A stretch of 64,000 bases of DNA. It comes from Vermamoeba vermiformis (lineage: Eukaryota). The stretch covers positions 372,001 through 436,000 of the forward strand of contig JBEWZL010000152.1 of assembly GCA_045837725.1 (NCBI GenBank), written 5' to 3'. A program made the translations under genes and the position numbers. Shown piece after piece: positions 1 through 64,000 of the stretch (its first letter is position 1; the number at the start of each line of letters is the position of its first letter). The notes below the pieces were generated by a model. It saw nothing but the letters and a program-made list of their open reading frames with translations, was not told the DNA's origin and made no database searches.

Positions 1-1951
1 AAACTCCTTATATCACATTGAGCAACTTGACTATCAATTTACCTGTTGCTAAATCCCAAAGTTTCACTGAAGCATCTTTGCCGCAAGTCAGCAAGTATTT
101 TCCATTTTTAGAAAATTGAACAGAATTGACCTAAATTTACGTTATTCTCTCCGTTGCAGATGCAAATGTGATTTTAACGATAAGAAAAGTAACGTACCTC
201 TAATCCACCGTGAGCATTTGAAAAAGTCTGAACGCATCTGAAGCTGACGGTGTCCCAAAGCTTGATCTGCCCGTCCTTGCTGCACGAGGCAAATAATTTA
301 CCATCGTGTCCATAGCGAATCTGCAATAAACGTAGACTATTAAATCATTGTTTCGAGTTTCAGTTTTTTTTGCCGTTCATGAACACTGTTTTGACAACTT
401 AATGACGTTGACTTTTTTCTAAATATGGATATAATCCTAATACTTTTAATTACCGTATTACGTACTTGATTAATTGGGCCTAAGTGGTTACTTTCGCCAT
501 TAGGAGAGACGTAGCATTGCAGCGTATTAATGTCGTACAATCGGATCAATGGATTGTCGGTGCCTGCAACAATGTAATCGCCTGATGGGTGAAATGAAAT
601 CGACCGAATGTTGTTGGAATCCTTTAATCGAATATATTAGCTATTAAAAGTAAATTTTGATTGTGGCAAAAATAGATCCGTTTGTAATACGCGTGCTTGC
701 GTAATTTGTCTAAATAAAGAAATGCCACGGGTTGTGATATCCAAGCGGATCTGCAACCGCAACGCAATTTCAGAAATATCTTAGTACTTAATTTGTCCGT
801 AAAAACAATGGATTAAGCCCAGGGGTAAAATCTCCGTTCGCAGGAGATCTATCCGGTGATTGTTCTTACCTGTAAATATTTGAAAGATTTCTTCATGCTG
901 GAGTGATAGTCGTAAAACTTGATCGTGTTGTCGCGCGAGGCAGAGGCCAAGAGCGGCAAGGTCGGATGAAAGTCGATGTCGTTGATGGCCTGCGTGTGGT
1001 CATATAACGTACGCAAGACTGGTCTCGCGCCTTGAAAGTCATCGCCGCCCTCGTTCTTAGATTGACTATAATTGACCATCTTTTGCACGTCTAGCAATTT
1101 AATTGAAGTATCAGCGGAACCCGTGGCAATAACTTTTCCATCAGGACTGAATTTAGCGCAACGGACTGAGTTCTTGTGTGTAGTGATAAATCGAGTTTGG
1201 TAGTTAGGATAGGGACGCTTAGATGCGGGCTCTATAATTTAATAAGACATGTCAGTTGGCAAAGAGTCGTATTAAAGTACATCAAATGTGTGTTGTCTTA
1301 ATTAGGATAACAACGAAATATTGCTTCATATTGACCATATTAATTACCTTGCAATTCCAAATCAAAGTCAACACCCTTGATCGCCTTCAAAGCTGACAGA
1401 TCGATCATGCCAGTTCCAAGATCTGAACTGTAGGCTATTAAATACAAGTATTAGAATGCTAGCCTTATTTAGAACCGTTCAAAATGTCAATCGCATACTT
1501 TCTAGTGATGAACCAGGCACGCGATCTTTTTCCAATGTAAGGCCGATCGCGACCAGAGTTTGTAATCTGTTTGTAGGTAATGCACTATTTGACGGTGCTA
1601 ATGTGGCATTTGATACAGCTGTAGCTGCGCCGTGATATCCATCGTCTTCCAATTGTCTGATAGAAAAAAATTAATTATCGATAGATCGGTTTCAATATGC
1701 TTGTAAATTATTTTAAAAATTACTGCCGATATAAAATATTACAGCATTAATAAAAATATGCGTAATCGGCCTAAACAAGTCCAACAAATCAAAATTAATA
1801 ATTTATTTTTCACGGTCTTGCAGATCCTCGAAATATACTCTAAATGCAATAAAATCATATATAGCATGTATTTTAATTTTTTTTGGCTTGTATTTTCATA
1901 CCTGACGATTAATTGGTAAAGTTGCCTTCGATCTTGTTCTTCGTTTTGCAT
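1..1951 (-). CDS. CSTF1: Cleavage stimulation factor 50 kDa subunit (WD40), multi-exon, 3' end runs off the window
   Basis: ATG at 1951 (MQNEEQDRRQLYQLIV...QLEDDGY, dimerisation-type N-terminus). Later exons read YQTRFITTHKNSVRCAKFSPDGK and RPVLRTLYDHTQAINDIDFHPTLPLLASASRDNTIKFYD, with further WD repeats; GT-AG introns. Confidence 0.92.
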
Positions 1952-2357
1952 ATTCTCTATTTACTATAAATGTGGTTATTCGGGTATTAAGCACAGTAAA
2001 TGTTAATGCTGCAACTGTGGGCTCTTGTGTGGATTCGAACAACAAAATGCCGCAAACACAAACCTCATTGCGGAACCCCGTTAATATCAAGCATGCGTAT
2101 AACACTCGATTCTGGCCACGCCCTACGTACACAGTGCAGTAGTATCTGTCACTGGTATAATTCGAGAGCATTCTGGATCCGCGATGTCAAAACGATTTAT
2201 GTCTCGCCCGCACGATTTAAAAATGAGATGATCTATTAAGTGCACCCAATTAATTAATCGCGATTAGCTCTGGAGGTCCCTGAGACAGTTCAAAGGTGGC
2301 TAAACTTTTTAGCGCCTTTCTGTTGCTGAACTAAACGGAGCACCACTCCATCCAAAA

Positions 2358-5300
2358 ATGAACGATCATAGTATTATATGCATCTCGTGCAATGAAGTCA
2401 TATTCACCGAAAGCAGTCGCGATGATGAGGTTGGATTTCGTTGCATTCAGTGTGACGATTTCACTCTTTGTAGAAAATGCGAACGTTTAGCATCAGAGTA
2501 TCACCCAGTAATGCACTCATTTATAGAGCTTCGCGGATATCATTTTAAGAACAAAATAAACAGTTTTCCGAATGCCAAACCAGGTATATTTAATTTACAA
2601 TGATCAAATCAAGAAATTACTTCGCTTATAAATTAACCCTAAATTCTCCGATTTTTTGGTGCGATTAAATCTAATTAAATATGATTTTCAGACGTTACGA
2701 CGGGAATCTATTTGGCGCATCTCACTCCCTGCTCGACTTGTCAAACTCCTCTTATTATCGGCATACGCTATATGTGCACTCATTGTGAGAATTATAATTT
2801 ATGCTCGGGTTGCCATATTACTAGGCCTTCCGATCATCAACCGGCAAATCACGCCTTTATCAAGATCCGCTCGATTTATGGGCTATTAAATGAAGTCGAT
2901 TGGCAACAAGAGCTAGTAAGTACTGACTTAAAGCTGCGATTTTGGTGATCAATCGCTCATTTCTTATGAGTAGGACAAATCTGCTTACTTCAAGGCCAGA
3001 AACGAACGAGATTACATTGTCGATAATGAGGCACCTAAAACAAAGTCAACCGACAAATATAAGTCCGCTCTTAAGATGAGCTCATCAAGGAATGCTTTGC
3101 TCTCTTCGAGCAACAGCAAACGAGATTCAATTTCCGAATCCGCTTTAACGGCAAATGAGCATAAATTGGACGAGAATAGTTATTTCACTCCCAACGAAGA
3201 TGATATTAAAGATGAGGAAGACGAGAAAAAGAAAAAAGATAGCGAGTACACGATAAGCTATTACGCGGAACAAGATGACAAATTAGCTGACAATCAACGA
3301 TATTATGAAGCTACTTACGATGACTCTGACGATGAGGCCGAGACTAACAAGAATATTGCTACAACTTCTGGCGGCAAAGGATATTACGAAGACAACGCTG
3401 AAGACGAAAACAGTGCGGACAGCGAGGATCCGGAAGTGGTTAATGACGAGCCAAAACAGAACGTTGAACATAGCACGGCAGTCATTGACACTAGCAAAGT
3501 CAGTACCGTTGTATCGAGGGCTGGGTCAGTTCGCCTGTTGATTAATCAGTTTCAAAACATCATCGAAACATCGACCACCAGCGAGGCCAAAAAGCACCAA
3601 ACACCACGAGCCAGCGATGAGAACAGCAAGCCTAGTCAAGTGAAAGAAGTTGCGCAAGTAGAAGAAGTAAACCCAGTGCGTCCTATCTCCGCAGCAGACG
3701 GCAAGATCAATCTTCGAGGTAAATATCGAAGTGCAGTACAACCTTACACGAGCTCACTTTTCAATAGGTTCACGCGCCGCAGCGCCTAAGAAGCCCGAAA
3801 CAATAGCGCCTGACCTTCAGAGCAGCGCTTATCTCGCAAATGACGCTACAGATAACTACGATGGTGCAGCCCTGAATGAAGACTCGGACTCGGACGACGA
3901 GAAAAAAGTACCACACAGTTCTACAACACGAGAGAGTGTCAAGCTCAAACGTGCACCCTCGCGATACATCAATGAGGACAATGCAGCTACTACTTACACA
4001 GAGGTTGCGGAGGATTCGGCGAGTGATTCGTCATCGGTCAGCGAAAGTTCGAGCTCTGAGTCGGAGTTGTCAAGCGTGACATCTGAGGACAGCGATGTGG
4101 ATGACGATACGTTTGATTACTACAAGCAGCACGAGGCATTTAAAGACATTATGGCGACTGAACAGCGTGACTGGCACAACGAGGCAATGGCGCTGCAAAA
4201 AGAATACGGTAAGCCTGCTCTTTAAACGTTTCTCGTGCAATGGCGTGCTTGAGTCATCGTGCACCTATTAATGCATTGACGATTGGTTGAATTCCTTATT
4301 TCCTTTTAAAGCAAATCGCGGATCGGAGCCTACCAATTAAAATATTTAAATTGATGGCGATATGTTGACACTTTCTAACGGAAAATTCAATGAATAGAAA
4401 CCACTAGCGATACAAAGCAACAATCTAGGATATTGAAGCGATACTTGGCTCTAGCGAAAGAGTTCTTGGGTTTCGCAGACTTGATCTCGCGAATAATCAT
4501 CGACGAGGCATTTTTACCGGTTGAGAGCAAGAGCATTAAGCCCGTCAATGTTGGAGGTGTAGCTGGTGGCGAAAAGGTATGATTCACACTTTACTTATTT
4601 AGACTGTTTAATTGACTCGGATCCAGTATCTTTTCCGTGGAGTGTTCTTCAAGTTTGCCATCGATTCGCATAATATCTATGGCGGCGATTACTTTGCAGC
4701 TAAAGCCGCAAGTAAGTTAGAATCTCGTTTTACCAGGAGACAATTCCAATTCACAAAATGAATCCCTCGAGTTAATTAACGATATTTATAGGCCGGGAGT
4801 ACAATGGAGTGAAAAGCTATTTTATGAGCAAGATCAAGGGCCTATATGTTCCTATGATGGTATTGGTCGATTATCGAGGCCTCCGGTTGATAGGTTCGTC
4901 ATTTTTAATGCAGTATTAAATACTTCATTTTTTAATATTTCCTTACGCAGCCACTCCTTGTTTGCCGATAAGCTCCAAAACTCTCAAATATGGTAGCGCT
5001 GATGCAGGTCAAACCGTTCTGAAAACTGATCCTGTTTTGAACGAGAGAATGAAACTAGGCATGTTTTTAGATTCATTTCCTTTTTAGGCAAAATATTTTT
5101 TCGGCTAATCTTTAAACTTTAGCCGCAGCAAAGCTTAACTTAAAGGGTCATAAGGCAGGTGTGAAGGAGGCACGCAAGATCTACGGCCCAACGGATATTG
5201 AAGGTCATCAAGGGTAAGTATATATCCGATCTGATTTAAAGGTCTAAATTTGTCCTTAGAAATGACGGAAACTATTACGTGATCGATACTGCGCGAGGTA

Positions 5301-6754
5301 AGTCATGAGCATCATAATAGCCATTATTTGACACCCAACAGTTGCACCGCCGTTCCCTCCAGAGAGAAAATTGCCGTTATTTGTGTTCCCATCCGGTACG
5401 CGTTTCTGAAAAATACCCGAAAACCGTTCTAATACCAATCAGATCCAGATTTGAACCGACTGTGGAGTCCTCTTGCTACGATGCAAGTCCACGAAGTACC
5501 CATTCGCGATTTCCGAAAGAAGTTATACGAGTACTTCCCTGAGGCAGAGGGCAATCCAGACATTGAATTGAGTGAAGAGTTCTTTCCTTCAGGTTCTTTG
5601 TTCCATATCAAGCAAGAGGTATTACTAGGTGGAAATAATTAGTTTAATTTGTATTGACCCGGATCTTCTTTTTAGCTACACAAAGTACCTCCGCTTATTA
5701 ATCGACGTGCTACTACATTCGTTGAGAAGTTGATATTTGGTACTGCGGTAGTGGTAGCGACGAGTGCTATTAAGGTTGGTACCACCTCTTCGAATTGGAC
5801 TCGCGGATCTGACCTATTGTACGATAGAATGCTCACTTGTACAATTTACTGCGCATCGAGCACGTAAAAATTGCAGTGAATCCACTTAGCTCGGATGCGT
5901 TCTCGAACTTCCAAGTCGCTGATGCAGATAAGAAAGCTGATGAGGTAAACTCAATCGGATCCATCAGCACGTGACTAACTGAGTTGTTCTGCAGAACAAT
6001 ATTCGCGAAGAAGTTCAAAAGCTGTACGACCAGATCATCCCTGATTTGGCTAATAAGCTACTATCACGTGAAGTTAAGGTATGAAAACAGATCATTTGAG
6101 GATCCGGTCTAATGTTAGTCTTAAGGTAAATAATGGTGAAGAGTTGTGCATTGAATTGCATCGAAGAGGTGTTCCTGTGCGATGTTTAGGACTGCTACGC
6201 ATGGCTGTCAAACAGGTAAGACTCGCACATGACCAGTTGACACGTGCCACTTTTGACAGCTGTACTCACCTTCAATGTAGGATCCAGAGCTCGACAACTT
6301 GGTGCTTGTAGAGATGGCCTCGCGCATGGCTAAGATGTTCATTCGCACAGCACTACGACGCATTAAAGCACCGACTATCAACGAGCAGATCTGTCAGCGA
6401 CAAGTGCTGTCGTACTTCAATCTCATCTTCGGTGACAGCAGTGCCGCGAATGTCTACTGGAAAGCTATTATCAAGCCGCAGCTCTACGTCAAATTTGGCC
6501 CGTGTCTGACCGAACAAGAGCTCAACAGCGAGTACGACATTCGCAACTCCATCACGAACATGGTGCACTTGCTGTTGCGATTGCAGAGCAAGCTCGGTGC
6601 CATGTTTACGAAAGAAGCTTTGCTCACATTCGAGCACGAGTCGAGCACGTGCTTCAAAGATCCGAATCCGCTGCGCATAGAACATTATCGTGGTCTGACC
6701 AGTGAATGTCGCTGCAGTCACGTGGAGTGTTTGCAAACCTTGCTCAATGAGTGA
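2358..6754 (+). CDS. ZZ-type zinc finger (x2) + acidic linker + Clu-domain protein
   Basis: Two ZZ-like fingers (CISC...CIQCDDFTLCRKC...H; CSTC...CTHCENYNLCSGC...H). Clu motifs: GGVAGGEK, YGGDYFAAKAA, DYRGLRLIA, TLKYGSADAG, GPTDIEGHQG, ELHRRGVPVRCLG. Spliced. Confidence 0.8.
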
Positions 6755-6979
6755 GCACGATACGCGACTACATGATCGCTAGGATAAGAATATTGTACAT
6801 AAATTACTATTTGAATGTAAAATAAAAAGCTCATCTAAAGGACCACCCAACAGACTGGATCTCGATAATATTAATCGCCTAACGTTTCGTATTTACATTC
6901 ATATTAAATAATTAACACTCGTTATCATGTTTGCTCCTGAGGACCTGAGTTATTCAAACGATCAACAGATCTCCGTCTT

Positions 6980-7461
6980 CTATGCCGCTGTTTTGCGTAC
7001 TCCACCATCAGCTGTGCACCTGACAAACTGTTCGTAACGCATATCGACTTCACCTTCTTCAAGCTATGCACGATAAGATTATTTAGGTGCAATCTGATAG
7101 ATCCACGTCAACAGAACGTACCTCGTAATCAACAAAATAGTATTTGTAGCATTCAGGTGATATGCATTCATTTGTGCACTTTTGAAGTTCATGCTGTTGC
7201 GCGGAAGGACCTAATTCGATGGCACACTGATCAGCGCATTCGCTTTCTTTGGCACGATACTTATTTTTTGTCTATCATAACGTTAACTTATATTCGGATA
7301 ATTTTTAAATAATTATTGGGAATATTTTTGAATTTTTGATTGCAGCAGATCCGAGTTTCTTTTACCTTCTGTGGAGATCTTCCACTGACGCCAAGACCAT
7401 GCGTAATATCACCGATAATAATAACTAATATTAACACTAATAGTGTATTGTACTTGTGCAT
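6980..7461 (-). CDS. Small secreted Cys-rich protein, DUF4787-like (3 exons, absent from the ORF track)
   Basis: Spliced translation MHKYNTLLVLILVIIIGDITHG...ECADQC...KCTNECISPECYKYYFVDYE|LEEGEVDMRYEQFVRC...*. It has a signal-peptide-like N-terminus and a CxSPxCY...LEEGExD pattern; both introns are GT-AG, phase 0. Confidence 0.75.
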
Positions 7462-7589
7462 CGTGGTGCTTTGCTCGTGTACAAAATTAAACTTAAATTG
7501 AATTCAATTTCATTTTGAAGCAACAAACCACCCTACTCAGTCAATCACTGTAGTATTCATATTTATATACATTAGTATAATAGTGCATA

Positions 7590-10069
7590 ATGTGGTTAGC
7601 GAGAAGCGGAGCAAGGTTACTTAGCCGAGGTATGCCGATACTTTCGTACTCTGTAAATAATTTGATTAATATTTATTCTGTTAGGAACTCGGTCCAAAAC
7701 TGTCGTAAATAATATTAAAGGTATATAATAAAATTTCAAAATTTAAATTTATTTTTTCCAGTCTTAACGGATTCTGAATCGTCGTTCTGTTATCATGACC
7801 ACCGTGCGAGCGATAAAGTATCAAACTATCATATTTACTGACTAATGCGATTCAGCTCCTCAGCGTGCGACAAGACAAGTTGCTACTACGTCAAGCAAAT
7901 CCGAAAAACTTTGGTCAAACAAGTGGAAGCTGATTGCAGGAACTTCTATATTAGCAACGCCTGTGACTTGTAAGTCCATGCACATTATAGAGCGCTATAG
8001 TTTAACCGCTTCTCTGCAGATTTGTTGGTCAATCCGGGCAAAGCACAAGCAACACAAGCAGACTTGAATAAGACGGCACAGGTACTTCTATTTAATTGAG
8101 TTTTAGCTTGAAATTCGTGTACATAAACAGCCACTTTAACTAAATATAGCAAACCACGTGGTTAAAAATAGATGATACGAGCCGAATACCGAGATTTGAT
8201 GTCAAATCCGGCAACGAGCGGTACCTAATCAGCTTGAATTTGCAGGGTAATAGCAGCGAAGACGACTGGGACAAGACTAAAGAAGAATTCAAGAGATCCG
8301 CACCGATTTTTCGCGTCGTATTGACCGGCGGACCTTGCGGAGGAAAAGTAAAACCCTAAAAATGCAACATTGCAACGCTATAATTAGCTCATATATAACC
8401 TATTCTTATTCTTTCTAGTCCACTGCCATGTCGCAGATCTCGGATCGCCTTTCCTCGCTCGGAGTGAAGGTTTTTCGCGTGCCTGAAGCAGCTACAATTC
8501 TTTTGAGCGGCACCGGCCTATCATTTGCCAAATTCAGTCGGGACCAGCTGTTAACATTTGAGACTAATTTGGTCAAGACTCAGATGGGTATGTATATATG
8601 AGGTGTGATAATATGACGCTGGAAACTAGATCTGAAAAGTCGTTTCATGAAATTGCATTGGTCCGAACATTCGCGCTAAATGTCCGAACACTATTAAATA
8701 AGTCTATAATCGTTGCCTCTTTACTAACGTCAATCATATTTAGCACTTGAAGACTCCTTCGTGGCTATTGCGAGGTCAACTGGATCTCCTTGCGTAGTGC
8801 TTTGTGACCGAGGCGTGATGGACACCAAGGCCTATTTGTCAACCGGTATTTGCCTCATTTATATAAGACCGTCGAGTGTATTAACTGACACTATGTCATA
8901 ATAGATTTGTGGGTTGAGTTGTTGAAAATGAACGGTTGGGATCCGATAACATTGCGTGACAAGTACGTGATTCAGTTTTTGACTCGTATATTCATCGTGC
9001 TAATATGATACATGATGGCTATTATTAGGCGATACGATGCTGTCGTGCACTTAGTAACTGCTGCTATTGGTGCTGAAAAGTTTTACACGACCGAAAATAA
9101 CACGGCGAGGTGAGTGATTGCGTGAATTTAGATTACCTTATATGGCAATTAACGTGAATTGTCACGCAGATCAGAGTCACTGGAACAGGCGCGTGAACTG
9201 GATTTCAAGTTGATGAACAGTTACGTGGGCCACCCTATCATCCGCATCGTTGACAACAGCACTGACTTCAAGGGTACATTTCAGTGATCAAACTATGAGA
9301 CATAATTATCTAACCGAACTGACAGGCAAGATCACGCGTGTCACTGACGCTCTTTGTCAAATCGTTGGTGCTCCTAGGCCCGCTGATTACGTACGTGTCA
9401 GAGCTCATGTCATTCTTTTGTACTAACCTGGTCCTATCTGCAGCGACGAAAGTTCCTCGTGAAGAACTTTGACTTAGGTATGTACGATTGGATAGTCTAT
9501 GAATAGGCGCCTAACAACTCAATTTAGAACAATTGAAAAAGAATGCTAGTGTCGAAGAGTTCGATGTCGAGTACACGTTTTTGAACCAAGAAGAAGGCGA
9601 AGACATCAACGGCTACACTTGTCTGCGCAGGTATATGACTGCCTTGCGTTAATACCACTCACTGATCGCTATTCTAGGCGCGGTAAAGGCAACGACTACT
9701 CGTACACGCACAGCACTACGCGTCGTGTTGCCGACTCACAAAGAGTAAGCACAACTGTTGCTAGCTTGTATTGTGATTAACATTGACCAGGCCATTGTTG
9801 AACGAGCGATTTCAGCGCGTGAGTACAGCGCGTTCTTGAAAGGCAGAGACGTGTCACGTGGTCCAGTCACCAAGCACGTGTACTGCTTCGTGTATGATAA
9901 CGTCTATTACGAGCTGCAGACCGTGAAGGGCCGTGAGAATGTAGTGATTTTGACATCTGAAATTGAACGCAGCAAGAACTTGTCATTGCCGAAATTCATC
10001 CAAGTCGCGAGTGAAGTGACGGACGACCCTGATTTCTCGAGCTATTACTTGTCCAAGCTCAAGAAATAA
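7590..10069 (+). CDS. Ttd14-like (NadR/AAA_28 P-loop + CYTH-like) protein with putative mitochondrial presequence
   Basis: RVVLTGGPCGGK|STAMSQI...VFRVPEAATILLSG, CDRGVMDTKAY, RYDAVVHLVTAAIGAEKFYTTENN, GHPIIRIVDNST. C-terminal ERAISAREY...KHVYCFVYDNVYYEL. The N-terminal exon joins are less certain. Confidence 0.8.
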
Positions 10070-10115
10070 ACCCAGATCTGCTTTGTATTTTTACACTTTT
10101 ATTCACAAATCCAGT

Positions 10116-13100
10116 TTACAACACACCCAAAATAGCTTCAAACTTGTCGTCGTGTGACACGTGCTTGAGTTGCCAGAACTTCAATTTTTGCACCAGCTGG
10201 CTAGCTTTACGTTTGGCATCGAGTGCTTTTTTGCCCATCAAAATCCACTTGACATTCGCTCTGATGCGTTCAAACTGTTCTTCAGTGCCCATGGAGGTCT
10301 GATTCGCGTAGGATTTGCGTCGTTTTACCACGCACAAGTCAGTGATGCCGAGCATGCGGCATATGCTGAGCACGGGCGAAGCACGAATGACACGTTCAAG
10401 ACTGCCTTGGAGTATGTCGTACGTCATGTACTTGCCTCCGCGACGATGAATTTCTTCAATGGTGATCTCGTACAACTTCCAAGCCACACCAATGCTTCGG
10501 TACGCTGGATGGACCCAAGCAGTTACAACTTCAAAATTGTCCTTCTCGATGTAATCACCAATGCAGTAGCCAACCATGTCAACCTTCTCCAACGTATCAA
10601 GCTCGTAAATATTCAAATTCGTGAAGCCAAAGTGTGCCAAACTGGACCGCGTTAAAATAATGAAACGAATCAAACTCGTTGCTTACCTCTCATTATTATC
10701 ATCGTCCTTATTTTTGTCGTCAGTTGGGGGCAGTGATTTTCGTGTGAATTCGATAAAACCGCCAAACGGAGTATTGCCGTAGTGGTCCAAGCGCATTTCA
10801 CTGCGTGAGAACTCGTCCTTAGGCTCATCTTCCTCTTCGTCTTCGAGATTGGGATCTGGTTGAGTGCTGCTTGGAGCCGTGGGATTGGTCAGGGCCGCAG
10901 TGACAGCTGCATTGGTGTTTGCAGGCGCAGGTTGCACGGGCTGCTGGCCAGGTTTAGGCACCGTTACAAAGTTGATAAATGACTGCAATGTCTCTTCACC
11001 AGGACGTCCGCCTCGGTCACGCCAAACACGATCTTCATTGCCAAAGATCCACTTCATGGCAAAGATTTGCATTTGAGGGCGCAAGTCACTGATGCGCACT
11101 GTCACTGTTGACTTCTTGAGGACATTTTTGATCTCATTCAAAGCTTTTTCGGCTTTTTCCTGTTCGAGTTTGATCTCTTGCTCGGTCATTGTGATCTGTG
11201 CTGTCTCTTTGTTGTCGGCTTTGATCTCAGGCCCTGTTTGTTGGCCTTCGCCAGGCTGTTGTGCCTCGTTGTTGGCCCCTTGCTGCATCACATTGCGCTG
11301 TCGTTGTTGAGCCGATCGAGTATGCTGTACCTCTGCCTTGACAGTGGCCAAGTCTCGGTGCAAATTCTTCACGACTTGCAACAAGTGCTGTTGTAGCTCA
11401 AATAACTGTTCTTTGTTGCGTGCAAACAGTGATTTAAGTTTGGTCGGGGACTCGAACAGTGCTTCGATCTCGCCATGAATGATCTGCAGAATGCGTTTGA
11501 TCAAGTGTTCTTTCTCTTCTTTTGTCATCGATTTCTTGCCTTTCTTCTTGCCCTTTCGCTTCGTCCACTGATCCAAGTCAAATCCAACCGTCAGAATCTC
11601 AAAGTCTCGAATGCCGAACTCAATGTACAGCGTAATATATTGTGACAAGAACCGTGCGAAGGCCTCAACATTTTCTGTGACATGTTAGCATAAGAGTGCT
11701 TTCAGCCGGGGTCATTTACCTGATAGCTGTGAGTTGCTGTCAGCTTTGAGCTTCAAAATGACACGTGTCATTACAACACCTGCCAAGTCCTTTCGAATGG
11801 AGTTGTATGCCTTAGGTTTGGCCTTGTTGTCTTTATTCACGGCAAGCGTGCCTGTGCTGCGTCGTAACAGCGTCTTGCCCTTATGTTGCGCTACAAATAC
11901 ATCGTCATTAGAGATAGGTAACTCGAGCAGTGACTTACCTTTGGCTACACTAAGGTCAGGGAGCTTCAATAGGTGCACGTTCTTGTCCGTTAAAATCACA
12001 TCACCGGGCTGAATTTTGGCCTATAATACGTTGTCAATCAAATGGGTCCGCAACTGCTATGGCTCGTTGCTACTTACCGCCTTGAAGTCGAAATAGCTCT
12101 CAACACCAGCCTCTTCAAAGAAGTCATCCTTGTACGTGATAATACCACCGACAAGTTCAGTTGGGATCATTGACTCGAACAGACCAAACGTTCGATTGTT
12201 CGGGAATCCTCGTGGAATGATAATAGCTGGCACCAGTCCTGACTCAACGAGTGCTTTGAACATTGAAGTCCACACCAGACTCGTGTCATATGAATGGCCA
12301 TTGGTGTAGATCTACGCATGTTGTCAGTAGCTTATAATACCACAAGAATGTCGCGTACCTTGTAAACAAACAGGCCCTGGTCAGTGAACAGCACTTCAGC
12401 GTTCTCAATTTCGTGTGTCATTGGTGTGGTGCCCTCAGTGTCATAAACACTGATGAAGCCCAAATTGGCCTTCAACGAGTCTTCAATCGGCTTCTCGGCA
12501 TGATCGCCATCAGGTGCGTAACAGCCAACAATGTTCTTACCGCAGCAATTAGCTGAGTTCACAAACGTGTTGTTGAATCGACACCAGTAGCGGCGTTTCT
12601 GTGCGGGTTCAAGCTTTTCCTGTAGTTTTTGCTGCTCGACATCTGCCTCAAGTTGGTCCTCCTGTAGTTTTTATTAGGCGTGCATAATAAGACATAGGAG
12701 ATACTTACGCGTGTGAGCAACGACAGCTTTCGATTGACAATGAATGCTTTGCGCGGGTGGTTCTTGATGCGTTTGTCAATAGCTTTCAAGAACACATTTC
12801 GTCTGCTCTTCAAGTCATCAATTGTCGTGTTCTCGCGGTCATCAGCAAATACACGGTCGAGTTCAAACTATGTGATTCGCGTTAGATTGTCTTCGAATTC
12901 ATGTTTCACGTACCTCTCGCCCATCAATGTTGATCTTCTCAGAGCTGGGATAAAGCGTCTTGTAAATATCCACGTATTCGCCGTAGATACCAATCAACGA
13001 GGCCTTAAAGTTCTCCTCAATGTTCTTGCGGTCGTCAACTTCCACATCGAGCCACACGTCTTTCTCCCACAATGACTCGCTGTACCCGAGTGAGGCCAAG

Positions 13101-16100
13101 TACTTCCTCATCTCTTGGTTCTTGGGTAAGTCATAGACCATCTTGTCCAATATCTCGCGTCGGTACTTGATCTTCGCTTCGTTGGTTGATAGCGCCGGAT
13201 CATCGGGCAACTCAATGGCAAAGAACTTGTTCAACAAATCGACGGTGAAGTCAGCCACGTGCTTCCACTTGGGCAATGCGAATGTGATCCTCTCAATGCG
13301 CAAACTCAAACTGGTCAAGAGATTCATCATGAACTCGTCTTGCACCATGTCTTGCGGGAACTTGGATTGGAATATCTCGTTCAATTCCTCGGCTGTCTTG
13401 TCTTTGTTCTTCTCCAGCTCGTCGCCGAACAAGTTCTTGAACAAAATCAGCCGATTGATTCGTTCCTACAGAACACATTAGACTTGCCTAGTATACTCGT
13501 GCAAATACTTACTGTCAAATCTTTGGCCATCTCCACTGTGAAAGAATTGTTTATGAGACATTCCTCGAGACTGGCAACAATCCGCACGATGATCTTATTG
13601 ACTGCTTCGTTCTGGAACTTTCTCAGATCAAAGATCATTGCCAAGACCTTGCATAACTCTTCAAAGTTCCGTGAGCTCAGCCTGCAATAAGGTTAATACG
13701 GTGGCATGATAAGTGCCATATTTTGCACTCACCCTGCGTCGCCGAAGATGTAGTTACGAATGGACTGGTACTTCTCGTCGTTCAATTCCGAGTTACAAAT
13801 GCGAATGAACCCCTTCAAGTGGTCTCGCTGCCCCTTGTCAAGCAGGTTGCGGAACACTTCGCCGATCTGTAGAGTGTTAGTCATGTAACTCGGGAGCTGA
13901 GCTAAGCACATACCTTTCGAGGATTGAAGAAGTGGAAATTTCGGAGGGCAAAGTCGTAACATGACTTGATCAGCAGCAGCAGTGCGTAGTCGTTGTTTGA
14001 CTCGTACTTGACAATCACGAAGCGCAGTCGGTTGATAATTTCGTGCGTGGCATCGCGGTTCAATCCGCTCTTTGCCTCCCCTTCAACAGGAACTCGTTGA
14101 GCTGTGCGCAATGACCTCTTGGCAGGCGCAGCGGTGGGCGCATCGGGACCGCCCTCTGTCGGCTGTTGTTCCGCTGCTTGGCCCTCTTGTTGCTCTGGGG
14201 CCTCTAGGGCGTATTTGTTTCTTCCGTACAGTTCAAACACCAGCGGCAAGGCATCAGAGAGAAGAATTGAAATGTCATTAGCTTTTTTCACTTCCTCAAT
14301 TAATATCTGCGCAACCTCGCGTAATAATTCCATGCGGCGTCTGTGCACATTATCTTTTTCTGCGGGATTTCCGGCCTCTATTTCGGCGTTAGAAATGTCT
14401 ATTATTTTTAACTGTGACGGCTTACTTTTCAAGAACTGCTCGATGGGGAGCTCCTCGATCATGGCGTAGATTGGCGGCATGTAAAAGATGAAGTACTTGT
14501 AGCGGTTTATACCATTCTGAATCACAATCAGACCTTGCTTCAGTACGTCGAGCAATGTTAAGCGCTTAAAAGCTTGGTCACCGCTGTGCAAAAGTGAGCC
14601 ACGTGCGTAGATGAAAAGTCATGACTACTTACCAGTCCCACTTCGCTGGAACCTCGAAAGAACTCGTCATTTGAATCTCAAAGAATGACAATAAGCCCTG
14701 AGGCTCTGCCTTTTGCCTGATAAACAGGCTGGCTAGCTCCTGCAACAATCTCGATTAAAACACATCGGAATAATCCGGTGAGTGAACATACCAAACATGT
14801 GCATACGACTTCTGAATCATTGGCAAACTCGTCTCCAAGTCCAGCGCGCACGAAATAGAACACTGAGTTTAATCCTGACTTGAGGAAACTGACTGGATCT
14901 TTGCTACACAAGGCAAAGCTTGCGTAGTTAAACAATTCTTTTAGCACAGCATCTAAGAGTATATCGTTGGTATACTCATATCTAGGCGAGAGACATAATC
15001 GTGACATACCTTTATCATCGACCTTGGAAGACGTGTTGATTATATTTGGTAAGATTTCGCGGCTCACATCTGTCAAATCTAAATCACGCTCAGCTGCCAA
15101 ACAATACAACTCAATCATCTTGCAAATTGTTTTCTGCGAGAAGTCCGATGTATTTTTAACAGCCTCCAATGCCTTGATGCTCGCTGGTACTAATTCGGTA
15201 AAAACCTGCAACGTCGGTTAATAAAATTAAAGCGACATGACAAGAGTGACAGTGCAGAACACAAAATATATTTTAATGTGCTGCGTACCTCGGTAATACG
15301 CTGTGTGCTCAGATTACAGAAGATGAGCACACGCAGTAGCTCCATGAGCTTTGCGAACACAATTACACGATCAGATTCTGCAATTAAATCAAAATTATTT
15401 TGATGCTTTTAATGCATGATGGCAACACGACTTACCTTCGCTTAGTCCTGCAAGTATGGACGTCTTTATACCACTTCCCAACTCTAAAATATCTAGTGTG
15501 CTAAAAATAATAAATCAGAATCACTATTTTTGGTACATGATTCACACCAGGCAAAAATAGCACATACCACGTGACTCGTCTTGACAAGGCTATTAGCACA
15601 TCAATTGTACCGTCCAACAAGCCCACCGATACTTCGCTGAACAACGCCTCGAAGAGCTTGGTCAACTCGTCCGCAGTGTACGAGCGGTGCTGTGGCTGCT
15701 CGCGCAGTGCCTCCATTAGCGCACTGTCCGCAGCACTAACTTCATCTGGTGGTAATAACAGCGCTATTTTTTGCATCAATTCGATTTGTTCGCGGTCATT
15801 GTGCGTCACTTCACGCAGGTATTGCGTCAACACGTTCTCCTCGTGTAACTTCGCCTTTGAACTCTGCTCGGTCTCTAATTGTAGTGTTAGCCGAGCACAA
15901 TATATAGAATAAATCTTACCCTCGAGATCAGCGATGATGTTGCACAGACCAAGTCTCATGCCAGCACCGAGCTCTTTGTTTTCATCGACTGAATATTTTA
16001 TCGTACTCAGCAGTTCACGCCAATAGAACGGTTGTAAGGTTTGTACTAAGTCCGAATTCGATTGATATATCTCTATCATAGCATTCGCGCAAATGTCAAA

Positions 16101-16661
16101 CACTTGGCCGGCTACTCCTTCGGGATCTTGCCTTAATAGTGTGCTGCATATTCGTAAAATCTTTTCCACCAATCTTATTTTCCCTTCAATCTTCGCTTAT
16201 TAGTTTATGTGATGCTAGTTATATTGAAGTACCTTCGGTTGAAGATTTGCCATCTCTACATCAATTGTAACTATTCGGCCTGGTTGATCTCGACCTTTCG
16301 AGATTGTGCTGCATCCTAACGATAAAATATCGAGTGGTTGCCCAGTTCGAGGCAATCTATCATCAAACAGATTTAATCCTTAATTTTTGGAATTTTATTT
16401 GAATCATTGATTAATTGATTTATTTCGAATTTGACATGCACCGAGATTCTTTAAGGTATTTGAATAATTAATAATTACTTACTTGTTAATGTGCGATAAT
16501 TCATCAACTGCACTTAAAAAGTCTTCCCATTGCAGCTTAACAGGACCGAAGCTGTAAATATTTCTTCTTGGTGGCGGTTGATTGTTAGTATTATTAGCAT
16601 TATTGTTTACTTCTGGTTGGGGATTATTTTCATTTTGCACGGGAGCTGGTGGGTCGTTCAT
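10116..16661 (-). CDS. Very large multi-exon helical protein with C-terminal GNAT acetyltransferase domain
   Basis: Contiguous minus-strand exons from ATG 16661 to stop 10116, with no intergenic-size gap. The last exon has GNAT motif A (TAWVHPAYRSIGVAWKLY). Not every internal junction was verified. Confidence 0.65.
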
Positions 16662-16734
16662 GGTGTTCAAATTCAAAAATCAAAAATAAATTACACTTTA
16701 TTGAACAAACAAAAAGTACGACCGTTTTTGGACA

Positions 16735-18882
16735 TTATTTGCTTCCTAATTTAGCACGCAAATTCTCCAACTTGTTGATGTACTCATCGACATCATCTTC
16801 GTCGACAGGGGCATTATGTCTGGCTTTCTTACAGCCACCGTCTCCATATTTCTTCAAGCAGCAAATGTAAGTGAGGACCTTAGCGTCAAATCCAGGCTTC
16901 AGCAGCAACAAATCAATGTCTTTTTGTTCGATTGGTCGCCACTGAGCCGGTGACAATCCCGCGTTGAATATAAAACCGTCGTGGAAGACACCTAATACAA
17001 TATTAGCATGCTAGTTAATAGCCACTTCTATTGATGCACTTACAAGCTGCCATGCGATTATCGGCCTCGACATAGGTCTCCTTGCAGTTGTGACACTTGC
17101 GCGGCAAATTCTTGTCGACCTCTTCTTGACGACGTTGCTTTTGTTCTTCAGGTGTGACTGCAAAGGGAGTGTTAACAGACATGTGATCGATTGAAGTTGG
17201 TAACTTACGAGGCCACTCCAATGCTTTCTTAAAAGCACGTGTTAAGAACGGATGCTTTGAAATGACAACGACCCAGAACTCTCTGTTCTCATCGAATATT
17301 GCACGTTTAGCGGTCTGAATGACGAAGTTGAACATGCGATGGTTGTTGATCGAGTATGATGTGGATAAGCCCTAAGAAGATGATCAGCACCACTAACTCT
17401 CTTGTCAAAGGCGATGTACATACCATATTGGAAATGCTCTCGTTGTCGTTCACACCAACAAGCGAGTCCAAATCAAAGATCGCCATAGACTTGACGTACT
17501 CACCGCACTCATTCACTTTGTCCGTCAAGTTCTCCATTGCCTTGTTGTCATCAAAGGCTGCACTTGAGAGCAACAGATCCAAGTCAAAGAGTTGAATGTA
17601 GTCGAGACTGCGTTGGAATGCAAAATCAGCGAGCCAAGGCAATACTTTGAACGTGGATGAAAGACCCTTGACAGCCTTCTCCTCCAAGCTAATCTCCTTT
17701 TCTGTTTGAATGACACGTGCTTTCAAGTCAATGTGAACGCGGCCAGTCATGTTGTCCTTTTGGCCAGGAGAAGGAACGACCTTCGCCACGTTGGCTGAGT
17801 AAATAGAGTTAACTCAATGGCAAGGCACCGTACAGTCGAGGCACTTACCTTTGCCTTCAGAGTTCAGCGTGTCAATCAGCTGCTTATTGGTCTTCAAGAT
17901 CAAAGGCAATGAATAGTTGCCAAGACGGATTGAGAACTGGTTGCTGATAATAATGGCCAGGTCCAACAACTCATCATTGGTGAGCTGTTGCTTGTTGTTC
18001 ATCTTCGAGAACACGATCATATTAGATCGCAACTGCACCATAGCAGCACCACTGAAGTTGGTAGTCAGCGTGACGGCAAAGCGCATTTGCTCCTCAGCAA
18101 TACGAAGCTAGCATGTGTCAGTTATATGATAGCTATAATGATTATCATCCGTACCTTCTGTTCCTCAACTGCCTTCATAATAGCCTCACGTGCTTTACGA
18201 CCAGGTCGGCCAACGAAGAACTTGCCCGACATTCGACGCAAGAAGGCTTCATCCATCATGTTCAGTCTGTTCGTGGATGCCAAGAAGATCAAATTAGGCA
18301 CATCCTTAATGCCTCCAATCACAGCCAAGAGGACACTCAATGCGTCAACTTTGTGCTCTGAAGCACCACCATCTCTCTTCGGGGTCAACGAGTCTGCTCA
18401 ACGTTAGCACACGCATGCATGACCAGACTAATAACATACCGATTTCATCAATAGAGATGCAGCATAGTAAGTGTGGCACTCGTCGTGCACGATTGCAGAG
18501 GTCCAACAGAATTCTTTCAGTTTGACCAACCAACGAGCGGTTGCTGGGAGCACGTGCTCGGGGATCCACCTGTGGTGGTCCCTTAGGGGCAACAGCTTGA
18601 CGTGGCTGGCAATAGAAAATAAATACAAGGTCGATTATAATACTTATAGCTTACGGCTGGCTCGGGCACTTCATTTGTCTGCTTGTCAATTTCAGCATTA
18701 ATGGCTCGGATCATGCTCGAAAACCCAAAGCAATTATTATAACCAGCCTCGTATACAGGCCTCTCTTTAGTATCGATCAATTGACCAAAGTATTCCAGCA
18801 TCTCATCCAACGACTTTTGCTTATTTTTCAATTGCAATATTTGGTCGTAATTATTTTGAAAAAAATCCACAATACTGTCCAT
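16735..18882 (-). CDS. Two-domain AAA+ (CDC48/NSF-like) protein lacking Walker A, with C-terminal Cys/His zinc finger; 5' end uncertain
   Basis: NRSLVGQTER, Walker B CCISIDEI|DSLTPKR, second region of homology LASTNRLNMMDEAFLRR. Degenerate second domain SMAIFDLDSLV. C-terminal CHNC...C..FHDG...YICC...GC...H. Confidence 0.8.
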
Positions 18883-19158
18883 ATTTCTGTATTTTAATAC
18901 CTGAGAATACAAGTTAATTAATATTCCGCTTGAAATCAATTCGCCAATTGGTTATCAAGTCTTACTGTCGCACCTTTCTCTAATTTATGAAATACTGTTG
19001 ATTAATAATATGTATAGCACTAAGGACTCGTGTGCTACTCGAAGAATAAGATTGAACAAGAAAAATTGAAAAAAAATTCAAATTTTATAACTTTGAAGAA
19101 GAGCACAACGCCTGTACATAGTGTATTTATTGTATTATTAATATTTATATTATATTTA

Positions 19159-22100
19159 ATGGATCCAACCGCGGCCCAACAACTGGATGCTTGGATCGGC
19201 GAGGGCTGTCGATATACTTGTCTTTACAGGGCAGCCACTGACGGATTCAGCAACAAAACATTTCACAAATTATGCGATCATAAAGGACCAACAGTAGCAC
19301 TAGTAAAGCTAAAGGATGGTCGCCTGTTTGGCGGCTACACAACTACTGCGTGGACGAGTGCATCTAGAAACTTCCAGCCAAGCATCAATTCCTTTTTATT
19401 TATGTTATATGTTGATAGTAGAACATTTAAGCCTATTTTCTGCCCTCCAGTGCCGAATCATACCAAGTCTGTCCTACACGACCTCAACTTCGGGGCCTTC
19501 TTTCGGGCAGAGCGACCTGATAATTAATTTAGATAATTTAAGTTCTTCATATTGTGCAGTTAGTAAGTACAATCACTCATATAAGACCAAATATAATTTC
19601 ATTCGAAATTTTTTTCGTATTTTTTATTTATTCGAACCCTTTTCGAATACTGTAACAATTGTCTGCAGCAGCATTTACATTTAGCAATAGAAATAATTCA
19701 ATTTATTACGGCTGCATCTTAATTAATTTCCCATACCCGCAGACAGCGCGTACAAGGTTCCCAAAGGTTGGGATGCACTTGGTCAAACCTGTATAACCCC
19801 TTCAGCCAATGGATGGGGCTCGCAAGTTGAAGATGTATTTGTATATTCTGTCAGTCCTCGTACGTAGCGCGCATTGACTTGCGATCTGCTCGATCGTGAC
19901 ACCTCTTACTCACGCACATCTTTTAGTGAACCTCGTATCAACAATATTAGATGAAAAGTCGTTTGGCCAGCTCACTGATTGGATAGGAAAGGTGTGCAGC
20001 TTTACGGTCCTGTACAAAGCTGCATTGAATGGATGTAGTGCTCGTTTGTTCCACAGTTTGTGCGACAATCAAGGTTCGTAACAATACGTCTATTTGTGGA
20101 TTAATTAATGCTGATTTTCGTTTTCCGGACAAGTGGCAGCAGTATAAAATAAGTCCGCGTGACATATGAAACTGATCTCTACCTCTTTAGGTCCCACCAT
20201 TACAGTAGTATCAACACGTTCAGGCCGAGTGTTCGGTGGATATACCCCAGAGTCATGGGCTGGTGTCGATTATAAAGCAGCACCGCGCTCGTTCTTATTC
20301 TTGTTGTACAGCGGTCAAGGCAAATACACGCCTGTCCTATTTCCAGGTGCGTAACATTAACCGCGTATTTACAGAAAAACAACTTAAAGGAACATTTTCT
20401 CTGTCATAATGCATATATATTTTACTACGACTTAAATGCCCCGCGATAGTTCTTTAATGACAGCGGATCAATTCGCCACGAATGATAGCAAGTCTAATTT
20501 TATGCCAGTATCTATTTATTACAATGAAATTATTTCTAATTTCTTCACTTTCCTTTGCGGTATTCTATTAATAGTAGCTCTAACTGTTATTTAGCAAAAC
20601 AAAACCAGCCACACACAATATGTCGACATCCAGCACTAGGCCCTACTTTTGGAGGCGGTTATGACTTGAGCATTAACCTAGATGATAGTAAGCTTGGAAT
20701 TTACGTAATTTTGCCACTTTCACCGTTGTAGATAACATTTTTACGCTTTTAGTGCCCGCATCAAGTTCCAACCTTGGCGTGTCATTCGAACTGCCATCTG
20801 GAATGCAAGGTCAAACTGCACTGGCAGGATCCTATAATACTTGGGGTGGTGAAGTCGTTGATATCGAAGTTATTCAAGGTATAAGTACTATCGGAGAATA
20901 GCACTCGGAGTTAATTCTAATCAATTGGTCAATAGTATTCGAGACTGAAATACCTCCTGAACTCAAACAACAAGCAAAGCCTAAACCACCTCCTAAACCT
21001 CAACCTAAAGTCAAACCGCAACCGGTGACACCTCCAAAAGCGACAGCTACGCAACCGACATCTAACATACAACCGGTGAAGTTGCCGATTCCTGATTGGG
21101 CATCGCTGTGGAAGGACGTTGACTTCTTATTCAAGTATAAGCCAAGGTAAATACTTAATATTAATATTAAAGACGCAAATTCCACTCACATAAAGTTCTT
21201 CGTTCACTGAATCGGTAAATTAGTGCTATTTTTAACTACTGCATATTTCGGATACTTTTTATTCCCCTGTGCCCGATTTCGTATGCTAAATTTGCCTCAT
21301 AGGTACGGCGAAGAGCTCGGCGTGATTTCAGCCAATGTGCTGCTGGTCGGAGGAGTGAACAGCGGCAAATCATCATTCGTCAACTCGGCCTACAGCACCG
21401 TGTCGAATCATGTCGAGTTTGTGGCTCCTGTTACAGGCGGTAAGTGTTGACTCGTTGCGAATTGAATCAAGCTTCGCCTTGCACCTTCGGAGACGAATGG
21501 CACCTCAGCCTCGTGACCCGTTAATCTCCGTCGTAGCTAGTTTGTTGACCTATCGGTTGTGTTCTCGTCATGATAAGCTGAAATTAGCGCTGCCGAAATT
21601 TTATTGGCTGTGTTACCGTTGATGTCGAGTCTTTACCTTGACATAGCACGTCGGTTAATGAAATTAGACCATTCATTAACTGATTCAATTGGCAATCGAA
21701 CATTATCGAATATCATGTCGCTGAGTTTTCAAGCGTGAAATCGTACGTGTGTCAATGACGAAATTATTCCACGCACGTCGAGTGAGGACTATTAGATTAC
21801 GAGATTACTATCATACTGGGTGCCGCTTGCAATTTACTACGGCAGTAAATCGACCGCTTGATATTTAATCTCACTTTTAATCTCCCGCAATTGCTTTTTT
21901 TGGACCTTTTGACCGTTAAGTTTTCCTGACCTTTACGTAAATCAGCCAGTCAAAGTTGGACACTTTATGCTATTTCTCGGATAAATTCCACGTAAACTAA
22001 TCCTTACTTTTAACTAGGTAATGATCCGACGACGCTAGACTACGAGCGTTATCCGTTACTCGACTTGAATGTAGAACTGCGCGATATGTGGGGCTGGAGT

Positions 22101-23817
22101 GACAAAGGACTCGATGTAAGTTAGTCGTTAAGTATAATTTCAACACTATACAGCGGTGGACCATAGAATTCCGTGGATTTACCGTTGCACGCACACCTCG
22201 AGATCACGTGCTGAAACGAGGAAAAACTTAAGTTTATAGTGCTAAAATTCCGGCTGAAACGGTTAATTCCCGATTCGGTAAACGCGGGATTGATCTGCTT
22301 TCTCGACGTTTTGAGGTTAAGTAATCGCAAAATTGACATTTTTTCTATTAGGCCAAGGAAATCGAGTGGTTAATCGATGGAAAGGTTCCGAACAAGACTA
22401 GGAAGACAGAGCTCAACCCCCGATTCAATGGCCTGCAAACAGTAAGTCAGATGTTGGCAGATCGTGTGTCACCGTTTTTTTAATTGACGCCTCGGGTTAC
22501 AAAATCTTCTATCGAATCGCAACTTTAATATAAATTGAACCAAGATATTTGTTACATATTGTCTCAATATCGGTCACTCGCGGGTTAAAATTTATTTTGA
22601 CAGGTATGAAAGGGCAAAATTTGTGTGAATCAAACTTTTACTCAGATCCGCCTAGATTTTTTTCTTATTTATGCGAATAATTGCAAAGTAACCACTTCGA
22701 ATCAAATCATGCATTGGAATTCTAATATATTTTGCGTTTCGGTTTCTAATTGTAAACAATAGTCGGCTGCCCTTTTATTTTTTAAGATTGCGAATAAATT
22801 CGGTGTACTGCGTGCGGATGTGTTTCGCTCACAATTTCTCACGTGTTATTTTAGGAGGTTTCGCTTAGTGATGCCGCTCATGCCGTAATCATATTTGTAC
22901 CTGCGAGTGCTATGCGTGACTTCGCGGCCTACTGGACCAGATTTGAAACTCTACTTAAAATTGCACGAACAAAAGGTAACCCCGCGTTTATAGCCATAAT
23001 TGGCAATTCTAATTTGTATGATGCTCCAGATATGCAAGTGGTAGTTGTAATTGCCATGTCAGATCTGCTGGACGACGCGTGTAAAGGCCACGCTGAGAAA
23101 GTGTATGAGAGCAATGCAGTCGCTCAAGCAATCGCGCAGATTCACCACGTCACCGGCCTGCCTCCTAACACTATCTTTCCGCTCGTTAATTACTTCTGGA
23201 ATGATACTGGCAAGAGCATGATTATCGAGAAAATGGTAGCGATGATTCTGATCCGTGTGCTGGAGCAAGCTGATGGCATGTTCTTGCGCCGATTCAATCA
23301 ACAACGCCTTGGGTAAGTATTTTTACACTTTAGCAACGTGCTTGTTGCGATTCCAGTCGCCTGTATATAGTTTGCCAAATTGCGAAACACAAAATCTTTG
23401 TTTCTGGAACGTGCTCATCGATTAAACAGAGGAAAGCCCAAGCAATCCCCGACTGGTGTTAAGAAGGAGGATGTATCAGAAGCGAAAGATAAACTCCAAG
23501 CGCTATCAATCGTGGATCAGGTCCCAACGGACACCGAACCAAAACGTCAGAAGTTCAGACTGACGTTGTTTGTGCGAGCTGAAGAAGAAACAGGTGATAC
23601 TTTCGAAGAGATAGAAATCAACAGACCTACCCTCAATGAGCTCAAGAAGAAGATCTGCGAGAAATTTGCGCCACGTTTGCCAGACATGATCTTGAGCATC
23701 AAAAAGCTGAGCGGCGAGAATAAGAGTGTCAAAGTGCTCGTGGCCGACGACGAAGCAGTTAGTAAGCTAAAAGATGAATCAAGTATCGAAGTCGAGTTCC
23801 GTACTGAACGTTGGTAG
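19159..23817 (+). CDS. IFI44-like protein: TLDc-TLDc-Pro-rich linker-P-loop GTPase-ubiquitin-like domain; +1 frameshift near 19475
   Basis: Two TLDc repeats (LYRAATDGFS..FHKLCDHKGPT..FGGYT; LYKAALNGCS..FHSLCDNQGPT..FGGYT..GPTFGGGYDL). G1 LLVGGVNSGKSSFVNS, G3 LRDMWG, and IFI44-like IFPLVNY. The last exon is joined via intron about 23313-23429. Confidence 0.8.
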
Positions 23818-25457
23818 TGGCTGCGGCACAATTTTTACTGCGGAAATTTCTGCAATAAATTGATCAATTTATCGCTATTTGATACTGCATTTACAGAGTA
23901 AATCATGGAAATATCGCATTACCCTACCCCAGTAACCCTTTATGTGATCAGAGTACGTTGCTTGCGCACGGTCAAGCTGTTTTGAAGATACGGGGCATCG
24001 AGTACAAAATAGGCAAAACTGGCTTTTAGCCAATCATCTAATGTAGATTTACTTATTGAACCATTCTAGGCTTTAAGGTCGTTCATTAATGTTCACCTGT
24101 CGAAATGCAATGAATTTCCGCTTGAAACTGAAAGCTAAAAGTAGTTTCTTCGGACGATCTCCTTTCGATAAACTGTTAAGTGAGTCAAATGGTAGAAAAC
24201 ACTAAGAATTTGTCACGGTTTTACTTAACCTGACATTTGGCCTGAATATGTCTGGCGTTGAAGAAAATCTTTTGGATTCGCATCCCAACGACAATCCCCA
24301 AAAAGAGAAATCTCTAATCGATGGAATCCTTTCGGCCGTTTTCGAGTATTACTTAACCTTACACTGATTCAGGAAAACAATCGCGATGCTTACAAGTAAA
24401 GCATTGCTGAAATTATTGGAGCTATCTTTAGCTCTTTGTGCGCATTACACGGTTGAATAATCCAGCCTAACTGAAATCGTTACTTAAGCTCCAAATAAAC
24501 CTCCTCGATACCAATCGATCACTTTTGTAACCAAAAAGAAAGGCATCTGCGCTTAAAGTTTCCGACATAATTTGTGACGGAAAGGAGCGCAATTCGAGCT
24601 TCATAGGACTTGCACGCGTAGTAGTACCGAAACTCGTTAGTATTTTGGCGATGGTACGCTCAGGAACAATAAATTTTATTGTGCTTGCGATAAAACCAAA
24701 TAATTCCTATTTCAGACCTGAATAAATGCAATGACTCGGACCTATTTACAGCGTATCTTACTGGGTGGGCCGATGACTTGTAACAAGTCTTCAAGATTGG
24801 ATTTCGATTGTGCACGCTCGGGACGTTTTCGGCAGCGTCATAAGTCTTTCGAACGTTAGTGCGTAAGGCAGTTAAGACATAAAATCGCACTAAAGCAGCA
24901 AATAATAATAAAAATAATTCATTCAACTTGCTGTCATGATGGATTCCATGTCCCAGATCAAATCGAAGCGGATGCACTCCGGCGCACCGAGCCATAATAG
25001 CAATGGATGTGCGCGTAGCTGAAAAAGAAGGAAAAATCAATAAGGCTATATAAGTCAAAATGAAAACACTTGAGTGATTCACAATGGGATTCATTAGGAT
25101 TGCTGAATCTCACTTCTCAATCCACCTGTCTGGGTGTACTAAAAATATATTATTGCGCGAGATTCTCCGGCCAAAAAAAAAGGCCATGTGACTGACAAAG
25201 GGATAAATAAGCGTGAAAATTGGTTAGTTTTTATTCCATCACCAACTGGACTGCAACAGGTTAGCTGAAACCTTGTATAGTATTACTTGCAAGGTCTTAC
25301 ATCCACCGGGCTTACATCGTCATCATTGGTTAAAATCAAAGAGCAACCTTGCCTCGCATCAAGTAAGTTCCGCATCCCACAAACCCCGTAACTTACCTCA
25401 TCCGCTACTTGGGCCTTGAATTGACTAACGCTTTACTTTGCAGTTATTCATTATAAA

Positions 25458-26425
25458 ATGCAAGCCAGCAACAAGTCTTCACCTTCCTCGAGCCCCGTCG
25501 TTGAGCGTAAAAGAAACGCCAAGACTGAAGAGTCACGCAAGAAAGGTCATCCCAAGCGACAAGTATGACTCTGAAGTCGGTGACCAAAACGATGCTTCTA
25601 AATGGCTTACTACACCCAATCAAGACATCGTTTCGACACTCCGAGACGTTCTTCGTGGACGCAAGAAGAATCAAAAAGATCTCGCTAGAGAGATTAGAGT
25701 CAGGTGAGTATTATATCCTAAGTCCCGATTAAAACCAATTACATGAAATAATCTGATTATTGGCATTTGCAACTTTACCTTTCTCGTTCTAAATTGTTGC
25801 GCTTCTAACTGCCAAGCAATTGTGTTACTTTATTCACGTGAGAACACCAGTATTCTAACGATTCACTTCATATAGCCCTGCTACCATCAGCTCATATTTC
25901 AAGGCTAAGACAAGAATGAAGGGTTGGTCTAGACTCGAAAAGAAGTTACTCGATTGGATCAAGAATGGCCCTGGCAGCGACGCCGCTAACCACTCAAGCG
26001 CCGAGAGCATGTCAGAAAATGGGAGTAATCCTTCAGATGAAGAAGGATCTTTTTCGGTGCACAGCGAGCCCTCCTCGCCCTTAGATTCGCCTTTGCCCAT
26101 CCGAGCGCAAACCCCTCAACCCAGCCAGGAGATGAACAACAACAACTTGCACATGGAAATCAATAACTTTTACGACTCTGAAGAGCCTAGCTTCCAATAC
26201 TACCCTCCGCCCAACGACGCTCTTGAGAGCTATTTTTACCAATACCCACGTGCGATATCTCCAATTCAAGAGATTGGATTCGGGTTCGATAACCACGCCA
26301 TCTCCCAATACGACTCTTCATTCCACTACCATTCCGCCACCCCTCCCCCTGCCTTCCAACAAATTAAAGTCGACGATTTTGTTCAGTTTGTTAATACCCG
26401 ACTGAGCTACATGTCACCCTTGTAA
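25458..26425 (+). CDS. Putative HTH (lambda-repressor/Cro-like) transcription factor with acidic/Pro-rich C-terminus; N-terminus ambiguous
   Basis: Spliced LRDVLRGRKKNQKDLAREIRV|SPATISSYFKAKTRMKGWSRLEKKLLDWI, followed by a low-complexity S/P/Y/D-rich tail. Confidence 0.6.
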
Positions 26426-26717
26426 AATAGAATCAAACAAAATTTTGTGATAGTAATGTACATTAGATGTTAATAATAAAACCCCCCCTTGTATTTATTA
26501 AACTAAACTTTGCCTCTTCAAATCGGTTTTACTCCAAATGGATAAAAGCAACGTCTAACTCCGTGCCTGGATCTGATTGTGGAGTGGAATAACACAAACT
26601 GCTCCAGGCTTAAATAATGTGAACACAAAATGTATGTAATTCGCTTCATTGTTTAATCTCGAAAGCGGAAAAACACGGTGTGAAACATAAAATTGTTTCG
26701 ATCTGATCTTGGTTGTT

Positions 26718-29700
26718 CTACATCCACTTCTTGTTGAGCTCTCGTCTCTTAGACACACGCTTGACAGAAATAGTAAGTACTACGATGATAGCCATGACAC
26801 CGATCAAGACACCGTAGCTGAAATCAGGTGACAGGCGGTCGTAAGTGCGTGACGGAGCAACAGGCACAAAGAACAAGTCCGTGCCGTACGCTAGCATGAC
26901 ACTTGTGCTCTCTAACAGCGTGGGGTTCGTGACGATACCGGCTAGGTTCTGGACCTAAAGAATGAAAGATATTTAAGACTTATTGAAACAGATTTGATAT
27001 TTTTTAAGATCTGCCAACGTGAGCACTAATTAATGTGCTTTTCGAACAGTTTGTGATATCGGAAACTGTACACTAGTAAACATGTAATATTACGGACGGA
27101 ATTGAGGTTAATTAATCTATCAGTAAAGACGGGAATTTGGTTCTTTTGGCACAAAATGGATGTGAATTTTTTAGTCGGCAATTGTTTCTTGAAACAGTTT
27201 AAGCCGGATATTATGATCATCGTATGCACACACATATATGGCGCCAATTATTAAATAATTTGACAGTGCATAAGTGCCGACAAAGAAAAATTTCTGACAT
27301 TCGAAACGAGGGACGGGAGTATACTTACCGTGCGACTGTAACTGACATATTGACGCGGATTATACGGCAGTATTGGCATGTAGGGCAATATACCGCGATC
27401 TTTATCCTCCTGCTTCATTTCATTAGGTGGGACACGTCGCGAATCCAAGAAGCGCTTGTCGAGAGAGTAGATTTGACCATTTTCCAAGCCAACTAAATGA
27501 AAGTGTCAGTTCAAAGGCGGAACAATAAGATTCGATAGGCGCGTCACATTAATTAAAATGAAACTGCACCGACACTTACGAAGAACATGCGTGTTTGTGA
27601 TACCGTAGTGCGTAGCTGTCGGCTGCATGACACGCACACCTCGCGGATTGATGTAGCTCTGCGACTCGAAGGTGTCAGGATAAACGTCTTCGTGGTCATA
27701 AGAGCTGAAGGTGTGTTGAGCGCGGTCATCATTGTAATACATCTCGATGACACTGATTTCGTGCTGCTGAGTCTTGCTGTTCCAGTACTGATAGGCCACC
27801 CAATAGTCCTTGGCAACAATGTTGACGGGACCGTGTGCGGAGCTGTGATGGACTTGGTGCAACAATTGTCCGGTGACCGTGTCAATCAAAAGCAGATCTA
27901 GCTCTTCTTCGCCTTCACTCTCCTCGGTATCAACGACAGCCAAGGCCAAGAGATTGGGGTTCAAGTAGAAGTACTTTTGAGTCAAGACAGAGCCAGGACG
28001 AGCGGACTGATAAATGTTGACTTGATTGTGCGCGGCGACCACGTGACGATGAGCCCCGAACAACTTCTGCCACACGGGCACTGCAGCAGTCTCGCTCTGA
28101 CCGCTCGGCACAGTGTAGCCTGTCACAGAGCCGGCCTTCTCGTCGATTTGATAGAAGAAGATGTGCTCTCTGTTCTTTTGCACCAAGCCGCGAGTCTCGT
28201 CGTTGTCAGGATAGATGTGCACCTGCATTGAATAGTGAGTCTATGTGACACGTGGTGAATCCTAAACTGACGTACATTTTTCTTATTGTCAATCAACAAC
28301 AGCACGGATCTGTACTCGTTGTCGTGGAAGGGCAATTGCACCACTTGATCGAGATCGTAAGTCAATTGAATGTCCCGGATAACTTGACCAGTGTGCGGGT
28401 TCATATGGCGCAAGAAACCACGTGACGTCTGAATAATGTATTATCTAGTTAATCACTGACATGACGACTTGACTGATTTAATGCCGTTGCATACCTTGGT
28501 ATTGGTACCGACAATCACTACTTCGGGAGGATAGTGAATGGCTTTCTTGATGACGTAGACTTGTTGCAGATCCAAATCCGGAATATATTGTCTCCACAGC
28601 ACACGACCTCCGTTGCTGTGAATGGCATAGATACTCGAATACTTAGTAATGGCGATAATAACTTTCTTGAAACCAAACTCGTCCTTGATGAGCAGATCTT
28701 CCTCACGTTCTTGAACTCTTTCGCGGCGAGTGGCTTGAGGCTGGACCAGATCCATAACCGTCTTTTGGATGGCATTGAAATCTAAGTACTGCTTGATAAC
28801 CGATAGATCCTGTATTGAATTAAGCCGTCAATGAAAGATTCTGCAATATTCGCAAAGTACTAGGTAAAGCAATGAATACCAATAAGGAAATCAATTTAGA
28901 ATGGCCAGAATCATTTTGAATTCCGATAAATCATTCGCGTAAATCGTACGGGTAATCCCCGGTGAATAAGCACACGTGTTCCGATAGAATCAAGCTCGAT
29001 CACACTACGTACCAACAGGGATTGAGCGGCCGTGTCACGAGGTCTTGGGGCACAATCGACAATACGAGCTGATGTGACTGCAGCAGGTGTGTTCAAAGTC
29101 CAGCGCGGCGAGGGCTTGGCACTGAGTTCGAGGGCTTGAGCAGTGCCATCAGCAGCTGAGATAATCAAGAGTGGCACTGAGCCTGCTTGAGAAGTCAAGG
29201 CCAAGTGTTGCACGGCAGCACCAGTCTCAGACTTGTATTGGTGCTTGGTGACTTGTGCTGTGCTTCCCAGCTGCACTACGATCAACGAATCCTGTTTGAC
29301 GCGTGTCAAGAAAAGATTGTGTTTGCAAGTTCACTGACTGAACGTACCCCGACATGCGCTGCGATATACTTGGTCTCACCACTCACGGCGACATTAGAAA
29401 CTGTAACAGTCTATGCGCAGTGTTAGTAAGGGACGGTGAATAATGAAATAGTCTTACGTTCTGGAAGTCGTGGACAGGTGTCAAAGTGTCACCCTTCACT
29501 TGAAGGATTGATACGGAACCTTGGCTAACAATAGCTACACCATTGGAGAGCTCAATGTCGCGCAATTGATCGACGCGCTGTGAGGTAATTAATAAGATTA
29601 CGATCTATGATCAATACTTGCCTTGACAGTGTGAGACTTGACAGCTGTCGTGCCTCGTTTGAACCAGTAGACAGTGTCAGTGCGAGATGTAGTGAAGAAG

Positions 29701-30734
29701 GTGTAGTCCTCAGCCTGCACAGCACTAGTGATAGCCTCAGTGGGACCGTTAGTGAGATCAATGGTCTGCAAAGTGACTGCTTTCTTGTCTTCAACTTTGA
29801 TCTCCAACACAACGGGGCCTTTAGTGCCGTGACCTAATGCGATGAATTGGCGTGTCTCGTGACGAGCAGTGACAGCACTCAACTTGACTGTGGGCCTAGA
29901 AGGGTGTTACAAGGTAAACATCTTGTGCTCAATAGGTCGATCAAGTGACATACTGTTTGGACTCCCACACGAGTGAACCGTCAGCTGCCAGGACTTTGAT
30001 GTGATGTTGTGTCACCAGTGCGGTGAAAGTACCTTCAACTTTGAGTGCCAGAGCTGCACTGTCCACCACACTGTTGTCACAAGTTGATTAGTTCTAATGT
30101 CACGTACAATTATCACAGTACCTCTCTGACTCGCGCCACAAGAAAGAACCCTCGTAGTTGAAAGCAAAGGTCGATTTGTCAGTCGTGGCAACAATCACTA
30201 AGTCAACGGATCAATGCTCAATGTTATACACGTGCGTGTAACTGAATCCACTACTTACCGCCTGGATGTACTTGTAGGCCTGTAATTTGTTCAGAGAGGG
30301 ACTGTCTCCACTCTAATAGCAATTATTTATCGGTTAATATCGAGTAATACGTGAGTCTATGCCGCAGATCTTACCCGGATCAGAATTGAGCTTCAATGAT
30401 GCAATGACATTTTCCTCAGTCGAAACAATAATTCTATTTTTCTGTCCTTGTAATCCGAATCCAATATGATTAATTCTGCCCAAGCCTTGAATGTACCTAA
30501 TCAAAAATAATTATTAGTAATTTTTTTCGGGTCTTTGTCATCGCGCCTGCTCTTGATTGTCGTCAATAATTCATTTAAAATTAATTATTAATATTACAGC
30601 GCCAATAGAGCGAGACACTATGTTAAAAGAGCGACGCACCAGTCATTCAAGCCAATTTCGTCTTCGTAGAGGGCCAACGAACTGCAGAAAAATAGGGCCG
30701 CTACTAATAAATATGCCTTTATGTTGCCCTTCAT
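26718..30734 (-). CDS. EMC1: ER membrane protein complex subunit 1
   Basis: Signal peptide followed by ALYEDEIGLNDW. Also KDEFGFKKVII, YLNPNLL, LIDTVTG, YWVAYQYWN, DKRFLDSRR, LESTSVMLAYGTDLFF..APSRTYDRL, and a C-terminal TM helix with basic tail. Confidence 0.92.
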
Positions 30735-30862
30735 TGTTATTTGCTGCATCAATCGCTGACACGCGCCGGTCAATTTTTAGTCAGAAAAGTTTGCGATCCA
30801 AAACACGGTTCATTTTTATTTTGAATCCATACAACCAACAACACCGATACTGCAATATATCA

Positions 30863-32092
30863 ATGATGGATCGTCGTATTGCAGTAGTCTGTGCTTCCAA
30901 CCAGAACAGAAGTATGGAAACGCATGCGCTGTTAGTCAAGAAGGGCTTCAAGCACGTCTCTTCCTTCGGCACAAATTCGCAGGTAAAGCTGCCGGGCACT
31001 GCACCTGACAAGCCTGTTGTATTCGACTTCAGTGTGCCATACACACAGATGTATGACCACTTGAAACAAATTGACGAAGAATTGTATCCTGTCATTGATA
31101 ATATTACTTATAACAATTTCACTCGAATTTGTTAATTATGGCGCAAATTGAATAGCGCTCTATTTTTTAATTTATTTTTCAATTTTCGGCGTTAATTTCA
31201 GTCAGACCATTTCCCTTAACTCAAAATTAACCACAAAAGATTCCGCGAAAAAGGACTGTTATCTATGTTGCTGCGAAATAGCAAGGTCAAAGAACGACCA
31301 CAACGATTTCAAGACGAAAAGACAGAACAGTTTGAGATCGTAATTACATTTGAAGAGCGAGTGTTTGATATTGTGGTTGAAGGTAAGTCTATTAACATTA
31401 ATTCGATATTATCCTCGTTTAAACTGGAACAGACCTTGAAATGTTGACACGCCTCCACCATTACATCATTTTTCTTATTATTAGTCGCGAATAATACGAG
31501 ATATTAATCGTTCAATATTTATATAAGACATCCATTTGTCGACTCTATATTAAAATCGCATTGTTTGCTAATAATAACGTGCGGTTCTATTACAGATCTG
31601 AGTACACGCGAGTCAGTGACAAGTGACCCAGTACATGTGATCAATATCACCGTCAAAGATAATCACGAAGAGGCTATTATCGGCTCAATGCAGGTCTATG
31701 ACTTTTTAATGATGGTAATGCTCCCCTATAAACTGCAACAGATCCGCTTGTTTGTAACAAGAGAACTGCTGTTCACCTTTGACAGTGAATACACTTACTT
31801 CTCTATATTGCTGCCGTCTTATTATACTCGAGTTTGTTACTGAATGCCTTGCAAATTTCAAACGATCGTAGCTTGGCATGGTTGGGTGCGGGTACTGAAG
31901 ACAGATCCGCACTAACTCCTGTGACGGAATACCGCTTTTAGATTACACAACAAGCATTGAACATTGGCTGATTATATTATTTAATAGATACACGAAGCAG
32001 GAGATGAATGGCAAGATCGGATCGACGAAATTATTGAAGAATATCAAGCCAAATTGAAGAAACCCGTTTTGCACTCTGTACATTTTTACTAA
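30863..32092 (+). CDS. SSU72: RNA polymerase II CTD phosphatase Ssu72
   Basis: AVVCASNQNRSMETH catalytic motif, SSFGTNSQVKLPG, VITFEERVFDIVVE, HVINITVKDNHEEA, C-terminal LHSVHFY*. Confidence 0.95.
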
Positions 32093-32216
32093 TAAAATTA
32101 GTTTGCGGATTCATATGCTCGTTCTAATGCGAATTATTGCTGGAACAAAAGTTTGGATCGCGGATACAGATGAGGATATTTTTTATTATTTATTTTTCGG
32201 TCAAGCTAAACACAGC

Positions 32217-32951
32217 TTAGAATCTCAACTTAGTGAAGAACCATTTGTTAGTACCAGCATTGAACTTTTGTTGGAATTGCTCCTTAATTTGATTCTTGAG
32301 CTTGGTCTTCTTGGCGGCATCCAAAGCATCATCCTTTCCAGCAGCGAACAAGTTCTTGGCTTCAAATTCCAAGTTGTATCTGTTAATTATTTTTGATTAA
32401 TCCTCCATTCATTCAATAAACAGGCGTAAAAGAAAAGAAACAGATCGTGATAATTAATAATAAAATAATTATTACCTGGTGGGCATGAGGTGGTTGTAGT
32501 TCATCACCTTGACGAAAGGCTTAACGCGGGTTCTGCGAGAAATCTTTCTGCGGGTCATGGCCTTAGTGACCTTCAAGGGGGCCTTGTCGACACCAGCGAG
32601 GATGGCGTGACCGTAGGCGCGCTTGGTGTTAGTGTTACCCTCATCGAAGTTCTTCAAAATAACGGCTTTACGGCCAGCGAATTTACCGCGAGTAACGATG
32701 ACGACCTTACCAGGCTTCAAACTGTAAAAATAATAATCATCAATAATTATAATTGAAAAATATCATAGTAAAAATAATTGCATCATGTGTATTTATGTAA
32801 TATAGATGCTGTATAAATTATTTAGAGCAATAATAATTGGATTTGGCATCGTTGGTAGATGAAGATGCCGATTACAAAAGAAAATATCCACAAATGCTCT
32901 ATCTACAACATCGCGATAATCTTCGTCGACAAATACATACAACTTGACCAT
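32217..32951 (-). CDS. RPL27: 60S ribosomal protein eL27
   Basis: [25 protein letters not shown]...[18 protein letters not shown]...[10 protein letters not shown]. Confidence 0.97.
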
Positions 32952-33134
32952 TTTTATGGGCTGCTGATGTTTATGGCTCTAGGAGTGGAACAAAAAAGAT
33001 TGGGCACGATGGGAAACCAAAACTGAGGGGCAAAAATTTCCAGCCAATTTTTTTCCGAAGGATTTTTTCGGACCAAAACTGAAACGAGTGCCGAACTACT
33101 CGTCATTTGTAGAACTCGTAACTTCACTTCAACC

Positions 33135-35064
33135 ATGGCGGATGAAGTAAAAGAAGGTAATGTTATCATATCAGTATTAGTAAGTTCGCTAATGTCTTGT
33201 GATAGAGTACATCCCTCTCGATCTGAATAACGCTCCCGAGGAGGAGCGTGACGATAGAATGCACGAGAGTTCAAATAATAGACAAGAGGATGAAGACGAA
33301 AAATCAGAAAATGAACACCACGTCGGCAAAGACAATTCAGTTTATGTGGTAAGGATCTATTATTAATTTATTTTACTATTTCAATGCGCTTTTTTGTGGC
33401 CACAAATATATCGCCCCTTTTCTACCAGTAGTGGACTAATTATATTTATTTTTTAGTCCGAAATAGCTCGTGGTACAAGTGACGAAGAGCTCCAAAAGGC
33501 GTTTGAAAAGTGCGCGCCCGTTAAAGAAGCCTTCGTAGTTAGAAACAAATACACTAAAGAGACTAAGGGTATGTTATCACACACCAACATTATATGAAGC
33601 TAACAACGGCTAAAGGTTTTGGATTTGTTACATTTTTCAACAAAGAGGACATGTTCAAGTGCATTGATTGGGACACATTGCCTCGCTTCAAAGACAAGCA
33701 AACAGGGCGCATGTAAGTCTACCAAGCGTGTGATGACCGATTTATCGATATGAATAACGGCTACACTGCGTTTATTCACGAATATGGGCCTAATAACTGA
33801 TTAAATAATGATATCAAGGCAAGTTGTTAAAATAACGCCGGCTGATCCAAAAAATACACTACATATTGGCAATATACCCAAAAACGTTACAGAAGAGGAA
33901 TTAAAACAACACGTATTAACCTATGGCAAGGTATCAATAGCTCCAGCTAATAGAAATAACTCAATTAAGTCATGAGTAGAATGACACCACTGCAGTACTT
34001 AACAGCGATAATAATAATTTATAACAGGAACCCTTTGAAGAATTTGAATTGTGCACTGACGCTGATGGCAAGCCCAAGGGCTACGCGTGGGTGAAGTTTA
34101 AGGACCACGATCAAGCCTTGAAGACAATGAAAGCGCTCAAGAAGGGCACATTCCAAGGCAAAGTGTTATACGTGTCATTTGCCGAGCCTCGTGTTGTTGA
34201 CAGCCGATTGATGTAAGTCCAATGCTGGTGTCTTGCAGCACAGCCACTGACACGTGTCACAGCGAGAGTGTTAAGTCACTCTTTGTCAAGAATGTGGCGT
34301 CATCAGTGAACGAAGCACAGTTGATGACACTGTTCGGTGGGTCAGTCGAGAAAGTCGTCATTCCTCTTGACAAGAAGCGACGCGTGCCTCTCGGGTAAGT
34401 GGCGAAAGTGATGTTGCACTAAGGTTGTTATACTAACTGCGAGCACTAGTCACGCATTTGTACATTTCCGATCGCGCGAAGAGGCCAATGACGCCATGAC
34501 ACAGTTCAACGGCTACGAGCTCGAAGGACGCAGACTGACCATTGAGTGGTGCATTCCTCAAGGTGTGCAGCGCAATCAAAAGAAGTCCACCAAGCCAGTC
34601 AACTACGGCATGCCTTACCCGCCCATGCCTCATCACCACGCAGCGCCTTACCCTGGCTACTTCTACGGCTATCCACCTCCTGGCCCTGCACCGTGGCCTG
34701 CTCGTGCCAACACGCACGCACACGGCGCAATGCCTCCTCATCACATGACACCGCGACCAGCGCAGGGCATGGAACATCATCACAAGGCCCCGGCCAACTA
34801 TCAGGGCTACGACTACTGGCCCAGCTACGGCAAACCTCCCACTGACCGTGATCAGCGCGGTGCTTAGTAAGTGCTGCACTAGGAGTCTCGTGCGAGAGAT
34901 TCAGTGAATGTGCGGTTCAGTGAACTAATTGGTTGTTTGACAGTGCTGCCCCGCAATACGGCCAATACTACGCAGCTTATCCGCCCACGTCAATGATGTA
35001 CCCGGGCTATCCTCCTTCATCAGCCTCAACTGCTGCGTCTAAGTCGCGTTATCGTCCCTATTAA
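33135..35064 (+). CDS. Triple-RRM RNA-binding protein (hnRNP R/Q-like) with Pro/Tyr-rich tail and PY-NLS-like end
   Basis: RNP motifs TKGFGFVTF, LHIGNIP..PKGYAWVKF, LFVKNV..GHAFVHF; ends SKSRYRPY*. Confidence 0.85.
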
Positions 35065-35216
35065 TCTGTATTCAATTTAATTGACCTCTATTCGCTGGTC
35101 TTCGTGTTAATAAAATTTTGTTTTGGATGTATTTTGTTTGTTAGCACAGCCGAGCACAAGCAACACAGCTCGATTTTAGTAGAAAATAGTTTGTTTGATA
35201 GCAGTATATTGCAGTA

Positions 35217-36543
35217 ATGTCCACGTTTAGAAACAGAGACGAGCCGAACTCAGGACCCGACGATCCAGAGTTGTTGGCATTATTGACTGAACAAGGCATT
35301 AATATCCCTGGCAAAGATGATAATAGTGATATCAGAGACGAGGACTCTGGCGAGGAAAAAGAGAGCAGAAGGGTAGATCCGATTTCTATTAAAACAAAAA
35401 AAATTCAGAAAATCAATTTGACTTGATATCGACTCAACTAATACTCCACGCGATATATATGTACCCAATGATTAATAGAAAATTATTAGGTTCAAGCACA
35501 AGAATCTCGCAGTATGAGAGAACCAGTCATGCGCAAAGAAGGCAACACGGGTGTAAAAGGAGTTATTAACGATTATAAGGACGCCAAAGAGCGAATGGTT
35601 ATTCAGTAAGTATTGATATTAGCGCAACAATCGCTCGATTGAATGAGTGACACTTGGTGGATCTGACGCGTGACTTTAGGGACCAAATTGAGCGCTTGAA
35701 GACACTTGCATTCCTCGATAGACATATGCACACTGTCAAAAGTGTTAATGAAGAAGAAGAGGAGGTACGTCGTCCTAGAGGTATATACATTGAGCTAGAT
35801 CTGATTGTTGGATGTACCTAGAAACAACTTGGCTTGGATGAATTGGACGACGAAGAATTCTGGCGTAAATATAGGGAAGACCGAATGAAAGAGTTGAAAC
35901 AAGATACCCAGAAGCCAGCACAAGTACAGAAAGTAAGCTGAATAAGTGAATTGGATCTGAGCGTTTGTACTGACTTGAATACGAGGTCATTGAGCGCAGT
36001 GGTCGATTTGGACAGTTGTTACCGGTGACACAAGACACATTCGTCGAATTTGTCGAGAAAGAGAACCCTTCAGTGGTGATTATCATTCATTTGTATCAGA
36101 CCGTAAGTGCCGCCACATCTGCTCTGAGACACGATTTTAATTTCCATTAATAGCATCTACGAGCATGCACACGTATGAACGAGTGTCTTAAGAATCTCAG
36201 CGAGCGATATTTCAACGTTAAATTTGCGAAGATGATCTCGACTGGTATGCGGCCTTAAAAAGGCTTATTATTGCACTTATTCGCGTGTTAATTGCAATAA
36301 TTTTACAGAGGCCAAGCAACATTTTGATGAAATCGCACTGCCAGCACTGTTAGTCTATAAGGACTCAAAGCTTGTCAATGTCTATTTGCGCATGGTGGAC
36401 AGCGTTGGATTCAATTTCGATATGGACGATGTAGAAGAGTTTTTGATCGAGTGAGTAATACGAATCATTGTATCTAGCACTATATAACATTTATTTGTCG
36501 CAGGGAGGGAGTCCTGAATCGTCAGTGGGCCAAGTACGAATAA
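35217..36543 (+). CDS. Phosducin-like protein (PhLP1 type)
   Basis: NTGVKGVINDYK, EFWRKYREDRMKEL, VVIIIHLYQ, VKFAKM, ALPALLVYK. Confidence 0.88.
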
Positions 36544-36768
36544 AAGTTCGGATTCGCAGACCGCGATTGTTTGTAAAGGGTCTTTTGTAAATAAAGTCGT
36601 TGTTAATAACGCACGTATATGCTACTAAATGTAATACACCAGAGACCGATTTCTTACCATAATGACTAGCGGTTCTAGTTTGCAAAAAAATTTTTCATGA
36701 ACGATGAAAAAAATCTCAGAGGAGCAAACTAATTCAAAGTAACAATCACTTGCACAAACACACCACAA

Positions 36769-38301
36769 ATGAGTGCTCTTAAAGCTTTATTAGAATCGAC
36801 AGCTGTTGATAGCTTGCCTACGCCAAAGGGCAAAGTGATTGTGATCGACAGTCAATCCACGCTCATTAAAGGCTTCGAGGTATTACTTGCTGCAATAATA
36901 TCAGCACTAAGATAATTATTCCCATTCGGAAGAAAGATATATTGCTTTTTAAAAGCACAAAATCAATTTCAAAAAATATTTTATTTAATGAAAAATAAGA
37001 ATTGCTCGTAATATGAAATATTAATTGATCATTTACAGACACTCCTCGATAATGGAATTTTATCTGCACCAGTATATGATAGCACAGCAAAAACATACAC
37101 AGGATTTTTGGACATCAGAGATTTGGTTTCTTTTGTTGTTTTCGTCCACGACGAGCAAAAAGTGACCGATACCAACACATTGAAAGACATCATTACTCAC
37201 GGTTCCAAATTATTTACTACCCCCACTACCGACGGAGTTACAATTTCATGTAAGTTTTGCTTTTCGGATCAACTTTCCAATTCATTGTGTGTTCAATGGA
37301 AAAATTTTTATTACTCAAATACGCATCTAATTCATATATGCTCGGAATGAAATATTGTACTGGCATTTTCAAGCGTCTAATCAATTGCAGATCTTTCGCG
37401 CCGCAACAAGTTTTTGCCCGTGCAACAAGGCTCATCACTCAGCCAAGCCTTTGAAATCATTGCAACACGTGGCGTGCATCGTGTGCCAGTGGTGGACAGT
37501 CACGGTCAAGTCGTGAACATCATCTCACAATCATCGATCATCAACTTCTTGAGCACACACGTACGTCAATTAATTGCCACTATTATAGTCCCAGCACGAC
37601 TAACAGGCCTATTATTATTATATAGCTGAAGCAGTTGAGTGAATTGACTGAAATCAAGGTGAGTTTCTAAATTTGGTGTTTGACATTACGCACTTGTGGA
37701 TGATTATCCACGGCTACATCTCGCGCTATATCTCGTACTAACCAATCACGTGATCACAGATCGGAGACGCACACTTGGGCTCGCGACCAGTGATTTCAGT
37801 GAACAAAGAAGCCGCGGTCATTGAAGCTTTTCGTGTGATGGACACAAGTCGTCGCAGTGGTGTGGCTTTGACCGACAACAACGGCCGATTGGTCGGCACT
37901 ACGACCGGCAAGGACTTGGGTGTAAGTAGTGCTCGGCGACCACGTGCTTAATCGAGCGGGTCTAATCACGTGACTTTGCAGCTGTTCATTCGCAATCCTA
38001 CTTTGCACGCCCTCGATCACGTGTCAATTTTCAAGTTTTTGGCCGACATTCGCGCACAACAAATTGACATTAAATCACCGACCATTGCTGTCTTTGAACG
38101 TGACACTGTTGGCAAGGCTATTGGCTTGCTGGCTGCTACTAAGTGAGTCGCACCATAACGATTGTGAGCTGGATCCAACTAACTGTTATTGTCAACAGAG
38201 TGCACCGTGTCTTCGTTGTGGACAATGAACACGATTACAAACCAATCGCAGTCATTTCCATTGCTGATGTTTTGAACTATATGATGCTCGGCAAGAAATA
38301 A
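36769..38301 (+). CDS. Four-CBS-domain protein (AMPK-gamma/SDS23-like)
   Basis: ILSAPVYD..YTGFLDIRDL, GVHRVPVVD..NIISQSSII, RSGVALTD, KVHRVFVVD..VISIADVL. Confidence 0.85.
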
Positions 38302-38447
38302 CGGCTGCAACTTGTAACTCTAACAACCCTTAATAATATTTGAAACGAACACGCGATGAATGGTGTGTACTCAACGCGAAGTGGCATCATTCGATAATTT
38401 TTAAAGTTTTATTTACACCAATAAACTCAACTTGCTTTTGAGCTTAA

Positions 38448-39223
38448 TTACAGTTTGTACAAGTACTCGCCTGATTGTGTCAGATAGCGCACCCACGGCA
38501 CTGCTTTGTAACCACTCTTCTCGAGCACTTTCAACTGTCTGATTTGCAGCCCTGAAGCAGTGACGTAAGGAATGTCAAACGAGATGCTGATTGGTCGGCG
38601 TGAGCTGTCTTCAGTGCTCACTGAGGACAGGCCAAAGTGTGCTTGCAGCGTCACTTCTTGCGCTCCTTGCAAGTGCTTGATCTTCCACACCATGGTATTG
38701 TGTGCTGGCTCGTAGGACGCCTTGCCAACACTCGCCTGCACGGGATGATGAGTACTATGGCGGCGGATAGGTACGATACTACTATACCTTTAGCTGTGGT
38801 GAGTCGCAGTCAGCTGGCACGGGTATGTTGATGACAATATCGTTGGCCGTGGATCGTGATTTGAACTGCGCTTTGGCTTTGATCAAATACTCCACTCTGC
38901 TGCCCGGATGAGAGTCAATGACACATTCGAGCTGGATCAGTGGCTTGAGTGGTTTGAATAGGCGATAAGTCATCAGTTCGAATTCTCCATCGGGAGGTAT
39001 GAAGGCGAGTATACTAATGTGTGATTAGAATGAAGCTCAGCGAGGTTGTTGACATACCCTTGCTCCTCAAATGGCATGACACGAACACATTGATGAAGTT
39101 TGACATCTGCCACTTCAATGTCTTTACACTTTTGAATATCAGAAGTGCCATCTATTCACATGTTACCATTATTTAAAATTGTAGTTAGTCTTTTTTTTTT
39201 TTGGTTTTTTTTGTTTTTTTTTT

Positions 39224-39261
<38 letters not shown>

Positions 39262-40185
39262 CATTATAAAAGTCTGTCGCGGTGTTGTTACCTGATACTC
39301 GTGGCTTGTTGAACTTGATGTGGTCATTGAGCACGACTTTCACTTCAGGCATGCCACTCAGTCGTGCATTGGCCGCGATCCTTCCCACAATTTCAGCGCT
39401 GAGCTGTGCACCAGTGGGTGACATCTGAATGACACGTGTCAATCCAGCTCCACTGACAATGGTAACACTACGTACCTGCATATTCACTCGCTCAATTACG
39501 TCCAAGAAGATCTCATTCTTGACATATTGAGGCAGTGGTCCGTGGAACAGAACTTTGGTGATGGCAGGCAGGGCAGGCTGAACAGGACGATTGAGCTCGT
39601 GACCTTGTTGCGTGATGTATGTCTTGAGCACTGCTGGCTCCGTGGTCTGGGGATAACCAAAGTCCAGCACCTCGTCGAGCAGTTCGTACACGATCACAAA
39701 GTTGTCGCGAATAGACTCCTCTTCCACGCTCTTAAAGTACTCTTTGAACACCTAACGCAGATCTCAGTTTGGGTCACGTGAACTGGTCGCGTACCTCAAT
39801 CAGCTTGTACAAGAAGTTGAGCACCATCATCGCATCGCTATTCATCTCAGTGACCGCAACGACTAGTAGCAAGTTAGTACAATGTACTTTCGATTTTGCA
39901 ATTCCGTTTTCAAATAAAACAGAATTCTCCGATATTTTTAAAAATATGCTAGAATATTTAATAATTTAGGTTAGCTCAATTATCATGCTTACGGTAGAGA
40001 TTGTTGTGTTTTACGTGGATGTCAGTTTTGCCTTCAACTTCGAATATTGGTCCTAAAACATTCTCTTCATCGTCGATGATGCGGCGCATAAATGCATCTG
40101 CGTGTGTAGCTGGCACTCCATCGCGATAGTTTCTTGATAGTAGAACTTTGCCAGTCAAATCCAATATGAGAATCGACGATATCAT
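38448..40185 (-). CDS. AP1M1: Clathrin adaptor AP-1 mu subunit
   Basis: ILDLTGKVLLSRNYR, EEESIRDNFVIVYELLDEVLDFGYPQTT, DVKFHQCV, FIPPDGEFELMTYRL, KSGYKAVPWVRYLTQSGEY. Confidence 0.9.
39191..39261. repeat. About 70-nt interrupted poly(T)/poly(A) tract inside an AP-1 mu intron
   Basis: Directly visible. It lies between the GT donor near 39290 and the AG acceptor near 39152 on the minus strand. Confidence 0.95.
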
Positions 40186-40408
40186 ATTGCAATGATTCTA
40201 ATACTCGTTGAACTCCGATGAAGTAACACAACTGTGGCTCACTGTGCAGTTGTTGAGCTCAAATGACAGAACTAACAGTTTTTGACAGATGATAACACGT
40301 CGAGTACACGAAAATTCAGCATTTATTTTACAAGCACGAGCACAGCGTGACTTGACACCGTTGTACTCGCAGTCAATTACAACAACATATCGCAGTAAGA
40401 TCTAGCAC

Positions 40409-42129
40409 TTAGTCCTCTTGTTCTCGCTCTTGTGCCTCGCGCTCTTCAAATGTGATGACGTAGCGCGGCAAGCACTGCGCACTCTCAAACACAATGACCT
40501 CATTGCCCTCTGATAGCACGGGTTAGTGACGGCAATAAAATAGAACAATTGTAACTGCTGAATACGTACTGGGACTGTAATGCGAGTCGTAGCCAGGCAC
40601 GTGATCTTGACCGTCCATGCGACCAGTGCACTTGAAGCTCTTGCCCGTCAACATCTTCGCCATGATCAGCTGTGTGCTGTTGCGCTCCTCGCTGTACCAC
40701 ATCGCGTAGTCGCTGTACAGTGCGAAGTAGATGCCTTTGCCGAAATAGCCGTCGTCGAGCAGTTCAACTGACACGCCTTTCTTGGCCTTGGCAGCCTTCT
40801 TCTTGGTCTTGCTCTTGTCTTCAGCTTTCTTCAAGTCGTCTGGGTGCTTGAATCCGTCCTTAATAATGCACTGCACACTGTGTTCAGACGTGCCGTGAAA
40901 GCCCCAAATCTCTTGCGAGTGTTCTTTGTTCTTCGTCTTGTCGCTGTTTTGGATTTTCTGAACGAACAGATGAGCGAACGAGTTGACAATAGGACTTATT
41001 GTAATTATAATGTACCTTCTTTTTGTCATCGTAAGCGCGCTTCAATTTAGTATTTACAACGATGCCTATTGATTTGATTGCGTAGTTGGCCTGTGACTTG
41101 GCCATTGTTTGGAAGAACTTGCTGCACACTACCAGCCACAATAGTGTCAGTATTGAATACACATATGATGGTTGTCAATATGAACCTACCTCTGTCCCAC
41201 ACGTTCTGTTCTTCTTTGTTCATCTTCTGACCGTTGCGCAGTTCAATAACTTTGTAGCCGTTGTCGTCTTTCAAAATATCTTTCTCGCGCTCCAGATCAA
41301 TGTCGTCAGGAGCTCGTTCACCCTCTTCATATTCATCGGGGGTCCAGCCAAACAGACCAAGCAGTTGATCGTGCTCGTGTTCTGTAATGCTGTGTTCCTG
41401 TCTGTACGACACAGCTGTCAGTCACGTGTCAACTTGTCTCAATCACTCTGTTACCTGAACTTTTTGAGCAGTTTTTTGCCCTCCACACCGATCTTGTTGT
41501 CATTCAGCTGCACTTTCATCACGGCCTTGTACAGCTCGAGACCGGGTCTAATGCCACTGTTCAAGTCAGGCTGTGACACTGACGAATTTGATCGTTTGAG
41601 TGCTGGTCGTGAATTGCCCTTTGATGACGTGCTGGTCTCGTCCGCGTCTTTGGTCTTGCTTTGCACCGTTGACGCTTTCCTCGTCAGTTGGCTGCCTTGA
41701 CTGCCCTCGTCGTCTTTAACACGCTTAGTATGGTAGTACACGTAAAGCACATTACGTACCGACAATAGCTTGTGAACTTGATGCGGATGCCCCTCCTTCT
41801 TTCTTTTTCTTTTTCTCGAGAGCAGTTTTTTTCGGGTGTCTAAACTGTACAAAATGCGCAGGGTTTTGCCGGTAACAATTTTCATCGTACCAACACACGG
41901 GCTTGCTCTCGTCTTCCTCTGAATCGCTGGCTGCATCATTTTCTTCCTTGTCACTTTCTGGATCGTTTTTTGTGGAATTTTTATCACTATTTAATTTAAA
42001 GCCATTTGATAAATCCGCGGAACTGCTCTGTTTTGTGTCCATTAATTTTTGTTTTTTAGGAGGGCTTTCTTCCTCTAGTGGTTTAGATTCATTTGCCAAA
42101 TCCGCTGCTCTCTTTCTTTTTGGAGGCAT
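40409..42129 (-). CDS. PARP-family ADP-ribosyltransferase with N-terminal PBZ zinc finger
   Basis: MPPKRKR NLS-like start; PBZ CWYDENCYRQNPAHFVQFRHP; catalytic FHGT...GYFGKGIYFA..SDYAMWY...GNEVIVFESAQCLPRYVI. Confidence 0.88.
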
Positions 42130-42373
42130 ATTGAAGATAATAATGTATTTAACTAATTCACAATCTCCGTTTGCATAAAAATAGACAAAAGCTCCCTCCG
42201 TGTGCTCAATTCGAAGAAAAGATAAAAAAGAGGGCAGAAAAAAACCGCGAAAGGCAGCCGCCAGAACGAGCAAAAATCTTGACACAACGAGTTGATTGAC
42301 TTGTCGTGCTGTAAACGACACCTGTATATTAATTGGGCACATAGATTGCCAACACAGTGTTAACCAGTAAAGG

Positions 42374-43532
42374 ATGGGTGGAAAGAAATCTAAGCCAGCG
42401 AGAGAACAACCGCCAGCTTCAAATAAAAATACCAATAATAAGCAACCAAAATCTAATAAAGCACTCGAGTATAAATTATTGATTGTTGGCGATGCTGGTA
42501 AGTGTCGTAATAATATTCGGTTAAAATTGTAATTCCGGAGCGGATGTTTCTCCCACGCTAACTCGCAGAGGATAATATTATTGCTCAATATGAAATTAAT
42601 CACTATTATATTTACCGCTTATCCTCAGAGTTTATTGAATTTTGATTGTTTACCGTTTAATATTTTTGATATCAAGCAAATATTTCAGGCATTCTAACGA
42701 TTTTGTATTATAGGCGTTGGTAAAACAAACTTATTAACGCAATTTACGGTAATAATTTACGGTAATAATTAATGGAAAAACTGGCCAATAACACAAACTC
42801 AATAGGACGGCAAATTCTCTGACCAAGTAGCGAATATTGGAGAAGATTTTGTAAGTGATTTCGTGCGTCACACAATATGAAAATATTAATATGGTGTTTC
42901 CACGCAGAAACGAAAAGATGTCACAGTGAACGGACAGACGATTCAATTACAAATTGTAAGTACTCCACTGCCACTGACACGCGCTCGATCGTATTCTCGA
43001 GGCATATGAAGAGCATATTATTGCACCATGTATTAATCGATTGCCTACAGTGGGACACAGCGGGTCAAGAGAAGTTCAGGAAGATCACGTTCGGTCTGTA
43101 CCGCGGAGCCCACGGTATTGTATTGGCATATGACATCACTAAGAAAGCGACACTCGACAACTTGGACAAGTGGCTCAAAGACATCACTGACTACGGCGGT
43201 GAAAAGGTCACCAAGATCGTCGCAGGCAACAAGACGGTACGCGTCACTCATGTCGCACTCGTGCTCGTACTCATAGCATTGTATTTAGGACTTGGAGACC
43301 GAGAGAGTGGTGACCACTAAGCAAGGCCAGGTAAGATCATACTAACAGCGTGGTACTTGTCACGTGTGCTGATCGTGATCCGCAGGACTTCGCTGAATCA
43401 CACAAGCTTGGCTTCATTGAAACAAGTGCTAAATCGAATAAGAATGTAGAAGATATGTTCCAATTGATCGCAACCAAAATTTTTGAAGCTAAGCGTGATG
43501 CGCCAGACTCAGAGGGTTCGGAGTCAGATTAG
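42374..43532 (+). CDS. Rab1-like small GTPase, N-terminal MGGKKSK leader, no C-terminal Cys
   Basis: KLLIVGDAG|VGKT, NIGEDF, QI|WDTAGQEKFR, YRGAHG, GNKT|DL, ETSAK; ends DSEGSESD*. Confidence 0.9.
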
Positions 43533-44344
43533 AGCCAGAAGAGCAGTAAAATAAATCTCCCTTTATTTATTATTACAATCGTTGTCCTCGCACATACTCT
43601 TCATAAGATCGTGCTCTATTTCAAGACGATCCAGGTTCGATCTCGATCCCACAACAAAAACAGCGCATGTTGCGCATAAAAAAACAATTTTGAACTCGAG
43701 TGCTTTTGATCCATCCCAGGGGTCTTCAAACAGATGATGAACGGGAGTCTCATTTCATAATGACAGGTGGCGCCTAACCCCTTGTTGTGTTACGACAACA
43801 AATGGCCGCCTAACCCCTTCTGATCCAATTTACTGTTTAAAAACCTCTTGGGGCACAGTCGGTCCAGTTATTTCTGTAAAACATAATAGAATAAAAATGG
43901 GGGAATGGGAGAGGGTTGGGAGTTACGTAAAAAAGCAGATCCGCGGTGGATCTTTTGCTATAAAAAATTAATAAGGCTGGGGCAGTCTACTAGTGAAGCG
44001 CACTAATGTGAAATCACATTATAATTATTACATCCCTCTCGTTAACAAATTTACCGAGGTAGATCGTCAGGAGGCTCCTTTTGCCCGCTAGCAAAAAAAA
44101 GAACGGTTGAGGGCGTGCGGTAACTCTAGATGAGTACGAGAATATCTACATCAACAATAGTCTTTCGTAATTAAATAAAACGTTGCGCGATCGTTGAAAA
44201 GTTGACAGGAACCTGCGCCAATAATTTTGGCGGCCCCATTCCTTTTGTATTTATCCTGACGTGCACTTCAACGCCGCTCTTACGGTGCACTTTATTGACC
44301 TATATTCAGCTACTTCTCAATTATTAGCACAATACTGCGAGCAG

Positions 44345-45599
44345 ATGGGTAACGCGGGAGGAAAGAAGAAGGGCGGCAAGAAAGGAGCCAAAACAGATAA
44401 TGCATCCAGCGGTGGAACTAAAACTCTTGCTAACAACTCTGAATATGACAAATTATTTAGAATATTAATGGCAGGCGATCTAGGTAATTTACCTAAAATA
44501 ATTTCGCACCCACCGAATAATCACCAAATATAGTTAACTAATATCCATAATATATTGGGAGAAATAATTTTGAAACTGATATTCAAAAACGAAAAATCTC
44601 CGCTTAATATTAAATTACCGATCCTTTGACAAATATCAAAATTAAGATTAACACAATATTAATGTGCTAATAAATGATGTGGGGGTGTAATATTGGACTA
44701 CAGCTCTGTAAGAAATTGCGAGAGTTGTCAACGTGTCGTTTTATTCAGTAGCTTTCTAACTGCTCGCCTAGGTGTCGGAAAGTCATGCGTCGTATTACGT
44801 TTTACAGTGAGTAACATTTTAAATATGAATATATGGGACTCAAACTCTTTACAGGAAAATTTCTTTTCGGATACGCCGATCTCGACGATTGGAGACGACT
44901 TTGTAAGCAATGAACAATATTGAAAGAGCGAATGAGATAACTGACCGTATATTAATAGAAAACAAAAACATTTGACGTCAGAGGAGCAAAAATCAAAATG
45001 CAAATCGTAAGTAGTTTGCTAACACTATTCAAGGCATGATATTAATAGTTTTATGATCTAGTGGGACACAGCGGGCCAAGAGAAGTGAGTGCTCGATTAT
45101 TAGCAATAATGAAATTGTTATGTGAGGCAGTACACGGAACACAATGTAACGCGTGCTTTTAGGTTCCGTTCCATTATTACCTCCTCATACTACAGAGGGT
45201 CGCACGGTGTATTGATGGTGTTTGATATCACTAATCGCGCGAGCTTTGAAGGCTTGGACAAGTGGTTTGAACAGATCAAGACTTACGGCAGTCCTGACAC
45301 CACTATTCTCATTGTTGGCAACAAAACGGTGCGGCTCTACTACAACTCGAAATACAATATGCTTCTAACATGTATAATATTGTAGGACTTGAACTCTCAA
45401 CGAGCTGTCTCGGAACAAGAGATCAAGGTAAGTCCTGTGTCACGATTTCCAGCCATAGGCTCTTACTAATGCTAACCTTCAGGATTATTGTGCTCGCCAA
45501 CAAGTCGAATATGTAGAAATGAGTGCGAAAGACAACAATGGTGTAGAACAAGGTTTTATCAGGCTCGGTGAGCTGATCCACGCTAGACAAAACGAGTAA
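44345..45599 (+). CDS. Rab1-like small GTPase, N-terminal MGNAGGKKKGGKK leader, no C-terminal Cys
   Basis: EYDKLFRILMAGDLG|VGKS, STIGDDF, WDTAGQEK|FRSIITSSYYRGSHG, GNKT|DL, EMSAK; ends LIHARQNE*. Confidence 0.9.
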
Positions 45600-45792
45600 A
45601 GCTGCTGTACAAATGTCATATTATTTATTGCTTTAAATCTTGCGGTGTTTTATTAGTAAAATTATCATAACATAAGCGTGCTAGACTGGCGTGTAAACAT
45701 GGCGGCATTATTTTTTTGAAGTTCGCAATTTCTTTGGTACCAGTACGCGACATGTTTTTCGAATTTGAATTTGAACTGAAGAGAACCCAACA

Positions 45793-47469
45793 ATGAAGAG
45801 AAAGCAAGACGAAGTAGTTGTGTTGGATAATGATGGCAACAAACGAGCCAAATTGTCTGTTCAATGCGAGGATCAAGTTGCCACCCTCGAATTTGCTCCT
45901 CCAATAAGCAAAGACAGATTACGACAGCTAATTGCAGAAAAATTCAACAGACAAGCCGGTATGTAAATTATTGATAAAAGCCATCATCAGGCCTTCTCAG
46001 AAAAATAAAAACAATTATTTTGTTTTTCGGATCAGCCTAAGATTTATGAAATTCCTAGCGCACAAAGTTAACTTTCAACTCGCAAACTGGACATTAAAAT
46101 AGCAATAAATACAGTTTTTCCAAATAAAAGAATTAACGTTGTTCGAGCAGACGACTTGCTGTCGATCTTATCAGCAAAGGGAGATGTGGTCAGTCTCAGC
46201 GCTCTAGGAACTCGGCCGCAGCGGTATCCTGGAGAACTAACTGTTATTTTCATCGACTCATCGACGAAGAATGATATGAGGCACAACAAAGACCTCTATG
46301 TTGGAGATGGCAGCGCGCAAGTTGTCGATCTCACGTACGCACAATCTTGCCTGCTCGACATGTATTAATCCTTACTGTTACAGAGAAGATGCTACTAATT
46401 TATGCGCGCGGTGCCTGCAGAAATACGAAGATGTCAACGACAAGTGCTACTATCACCCTGGCAAATTGGTCGAGTCACGAACTGAAGCTCGCAAATTGAT
46501 TGTCAAGTCTCTCGAGGTCAGCAAAGAGTTAATAAGACATCCTAAGTATTAACACTAACGTACAAAATAGTCTTCCGAGTCTCTTGTCAATGGCGTGCCT
46601 ACTGAAGTGTCGCGAGAGTACAACAAGAAATTGCTACGATGGAGCTGCTGTCAAGGCAAAAAGAGTAAACTTGGGTGCACAACAGCTGACAAGCATTTGG
46701 TAGGTCATAGTCGTTGTGTGGTCATCGCAGTGAGTTAACACCTGCCTAGGCAATGACAGTGCCCAAGTCCACCGATGACAGACTACTCAAGCTGTTCTCA
46801 GAGCAGAGCACACCAAAAACATCAGGCCCCAACAATAACAATGTTGCAGGCGATGATGATGTGCAGATTGTGGAGCGTATCTTGGCACCAGTAAATATTC
46901 CCGGCGTTGATACTGCTGGACAACACGTGCTGAACACGTGCATTGATCGCAACAGAAGCTACTGTCTCAATGAACAGAAGACACACACGTGGACTGGAGC
47001 CACGCATGGTAATGACAACCGCACTGAGCAAACGTGGATGAGACTAACAATCAACAGAGGGCGGTGGTTATTTAGAGTCCGATGTAGATCCGCAGCTGTT
47101 GTGGTGCATTCAATTTGACAAAGCACTCAAGTTGCACTCGCTGCAGATACGCGCACCAGAAGGTAAGGGTGCGTAGTACCGTCTTACGCGGTACTGACCA
47201 ATCCTGTTGCAGATCAAGCACCCAAGACAATCAAACTGTTTGCCTCGCGCGTCAACATGGACTTCAACGACATTGACAGCATCACTCCGACACAAGTCAT
47301 CACTGTGCTGCCAAAGAATCTCGGTCCGAATGCCATCATCAAGCTCAATGTCAGCAAGTTCGCGAGCTGTACTTCTCTTACCATATTTGTAGAGGACAAC
47401 CAATCAGACGCAGACACTACGCGTATCGATTACTTGCAGCTGATTGGTCAGACTGTTCGACGTCATTAA
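45793..47469 (+). CDS. SIM-rich protein with beta-grasp-like N-domain, Btk/CHORD-like zinc finger and C-terminal PITH domain
   Basis: PITH: CLNEQKTH..YLESDVDPQLL..KLHSLQI..APKTIKLF..MDF..SLTIFVEDNQSDADTTRIDYLQLIG. Zn finger: CARC..CYYHPG..WSCC..GC..H. Confidence 0.8.
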
Positions 47470-47535
47470 AAGAGCTTTTTTTGGCGCACTTTTTTTGAAA
47501 GTAATTATTATTGAACACGCACAATCAGACACACC

Positions 47536-48381
47536 ATGGGGCTTTTAAAAATTCTTAGAAAGCTCAAGCAAAAAGAAAAAGAGATGCGCATATTGATGCT
47601 GTACGTCAAGAACATTAGCAAGCAAACTAGATTTGTTTTCTGCTGACACTTAATAATACAGAGGTCTTGATAATGCCGGCAAGACGACTATTTTAAAGAA
47701 ATTTAATGCAGAAGATATTAACACTATCAGTCCAACCCTGGGATTCAATATTAAAACTCTTGTTTATAAAAAGTAAGCTCATTGTTATTATTCGATATTA
47801 AGTATCCACGCACAACATTAATTACCGAGTAATTATTACTAGATATAAATTGAATATGTGGGACATAGGAGGTCAAAAGTCACTGCGATCGTATTGGCGC
47901 AACTACTTTGAACAAACAGATGGTATTAACAGGCATAATGAAGCAATAGCTAACTAAATTAACACCTAAATAAATAAGGTCTCGTTTGGGTCGTGGACAG
48001 TGCAGATCGACGACGATTGGAAGATTGCAAGCAGGAGCTTCAAAGATTGTTGCAAGAAGAGGCATGCATCAGCAATGCAATACTCAAGGTGCATGTTATC
48101 TAATTACTGGTACAGAAATTGGCTGGTGCTTCGTTGTTGATATTCGCCAACAAACAAGATCTGCCTGGTGCTTTGTCGAAAGAGGATATCATTAATGTAA
48201 GTGTTTATAGGTACGCTAATGAGTATGTCATTCTTATTTGTTGTAGGTGCTCGAATTGAACTCAATTGTCAACAGACACTGGACCATCCAGATTTGTAGT
48301 GCAGTAACGGGTGAGGGTTTGCAGGATGGTATTGATTGGATAGTGGGCGATATTTCATCGCGTATATTTATGTTCGATTAA
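47536..48381 (+). CDS. ARL2: ADP-ribosylation factor-like 2
   Basis: [75 protein letters not shown]. Confidence 0.96.
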
Positions 48382-48516
48382 TTGTACATTTGTGAATAGA
48401 ATAGCTGTTGCATTAATATTGTACGTTTTTTGTACCGCCAGTAATTTTTGGGGGTTTGAAATTTACGATAGGTAACCGACTATCATTATGATTATTATTT
48501 CAGCATCGAGTGCACA

Positions 48517-51190
48517 ATGACTCGTCCTACTGCTGCGCCAAACATGCATTGCGCAAGGCTACTGCTCAGCCTGATCTTCGTATCCGTGGTGCGCAGTGCA
48601 GTTTGGATTCCCATTCCCGTTAATTTTGCAGCACTAGACAAGCCAACAATGACTCCGTGGACTGAGTTCACCAGCCCAGACATCGAGCTTGCAATGTTGG
48701 GTGACAGAGGAACTGATCAACTCTTCGGGTTTTTTACCCTGCGTCTCAGTAAGTAACCTGCTAAAATGCCAAATTAATGTTGAATTTAGGGAAATAATTA
48801 TAATAGAGCCATAGTTGTTATCGGCTAATAATTTTGAAATTTTGTAGCGGATCCACCAACCTTCGACGTCAATTTCTCGCAGTTGAATATTACGCAATTT
48901 TATCCTAACAGAGTAAAGGATCATTCTGCATTTATAAGCAATTCTCCTCAGTCAATGTTCTTCTTTGGAGGGGTGGATGCCGATGGAAACTATTTGAATA
49001 CAACGCTAAGAGTGATTCGTCCGACCAGCAACCAAGTGCAATTTGGCTCCTTCACCGTGCCTGGACTGCTACCGCGAGCTGGTCACTCGGCAGTCGTTGC
49101 GCCACAAGGAAGTCTCGGCTGCACTTCTACTACCGGATGCGTACTCGTCTTTGGTGGACGCAACGCAGACAGCTACTTCAACGAGATGTTGCGCATAGAC
49201 CCTGGTACGTAGCAGTCAATCAGTCCTGGGTGTTGCTGACCGCACGACAGCTTCATTCGCGACCAGCACCGTGTCACAGACCAATCAGCCAACAGCGCGG
49301 TACCACCACAGTGCCGTGGTCATCAACGGCAAGATGTACGTGCTGGGGGGCGAGGACAGCGCGGGCACTGTGCTCGATGAGGTGCAGATCTTTGATTTCT
49401 CGACCTCTGCCTGGAGTGCTGGTGAGCCCATGCCGTTCACGCTCACAGGCCACGCAGCAGTCGCGCTGGGCACTGATATCTACGTGTTTGGTGGGCGCGT
49501 ATCGCCGTCACTGCTGTCGAACACGGTGTATATTTATGATACGCGTAAGTACTTGCCACACTTCAACGGCTGAACTGACTCGTGTGACAGTCAGTAACTT
49601 GTGGTCCATTGCCCCCGAGACTGAAAACACGCCCACACCGCGCGTCTATCCACGTGTAGTGTCACTGGACGCCAATCGATTCTTGATTTACGGTGGCAAC
49701 AACGGCACGCAGAATCTCAATGACTTCATCGTGTACGACGTGTCCAAGCCCTGTCCCTTCTTGTAAGTCTTCAGTGCGTTAGTGTTCGACTAGCAATCAC
49801 TGACTGGCCTGTCAGCTGTCCCTTGTCCAAGCTGTGTCAGACTGAAGCAGCGTGCTCCAATTACATTGGCTGCTACAACCGCACCAGTGACAGTGCGCTG
49901 TTCAAGTGTCGCTTGAGTTGCATCACTGACCCCCGCAATTGCACGCCCGAGACGTGTGCCAACTTCACGTGTTGGAACGGCCTGTGCGCTGAGACAGCTG
50001 CCGACTGTGATCCTTATCCGCGCTGTCCACTGACTTGGCGACGGTAATTATACTTAGTGCTGCATGTCATTGACTAAGCGTGTCACTTAGCTGTGCCGAT
50101 GGACTGTGCAGTGCTGACTGTGCTGCATTCAACGCCACACAACTGTGCAATGCTGTGCTGTGTGCTGACGGCAGTTGTGTGAGTGACGAGAGCGAGTGCA
50201 TTCCATTCAACGGCTGCACACCAGGCCTGATACAAGTGAGTACGCACTCTCGAGACCTGCAGCACTGACTTCAGCTAGTGTCCGAGCGGCGAGTGCGTGT
50301 CCGTGCTCGAGGACTGTTACTGCAGCAATAGCACGCAATTCACTTGCGCCAATTACGCCCAGGATTGTGCCTCTGATTGCGGTACCGTAAGTACTAGGCC
50401 TGGCTAATGCATGGTCATAATAACTCGTGTGCAGGCGTGGTGGATGAAAACAGCCGTCAGAGCAGATCTGACAGTCCCGATCAGCAAACAAGACCAAGGC
50501 AATCTCGGCAGGGCAGTTGTGTACCGTGAAGGACGCGATGAGGTCTTGGCAGCGATTGTATTCAATGTCACGGGGCAAGTCAACTCCGTCGCTGTCAGCA
50601 TCGCCCCCGTGCCCGAGAGTCGATTCTCGCGCGCTACATATGCAACGTGGACGAGCGAAGAGGACTATCGCCACAAAATACTCAGTTCTGTCGTGGAGAT
50701 CAGTGCGGATCTGCCTGCTAGCCAAGTGCTGATTGTTTTTGCATTCGTTATCAACGATGGACTGGTACGTTAATTCGAATTCAAGTCGGTCAGTGTTCCT
50801 AATATGGCAATGCTACAATAGTTGAAGCCTGATCGTTGTTTGGCACGCTTAGTCGAATCAACTGTGAACGGCACTACCACTGCCACGTGGAGGTGTGTTG
50901 ACACTAACTTCCCGCAGTTTGAAGGATCTGTAAGTACATTGCCTTATTAGGTAATTTCAAACACGTGACTGACTGGCTACCAGTTGATGGGTGCTCTGAT
51001 TGACGAGTACGGTGTGTTCGCACTGATCGCGATCAAATTTGACAGCACTCCGAGTGACACGCAGCAGCCCTACAATGTCCCCGCAGACTACGAGCGCGAA
51101 GCACACACCGGCATTGCCATCACTGCGGGTGGACTGTTGTTCGTGCTCATTCTCGTGGTCGTGATTCGTGCCATTCAACAGCGTGCTTAG
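48517..51190 (+). CDS. Type I membrane protein: signal peptide, Kelch repeats, Cys-rich repeats, juxtamembrane domain, TM helix
   Basis: Hydrophobic N-terminus (ATG at 48517 or 48544). Kelch repeats PRAGHSA..VLVFGG, ARYHHSA..MYVLGG, GHAAV..IYVFGG. CxxGxC repeats. TM IAITAGGLLFVLILVVVI with a short tail. Confidence 0.78.
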
Positions 51191-51262
51191 GACAGCTTGT
51201 TTATTTACATGTATTGTACTTGTGACGTATTAAAACAGTCATACAACAGCCAGGCCAGTGCT

Positions 51263-54200
51263 TTACAGCGGTGCGAGCAGTGTTTCCAAGCTGTTGACTG
51301 CACTCGTCAGCGCGAGCACAAAGCCAGCAGTGGGTGCAGGAGCGAGTGGCACGGCATAGGGCGAGGTACCGAGCTCACTCGTGCCCGACAAGTACAGTGC
51401 GCGCAATGCTTGCACAATAGCGTGACCGTGTTGCGTGAAGTGCTGCACAATGAATGCCAAGAATTCAGGGTGTGGCTGCTGTTCCAAGGGCAGTCGTGTG
51501 CCTCGCAGTGTCTCGCACATGTGTTGCACGGACAAGATGAGTGCGCGCTCGTTGTAAATGCGGCTCTGTAGCGTGCCGTCACTCGTGCCGCGCAGTTTGT
51601 CGTACCCTGCTTCGAGGAAATAGGGCTCGCGCACTCCCAACACCAGTCCTTGCAGACTCAACAGCAGCTGTGGCGAGTGTTAGTCAGATCTGAGAATGAC
51701 ACGTGTCAACGAGTGACTTGCCTGCAAGAGATTGGAGGTGTCAGGATTCCAGTCCTCAGTGGTGCTCTTCGTGATCCACGTGCCCAACAGACTCAAACAG
51801 ACACTGCCGTCCGTGTTCAAGTTGGGATGCAACTTCTGACTGGTCTTGGAATAGTAGTGCACGAGCGGAGGGACTTGCGGATACTGATCGGGCAAGTAGA
51901 TGTCAAACACAAACAGGGACTGAAAGTTGAGGGTTAATTAATTGTTCTCTATCGCCTCTGTATATTCATTGAAATCATTCTGCGATGATTAATGCGGCTG
52001 TTACGGTACCTGATAGTACGGCGTGTCTTTCGGGCCAACGATGAGTGCTTTCAAGAGGTCAATGCGTCCCTCGAACACTTTGATGTAGATGCCAGGTGTC
52101 ACATTCTGTTGCAGCGTGGTCCATTCTTTCATCACCAAGTTGCAGAACTCGCTCGTAATATTTACCTGCAGATAAAGACTCTCTGTTAGTCGATGTTAAC
52201 AGCGTGCACATTGCGCTACTGACATGGCTGCGTGTGAGGAAGTGATGTTGCGCCACCTCTTCGAGCACTTCGAAGGATGCAACACTGTCATTCAGCTCAC
52301 TCGCACTGACACTTGGTGGCACAATGGACTGCGTTTCATGCGCGACAGTACTCGAGGGTTGAAGCCACTGCTGCAGTTTGGTGATGGCAGACCAGAGCAG
52401 TCCTGAGCTCTGTGCCTCACTCTGCGCCGTGTCCTCTGCACTCTCCTCGCTCCCTTCGTACTCCTCGCCACTCTCTTCGTCGCTCAGCTCGTCAGTGTAC
52501 TCGTCGCTCAGCACGAACAGTTCGCCAGGCCACATCTCGCTGCTCACACCGCTCGTCCACTGCACACTGATGCGAGGCCCGTGCAGTGCAGTCACTTCAC
52601 CGAGCCACTCGTGCACGGTCAGTCCTGTCTCGCGCTGTGTGGGCAGTCGCAGCACGACATCGCCGAGCTGATAGCTGAAGTCAGGGTGCGCGCACAGATC
52701 GTAGATTGACACTTGTTCTGTCACGTGCTCGTCGGGCACTGTCAAGTCACTCTTGAGCCACATGACTACAGCTGTCTGGTGCGCGGCATTGACACTTTGA
52801 ATGACACCTGTCACTTCACCGCGTGTCACAAAGTCGTCGGGCTGGAAGTCATTCTCCAACAAGTGATCACGTGATTTCAACAGCGTGCTGTCCACGTGTG
52901 CTGTCACTGTGCCATCCTGCCACTTGACATCGACATATGTCCGTGTGCGAATAATGCGCGCGGTCACCCATTGCAAGCCTTGCAGGGCTGGTGGGAGGTT
53001 ATTTCCTAATTTGGAAGGTGAAATCAAACACCAGTCGCCCAGTTGCCAAGTGTAGGGCTGCGAGTACTGCAGCACGTGCAATGTAGCGACTGGCACGTGG
53101 CGAGGAGGGGCCAGCACGTGATTTCCATTTTCGGTAATTTGTTGCGCTGCTGACCACGTGACTCCAGCCCACACTGGTATGACACGTGTCACCACACCAT
53201 ACTTGTGCGCACGTGGAATGAAATTTCCTTCAGTGTACTCCGCGAATGGCTCAGTTTCATCTTCGGGCACGTGATTCGCATCTTGCAAGAGGCCCTGTGA
53301 AATTTCAACGACTTGACCCACGTGATAATCCACGCATTCATGAACAATCTGCAAATAGAGCTCTTCGTCCCAACTGCCCTCGTCCGAGTCATAGTTTGAC
53401 ACGCTGTCACTTGCCTCGCTGTCTGATGACGTGTCACTCGCGGTGGAGTCACGTGACTGTTCTTCATCTTCAACCTCCGCGTCAGTGTTCAGTGAACCGC
53501 TGGAATGATGTTGCTTGAATTTCTTGAACTGCAGCCACAGCGCACGCCAATTGACAGCTGCATCGTTGACAGGTGTCACTAGCTCTACCGTCGCGTTGTG
53601 AATCAGAGCACGTGACCCATTCACGAACTGAACTTCTACGTGACTCATCACTGATGACACGTGTCAAAATGAGGCCCGTGCCATGAGTGCTAAAAATAAC
53701 TTACCGCCGTCTATTTTTCCGACCCAATTCGAGCCCTGGTGACTGAGTGCCACGTGACTGCCGTGCTCGATGGTGATTGGGCGCACATCACGTGACGAGA
53801 TCTCGTTGAAGACAGTGACATCACGTGACTTCTTCGGTCCATATTTGGAAGTGATCTTCTTGGTGAGCGCGGCGAGGTCGTCGAGGGGCGAGGAGTACAC
53901 GGCCAGATCCAGCCCCAACTGCGCGACATTAGGCCTGGTCGTGCATATATATGTATATGTGGTGTGTACTGACCTGCACTGCCTGCACGGTGCCTGATTG
54001 CGCGGCATTGCACACCACGTCTGCGGGCTGAAAAGCACGATCGACCACCGTCACCTGATCTGCAGCCTCGATCGTGAGCACGTGATTCTCTTCCAGGCCT
54101 GTGTCGTCGTCGAGGGGCCAGGACAGCTTGATTTGGTTCGGTTCAGTGAACGGCTCTTCGTCCTCGTCCACATCCGCGGCTAGCTCTTCATTCTCCCACG

Positions 54201-54351
54201 CCACTAGAGACAGATCAGTTTGGTGTGCAGAATATTTAATATATATTGTCCTGATATTAATACCTTTGGTCACAATGGCCAGACTGGTCGGCTCGTCGTT
54301 TACATAGACCAGATCCTCTTCAAAAATGTTGGGTGGATCTTTAGTGGCCAT
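51263..54351 (-). CDS. UBE2O: UBE2O-like E2/E3 hybrid ubiquitin-conjugating enzyme
   Basis: VVDRAFQPADVV, TYVDVKWQDG, HPDFSYQLGDVVLRL; UBC domain RIDLLKALIVGPKDTPY..YPQVPP..HPNLNTDGSVCLSLLGTW..EPYFLEAG. Confidence 0.9.
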
Positions 54352-54562
54352 TCACGAAGCAGTCAACTAATACGTACTAGGGGATATATATTACAAATTA
54401 ATACAACAAATGTGCACGAATTCGGGCAATGTGTTCTGGCCGTAGTGTTGATGTTCTTCGCGTGTGAGGAATGAAATGTTTTTTCAGCCGAGATCCAGCT
54501 CTTGACAACAGCTCACTGACGTCGAATAATTTATATAAATAATATCACAAACTGTAAATATC

Positions 54563-56373
54563 ATGAGTGTGCTGTCTAAAGATTCAGTCAAGATCATTGC
54601 CGAGACAGTCGGGATTAACACGATCAGCGAGGATGTTGCAACACACGTGTCCTCTGATGCTGAATATAGACTGCGCGAGATTATACAAGTATGCGATAGT
54701 GGTTAAGCAGCCTAATCTAGTCAAATAATATTAATTGGTGCTTATTAAAGGAAGCGATGAAATTTATGGTGCATAGCAAGCGAGAAAAATTAACTACAGA
54801 AGATATAAATAGCGCACTACGACTAAGAAATGTCGAGGTATGCATATGATACTACAGCGTTATTTTCGGAGCATAGAGAATATTTATTTATTTTTTCAGA
54901 TATTATTTATTCATTTTCATAATTCTTTTGACTATAATTGTCGTAACTAGCTTAAGATAACAAATAAATATTATATTAATGTCGAATGACAACACTATTA
55001 ACATGAAAATTGGTTAAAGGCGCTGTACGGTTATTCTACACGAGATCCGCTGCGGTTCGTGCGTGTGGCAGGTCAAAAAGACTTGTTCTACGTGGAGGAT
55101 CAAGAGCTCGATTTCAACGAACTGTTCAGCACCACGCCACTCGGTTCCAATCCGCTGCTCAAGATGCCCAAGTGTCCGCGTCAGATCTCCCTGCAAGTGC
55201 ATTGGCTCGCAGTGCAGGGCGTGCAGGTAATTACTACACTATTGTGCCTATACTGTGCATATATATTGAGCATACACGTACTCACGCACTGCAGCCACAA
55301 GTGCCGCAGAACCCGAACTTCACGACCACGAGCAGCGAGGTGAGTGAGCCGAGTGTCAAGAAGTCGAGCGAGGACGAGGCAGCGGTGGTGAGTGCCACGA
55401 CTGTCGTGTCGAGCGAGGGCGATGTCGAGGTGAAGCAGACCGTCAAGCACGTGCTCAGCAAGGAACAGCAGCTCTACTACAAGAAGATCACTGACGCCGT
55501 GCTCGCGGTCAAACAAGGTGTGAGCAGTGACCACGAGGAGCTGTTGCACGCAGCCCTCACCTCGCTGAGCACCGACCCCGGCATTCATCAGCTGCTGCCC
55601 TACTTCACCAAGTTCATTGCCACCAATGTCACCAACAACTTGCGCCAGCTGCGGCTGTTGCGTGCACTGATGCAAATGATTGAAGCCATGTTGAAGAGCT
55701 CCTATTTGCATCTCGAGCCATATTTGCACCAACTCATGCCCGCCATGCTCACTTGTCTCGTCGGCAAACGACTGTGCGAGTCACCGACGGAAAATCACTG
55801 GGAATTGCGGGACTTTGCCGCACAGCTGGTGGCACGCATCTGTCGCCGCTACGGCAAGGAATATCGTGATTTGCAGCCACGCATCACCAAGACACTGCTG
55901 CACGCCTTTTTAGACCCCGTCAAGCCACTCACCACACACTACGGCGCTATTGTCGGTCTCGGCAAGATGGGCCCGCTGGTGGTGCAAAGCTTGTTATTGC
56001 CTAATATGGTAGCGTATCTGAATCTGTTGCTGCCAGAGCTCACAGCTGCCAATCCAATCAAACGACTCGAGGCCAACAAGTGCTATGGTGCATTATTGGT
56101 GCGATATATATATGAGGCATAACAGAACTGACTGATTACTCACACGTACCGCAGAATGTTTCAGGCACGTACTTTGCATACGCGATGGATCTGTCCGCCA
56201 CCACGAGCAGTCTCAAGTCCAAGACCAACAAAGAAGCAGACAACGACAAGAAAACAGTGCACGAACTGCTGCCCGACTTTGCGCACTACTACAAGCAGCT
56301 GTACGACATCTTTGGCGAGGCACTGCTGCCGTACTTGAAACAGAACCGCGAAGTACTGAGCACCATTCTTTAA
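54563..56373 (+). CDS. TAF6: TFIID subunit 6
   Basis: Histone fold AEYRLREIIQEAMKFMVHSKR; HWLAVQGVQP; KHVLSKEQQLYY; DPGIHQLLPYF; NHWELRDFAA; THYGAIVGL. Confidence 0.95.
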
Positions 56374-56454
56374 TTCTCAACACCTGTACAAGTAATATAA
56401 TAATAATCGTTGTGGATAAATGCGCGCTGAGAATTAGCTGCCCTTGTATGTACA

Positions 56455-59400
56455 TTATTCCGCGGTGTTATTTTTAGCTTGCTTTTGACGCTGTTTTTCC
56501 GCTTTCCACTGCTCAATGCGCTGCTTGAGCTCGACATCGGGCTTGAGCATGTCGAGGGTGAGGGGCTGACGATTGAACGGATCAGTCGGCGAGGTGAGCA
56601 AGTGGCGCGTGATCACCGTGCGGTCGATGGTCATGCCCGAGGGCAGCACCACGGGGTCACTCATCACCGTGCTCAACAGCGGGTCCAAGAACTCGTCAGG
56701 CGCGTCACTCAGATCCAGTTCATCCTCGCGTGCCTGCGCTGCTTCTTCTTCAATGGCACGCAGCACTTCGTCAAAGCTGTGCACGTGTTCGCTGCTCAAC
56801 AGACTCTTGTTCTTCAGCACTTCACTCACGCGCTGCCACGTGCGCAGATCAAATGCACGTGTGTCACGCACAATGGCGCGCACAAAGTCCTGGCTGCGCA
56901 AGCCAATAGCGATCAGTGCCAGACGTGTCAGCAGTTCACCAGGTGAGAATCGTGCGCGGCGATGAGGCTGCACGGCGAGTCTCGCAGCATTCGGTCCGAC
57001 GAGTTGACGCGTGAAATAATTGACGAGCACGGCCAATCGCTCCAACACCTCTGCGCGGTGCAGCACTGAACTGCCGTCATCGAGCTTGGTGACCACCACG
57101 AGCAGCTTGAGTGTGTCGTGTGCGAGCAGACTGAATGTGGTCATTTGATTGGTCTCCGTGTGCAGCTCTTGTTGCAGTTCAGTGCGGTGTTGTGCATCGC
57201 GTTGTGCCCACTGATCGCGGTCCTCCATCATCAGCTCAATCTCGCGAATGCGCGGCAGCTTGCTCATCAGTTCTTCGAGCAGGTACATGGCATCGTTCAT
57301 GATCATGTTCAAGAAGTGCATGAAGCGGTGCTCGTCGTGCATCACTGCGCGGAACTCGCTCGGGTACTCGTTGCTGGTGGAGGCACTCAGTCGTTCAGCG
57401 AGCAGTGCCAGCAACAGCTTGGCAATGTGGCGCCGCACAAAGAACTTGTCGTAGAACTGCGAGGCCCGGCCCGTGCGTTCAATGTCAATGTAGACATCGA
57501 GCAGTCCGTGCAGCACTGTGCGCGGTGCTTGGTCTTGCAGTGGATCTGCTTCCCAGGACAGGCGCGCACGTGACGGCAGTTCAGCCCCGTCCTCGTCGAG
57601 GTGTCGATAGAGGGCTGTCATCTCCCACAAGACTTGCACCAACTTGCCGCGGAGATAGGGCGAGTTGATGCCGTGCTGCTGGCCAGCGAGGGGTGCGAGG
57701 AACTTGACGATGAATGTGACGAGGTGGTGGTAGTGCTGGGGCGGCAAGTGCAGCTGATACACGTCCTCGAGATCTTGGGCGCGCACTGCTGCTTGCATCT
57801 TGAGCACGAACAGCACGAAGCTGGCGAGATCATCGACGAGATACTCGGGCACCAGCGCGAGGGCAGGCACGTGATGTTCAGCGAGGTGCAGCAGCCAGCG
57901 CGCAGTGAAGGAGTAGAACTGCAGGGCGTGTTGCAGCAGTTCAGGGTCCAAGAGCTGCGCGTCCATGGTCAGCTTCATCACGGCAAGGTTGTCAATCTGT
58001 TGCGCGAGTGCTGTCAACTGCTGCTCGTTCACGGCAGCCATCATCGCGTGTCCGCTCCACTCAGCACGTGTCGCATTCAGCTGCGCGCGTCGTTCTTGCA
58101 TGTGAATCAGTTGCTGCACGAACTGCAAATAGGCCTCGCAGCTGCTGGCCAGACCCGTGTGCAGCACTTGCAGCGTGGTGAAGAAACACTGCGTCACAAA
58201 GCTGTGATTGGTCAGTGCCGCGCTCGCACTGTCACGTGGCTCAGTCGTGATCAGCTTGGTCTCGCTGCTGTACTGCAAACCGAGACTGTTCTGCTGCAAA
58301 AATTCAACTTCAATGCTGCTGTGTTTGTCGAGCTTCAATTCAGTGAACGGCTGTGACAACTTCAACATGACAGCTGTCAAATTGAGGAACACACCGTCCG
58401 AGCACGTGGTCACTTGACGTGTCATCAAGTGTCCTAATTGAGAGCGCGACTTGTTCTGCTGGCACAGTGCCACCACGCACTCCAACACGCCTTCGGTGTC
58501 GCGCGACAGTGCTTTGCGCTCCATTTTGATCACCTGCGTGAGCGTGCTGGCGAGTGAGGTGTGCAGCGAGTGCAGCAGTGCGCGCAGTTGTGTGAAGGCC
58601 GCGGACAGTTGCGCACGTGTCACTTGACCGCGCTGTGGGAAGTACTGCTGTGCCACCGCGAACTGTTTGTAGCTGCAGAGTGACAGCGCGGGACCGAGCA
58701 GTGATTCGAGCTCGAATTGGCGACCGTTCATGAACCGTGTGGGTGACCAAGCCACGTGACGCTTGATGCTGGCAGCGAGGGCAGGGTGACAGCTGAACAG
58801 TCGCAAGAAAATAGCTGCAATGGATAGCGAGTGCGTGTCAACCAGGGCACCACGCGAGATCTTGCGCGCGAGATCGCTGACCAGGGGATGAATCACGTGA
58901 TCGAGCGTGTCACCGTGCTGATCAGCTACCAGGGCCAGCAGTGCAGAACTGACTTGCAGCTCGTAATCTCCTGAATATCTCGACATGCTCGAATTAGCAT
59001 CCGCTAATAATAGCTCTTCCAAAATAGGCCATGTGACAGTATTCTGCTCGCACAGTGGTGACAGCAGTGCCGTGTCTTGCAGCACCAGACCCAAATAAGT
59101 CGCGATCGATCGTTCCACTGTTGTCACGTGCTCTGCGGTGCTCCACGTGCGACCTGTCAGCTGATCACGTGCTCGGTTGAAGCTCCGCACGAGATACTCA
59201 ATGGCATCACGTGACGCGGTGAATTGTGCGAGTCTCTCGAGCAGCAGCGAGTCCACGTGACCAGGTGTCAAAGTGTCACTCGCGCTGTGTGTCAATTCGT
59301 CACTCAGCCCTGGTAGATGGGCACGATCTTTGCTGGCACCTGTCAATGATACGCGGAATATTTCGAGCAATCGTTCATGAAGCAACTGCGCCGGAGACTT

Positions 59401-60089
59401 GACTTTGACAGGTGTCGTGTCAGTGAGGGGGCTGGTGGCACTCTGCTCGCTCTGAGGGGCAGTCTCGTGCTTGGTGTAATGGCCCTCATGCTTATTGTTG
59501 TCCTCGTTATTAAGGCCCGCAGTATTATTGTTATCATTAAGGCCCTCACTATTATAGGATGGGCCCTCACTCTGCGTCCTCGTCTCGCTCTTGGTGCTCA
59601 CACGTGTCAAGAACTGCGCGTTGAGCTCCTGATGACTGCGCACGGGCTCGCTGTGCTGCACTGGCTCTGTGCGCGCAGTGGACTGTGTCACAACGGGCTC
59701 GCTCGTCGTCAATTTGTAGCGACGCAAGCGCTTGTTGCGCAGCTCTTCGGATGTGGAGGGATCTTGAACGGGTGCTGGAGCAGGAGTGATGTTGGTGTTG
59801 TTAGTATTTTCTACTCTTCGCGGTACATGTTGTTTGGTCAATAGCTGAACATTTACAGTAATTAGCGACAATATTAATTATTTTTCAAATTAATGCTAAA
59901 TATTCGTCGACGAAGTTGTGCCTTCACTGCAAATTGAATACTAACAGCATACGGACGATGCGCTAATAATAAAAGTACAGCGCTTACCTTTCGCAAAAAC
60001 ACGGCTAATACCAAGACAACAACGACGAAGAACCAAATAAAGTTGTTGGATGTGGCGGTGTCTACGCCAGTCGCTTGTTGTTCCTCCAT
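56455..60089 (-). CDS. UFD2: U-box ubiquitin conjugation factor E4 (UFD2/UBE4) with predicted N-terminal TM helix
   Basis: Ufd2 core ([39 protein letters not shown]) and U-box [19 protein letters not shown]. Exon 1 (60089-59988) splices in phase 0 to 59844. Confidence 0.9.
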
Positions 60090-60330
60090 TGCATTGTAGT
60101 GATGCAAAGGTTGATATAAAATACTTACTCCATGTTTACACCCAATTCCACCACGCACCATGAAATCTCCTCGGTCGAGAATTCTAGATGCGTTCTTTGA
60201 TTTTCTGAGAACTGACAATGACGCGCTGCCTCCGTACTGAGTGTGCCAATCCAACGTATAATCATCATTGCAACATATCTCGATTAACAAGTGGCCTTTA
60301 TTTGCACTCGTACACGATATACACAGGGTT

Positions 60331-63028
60331 TTATTTGGCTTGTTTGGGTGCGCCAGGTCCTATAAATAGAGCCGCTGGTCAGATCTGCTACTTGATCGCT
60401 GCTACACGAGCTAGCGCGACTACTTACCAGGCACATATCCGCGACCCATCTGTGGCTGCGAGGGATAGGGTGCGCGGGGCTGCGCAGTGGCACCAGGCAC
60501 TTGTTGTTGTCCCGCCCAGTACTGTGGTGGCACATTGCCAGTGCCTTGCGGTGGCATCCAATAATACACAGGGCGTTGTTGTGCGGGGTAAGTGCCAGGC
60601 TGGGGATAGTTGCCAGGATAGGGCCCTGGTGCACCGGGCTGCGGTTGAGGTTTGGGCGCGAGTTTGGGATCGGCAGGGTATGGTGGCACATAGCCAGGAT
60701 AGGGCAAGGTGGGGGGCAGCGCATCGAGATCGGGAGTCTTGGGCAGCATGCTGGGTGAGGTCGGGGCTGGTGACATGTAGGGCATGGGCTGCAGGGGCGG
60801 CATGAAATCGGGGTGCGGAATAACATTGGGTGGCATCATCATCGACATGGGCTGTGGTGGCACCCACTGACCCTCGTAGCCGTACTCGTTCATGAACGCG
60901 TAGTCGTCGTAGCCGTAGTCCACGCCCATCATGTAATTGCCCTCCACGGCCATGTACTCCATGCCAGGTGCCATCACATTGGGCGCGGACGAATTCTGTG
61001 CTGGCACGCGATAACTCTCGCGATATCGACTGCCCTCCCACTGCGGCACCACATCACGTGCCACTTTCTTGCCGCCAGTGCTGGTGCGCTGTTTCATGGC
61101 GCGACAGTAGACCTCGGAGATGGACTGACGCGTGTCAATGTACGGGGCCTTGCGCGAGGCCGGGAAGAAGGACGAGACTGGGGGCTGTGGCACGGACTGC
61201 GAGGAGCCCAGCAGCGTGGCAGCGAGGGGCTTGAACTCTTGCGCATTGGGATTCAGCTTCAGCTTGGGACGGGCGGGGGCTGGGGCGGTGGCACTGGTGG
61301 CACTCTTCTTGTCCTCCGCAGCGGGCTTGGCAGTGCCACGTGTCTGCAAAAATGACTTTTTCTGCGCGAGTTCGGTGCTGAACTTCTTGAATTCTTGCAA
61401 AGTCTGTTCGCGGCGCTCAGTCTTGCTCTTCTCTTTGAGACTGAAGTTGACAAAGTCCTGCAGCACCTTCTCACTCATCTTGGGCGACGCGGGCTGCAAG
61501 TTGAGGGCACTGACGGCTTTGGGGTCACTGATCAGCGGTGAGGTGCGGCCGTGCAGCTTGGGCGAGGTGTGTCCTGCGAGCTGTTGTTTGAGTCGCTTGA
61601 ACTCCGTCACCAGCACCGTGCGGTCCTGCGGTGTGACGGGCGGTGACATGTACACGGACAGCGAGGCCGTTCTGTTGCCACGCACTCGCTTCAGCAGCGA
61701 GGGCTGACTGTTGCTGCGTGTCTGCACGCGTCCAATGAGATCTTCCGCCTCTCTGGACTCTGCTGGCACTGTGCCACTCTCCGTGTTGGTGTTATTGCCA
61801 ATTTTGTCCGCACTCTGCGTCAACACACTCGCGCTGGCACCTGTCACACGTGGTGGTGCATCGGTGCCACGTCGTGCTGGCACTACGTATTTGGACTTGG
61901 GTGCGACAGCGGTGCTATTATTAGCCGCGCTATTATTAGCAGCAGGCTCCAATTTGATCTTCGCCTCGTTGGGCCGCAACACACTGGAATAGCGCTCCTC
62001 CTCGTCCAAGTGCTCAAAATTGACTTGTCCGCGCTCCTCTGCGATGTGTATGTTGTCCGACTGATCTGCCAATATCTCCGCGGCAATGCGCTGTGCCTCG
62101 TGCTCCAACTTCTTGTAGCTGGGATCGCTCTTGTTGATCACACTCGTGTAGATCTCCTCGCGGAAGGTGCTCTTCACGCCAAACTTGCGCTGATTCACTT
62201 CGAACTGGTCCCAACTGCCCGTAGTGTGCGCACCTTCGTCGAACTCCAGACTCGCGTGACTGGCAATGGGCGGATCCAGCTTGAACGGCACGAACTGTTT
62301 CTCGTGCAGATTGCGTCGCTTGGAGATACCGACGTCCGTGAACTCGTCGTTGTACTCGTCGTGGTAGTCGTACTCGTCGCCGCGCAGTTCCACGCCCTCG
62401 CTCTTCACTGCCTCCTCGCGCACGAACAGCCCGCCCTGGCCCTCGTGATACAGCGCGTGCAGGCCACTGTCTGCGCCCACCACATCGACCTCGCGCGCCA
62501 CGATCTGCACCACCTCCTCGCCACTCAACAGCACTCGTGCCGCAGGACGAGCCAGCACGTCACTCTTCTTGCGCGCCCAGGACAGCACCACGGCCAGTGC
62601 GCCGATGGGCTGTTGCGCACGTGACTTGGCCGCAGCGAGCAGTGCAGCAGGATCCGCGCCACTGCCAAAGTCGACGAGCAGCTCGTTGTAGTTGTGCGGC
62701 GAAGAGAGTCCTACGGTGTGGAAGTGTCCCTCCCAGATCTGCTGGTCACGTGTCTGCACTTCCACGCGCTGACCCTGCACCTTATTGTAAGGACCAGGTA
62801 CATATATATATATGGCGCGTGCTGGACTTACAATGAAGCTCAACGCGATGAATAACATGCGCTCTAAGTTCCGATCAGCTGACTTGTCTTGATCCGTTCT
62901 GAAAGCAGTTTCAAAATTAATTTTAAAAATCATATTGACTCTATATAACGCATTTGTATTGTCGCTACATACTTGTGATCATTTGTCTTCTTATCCACAT
63001 TATTTTTATTTTTCTGTGCTTTGCTCAT
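60331..63028 (-). CDS. ATXN2: Ataxin-2/Pbp1 homolog (LSm, LsmAD, PAM2)
   Basis: FTDVGIS, WDQFEVNQRKFGVKSTFREEIYT, HIAEERG, EEERYSSVLR; PAM2 KLKLNPNAQEFKP; Pro/Gln/Tyr-rich tail. Confidence 0.9.
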
Positions 63029-63271
63029 TGTAAGTCATATGGAGTGTAATAGTCTCGCTGAATCACTGACTGAGATAATAATATAAATAATAATAATTAA
63101 TATACAAAAGTTGTTAGTGTCTGGTGCTGGTCTAATTACACAAAAATGAATGAAGCAGATCCAAGCCGCACACTCGTTTTATCGATAAGACACGAACACA
63201 ACATCGAATAGCACCCACTGTGTCCTTGTATATTAGTTTTATTATAAGCCCTATCAGCTTGAAAGTCACAG

Positions 63272-63928
63272 ATGGACGCATTCCAATCAATTAAGGCAAG
63301 TTCGACAGCTCCGTCAACACGCAAGCTTACACGACGACCAAAATTCAATATAATGCGCCAATATTAATAACGATATTAGGGCTCATCGTGGCTAATGTTG
63401 GTGCTCGTAGCAGTGCTGTGGGGCGTGACCAATCCGCTCATGAAGCGCGGCAGCAGCGGCATTGCGAGTGAGCGCGCAGACAAGCCCAAGTCCAAGTATA
63501 TAATAGTGCGCCTATTCTCTGATCTCCTCGATCTGTTCACTCGTCCCCTCTACTTGCTCTCATTCGCGGTGAATATGATCGGATCTGTCTTGTTCATTCT
63601 CTCGCTGTCCACACTCGGTACTCGTTGCCTATCATAGCTATATATGTACGTGTGTCTAACGCGCAGCAGACATCTCGCTGAGCACACCACTGACCAATTC
63701 ACTCACCTTCTTGTTCACCACCATCACTTCGCGACTGCTCGGCGAACAAGCGCTCAATACATGCAAGTGATTGTATATATATAATGTGATTATATGACTA
63801 TGATTATTATACTATGATGATATCAATATGATGGAACATCCGTACTTACTGATCGCACGACAGATTCAGTGCTGGGCATGATCAGCGTGCTGATTGGTGT
63901 CACTATTTGTGTCAGCAGCAAAGTGTGA
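63272..63928 (+). CDS. TMEM234: TMEM234-like small membrane transporter-family protein (start at 63272 or 63395)
   Basis: VAVLWGVTNPLMKRGS, FAVNMIGSVLF, ADISLSTPLTNSLTFLFT..LLGE, GMISVLIGVTICV. Confidence 0.88.
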
Positions 63929-64000
63929 AAGAAGAAATTGCCTTATTTGTACAGTAACATAAATATCTGCAAACACCCTCACTTGGACGGTCGAGTGAGC

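Follow-up and report, generated by a model that had tools for sequence, protein, structure and literature searches.

A spliced gene of a Vermamoeba-like amoeba predicted to combine two TLDc domains, an IFI44-type G domain and a ubiquitin-like tail

The region 19159-23817 on the forward strand of the 64-kb window, by which we mean the whole stretch of DNA analysed here, very probably represents a real spliced protein-coding gene of a Vermamoeba-like amoeba, with a four-domain product that belongs to a eukaryote-wide family of TLDc plus IFI44-type P-loop GTPase proteins. The predicted product of about 789 aa is composed of two TLDc domains, a Pro/Lys-rich linker, an IFI44-type G domain, a second linker and a C-terminal ubiquitin-like (beta-grasp) domain. 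The amoeba lineage thereby appears to add to the TLDc-G core a second N-terminal TLDc and the C-terminal ubiquitin-like domain, and at least two lineages, with identities of 91% and 55%, share this four-domain form despite their divergence. Such an architecture, two TLDc domains followed by an IFI44-type G domain and a GRHL1_C-like ubiquitin-like domain in a non-animal genome, had been proposed in an earlier note on this DNA and is confirmed by two full-length relatives of the same architecture, P0159 (790 aa, 91% identical to the window product over the part compared) and P0163 (827 aa). The host assignment is borne out by the neighbouring UFD2, which is 90% identical to its EukProt Vermamoeba vermiformis counterpart, with the next best matches at 29-32%, and so points to a Vermamoeba-like amoeba; on the flanking open frames, Pfam detects nothing beyond an AAA fragment at 18122-18397. 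Literature searches on IFI44-type proteins recovered no account of protist members or of the four-domain form, and in one preprint IFI44L serves as a read-out gene only (10.1101/2024.09.18.613514).

The gene is organized as one unit of 13 exons and 12 GT..AG introns, all in correct phase, with the following elements:

19159..19562, + strand: exon 1, start codon and most of TLDc domain 1; Pfam TLD 58.5 bits; X5 contig 9 (19104-19562) is spliced to 19743
19492..19495, + strand: GGGG run with an apparent +1 frameshift; the frames differ on its two sides, and the X1 DNA contig has one base fewer
19743..19859, + strand: exon 2, end of TLDc domain 1; X5 GT..AG joints 19562>19743 and 19859>19927; P0001 alignment
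19927..20073, + strand: exon 3, start of TLDc domain 2; weak Pfam TLD match, 13.5 bits; P0001 junctions
20191..20346, + strand: exon 4, TLDc domain 2; Pfam TLD 23.8 bits; P0001
20595..20687, + strand: exon 5, TLDc domain 2; X5 joints 20344>20593 (cut +2) and 20687>20753; P0001
20753..20878, + strand: exon 6, end of TLDc domain 2; X5 joints; P0001
20936..21146, + strand: exon 7, Pro/Lys-rich linker, with IFI44-type homology starting at about 21094; translation, alignment and X5 joints
21303..21439, + strand: exon 8, G1 P-loop GGVNSGKSS; weak P-loop Pfam matches; motif alignment
22018..22115, + strand: exon 9, switch-I Thr and G3 DMWG; X5 joint 21438>22017 (cut +1)
22352..22441, + strand: exon 10, G-domain insert with conserved LDG motif; X5 joint 22115>22353, one letter between
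22855..22975, + strand: exon 11, middle of the G domain; P0001; X5 joints
22976..23029, + strand: 54-nt intron; X5 joint 22973>23028 (cut +2), GT..AG; absent from P0001
23030..23312, + strand: exon 12, G4-equivalent AMSD and C-terminal helices of the G domain; same exon in L001
23430..23817, + strand: exon 13, charged linker, ubiquitin-like (beta-grasp) domain 23536-23814 and stop codon
23854..23859, + strand: AATAAA, candidate polyadenylation signal read from the sequence; X5 contig 13 extends to 23843

Of the 12 introns, 11 are confirmed by contigs of run X5 that are spliced at these sites, among them the last one, 23313-23429; the junctions flanking intron 20074-20190, for which alone no X5 joint is listed, are confirmed by the transcript-sized record P0001 (91% identity to the window gene over 651 aa). 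The last exon is joined in frame over intron 23313-23429, with P0001 reading FNQQRLGGKPKQ across the junction, and a 938-nt X5 contig bridges 23028-23309 and 23429-23843. Both observations contradict a separate gene at 23380-23817 and uphold the single gene, with its last intron spliced exactly as the earlier note had proposed. While all elements which that note had listed are present, it had overlooked two features, the frame break in exon 1 and the 54-nt intron 22976-23029, which lies within the open frame 22855-23316, is absent from P0001 (...IARTKDMQVVV...) and is skipped in X5; 18 residues of the original reading are therefore intronic. The N-terminus of the window product matches P0159 and P0163, and L001, the single locus recovered in a metagenome scan, has the same exon structure. 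Word-index homologue searches returned the family itself only (1 of 519 and 2 of 1831 candidates), 13 pattern matches on viral contigs included no relatives, and no second gene copy is found within the 64-kb window. RNA runs of the same species label contribute just 46 and 53 reads, mostly 95-99% alike and too few for any predicted joint; in both runs, 9 reads each continue into the intron at 19867. An odd TA..CT joint, 20673>20800, is present in 3 RNA reads, and we attribute it to the mapping of reads from a diverged copy.

The two TLDc domains, as predicted earlier, are recognized by Pfam TLD (PF07534, threshold 24.5 bits), which exon 1 passes on its own, and in two stretches each in P0159 (125.4 bits) and P0163 (96.6 bits); NCBIfam NF038124 equally finds two stretches in these relatives (121.7 and 118.7 bits). 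Of the 25 TLD-bearing profile-search matches, none has two TLD stretches. A PDB sequence search with P0001 gave weak TLDc matches only, namely the Skywalker TLDc (E 0.0018) and mEAK7 chains in V-ATPase entries (E 0.037-0.14). The linker that follows, described beforehand as PKP-rich, is indeed a Pro/Lys-rich stretch of about 60 aa encoded by exon 20936-21146.

A profile search of 1.84 billion proteins yielded 850 matches at E<=1e-3; among the 21 non-family matches looked up, 3 are NCBI-named IFI44-like and the rest are uncharacterised animal or protist proteins, with no septin, GIMAP or IRG name among these 21. Pfam GTPase families reach at most 17.5 bits on the G domain, an Atlas features search scores 0.97 to IFI44-like clusters, and PADLOC, a prokaryotic defence library, gave no match. 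Residues 177-670 of P0159, covering the second TLDc and the G domain, are collinear end to end with the whole TLDc-G proteins P0016, P0040, P0048, P0054 and P0068, of which P0054 and P0068 are NCBI-named IFI44-like proteins; alignment E-values amount to 2.8e-49 for P0016, 1e-39 for a Pellita, 3e-37 for an Andalucia, 8.6e-34 for a Mya IFI44-like and 7.6e-22 for a fish IFI44-like protein. In trees without an outgroup root, an animal IFI44 clade is recovered with support 98 (FastTree, 142 rows) and 99 (IQ-TREE quick, 46 rows) and the amoeba G domain lies outside of it, the amoeba family being placed beyond a further split with support 96, among protist TLDc-type and VWA-type relatives. The IFI44-type identity put forward at the outset thus stands as far as the best named matches and the collinear TLDc-G order are concerned and the phylogeny places the G domain in the broad IFI44-type family, but not inside the animal clade. 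Because the G domain falls outside this clade and among protist relatives, the amoeba gene belongs, judged by sequence, to a broader IFI44-type family found across eukaryotes and is not an IFI44 orthologue, with the animal interferon-induced IFI44/IFI44L as one branch of these TLDc plus IFI44-type P-loop GTPases; function can consequently not simply be transferred from IFI44.

Whether the gene is intact in the window copy and whether its G domain is an active one have each to be weighed. In the window sequence, exon 1 is interrupted by a surplus base in the GGGG run, a one-base frameshift that reflects an error of the assembly or else a lesion specific to the strain. The X1 DNA contig has 1 base fewer at 19491 at a depth of 53.4 of 53.4, but as it also differs from the window by substitutions and 2-3-nt indels, it represents another haplotype or strain rather than a plain correction; omission of the base at 19491 is seen in 0 of 1 (X21) and 0 of 3 (X23) RNA reads and in 0 of 5.01 depth in the X5 contig, so that some strains may truly carry the lesion. 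A window copy that is a pseudogene or null allele, with a real extra G and a stop at 19525-19527 after 122 codons, so that the full protein would come only from relatives in other strains, is nevertheless rather unlikely in our judgement: the frame break at 19492-19495 is the sole defect in 2370 coding bases, 12 of 12 introns keep GT..AG and phase, 11 of the 12 listed indels between X1 and the window are in introns with only 19491 in an exon, the site lies in a homopolymer, a frequent source of assembly errors, a single gap of unspecified position is present in X5 contig 9 within 19104-19562, and the reading frame of P0159 and P0163 is continuous through the site. Should the frameshift be real, the strain would be a natural null allele. 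For the protein-coding gene that we prefer, G1 GGVNSGKSS, G3 DMWG and the G4-equivalent AMSD, all noted beforehand, are verified by translation and alignment. Conversion of G4 [NT]KxD to [AS]MxD, with Ala/Ser-Met in place of the Thr/Lys pair in all 3 amoeba family members, might argue for a pseudo-GTPase scaffold, in which loss of the G4 Lys abolishes guanine-nucleotide binding or specificity and no nucleotide cycle takes place. We regard such a scaffold as unlikely, since the switch-I Thr is retained along with G1, G3 and the G4 Asp (all 17 aligned sequences have GK[ST], DxxG and the G4 Asp), since the G4 Lys position varies also among the 14 aligned non-family relatives (Q in 3, one of them an NCBI-named IFI44-like protein, and H in 1), and since motif conservation between 55%-identical members argues for use.

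More balanced is the evidence on the kinship of the tail, which we consider a non-conjugatable ubiquitin-like (beta-grasp) domain of the GRHL1_C or ANKRD40_UBL kind. The tail is under strong purifying selection (pN 0.055, pS 0.70 and dN/dS of about 0.03 against L001). An initial AlphaFold2 model of the whole last exon from 3 sequences (pLDDT 56.6) was too poor for a structure search, while the model of the tail reached pLDDT 72.9 with a b-b-a-b-b-a-b order; all 7 Foldseek matches to the PDB at E<=1e-3 are ubiquitin-like, while the tail profile has no match at E<=10 among PDB sequences. It is quite possible, although not what we would favour, that the tail is a generic Ras-binding-like, PB1-like or ANKRD40_UBL-like beta-grasp with no specific Grainyhead kinship, which binds a partner, possibly a small GTPase or its own G domain, and is not a dimeriser. 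The best PDB folds, the ELMO2 Ras-binding domain, ubiquitin variants, the TBCE ubiquitin-like domain and PB1, agree with such a domain, as does the Atlas structure search, which puts ANKRD40_UBL (TM 0.77-0.78) over GRHL1_C models (TM 0.64-0.66). The sequence matches point both ways: Pfam GRHL1_C (PF25416) is the best or only family on the tail in 6 of 6 sequences, always aligned to the same part of the profile (columns 3-79 or 19-78 of 90), and the window exon passes its cutoff of 27 bits (31.7 bits, E 1.4e-7), but the other 5 of 6 stay below (P0001 25.0, P0002 23.3, P0159 24.3, P0163 23.0 and P0128 24.4 bits); the top cluster of the Atlas features search is likewise GRHL1_C, at a score of 0.89 under its own bar of 0.9. 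The GRHL1_C assignment is thus borderline, and of the earlier suggestion that the last exon resembles the Grainyhead/CP2 C-terminal domain, the beta-grasp fold and the match of the window exon stand, while the relatives fall short of the cutoff. A complex prediction of two tail copies scored 0.00, which is no verdict and weighs neither way. Searches for a CP2 DNA-binding domain were negative in P0159 and P0163 (E<=5e-4) and in the exons of the window gene (E<=1); the C-terminus of P0042 has a weak Pfam KHA match (26.6 bits) and was not matched by the tail profile in hhalign (probability 0.1).

In humans, IFI44 and IFI44L rank with the genes that interferon induces most strongly, and their biochemical mechanism is, to our knowledge, still unclear; we know of no interferon system in the amoeba host. 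IFI44-type TLDc-GTPases are seen in Amoebozoa, jakobids, glaucophytes, choanoflagellates and animals, and with the TLDc plus G core present in amoebae, a jakobid, a glaucophyte and a choanoflagellate, the module is therefore probably older than animals and interferon; a similar ancient origin has been reported for Mx (PMC11789081). By analogy with mEAK7 and other TLDc proteins, for which such docking is known from solved structures, the TLDc domains might attach the protein to the V-ATPase of endolysosomal or phagosomal membranes, the G domain might act as a nucleotide-dependent switch or assembly unit and the ubiquitin-like tail might recruit a partner or another copy of the same protein, so that together they would form an interferon-independent module for stress or defence in the phagocytic pathway. 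This mechanism as a whole is tentative and, in our own estimate, doubtful. Distinctly more speculative, and rather improbable, is the extension that IFI44-type TLDc-GTPases constitute a pre-animal, eukaryote-wide cell-autonomous defence family, with the Vermamoeba double-TLDc form sitting on the phagosome V-ATPase, where GTPase and tail would form a complex to prevent intracellular parasites from entering or growing in an acidification-dependent manner; if true, it would offer an interferon-free model for the mechanism of human IFI44/IFI44L. As Vermamoeba is culturable and a giant-virus host (PMC9116030), function could be tested in a simple cell.

Among known systems, IFI44/IFI44L (TLDC5), IFI44 being the most distant TLDc protein (PMC5614904), have an N-terminal TLDc directly followed by the P-loop G domain, as has the amoeba protein, and IFI44-like proteins of a clam (8.6e-34) and a fish (7.6e-22) are collinear with it over both domains and display the same G1/G3/G4-Asp pattern. 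In contrast to IFI44/IFI44L, the amoeba protein possesses a second TLDc, the approximately 60-aa Pro/Lys linker, the ubiquitin-like tail and Met for the G4 Lys. The TLDc fold family is also common to the V-ATPase-binding proteins OXR1, NCOA7, mEAK7 and yeast Oxr1p/Rtc5p (for the link of TLDc proteins to V-ATPase see PMC9263379 and PMC11066047), none of which, unlike the amoeba protein, has a G domain, and V-ATPase binding by the latter is putative.

With the C-terminal dimerisation domain of Grainyhead/GRHL and the C-terminal ubiquitin-like domain of ANKRD40, the amoeba tail shares a predicted beta-grasp fold, and with the former it has in addition the borderline GRHL1_C sequence match. The GRHL dimerisation domain has ubiquitin-like folds (PMC7471608) and residues 486-618 of GRHL1 contribute to dimerisation (PMC5829564), the deposited structures of the latter work being, as its text describes them, of the DNA-binding domain only. 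In contrast to Grainyhead/CP2 factors, the amoeba protein is without a CP2 DNA-binding domain and its context is not that of a transcription factor. In the protist proteins P0128 and P0089, a VWA (plus fn3/Ig) region precedes an IFI44-type GTPase. Both combine the G domain with a C-terminal ubiquitin-like domain as in the amoeba family, are collinear with residues 420-786 of P0159 (E 7.5e-17 and 6e-14), are matched by the amoeba tail profile (E 1.2e-7 for P0128 and 0.002 for P0089) and lie on the same side of the split with support 96 as the amoeba family, whereas their N-terminal module is VWA/fn3 instead of TLDc. The occurrence of a G domain with a ubiquitin-like tail behind two N-terminal modules, a pair of TLDc domains or VWA, points to a conserved G-plus-ubiquitin-like working unit.

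The gene at 19159-23817 encodes the first four-domain IFI44-type protein that could be found, and it comes from an amoeba; its product carries two TLDc domains, a Pro/Lys linker, an IFI44-type G domain and a ubiquitin-like tail, an architecture of which no published description was found. A reading of 18900-24100 together with stop-to-stop frames placed the ATG start at 19159 on the forward strand and the stop codon at 23815-23817. The 13 joined exons give a product of 789 amino acids, and all 12 introns, 54-578 nt in length, have GT..AG ends.

Exons of the IFI44-type gene (scripted join)
19159-19562, forward strand, exon 1
19743-19859, forward strand, exon 2
19927-20073, forward strand, exon 3
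20191-20346, forward strand, exon 4
20595-20687, forward strand, exon 5
20753-20878, forward strand, exon 6
20936-21146, forward strand, exon 7
21303-21439, forward strand, exon 8 (G1 exon)
22018-22115, forward strand, exon 9
22352-22441, forward strand, exon 10
22855-22975, forward strand, exon 11
23030-23312, forward strand, exon 12
23430-23817, forward strand, exon 13 (last)

A word-index search with the exon 22855-23310 as query found a sole protein among 519 candidates, P0001, which has 651 residues, is encoded on a 2275-bp contig and is 91% identical to the gene model across its whole length with one gap; every junction from exon 2 onward, including the last intron 23313-23429, is therefore confirmed. 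The four-domain spliced gene proposed in the earlier note was observed correctly apart from two corrections, namely the 54-nt intron 22976-23029, supported by P0001 and previously translated through, and a frameshift in exon 1. Full-length relatives are P0159 (790 residues), a member of the P0001 cluster, and P0163 (827 residues), of a second cluster which is 55% identical in the G domain, and both share the MD..QLD.WIGE start with the window gene. The metagenome locus L001, with 86% identity, has a matching exon structure at the 3' end. Between L001 and the window, the last exon shows purifying selection in its ubiquitin-like portion (pS 0.70, pN 0.055, dN/dS about 0.03), which marks it as a coding exon under constraint.

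In the window sequence exon 1 shifts frame at the GGGG run 19492-19495 and meets a stop at 19525-19527; its frame opens only when one base of the run is omitted, and P0159 and P0163 read uninterrupted across the site. In a 934-nt DNA contig of sequencing run X1 a base is missing at 19491 (depth 53.4 of 53.4), so that exon 1 is open in the X1 haplotype. X1 also departs from the window at about 20 substituted positions and in 11 further listed indels, all 11 intronic, and the two are therefore different haplotypes. The omission was seen in none of one RNA read of X21, none of three of X23 and in 0 of 5.01 depth of the X5 contig; the exon-1 piece of X5 contains one gap somewhere within 19104-19562. 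The extra G in the window is either an error or a real lesion.

Contigs of X5, a run whose RNA origin is only guessed, are spliced across all predicted introns but one (11 of 12), at GT..AG ends or positions equivalent to them, with one or two substituted letters at three joints; the intron with no listed joint is 20074-20190. Some X5 depth also lies inside introns. In one X5 contig of 938 nt the G-domain exon is spliced directly to the last exon, which, together with the P0001 junction, upholds the proposed splice across 23313-23429. The raw RNA runs X21 and X23 placed just 46 and 53 reads on the gene, mostly 95-99% alike and with no usable splice joints; what they show is a divergent copy transcribed at a low level. 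At intron 19860-19926, nine reads in each of the two runs carry on beyond 19867 into a divergent form of the intron; a retained intron may account for this, as may carried-over DNA from a copy with 95-99% similarity.

A Pfam scan of the 13 exon pieces (E<=1) gave matches on five, among them TLD on three pieces (58.5, 13.5 and 23.8 bits) and weak matches of the G1 exon to P-loop families. On full-length P0159 and P0163, TLD scored 125.4 and 96.6 bits in two stretches each, and the NCBIfam TLD model likewise matched twice. With the G-domain and tail regions of the family members P0001 and P0002 as profile, a search of 1.84 billion representatives yielded 850 proteins at E<=1e-3, of which 315 reached E<=1e-10 and 10 reached E<=1e-30; among the 150 matches listed, the best-matching stretches all lay within the G domain. 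Among matches at E<=1e-3, 13 of 66 have TLD ahead of the G domain, as do 12 of 82 at E<=1e-6, and a second TLD stretch occurred in none of the 25 TLD-bearing matches. The 21 matches outside the amoeba family checked for names comprise three called "interferon-induced protein 44-like" at NCBI (Ruditapes, Mya and the fish Halichoeres), uncharacterised bivalve and fish proteins, six EukProt records, including Cyanophora paradoxa (two), Pellita catalonica, Andalucia godoyi and Stephanoeca diplocostata, and one JGI record called RsgA-like; septin, GIMAP or IRG names were found for none of the 21. In an Atlas features search, the G domain scored 0.97 against IFI44-like clusters, and in BLASTP residues 177-670 of P0159 (second TLDc, linker and G domain) align along their full span with complete TLDc-G proteins.

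BLASTP subjects of P0159
P0016, E 2.8e-49
Pellita catalonica, E 1e-39
Andalucia godoyi, E 3e-37
Mya IFI44-like, E 8.6e-34
Fish IFI44-like, E 7.6e-22

The nucleotide-binding motifs are intact except for the G4 Lys: in a 17-sequence alignment GK[ST], DxxG and the G4 Asp are invariant, and the Lys position is K in 10, Q in three, H in one and Met in three amoeba-family members. Elsewhere, in P0012, P0015, P0035/P0038, P0032/P0051 and P0014/P0045, IFI44-type G domains are fused to Ig, SPRY, EF-hand, HTH_17 and SAM modules, and also occur two to four in a row as tandem arrays.

Pfam GRHL1_C matches the last exon of the window gene (E 1.4e-7, 31.7 bits, cutoff 27) and is the sole Pfam family on the tails of P0001, P0002, P0159 and P0163, at 23.0-25.0 bits and thus under that cutoff. 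An AlphaFold2 model of the tail from six aligned sequences (pLDDT 72.9, pTM 0.63) has the strand-helix order of ubiquitin, b-b-a-b-b-a-b. Its seven Foldseek matches in the PDB at E<=1e-3, with many others slightly above, are all ubiquitin-like (the ELMO2 Ras-binding domain, ubiquitin variants, the TBCE ubiquitin-like domain, PB1). In the ESM Atlas model, residues 700-790 of P0159 aligned best with ANKRD40_UBL (TM 0.77-0.78) and next with GRHL1_C (TM 0.64-0.66), and an Atlas features search ranked the GRHL1_C cluster first at 0.89, under the 0.9 bar. The tail ends in ...FRTERW without Gly-Gly and is thus not a conjugatable ubiquitin-like modifier. For GRHL1 itself, passages of PMC5829564 attribute a contribution to dimerisation to residues 486-618 and describe deposited structures of DNA-binding domains only, while a passage of PMC7471608 calls the C-terminal dimerisation region ubiquitin-like.

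The window contains ordinary eukaryotic genes (EMC1, Ssu72, TAF6, UBE2O, UFD2/UBE4 and one for an LsmAD protein resembling ataxin-2). For the UFD2 frame, the best matches are a JGI protein (91% identity) and EukProt EP00029_Vermamoeba_vermiformis_P011814 (90%), followed by fungal and animal ones at 29-32%; the genome is thus that of a Vermamoeba-like amoebozoan, with some divergence from the strain in EukProt, and its non-animal look, remarked on earlier, is borne out. G+C is 0.52-0.57 across 50000-62000 and 0.38-0.47 in the rest of the window, and this G+C-rich region holds long intron-poor frames, TAF6 and UBE2O among them, as well as:

56455-59877, reverse strand, UFD2/UBE4, single frame of 1140 amino acids
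60420-62978, reverse strand, LsmAD/ataxin-2-like, frame of 852 amino acids

A spliced gene at 17000-18950 on the reverse strand, in which Pfam AAA (32.1 bits) marks an AAA+ ATPase fragment at 18122-18397, is transcribed divergently from the IFI44-type gene; about 200 bp separate its 5' end from the start of the latter, and the two may therefore share a promoter region.

As to function, the favoured reading, though less likely than not, is that the protein would act as a nucleotide-switched adaptor at the V-ATPase of endolysosomal or phagosomal membranes, with the ubiquitin-like tail bringing in a partner or another copy of the protein. This reading is favoured by analogy, because TLDc domains of other proteins bind V-ATPase, according to PMC9263379 and PMC11066047, and in cnidarian antiviral programmes, which operate without interferon, expression of IFI44 homologues goes up, according to PMC13319465. 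Entries for mEAK7/V-ATPase occur among the weak PDB sequence matches.

Two G-domain trees, both without outgroup, place the protein among its relatives. In the FastTree analysis of 142 rows, from which seven near-duplicate or partial rows and matches covering <180 profile positions were excluded, an animal clade containing the named IFI44-like proteins (support 98) leaves the amoeba family (99) outside. A quick IQ-TREE run (LG+C20, 46 hand-picked rows) recovered the animal clade at 99 and a split at 96; grouped with the animal clade are TLDc proteins from Andalucia, Stephanoeca and Cyanophora, and across the split lie the amoeba family, the VWA-type proteins and four further TLDc proteins, P0016, P0024, P0040 (Pellita) and P0083. 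The earlier note's overall interpretation is supported in part. The gene is a member of a wide IFI44-type family, in which there is heavy domain shuffling, without being an orthologue of animal IFI44, as the amoeba G domain falls outside the animal clade in both trees. Two TLDc domains followed by a G domain and a ubiquitin-like tail were found in the Vermamoeba-like family only. A local tail profile run across all 222 fetched proteins matched, outside the amoeba family, P0128 (E 1.2e-7; VWA, G domain and a GRHL1_C-like tail of 24.4 bits) and P0089 (E 0.002; VWA, fn3, G domain and tail), both collinear with residues 420-786 of P0159. The unit of G domain plus tail is thus common to these proteins and the amoeba family, whereas the N-terminal module of P0128 and P0089 is VWA, with fn3 in the latter, and not TLDc.

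Follow-up and report, generated by a model that had tools for sequence, protein, structure and literature searches.

Prenylation and the REP/GDI cycle are regarded as near-universal among Rab GTPases, and the N-acylated Rab exception named in work on Euglenozoa Rheb is one Rab5-related paralogue (PMC5869587). Two neighbouring genes of Vermamoeba vermiformis, G1 and G2 (Table 1), encode Rab-family proteins from which a C-terminal Cys motif for geranylgeranylation is absent, raising the question of how such Rabs would be anchored and from which lineage they descend. The preferred explanation, to which a probability of about 0.62 is given, is that both are expressed, old paralogous Rabs that are not geranylgeranylated and are anchored by a myristoylated Gly2 together with lysines, forming an offshoot of an N-acylated group in which G2 is a working switch and G1 an altered one. 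No third Rab gene was found in the window, the whole stretch of 64,000 nt that was analysed.

Table 1. Features of the two Rab-family genes, in window coordinates
Feature	Position	Strand	Description	Basis
G1 gene	42374..43532	+	Rab-family GTPase gene, 208 aa, 7 exons	gene model
G1 exons	42374-42497, 42714-42748, 42806-42850, 42908-42955, 43051-43236, 43289-43330, 43386-43532	+		gene model, introns seen as contig joints
G1 leader MGGKKSKP	42374..42397	+	Gly2, Ser6, Lys7; candidate N-myristoylation and basic signal	identity of relatives
G1 exon 3	42806..42850	+	switch I; Asn for Thr, Glu at RabF1 position 3	alignments
G1 last exon	43386..43532	+	G5 box, helix 5, short acidic tail, stop	
G2 gene	44345..45599	+	Rab-family GTPase gene, 205 aa, 8 exons	gene model
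G2 exons	44345-44483, 44772-44806, 44855-44902, 44959-45006, 45062-45084, 45163-45328, 45386-45427, 45483-45599	+		gene model, introns seen as contig joints
G2 leader MGNAGGKKK...	44345..44392	+	Gly2, Asn3, Lys7, six lysines	
G2 exon 3	44855..44902	+	switch I; Thr unchanged, RabF1 position 3 is Asp	
G2 last exon	45483..45599	+	G5 box, helix 5, stop; no hypervariable tail	

Gene structures and transcript ends

All 13 introns of the two genes are of the GT..AG type and are matched by joints in contigs of three runs from three studies (X1, X3 and X7), whose status as RNA is a guess, and 6 of the 13 also occur in the joint table of the RNA-seq run X21. The transcribed leaders of G1 and G2 hold no ATG upstream of the start and an in-frame stop sits two codons upstream of the G1 ATG, so that Gly is residue 2. 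The starts and ends of the V. vermiformis transcriptome proteins P0056 and P0066 match the models independently. A pseudogene reading was rejected, since the frames are intact, splicing was seen and the differences between the X21 strain and the window are mostly synonymous (24 changed codons synonymous and 3 nonsynonymous, with 29 coding differences among the 40 rows listed).

The lack of a terminal Cys given in the preliminary description was confirmed for both genes. Contigs from two studies cross each stop without a further joint (for G1, an X3 contig at 43383-43538 and an X1 contig ending at 43546; for G2, an X1 contig at 45481-45649 and an X3 contig at 45481-45643), and an AATAAA follows the G1 stop at 43550. 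G1 contains no Cys in the whole protein, and the two Cys of G2 (52 and 170) lie within the G domain. The further claim that both proteins end right after the G domain is true of G2, whose AlphaFold model (pLDDT 83.2) terminates with helix 5 (188-204), but not of G1, for which the AlphaFold model of its protein P0056 (complete G domain, pLDDT 86.6) leaves an acidic tail of about 10 residues beyond helix 5.

Among the joints listed for the contigs, no transcript with an alternative exon ending in CC or CxC was seen; a rare Cys-ending isoform of G1 or G2 may exist, because contigs lose rare variants. That alternative 3' splicing yields a prenylated isoform, with the Cys-less end as one form only, is nevertheless highly improbable. 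The last exon of G2 has a single donor-like site at 45568 (score 7.5), and splicing from there to an AG at 45676 could in principle produce a Cys end, but the contigs read through the site and the splice would cut helix 5. The last exon of G1 offers no plausible donor: its best GT scores 1.5, where true donors score 4.6-11.1. Moreover, a terminal Cys is absent from 5/5 aligned database proteins and from all 32 cluster members checked.

Placement among Rab subfamilies

G1 and G2 matched Pfam Ras with 188 and 181 bits, the G domain is complete in the predicted models of both, and the top structural matches from Foldseek were Rab11, Rab1 and Rab8. The G1 to G5 boxes are present in both proteins; the G1, G3, G4 and G5 boxes are intact, and the sole replacement among the nucleotide-binding motifs is that of the switch I Thr in the G2 box of protein G1. 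The RabF motifs are recognisable yet changed: position 3 of RabF1 is acidic in each protein, switch II is altered relative to Rab1 in the alignment of G1, and G2 has a one-residue insertion in switch II, although it retains Rab1-type residues before strand 1 and in switch II.

In the PDB sequence search Rab1/Ypt1 ranked top for both proteins, and Rab5 was absent among the best 60 matches listed for each. Because the best matches are of Rab1 type and not of Rab5 type, N-acylation would have arisen separately from that of ARA6 and Rab5b; this part of the independent origin claimed earlier stands, whereas its other part does not, the anchor switch being probably no invention of the pair, as discussed below. 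G1 and G2 resemble Rab1/Ypt1 in these matches, in the G boxes and, apparently, in several intron positions, but differ in having neither the hypervariable tail nor CC/CxC and in carrying a basic leader of 30-35 residues.

The proposed Rab1-like clade fared less well in Rab phylogeny than in these searches. In free trees G1 and G2 are long branches, unplaced or pulled toward outgroups (84/87), and fall outside the supported Rab8, Rab18, Rab2/14 and Rab11 clades, the subfamily labels of the reference rows having been assigned from a reading of their sequences. Identity of the G domain to Rab1 is only ~46%, and the profile scores of G2 for Rab1, the amoebozoan clades A and B described below and Rab8 (196, 196, 199 and 192 bits) show little spread, with a small margin of Rab1 over Rab8. 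The term Rab1-like, as applied to the pair, should thus be taken to express similarity, the trees leaving both unplaced.

Relationship between G1 and G2

The two proteins are 37% identical (79/215 columns). As first described, six intron positions are common to the genes and RabF1 reads IGEDF in G1 and IGDDF in G2; G2 alone has a seventh intron, at 45085-45162. The tandem duplication deduced from the shared introns has weaker evidence behind it than was stated, since comparison with P0128 and human RAB1A suggests that four of the six lie at exon boundaries common to Rab1 genes in general. An acid at RabF1 position 3, which presumably corresponds to Asp38 of Ras, occurs in 7/253 Rab rows, each of which is G1, G2 or an orthologue of one of them. 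This common acid and the adjacency of the genes favour an old duplication as the putative origin of the pair, which the AU test neither rejected nor demonstrated (p 0.218). Recent duplication or gene conversion was rejected because the DNA of G1 and G2 is alike only in short stretches, of which the best matches over 27 nt, around the G3 box.

An amoebozoan group of Rab1-like proteins with Gly2

Two Rab1-like clades, A and B (35 and 13 rows), combine Gly2 with a truncated, Cys-free tail, and their named members are all Amoebozoa. With a query profile that favours MG leaders, 116 new best matches comprised 41 with an MG start and no terminal Cys, 63 canonical ones, 2 with both traits and 10 with neither, several of the last being 5'-truncated. 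Gly2 is present in 40/40 full-length group members and a Cys at positions 2-6 in 39 of them; the leader charge averages +1.9 in these members and ranges from +3 to +6 in the leaders without Cys. The tail after G5 measures 20-32 residues in the group, mostly 22, and 22 in G2, 23 in P0155 (a G1 orthologue with 54% identity) and 32 in G1, whereas it reaches at least 45 in 63/64 canonical matches. An organism was found for 9 of 10 clusters looked up, all Amoebozoa, and the group occurs in other Tubulinea. Clades A and B are like G1 and G2 in Gly2, the basic leader, the end right after helix 5 and the lack of a terminal Cys, but unlike the Vermamoeba pair nearly all their members have the leader Cys and all those shown have the canonical Rab1 switch I.

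Is the pair then derived from this group? G1, G2 and P0155 all have their highest mean identity to clades A/B (G1: 51.0% to clade B, 48.5% to A and 46.4% to Rab1; P0155: 45.1% to clade A versus 40.0% to Rab1). P0155 agrees with clade A at 9/14 diagnostic sites and with canonical Rab1 at 0/14, while for G2 the sites diagnostic of clade A divide evenly, 4:4, several of these residues being common to other Rabs. Other Cys-less basic leaders are found at or within the group, in P0177 (Nolandella) and P0236. Most likely, the Vermamoeba pair is a fast-evolving offshoot in which the group's Cys was swapped for lysines. On these comparisons, G1 and G2 probably did not invent the anchor switch, and the local change would be the loss of Cys and a more basic leader.

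The trees leave room for the same anchor having a separate origin, with Gly2 and lysines gained in the Vermamoeba lineage from a prenylated ancestor of Rab1, Rab8 or Rab18 type, independently of clades A/B. In free trees G1 and G2 never group with either clade and the clades are not sisters, the trait needs a minimum of 7 changes on the 89-row tree, loss of the tail just beyond helix 5 could have happened convergently, and Rheb became N-acylated in seven lineages of protists (PMC5869587). We nevertheless judge this origin unlikely, since the pair is most similar to A/B, the truncation point matches, P0155 has clade A residues and the occurrence of the group in other Tubulinea implies that an N-acylated ancestor was at hand. 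AU tests rejected neither the union of G1, G2 and clade A (p 0.167) nor a single origin (p 0.175), and likewise not a Rab11 control union (p 0.093), so their power is low. The association of MG with a missing terminal Cys is not phylogenetically independent, with only 3 independent pairs and hence no power; a Fisher value, which takes no account of relatedness, was set aside.

Among 80 loci of a metagenome DNA scan none belonged to this lineage (68/69 Rab ORFs end in Cys); 79 Rab ORFs in 78/80 loci of a viral-contig scan included none starting with MG, so that nothing points to a viral origin; ESM Atlas returned only generic Ras-family clusters, and the fetched loci searched for intron-bearing Rab1 genes held nothing usable. 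The literature searched does not describe any amoebozoan Rab1 as N-acylated, but it did not extend to the survey of Rabs in Amoebozoa (PMC9707542), the pan-eukaryote Rab phylogeny of 2012 (PMC3383260) or the ARA6 paper (PMC125591), any of which, or their supplements, may already cover the group. A Rab1-like group with an N-terminal anchor across Tubulinea and Discosea would mean that the change of anchor is repeatable in Rabs, as in Rheb. Clades A/B would further serve as a natural experiment on Rab targeting, with the same effector face, another anchor and no hypervariable tail, to which the Vermamoeba pair would add an altered switch and an anchor that works by charge and has no Cys.

The N-terminal leader and the proposed anchor

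Both leaders begin with MG and are polybasic, as originally described. The net charge over residues 2-16 is +3 in G1 and +6 in G2, and G1 reaches +7 over residues 2-30. The myristoylation consensus comprises Gly2, a small residue 6 and Lys7, and the G1 leader fits it. Its first eight residues are identical in G1, P0056, P0003 and P0155, the remaining leader varying in length; their preservation in an orthologue as distant as P0155 indicates that the leader is conserved, and the in-frame 3-nt deletions of the X21 strain, at 42405 and 42430, fall downstream of them. The homologue search found no distant orthologue of G2; its leader recurs in the database proteins P0057 and P0066.

Myristoylation, REP/GDI independence and plasma-membrane targeting are inferred here, as they were in the preliminary description. 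Following removal of Met1, N-myristoyltransferase would acylate Gly2, and the myristate with the lysine patch would bind acidic membranes, such as the inner plasma membrane or phagocytic or endosomal membranes. Lacking a prenyl tail, the proteins would bypass REP/RabGGTase delivery and GDI extraction, with residence set by charge and lipid. Such an anchor would have come from the amoebozoan Rab1-like group with Gly2, a nearby Cys and a truncated tail, the Cys being lost and lysines becoming the second signal.

RABL-type proteins are soluble Rab-like GTPases, and G1 and G2 could likewise be unlipidated, with a basic leader for protein or nucleic-acid binding or nuclear import. The leaders are predicted to be disordered in the AlphaFold models and the RabF motifs are eroded, but this explanation is improbable in view of Gly2 in both paralogues, in P0155 and throughout the full-length group members, where the nearby Cys makes a dual-acylation pattern, and of the invariance of exactly eight first residues, which fits the recognition site of an N-terminal enzyme.

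For the myristate-lysine anchor, the known systems supply both precedent and caution. Plant ARA6/RabF1 and Plasmodium Rab5B share with G1 and G2 a Rab G domain, the lack of a geranylgeranylation motif and an N-terminal extension with Gly2 (PMC3912013, PMC4912828); they differ in being Rab5-type and dually acylated at Gly2 and Cys3, whereas G1 and G2 are closest to Rab1 and have lysines, no leader Cys and a predicted acylation. According to PMC3912013, G2A makes PfRab5B diffuse, a C3A fusion of PfRab5B is soluble in fractionation, and GAP45 C5A stays partly membrane-bound thanks to its more highly charged leader. The solubility of the C3A protein suggests that myristate may not be enough where basic residues are few, and the near leader of G1, at its lower charge, is a modest second signal that counts against the anchor. 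In Euglenozoa, paralogues of Rheb, a Ras-superfamily GTPase that is normally prenylated, lost the C-terminal motif and turned to myristoylation of Gly2, in some cases alongside palmitoylation, and for one protein this has been verified (PMC5869587). They belong to the Ras family rather than the Rabs and have no REP/GDI cycle.

Switch regions and effector face

Neither protein keeps the canonical Rab1 switch I effector loop, owing to the RabF1 acid in both and the change of Thr to Asn in G1, whose switch I is also one residue shorter than that of Rab1 in the alignment. With these changes and the altered switch II of G1, the effector face has diverged from that of Rab1, so that the ER-to-Golgi role of Rab1 has probably been lost. 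G2 is probably a working switch. G1 is predicted to bind GTP, probably with a weakened or altered 'on' state.

The switch I Thr binds Mg2+ and the gamma-phosphate in Ras-superfamily proteins. It is present in 247/253 Rab rows and replaced by Asn in 4/253, all of the G1 lineage; P0155 retains the Asn and additionally changes two hydrophobic residues of the effector face. G1 could therefore act as a decoy or pseudo-switch tethered to the membrane, binding nucleotide or the regulators of Rabs without GTP-locked switch I signalling, leaving only G2 to cycle normally. We regard this as rather unlikely, because the P-loop, switch II Gln, NKxD and SAK motifs of G1 are intact and the predicted fold is complete; it does not conflict with the anchor put forward in the preferred explanation.

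A wider and more tentative proposal, in our judgement doubtful, is that Amoebozoa hold an old undescribed Rab1-derived subfamily that exchanged the prenyl/REP/GDI cycle for N-terminal acylation and, in Vermamoeba, came to use myristate and lysines only, with an acidic Ras/Rho-like effector-loop residue and, in G1, a conserved Asn for the switch I Thr. If true, it would constitute a second N-acylated Rab lineage beside ARA6/Rab5B, and in Vermamoeba a signalling protein of Rab descent that sits at the plasma membrane, is regulated by charge and has a non-standard switch.

The switch I Asn of G1 is an addition to the preliminary description, where it does not appear.

Structure and expression of the gene pair

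The neighbouring Rab-family genes G1 and G2 are separated by a spacer of 812 nt and share six intron positions, of which the P-loop one is phase 1 and the other five are phase 0; only G2 has a seventh intron, of phase 2, directly after the G3 box. The two proteins are identical in 79 of 215 alignment columns (42% within the G domain) and their DNA likeness is confined to short stretches, so any duplication must be old. The common introns, read in the preliminary description as a sign of tandem duplication, are confirmed, but four of the six positions are also junctions in P0128, a mis-joined plant-type Rab1 model, which indirectly weakens them as proof of that event. Three of these four are presumably present in human RAB1A as well, and the P0128 and RAB1A positions indirectly favour a Rab1 ancestry of the pair.

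The region 41700-46600 was covered by four sequencing runs, X1, X3 and X7 from three studies, with RNA status assumed, and X21, an RNA-seq run from a strain mostly 90-95% alike. All 13 modelled introns appear as joints in the spliced contigs of X1, X3 and X7, and six of them are among the joints listed for X21. A further 13 joints and 26 loose ends fall beyond the listing. Twenty-nine coding X21 differences, drawn from the 40 of 168 letter differences listed, comprise 24 codons changed synonymously and three non-synonymously. Contigs start 46-103 nt 5' of the G1 ATG and 19-78 nt 5' of the G2 ATG; the longest transcribed leaders of both genes contain no upstream ATG, and an in-frame stop precedes the G1 ATG at 42368. 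The G1 stop is crossed by contigs of X3 (43383-43538) and X1 (to 43546) and the G2 stop by contigs of X1 (45481-45649) and X3 (45481-45643), and a donor-like site at 45568 inside the last G2 exon is read through. Terminal Cys is absent from all five aligned G1/G2-type proteins, and with contigs running past both stops the Cys-less ends first noticed in the genomic sequence are upheld; G1 has no Cys at all and G2 has two, both within the G domain.

Exon-based searches returned the near-identical full-length proteins P0003 (G1) and P0057 (G2), whose clusters include P0056 and P0066, respectively, EukProt transcriptome proteins of Vermamoeba vermiformis, an echinamoebid within Tubulinea. The pair is real, expressed and conserved. 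For P0003 and P0057 alike the longest contig on record measures 2244 nt, approximately the two coding sequences plus the spacer, and the two may lie on one spliced contig produced by read-through or assembly merging; 43832-44159 in the spacer has zero depth in all four runs.

G domain and switch I

Both proteins match Pfam Ras, and among the 60 solved-structure sequence matches listed the best relatives of each are Rab1/Ypt1 and none is Rab5. AlphaFold models of P0056 and P0066 have complete G domains and disordered leaders, with helix 5 ending at residue 196 of 206 and 204 of 205, respectively. The altered switch I motif RabF1 proved exclusive to the pair and its orthologues, which account for all seven acids at position 3 among 253 aligned Rab G domains; as a shared derived feature, this acid supports common ancestry of G1 and G2. 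Asn replaces the switch I Thr in four of the 253, all of the G1 lineage, a change that had escaped the preliminary description. This Thr has a role in the GTP-bound 'on' state, and its replacement suggests an altered 'on' state in G1.

Leader conservation and proposed anchoring

Among the best 150 matches listed from profile searching across 1.84 billion representatives is P0155, a diverged relative that is 54% identical to G1 and groups with it in the tree (support 100/99). P0155 also matches G1 in switch I Asn and acid, altered switch II and absent terminal Cys. Across the G1 lineage the leader before the P-loop is 31-38 residues long with its first eight residues fixed, P0155 included, which strengthens the earlier claim of a Gly2-plus-basic leader. 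Residues 2-16 carry a net charge of +3 in G1 and +6 in G2. The myristoylation consensus comprises Gly2, a small residue 6 and Lys7, and both leaders fit it.

Expression, intact G domains, lack of a prenylation site and a conserved Gly2 plus basic leader form the observed base. For the proposed mechanism, Gly2 would be myristoylated, the leader lysines would act as a second signal toward acidic membranes, and both proteins would engage new effectors. REP/RabGGTase delivery and GDI extraction both depend on the prenyl tail as their target (available text of PMC2943070), so the pair would also bypass them. According to extracts of PMC3912013, Plasmodium Rab5B turns diffuse on G2A mutation, and GAP45 without its Cys retains residual membrane binding, attributed by the authors to a more charged leader. 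By analogy, these data support a myristate-plus-charge logic for the pair but also caution that membrane binding of G1 may be weak, given its modest charge. G1 and G2 are similar to plant ARA6 and Rab5B in anchor logic, yet lie outside that group.

In the literature searched, an N-acylated Rab1 in amoebae was undescribed, though an earlier description in Amoebozoa Rab surveys is possible. The available text of PMC5869587 names a Rab5-related paralogue as its N-acylated Rab example and describes repeated N-acylation of Rheb, and that of PMC2943070 reports that Rab1 has expanded greatly in Amoebozoa and describes Entamoeba Rabs whose prenylation signal is novel or absent. Two Acanthamoeba Rab7-like proteins without terminal Cys appear in PMC10913462, whose available text does not mention 'myristoyl', and both 'myristoyl' and 'prenyl' are absent from the main text of PMC8923023 as available.

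A wider amoebozoan group and placement of the pair

The best 120 of 7980 matches to a G1-lineage profile yielded 116 new proteins, comprising 41 with an MG start and no terminal Cys, 63 canonical, two with both features and 10 with neither (several 5'-truncated or with internal MGC), counts that are not natural frequencies because the query profile favours MG leaders. On a G-domain-only tree, MG/Cys-less proteins fall into two clades, A with 35 rows and B with 13, with subset support of 95/90 and 95/86 in an 89-row tree whose bootstrap was not fully settled, and of 98/99 and 85/91 after 37 rows were dropped. Cys occurs at positions 2-6 in 39 of 40 full-length members, which end 20-32 residues past the G5 motif, mostly 22, and canonical Rab1 switch I is retained; none of 32 further cluster members has a terminal Cys.

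Organisms were found for nine of 10 clusters, picked mainly for named sources. Clade A includes Arcella, Difflugia, Pyxidicula, Nolandella, Flabellula, Rhizamoeba and Trichosphaerium, clade B includes Stygamoeba and Sappinia, and P0177, which is unplaced and has a Cys-free basic leader, is from Nolandella; all are Amoebozoa. NCBI files Trichosphaerium under Discosea, and the other genera belong to Tubulinea or Discosea. Leaders of the Gly2/Cys type and ends that lack Cys also occur in four more divergent proteins of Rab1-like sequence, P0153, which falls in clade B, and P0173, P0191 and P0193, which are unplaced. The clade A protein P0233, annotated at NCBI as the locust Schistocerca gregaria, is probably an amoebal sequence inside that assembly.

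By similarity, the pair leans toward this N-acyl group on account of highest mean identities, diagnostic sites and a matching truncation point, a lean that the trees do not confirm. Clade A and canonical Rab1 diagnostic sites stand at 5:1 in G1 and 4:4 in G2, and P0155 has the clade A state at nine of 14 and the canonical state at none. In the 89-row tree the long branches of G1 and G2 stay unplaced, and they are drawn toward the outgroups once the 37 rows, other long branches included, are dropped. AU tests did not reject the union of G1 and G2 (p 0.218), their union with clade A (0.167) or a single origin of all N-acyl rows (0.175), and the Rab11 control union passed as well (0.093). The Rab1-like identity first assigned to the pair holds for the best sequence matches, but the phylogeny leaves G1 and G2 unplaced.

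The Rab2-like proteins P0004, P0007 (from the EukProt Nematostelium gracile set) and P0012 begin with a Cys-Cys leader and have a short tail, which lacks a terminal Cys in two of them and has a single Cys in the third. They may be a second Rab lineage with N-terminal S-acylation, and on their account the N-terminal anchor swap may be commoner in protists than print suggests.

Neighbourhood of the pair

The snoU13 match in the spacer scores 26.5 bits (E 0.014 in 5 kb), short of the gathering score, which is 46. Both a C box and a D box are present, as is the 9-nt element of the model, which presumably pairs with the 18S rRNA 3' end, and the match contains a 13-nt direct repeat (43771-43783 and 43807-43819). 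The PARP-domain gene is divergent from G1, with a short promoter region common to both, and has an upstream Cys/His motif read as PBZ-like. Farther downstream, in 52000-63000, exons are long and G+C reaches 0.52-0.57, up from about 0.42.

Features at and around the Rab gene pair
Feature	Position	Strand	Description
Adaptor-complex medium subunit gene	38448-39751	-	ordinary neighbour
PARP-domain gene	about 40523-42180	-	catalytic-domain match 27.9 bits vs cut-off 26.7
G1	42374-43532	+	7 exons, 208 codons, all introns GT..AG
Candidate U13-type box C/D snoRNA	43713-43825	+	G1-G2 spacer, Rfam snoU13 match, whole model
G2	44345-45599	+	8 exons, 205 codons, all introns GT..AG
PITH-domain protein gene	47167-47469	+	ordinary neighbour

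Follow-up and report, generated by a model that had tools for sequence, protein, structure and literature searches.

Among described proteins that carry a PITH domain, TXNL1 (Txl1) joins it to a thioredoxin domain, while Arabidopsis At3g04780 and PITHD1 are PITH-only proteins. TXNL1 and PITHD1 engage Rpn11 by a C-terminal tail. In two reports, the tail of PITHD1 is described as extended (PMC12700798) and the tail residues M275, F278, and H289 of TXNL1 sit on Rpn11 (PMC12700817). TXNL1 binding is severely impaired by R234D, by E136R/D162R, and by mutations in the tail (PMC12700798). The KD is given as about 35 nM when the tail is engaged. In the resting state, where the tail stays unengaged, it rises to tens of micromolar, and TXNL1 then contacts Rpn2 and Rpn10 in a manner that appears compatible with deubiquitination (PMC12700817).

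Here we describe a gene of Vermamoeba vermiformis whose 410-residue product reads, in order, NLS, ubiquitin-like domain, SUMO-interacting motif (SIM2), CHORD-like finger, short helix, SIM3, and tail-less PITH domain. It lies in a window of 64,000 nucleotides (contig JBEWZL010000152.1, positions 372,001 to 436,000), and coordinates below count from the first letter of the window and refer to its forward strand unless stated. An original prediction, made from the letters of the window, had proposed a multi-SIM adaptor that delivers poly-SUMO substrates to the proteasome.

Gene structure, transcripts and neighbours

The gene extends from a start codon at 45793 to a stop codon at 47467-47469, as had been predicted, and is divided into seven exons: exon 1 (45793-45958, residues 1-56), exon 2 (46151-46334, residues 56-117), exon 3 (46384-46516, residues 117-161, with the first half of the finger), exon 4 (46571-46699, residues 162-204, with its second half), exon 5 (46750-47008, residues 205-291), exon 6 (47058-47162, residues 291-326), and exon 7 (47213-47469, residues 326-410 and the stop codon). 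Intron 1 (45959-46150, GT-AG, seen in contigs) measures 192 nt against 49-54 nt for each of introns 2-6, and its counterpart in the orthologous locus L055 measures 180 nt and interrupts the gene at the identical point. The short GT-AG introns give the window a eukaryotic character.

Transcript evidence comes from four of 24 listed public runs, taken from four studies and compared with positions 45560-47660. Run X11 is RNA on record, and runs X1, X4, and X7, which are RNA by guess, are taken as transcripts because their contigs show spliced joints. Intron 3 is spliced in all four runs and introns 1 (joint 45957>46150), 2, 4, and 6 in three of the four each, while intron 5 is cleanly spliced in one run and has a shifted joint in a second. 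A 1056-nt contig of run X1 spans 45788-47286, from the ATG side into the last exon, and crosses all six introns, which places the PITH exons and the N-terminus on the same transcript and removes the concern, raised with the original prediction, that the PITH exons might be transcribed separately. The stop codon lies 6 nt past the last listed contig piece, and orthologs terminate at the equivalent point. The gene is real and expressed. Models drawn from DNA alone with a shorter intron 1 (acceptors at 46102 and 46114, or a mini-exon) are ruled out by the spliced contigs.

The gene is flanked by small GTPase genes, a Rab-type gene upstream (44348-45600, with a Pfam Ras match) and an Arf-family gene downstream (47537-48381), which is presumably Arl2-like. 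The latter starts 67 nt past the stop codon of the 410-residue protein, and none of its transcript contigs begins before 47510. The Rab-type protein lacks a C-terminal cysteine, and its N-terminus (MGNAGGKKKGGKK) is polybasic and resembles a myristoylation signal; its copy at L055 shows the same features, by which an N-terminal membrane anchor may stand in place of prenylation. Another Ras-family gene is found at about 42859-43317. On the reverse strand, 5-12 kb downstream, are genes for a UBE2O-like protein (with SH3 domains) and a Ufd2/U-box E4 ligase (52062-59877), whose closeness is probably due to chance.

A monophyletic family of relatives

When the last exon was compared by phmmer with 1.84 billion representatives, 505 matches emerged, and the best 150 of the 505 were examined. 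The top match among those listed is P0001, a protein of 386 residues that is 38% identical along the whole protein, and P0006 matches at its N-terminus as well. Cluster look-ups led to two more members, P0154 and a protein of Arcella intermedia (Tubulinea), P0153. Among 80 loci from a metagenome scan, the non-PITH part was matched in one, L055. This locus is an ortholog in conserved synteny, again preceded by the Rab gene, and its introns coincide at all five positions covered. Searches by insensitive methods added no member: with a word index, exon 5 had no match among 21 candidates and residues 1-245 of P0001 matched only themselves among 369, and the family profile returned no additional member in 40 matches from 4552 candidates.

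A tree of the PITH domains alone, built from 40 hand-picked rows out of 118 near-complete domains among 188 proteins, gathers the seven distinct family rows on one branch (98/87), which also appears in a quick 118-row tree (SH-aLRT 81). The family is monophyletic and takes in the Arcella intermedia protein. Within it the 410-residue protein has P0001 as its sister (99/94), both bearing the finger, and the other branch includes three long members, all lacking the finger; two further sequences, P0086 and P0091, are N-terminally partial. With the taxon drawn from one named relative, the family is probably restricted to the lineage of tubulinean amoebae. By eye, two other architectures were seen among the PITH proteins collected, a tandem double-PITH protein of 328 residues (P0042) and a PITH domain behind ankyrin-like repeats in a protein of 870 residues (P0088).

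Domains and motifs ahead of the PITH domain

Under the usual definition of a bipartite NLS, the N-terminus has NLS-like basic clusters, KRK-x13-KRAK (45796..45852), kept in L055 as KRK...KRTK. A basic cluster of this kind is present in six of six members having that region, consistent with a nuclear location. The spacer between the clusters holds the first SIM-like motif, SIM1 (DEVVVLD, 45808..45828), which in L055 reads DEAVFLD; its core thus changes from VVVL to AVFL in an ortholog that is otherwise about 88% identical, with about 88-92% identity in the domains next to SIM1, and in which the basic clusters remain. From this comparison SIM1 is probably incidental.

Residues 20-91 (45850..46257, split by intron 1) are predicted to form a ubiquitin-like beta-grasp domain, in line with the beta-grasp-like N-domain first proposed. 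A model of the domain alone, made from the family alignment with P0006 as first row, has a pLDDT of 88, and the top 50 Foldseek matches to it are all ubiquitin-like folds. In VIA-align, the domains of Get5, Rad23, BAG6, midnolin, Dsk2, PB1, and doublecortin are tied at Z 7.6-9.3, with the UBLs of Get5, Rad23, and BAG6 at Z 8.5-8.7 and rmsd 2.4-3.1 over 76-78 residues. Compared with the PDB, the N-domain profile has three matches, all ubiquilin UBLs and none significant (E 0.56-0.85), and a look-up of the P0006 N-terminus in the ESM Atlas gave no usable match.

The finger (46403..46696, split by intron 3) has eight ligands, C124-x2-C127-x10-C138-x2-H141-x45-C187-C188-x8-C197-x5-H203, and the Cys/His finger noted at the outset is therefore present, with CHORD-like spacing. 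Its generalised pattern, C-x2-C-x10/13-C-x2-H-x45/52-C-C-x8-C-x5-H, was found in 3 of 193 proteins scanned, namely the 410-residue protein, P0001, and L055. As leads only, the ESM Atlas points to BTK/CHORD clusters (0.86-0.87). Pfam has no CHORD or BTK match in the exons or in the long family members, and the finger halves have no meaningful match in the PDB. A zf-HYPF match (E 0.028) was dismissed as a bare CxxC resemblance, and PRDM9 matches as a repeat artefact. The finger is, we assume, also similar to that of REXO1. CHORD domains are defined in PMC12129344 by eight Cys/His in two C3H ligand sets, an arrangement that the finger has. Judged by its ligands, it is predicted to be CHORD-like and likely to bind zinc.

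Between the finger and the PITH domain lies a short helix conserved in the family, K/R-L-x-x-L-F (46771..46800), which is helical, at low confidence, in the P0001 model. In the family alignment its L and F are invariant in 9 of 9 rows, and its conservation across the family exceeds that of every SIM.

Judged by patterns familiar from the SIM literature, three SIM-like motifs exist where they were first placed. SIM2 (QVVDLT/ED, 46318..46390), of the DLT type with an acidic tail, spans intron 2, and its counterpart in L055 (LVDLTED) crosses the same exon junction. None of six more distant relatives has a DLT-type counterpart, and P0001 has a loose acid-first core close to the SIM2 position. SIM3 (DDDVQIVE, 46852..46875) is of the acid-first type and occurs as VQI[VI]E in five of eight lineages, which fall on either side of the family's basal split; Arcella has lost it, and in P0086 and P0091 it is degenerate. 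The SIM3 region of the P0001 AlphaFold model (211-232) has a pLDDT under 50 and lies outside the folded domains, so burial, one way in which the original prediction could have failed, does not apply to SIM3. Two SIMs are retained in L055, one in each of P0001, P0006, and P0154, and none in Arcella. The family core therefore appears to hold one SIM-like motif, SIM3, with SIM2 probably a second in this lineage, and while all three motifs are present here, the label multi-SIM overstates what is conserved.

Shuffling gives a measure of chance. The motif [PILVM][ILVM]DLT appears in 1.3% of 5000 shuffles. The protein has five acid-flanked hydrophobic cores where shuffles average 1.3, and 0.6% of shuffles reach that number, but two of the five lie in the folded beta-grasp domain or the conserved helix. 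Generic hydrophobic cores are not enriched (13, with a shuffled average of 8.4 and 8% of shuffles reaching 13). None of 29 thioredoxin-PITH controls has a DLT-type or acid-first pattern. Complex prediction of the helix and SIM3 with P0191, a SUMO of a giant-virus contig used as a stand-in, by a method unproven on peptides and run with the alignment unused, scored 0.14 and 0.13 against a mark of 0.34, values that weigh neither way. Separately, L081:239-511, on a giant-virus MAG contig, holds an intronless, intact-looking SUMO gene (Rad60-SLD, E 4.6e-20) that ends in GGK.

It is conceivable, if rather unlikely, that the protein is unrelated to SUMO. Its SIM-like motifs would then be incidental or have a different ligand, such as another beta-grasp domain, and the protein would serve the ubiquitin-proteasome system or a chaperone as a UBL-PITH cofactor. 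The decay of SIM1 in so close an ortholog fits such a cofactor, as does the absence or degeneracy of SIM3 in three of the eight lineages, and CHORD domains are reported to mediate Hsp90/Sgt1 contacts (PMC12129344). However, SIM2 is rare among shuffles and is kept over the exon junction in L055, where SIM3 is also unchanged although the preceding linker matches at just 11 of 17 positions. Transcript variants also alter residues 236 and 248 and spare the SIM3 core, a weak point with three non-synonymous sites in all.

The tail-less PITH domain and its possible function

Residues from about 263 to 410 (46924..47466, exons 5-7) form a TXNL1-type PITH domain by Pfam, fold, and alignment. Pfam PITH (PF06201) matches exon 5 at E 0.008, exon 6 at E 1.5e-7, and exon 7 at E 3.6e-23; by sequence, the last exon matches TXNL1 at E 1e-11, and the PITH domain of P0001 matches the TXNL1 fold with Z 24.3 and rmsd 1.6 over 154 residues. 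Pfam found no thioredoxin in the seven exons or in P0001, which bears out the earlier description of a TXNL1-type PITH domain with no thioredoxin.

The contact residues of TXNL1 are kept in part. D162 (here D301) and N139 are retained, while E136 is replaced by Y275 and R234 by N371. The protein stops six residues past the equivalent of G267, at about TXNL1 position 273, and the Rpn11 tail (M275, F278, H289) is absent, the terminal His falling at about 273 and not at 289. All ten family rows are tail-less, with 3-6 residues after G267. None of the ten has a basic residue at 234, compared to 50 of 62 tail-bearing TXNL1 rows and, counted by eye, 34 of 46 other non-family rows; the Fisher p of 5e-5 overstates independence since the family rows are related. 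Asn at 234 also occurs in six of the 62 tail-bearing TXNL1s. D162, the Rpn10 contact, is kept in ten of ten family rows; E136, lost in the 410-residue protein, is E or D in just 33 of the 62 canonical rows. A Lys two residues upstream of N371 might compensate for the loss of R234. The proteasome contacts of TXNL1 are ionic, and the family PITH charge is shifted toward neutral: five family proteins have a net charge of -3 to +1, whereas the median of 29 thioredoxin-PITH proteins is -8. The original premise that PITH domains bind the proteasome does not carry over directly to this protein: the PITH domain itself and D162 are kept, but the Rpn11 tail and R234, both reported as required in TXNL1, are gone.

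The same pair of losses is seen outside the family. The thioredoxin-PITH protein P0018 of Flabellula baltica (Tubulinea) has lost both the tail and R234, and P0018, P0061 (both with thioredoxin), P0104, and P0097 all lack the tail and have N or D where TXNL1 has R234. In the 40-row tree, a joint clade of the family and the tail-less thioredoxin-PITH proteins has a p-AU of 0.45. This distribution suggests that the tail and the Rpn2 arginine were lost together repeatedly, or once in a shared amoebozoan ancestor.

Our favoured reading, held with doubt slightly outweighing belief, is a nuclear adaptor that is recruited by one or two SIMs and carries a repurposed, weakly binding PITH domain. The protein would be a TXNL1 offshoot in which a ubiquitin-like domain replaced the thioredoxin domain and the PITH domain shed its high-affinity proteasome contacts. 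The NLS would carry it into the nucleus, where the ancestral SIM3, together with SIM2 in this lineage, may recruit it to SUMOylated complexes, with the UBL, the finger, and the PITH sandwich acting as putative protein-binding modules. Contact of the PITH domain with the 26S proteasome would be at most weak and in the tail-free mode, and the protein would therefore be no dedicated poly-SUMO degradation shuttle. Monophyly, the loss of the tail and R234, the charge shift, the NLS-like clusters, and the spread and exposure of SIM3 speak for such an adaptor. The gaps in SIM3, the retention of D162, the presence of Asn at 234 in some tail-bearing TXNL1s, the kinship of the rows, and a small family sample with one member from a named organism count against it.

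An amended form of the earlier model, a ubiquitin-independent SUMO shuttle, is improbable. SIM2 and SIM3 would capture SUMO chains, and docking on the resting proteasome would be bivalent, with the UBL on a ubiquitin receptor and the tail-less PITH domain between Rpn2 and Rpn10. Loss of the tail would then be adaptive, leaving Rpn11 uncovered, and nuclear substrates would be handed over without an E3 ligase. Such a shuttle gains from UBL and PITH both being proteasome-associated modules, from the retention of D162, and from the tail-free resting mode of TXNL1 itself on Rpn2/Rpn10 (PMC12700817), but R234 and the tail are both gone. The family core also has one SIM or none, while STUbLs are reported to use several for chain preference (PMC5129774). 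The UBL evidence divides likewise: the three profile matches in the PDB, though not significant, are all ubiquilin UBLs, and Rad23, BAG6, midnolin, and Dsk2 are among the tied fold matches, yet the fold scores do not tell shuttle UBLs from PB1 and doublecortin domains. Compared to ubiquilin, whose UBL patch residues are taken here in their familiar roles, the beta3-beta4 glycine of the family is preceded by an insertion and followed by an acidic residue. If the shuttle existed, SUMO conjugates would have a ubiquitin-free route to the proteasome; if it did not, a PITH annotation need not mean proteasome binding.

We give equally little weight to the PITH sandwich, freed from the proteasome, as a substrate- or degron-binding module like the structurally related DOC/APC10 domains, with the UBL docking the protein on a ligase, on p97, or on the proteasome. 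The next fold matches after TXNL1 and At3g04780, which include APC10, HECTD3 DOC, HERC2 DOC, and muskelin discoidin (Z 13-14), and the shifted surface charge would suit it, but any PITH domain shares that fold similarity and carbohydrate-binding modules score equally.

Full-text literature searches, in a scope with few subscription papers and no bioRxiv or picture supplements, found no paper that joins a PITH domain and a SUMO-interacting motif, nor one that joins a PITH domain, a ubiquitin-like domain, and an amoeba. Among the matches listed, the literature on CHORD domain architecture makes no mention of a PITH domain, and a search on SUMO shuttles returned an unrelated review alone.

The 410-residue protein resembles several known systems in part. 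It is like the STUbLs (RNF4, RNF111, Slx5/8) and Ufd1 in having SIM-like motifs in linkers and an NLS-like signal, but unlike the STUbLs it has no RING, for which Pfam gave no match in the exons or the long members and to which the CHORD-like ligand spacing does not point, and it has one conserved SIM against the three or four described in PMC5129774. Ubiquilin/Dsk2, Rad23, and midnolin share an N-terminal UBL, a low-confidence centre, and a possible proteasome link, while the family has no UBA or Catch domain (Pfam finds PITH alone in three long members, and with E values of up to 1 allowed it still shows only PITH, and no UBA, in P0001 and P0006); its UBL matches those of shuttle factors without significance by sequence, and the PB1 and doublecortin folds score level with them. 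The CHORD domains of Rar1, CHORDC1, and Rex3/REXO1 and the BTK motif share with the finger the two C3H sets that make up its eight Cys/His ligands, and Rex3/REXO1 is likewise reported with a single CHORD copy (PMC12129344), but the finger differs by a 45-52-residue insert between the first His and the CC and by its lack of a Pfam match.

The nearest relatives remain the PITH proteins. TXNL1/Txl1 shares the PITH domain by sequence and fold, with N139 and D162 kept, but the 410-residue protein has a UBL, a finger, and SIM-like motifs in place of thioredoxin, lacks the Rpn11 tail, and has Asn at the R234 position. Absence of thioredoxin alone is not new, because At3g04780 (matched through 1XOY) and PITHD1 are already PITH domains without it; those are PITH-only proteins, however, and plant-like PITH rows, unlike the family, seemingly keep a tail motif. 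The UBL-(finger)-SIM-PITH family is real and apparently undescribed. It is a conserved natural family in which the body of the PITH domain was retained, the tail and the Rpn2 arginine were dropped together, and a UBL was fused, and it thereby offers a ready-made test of what a tail-free PITH domain does.
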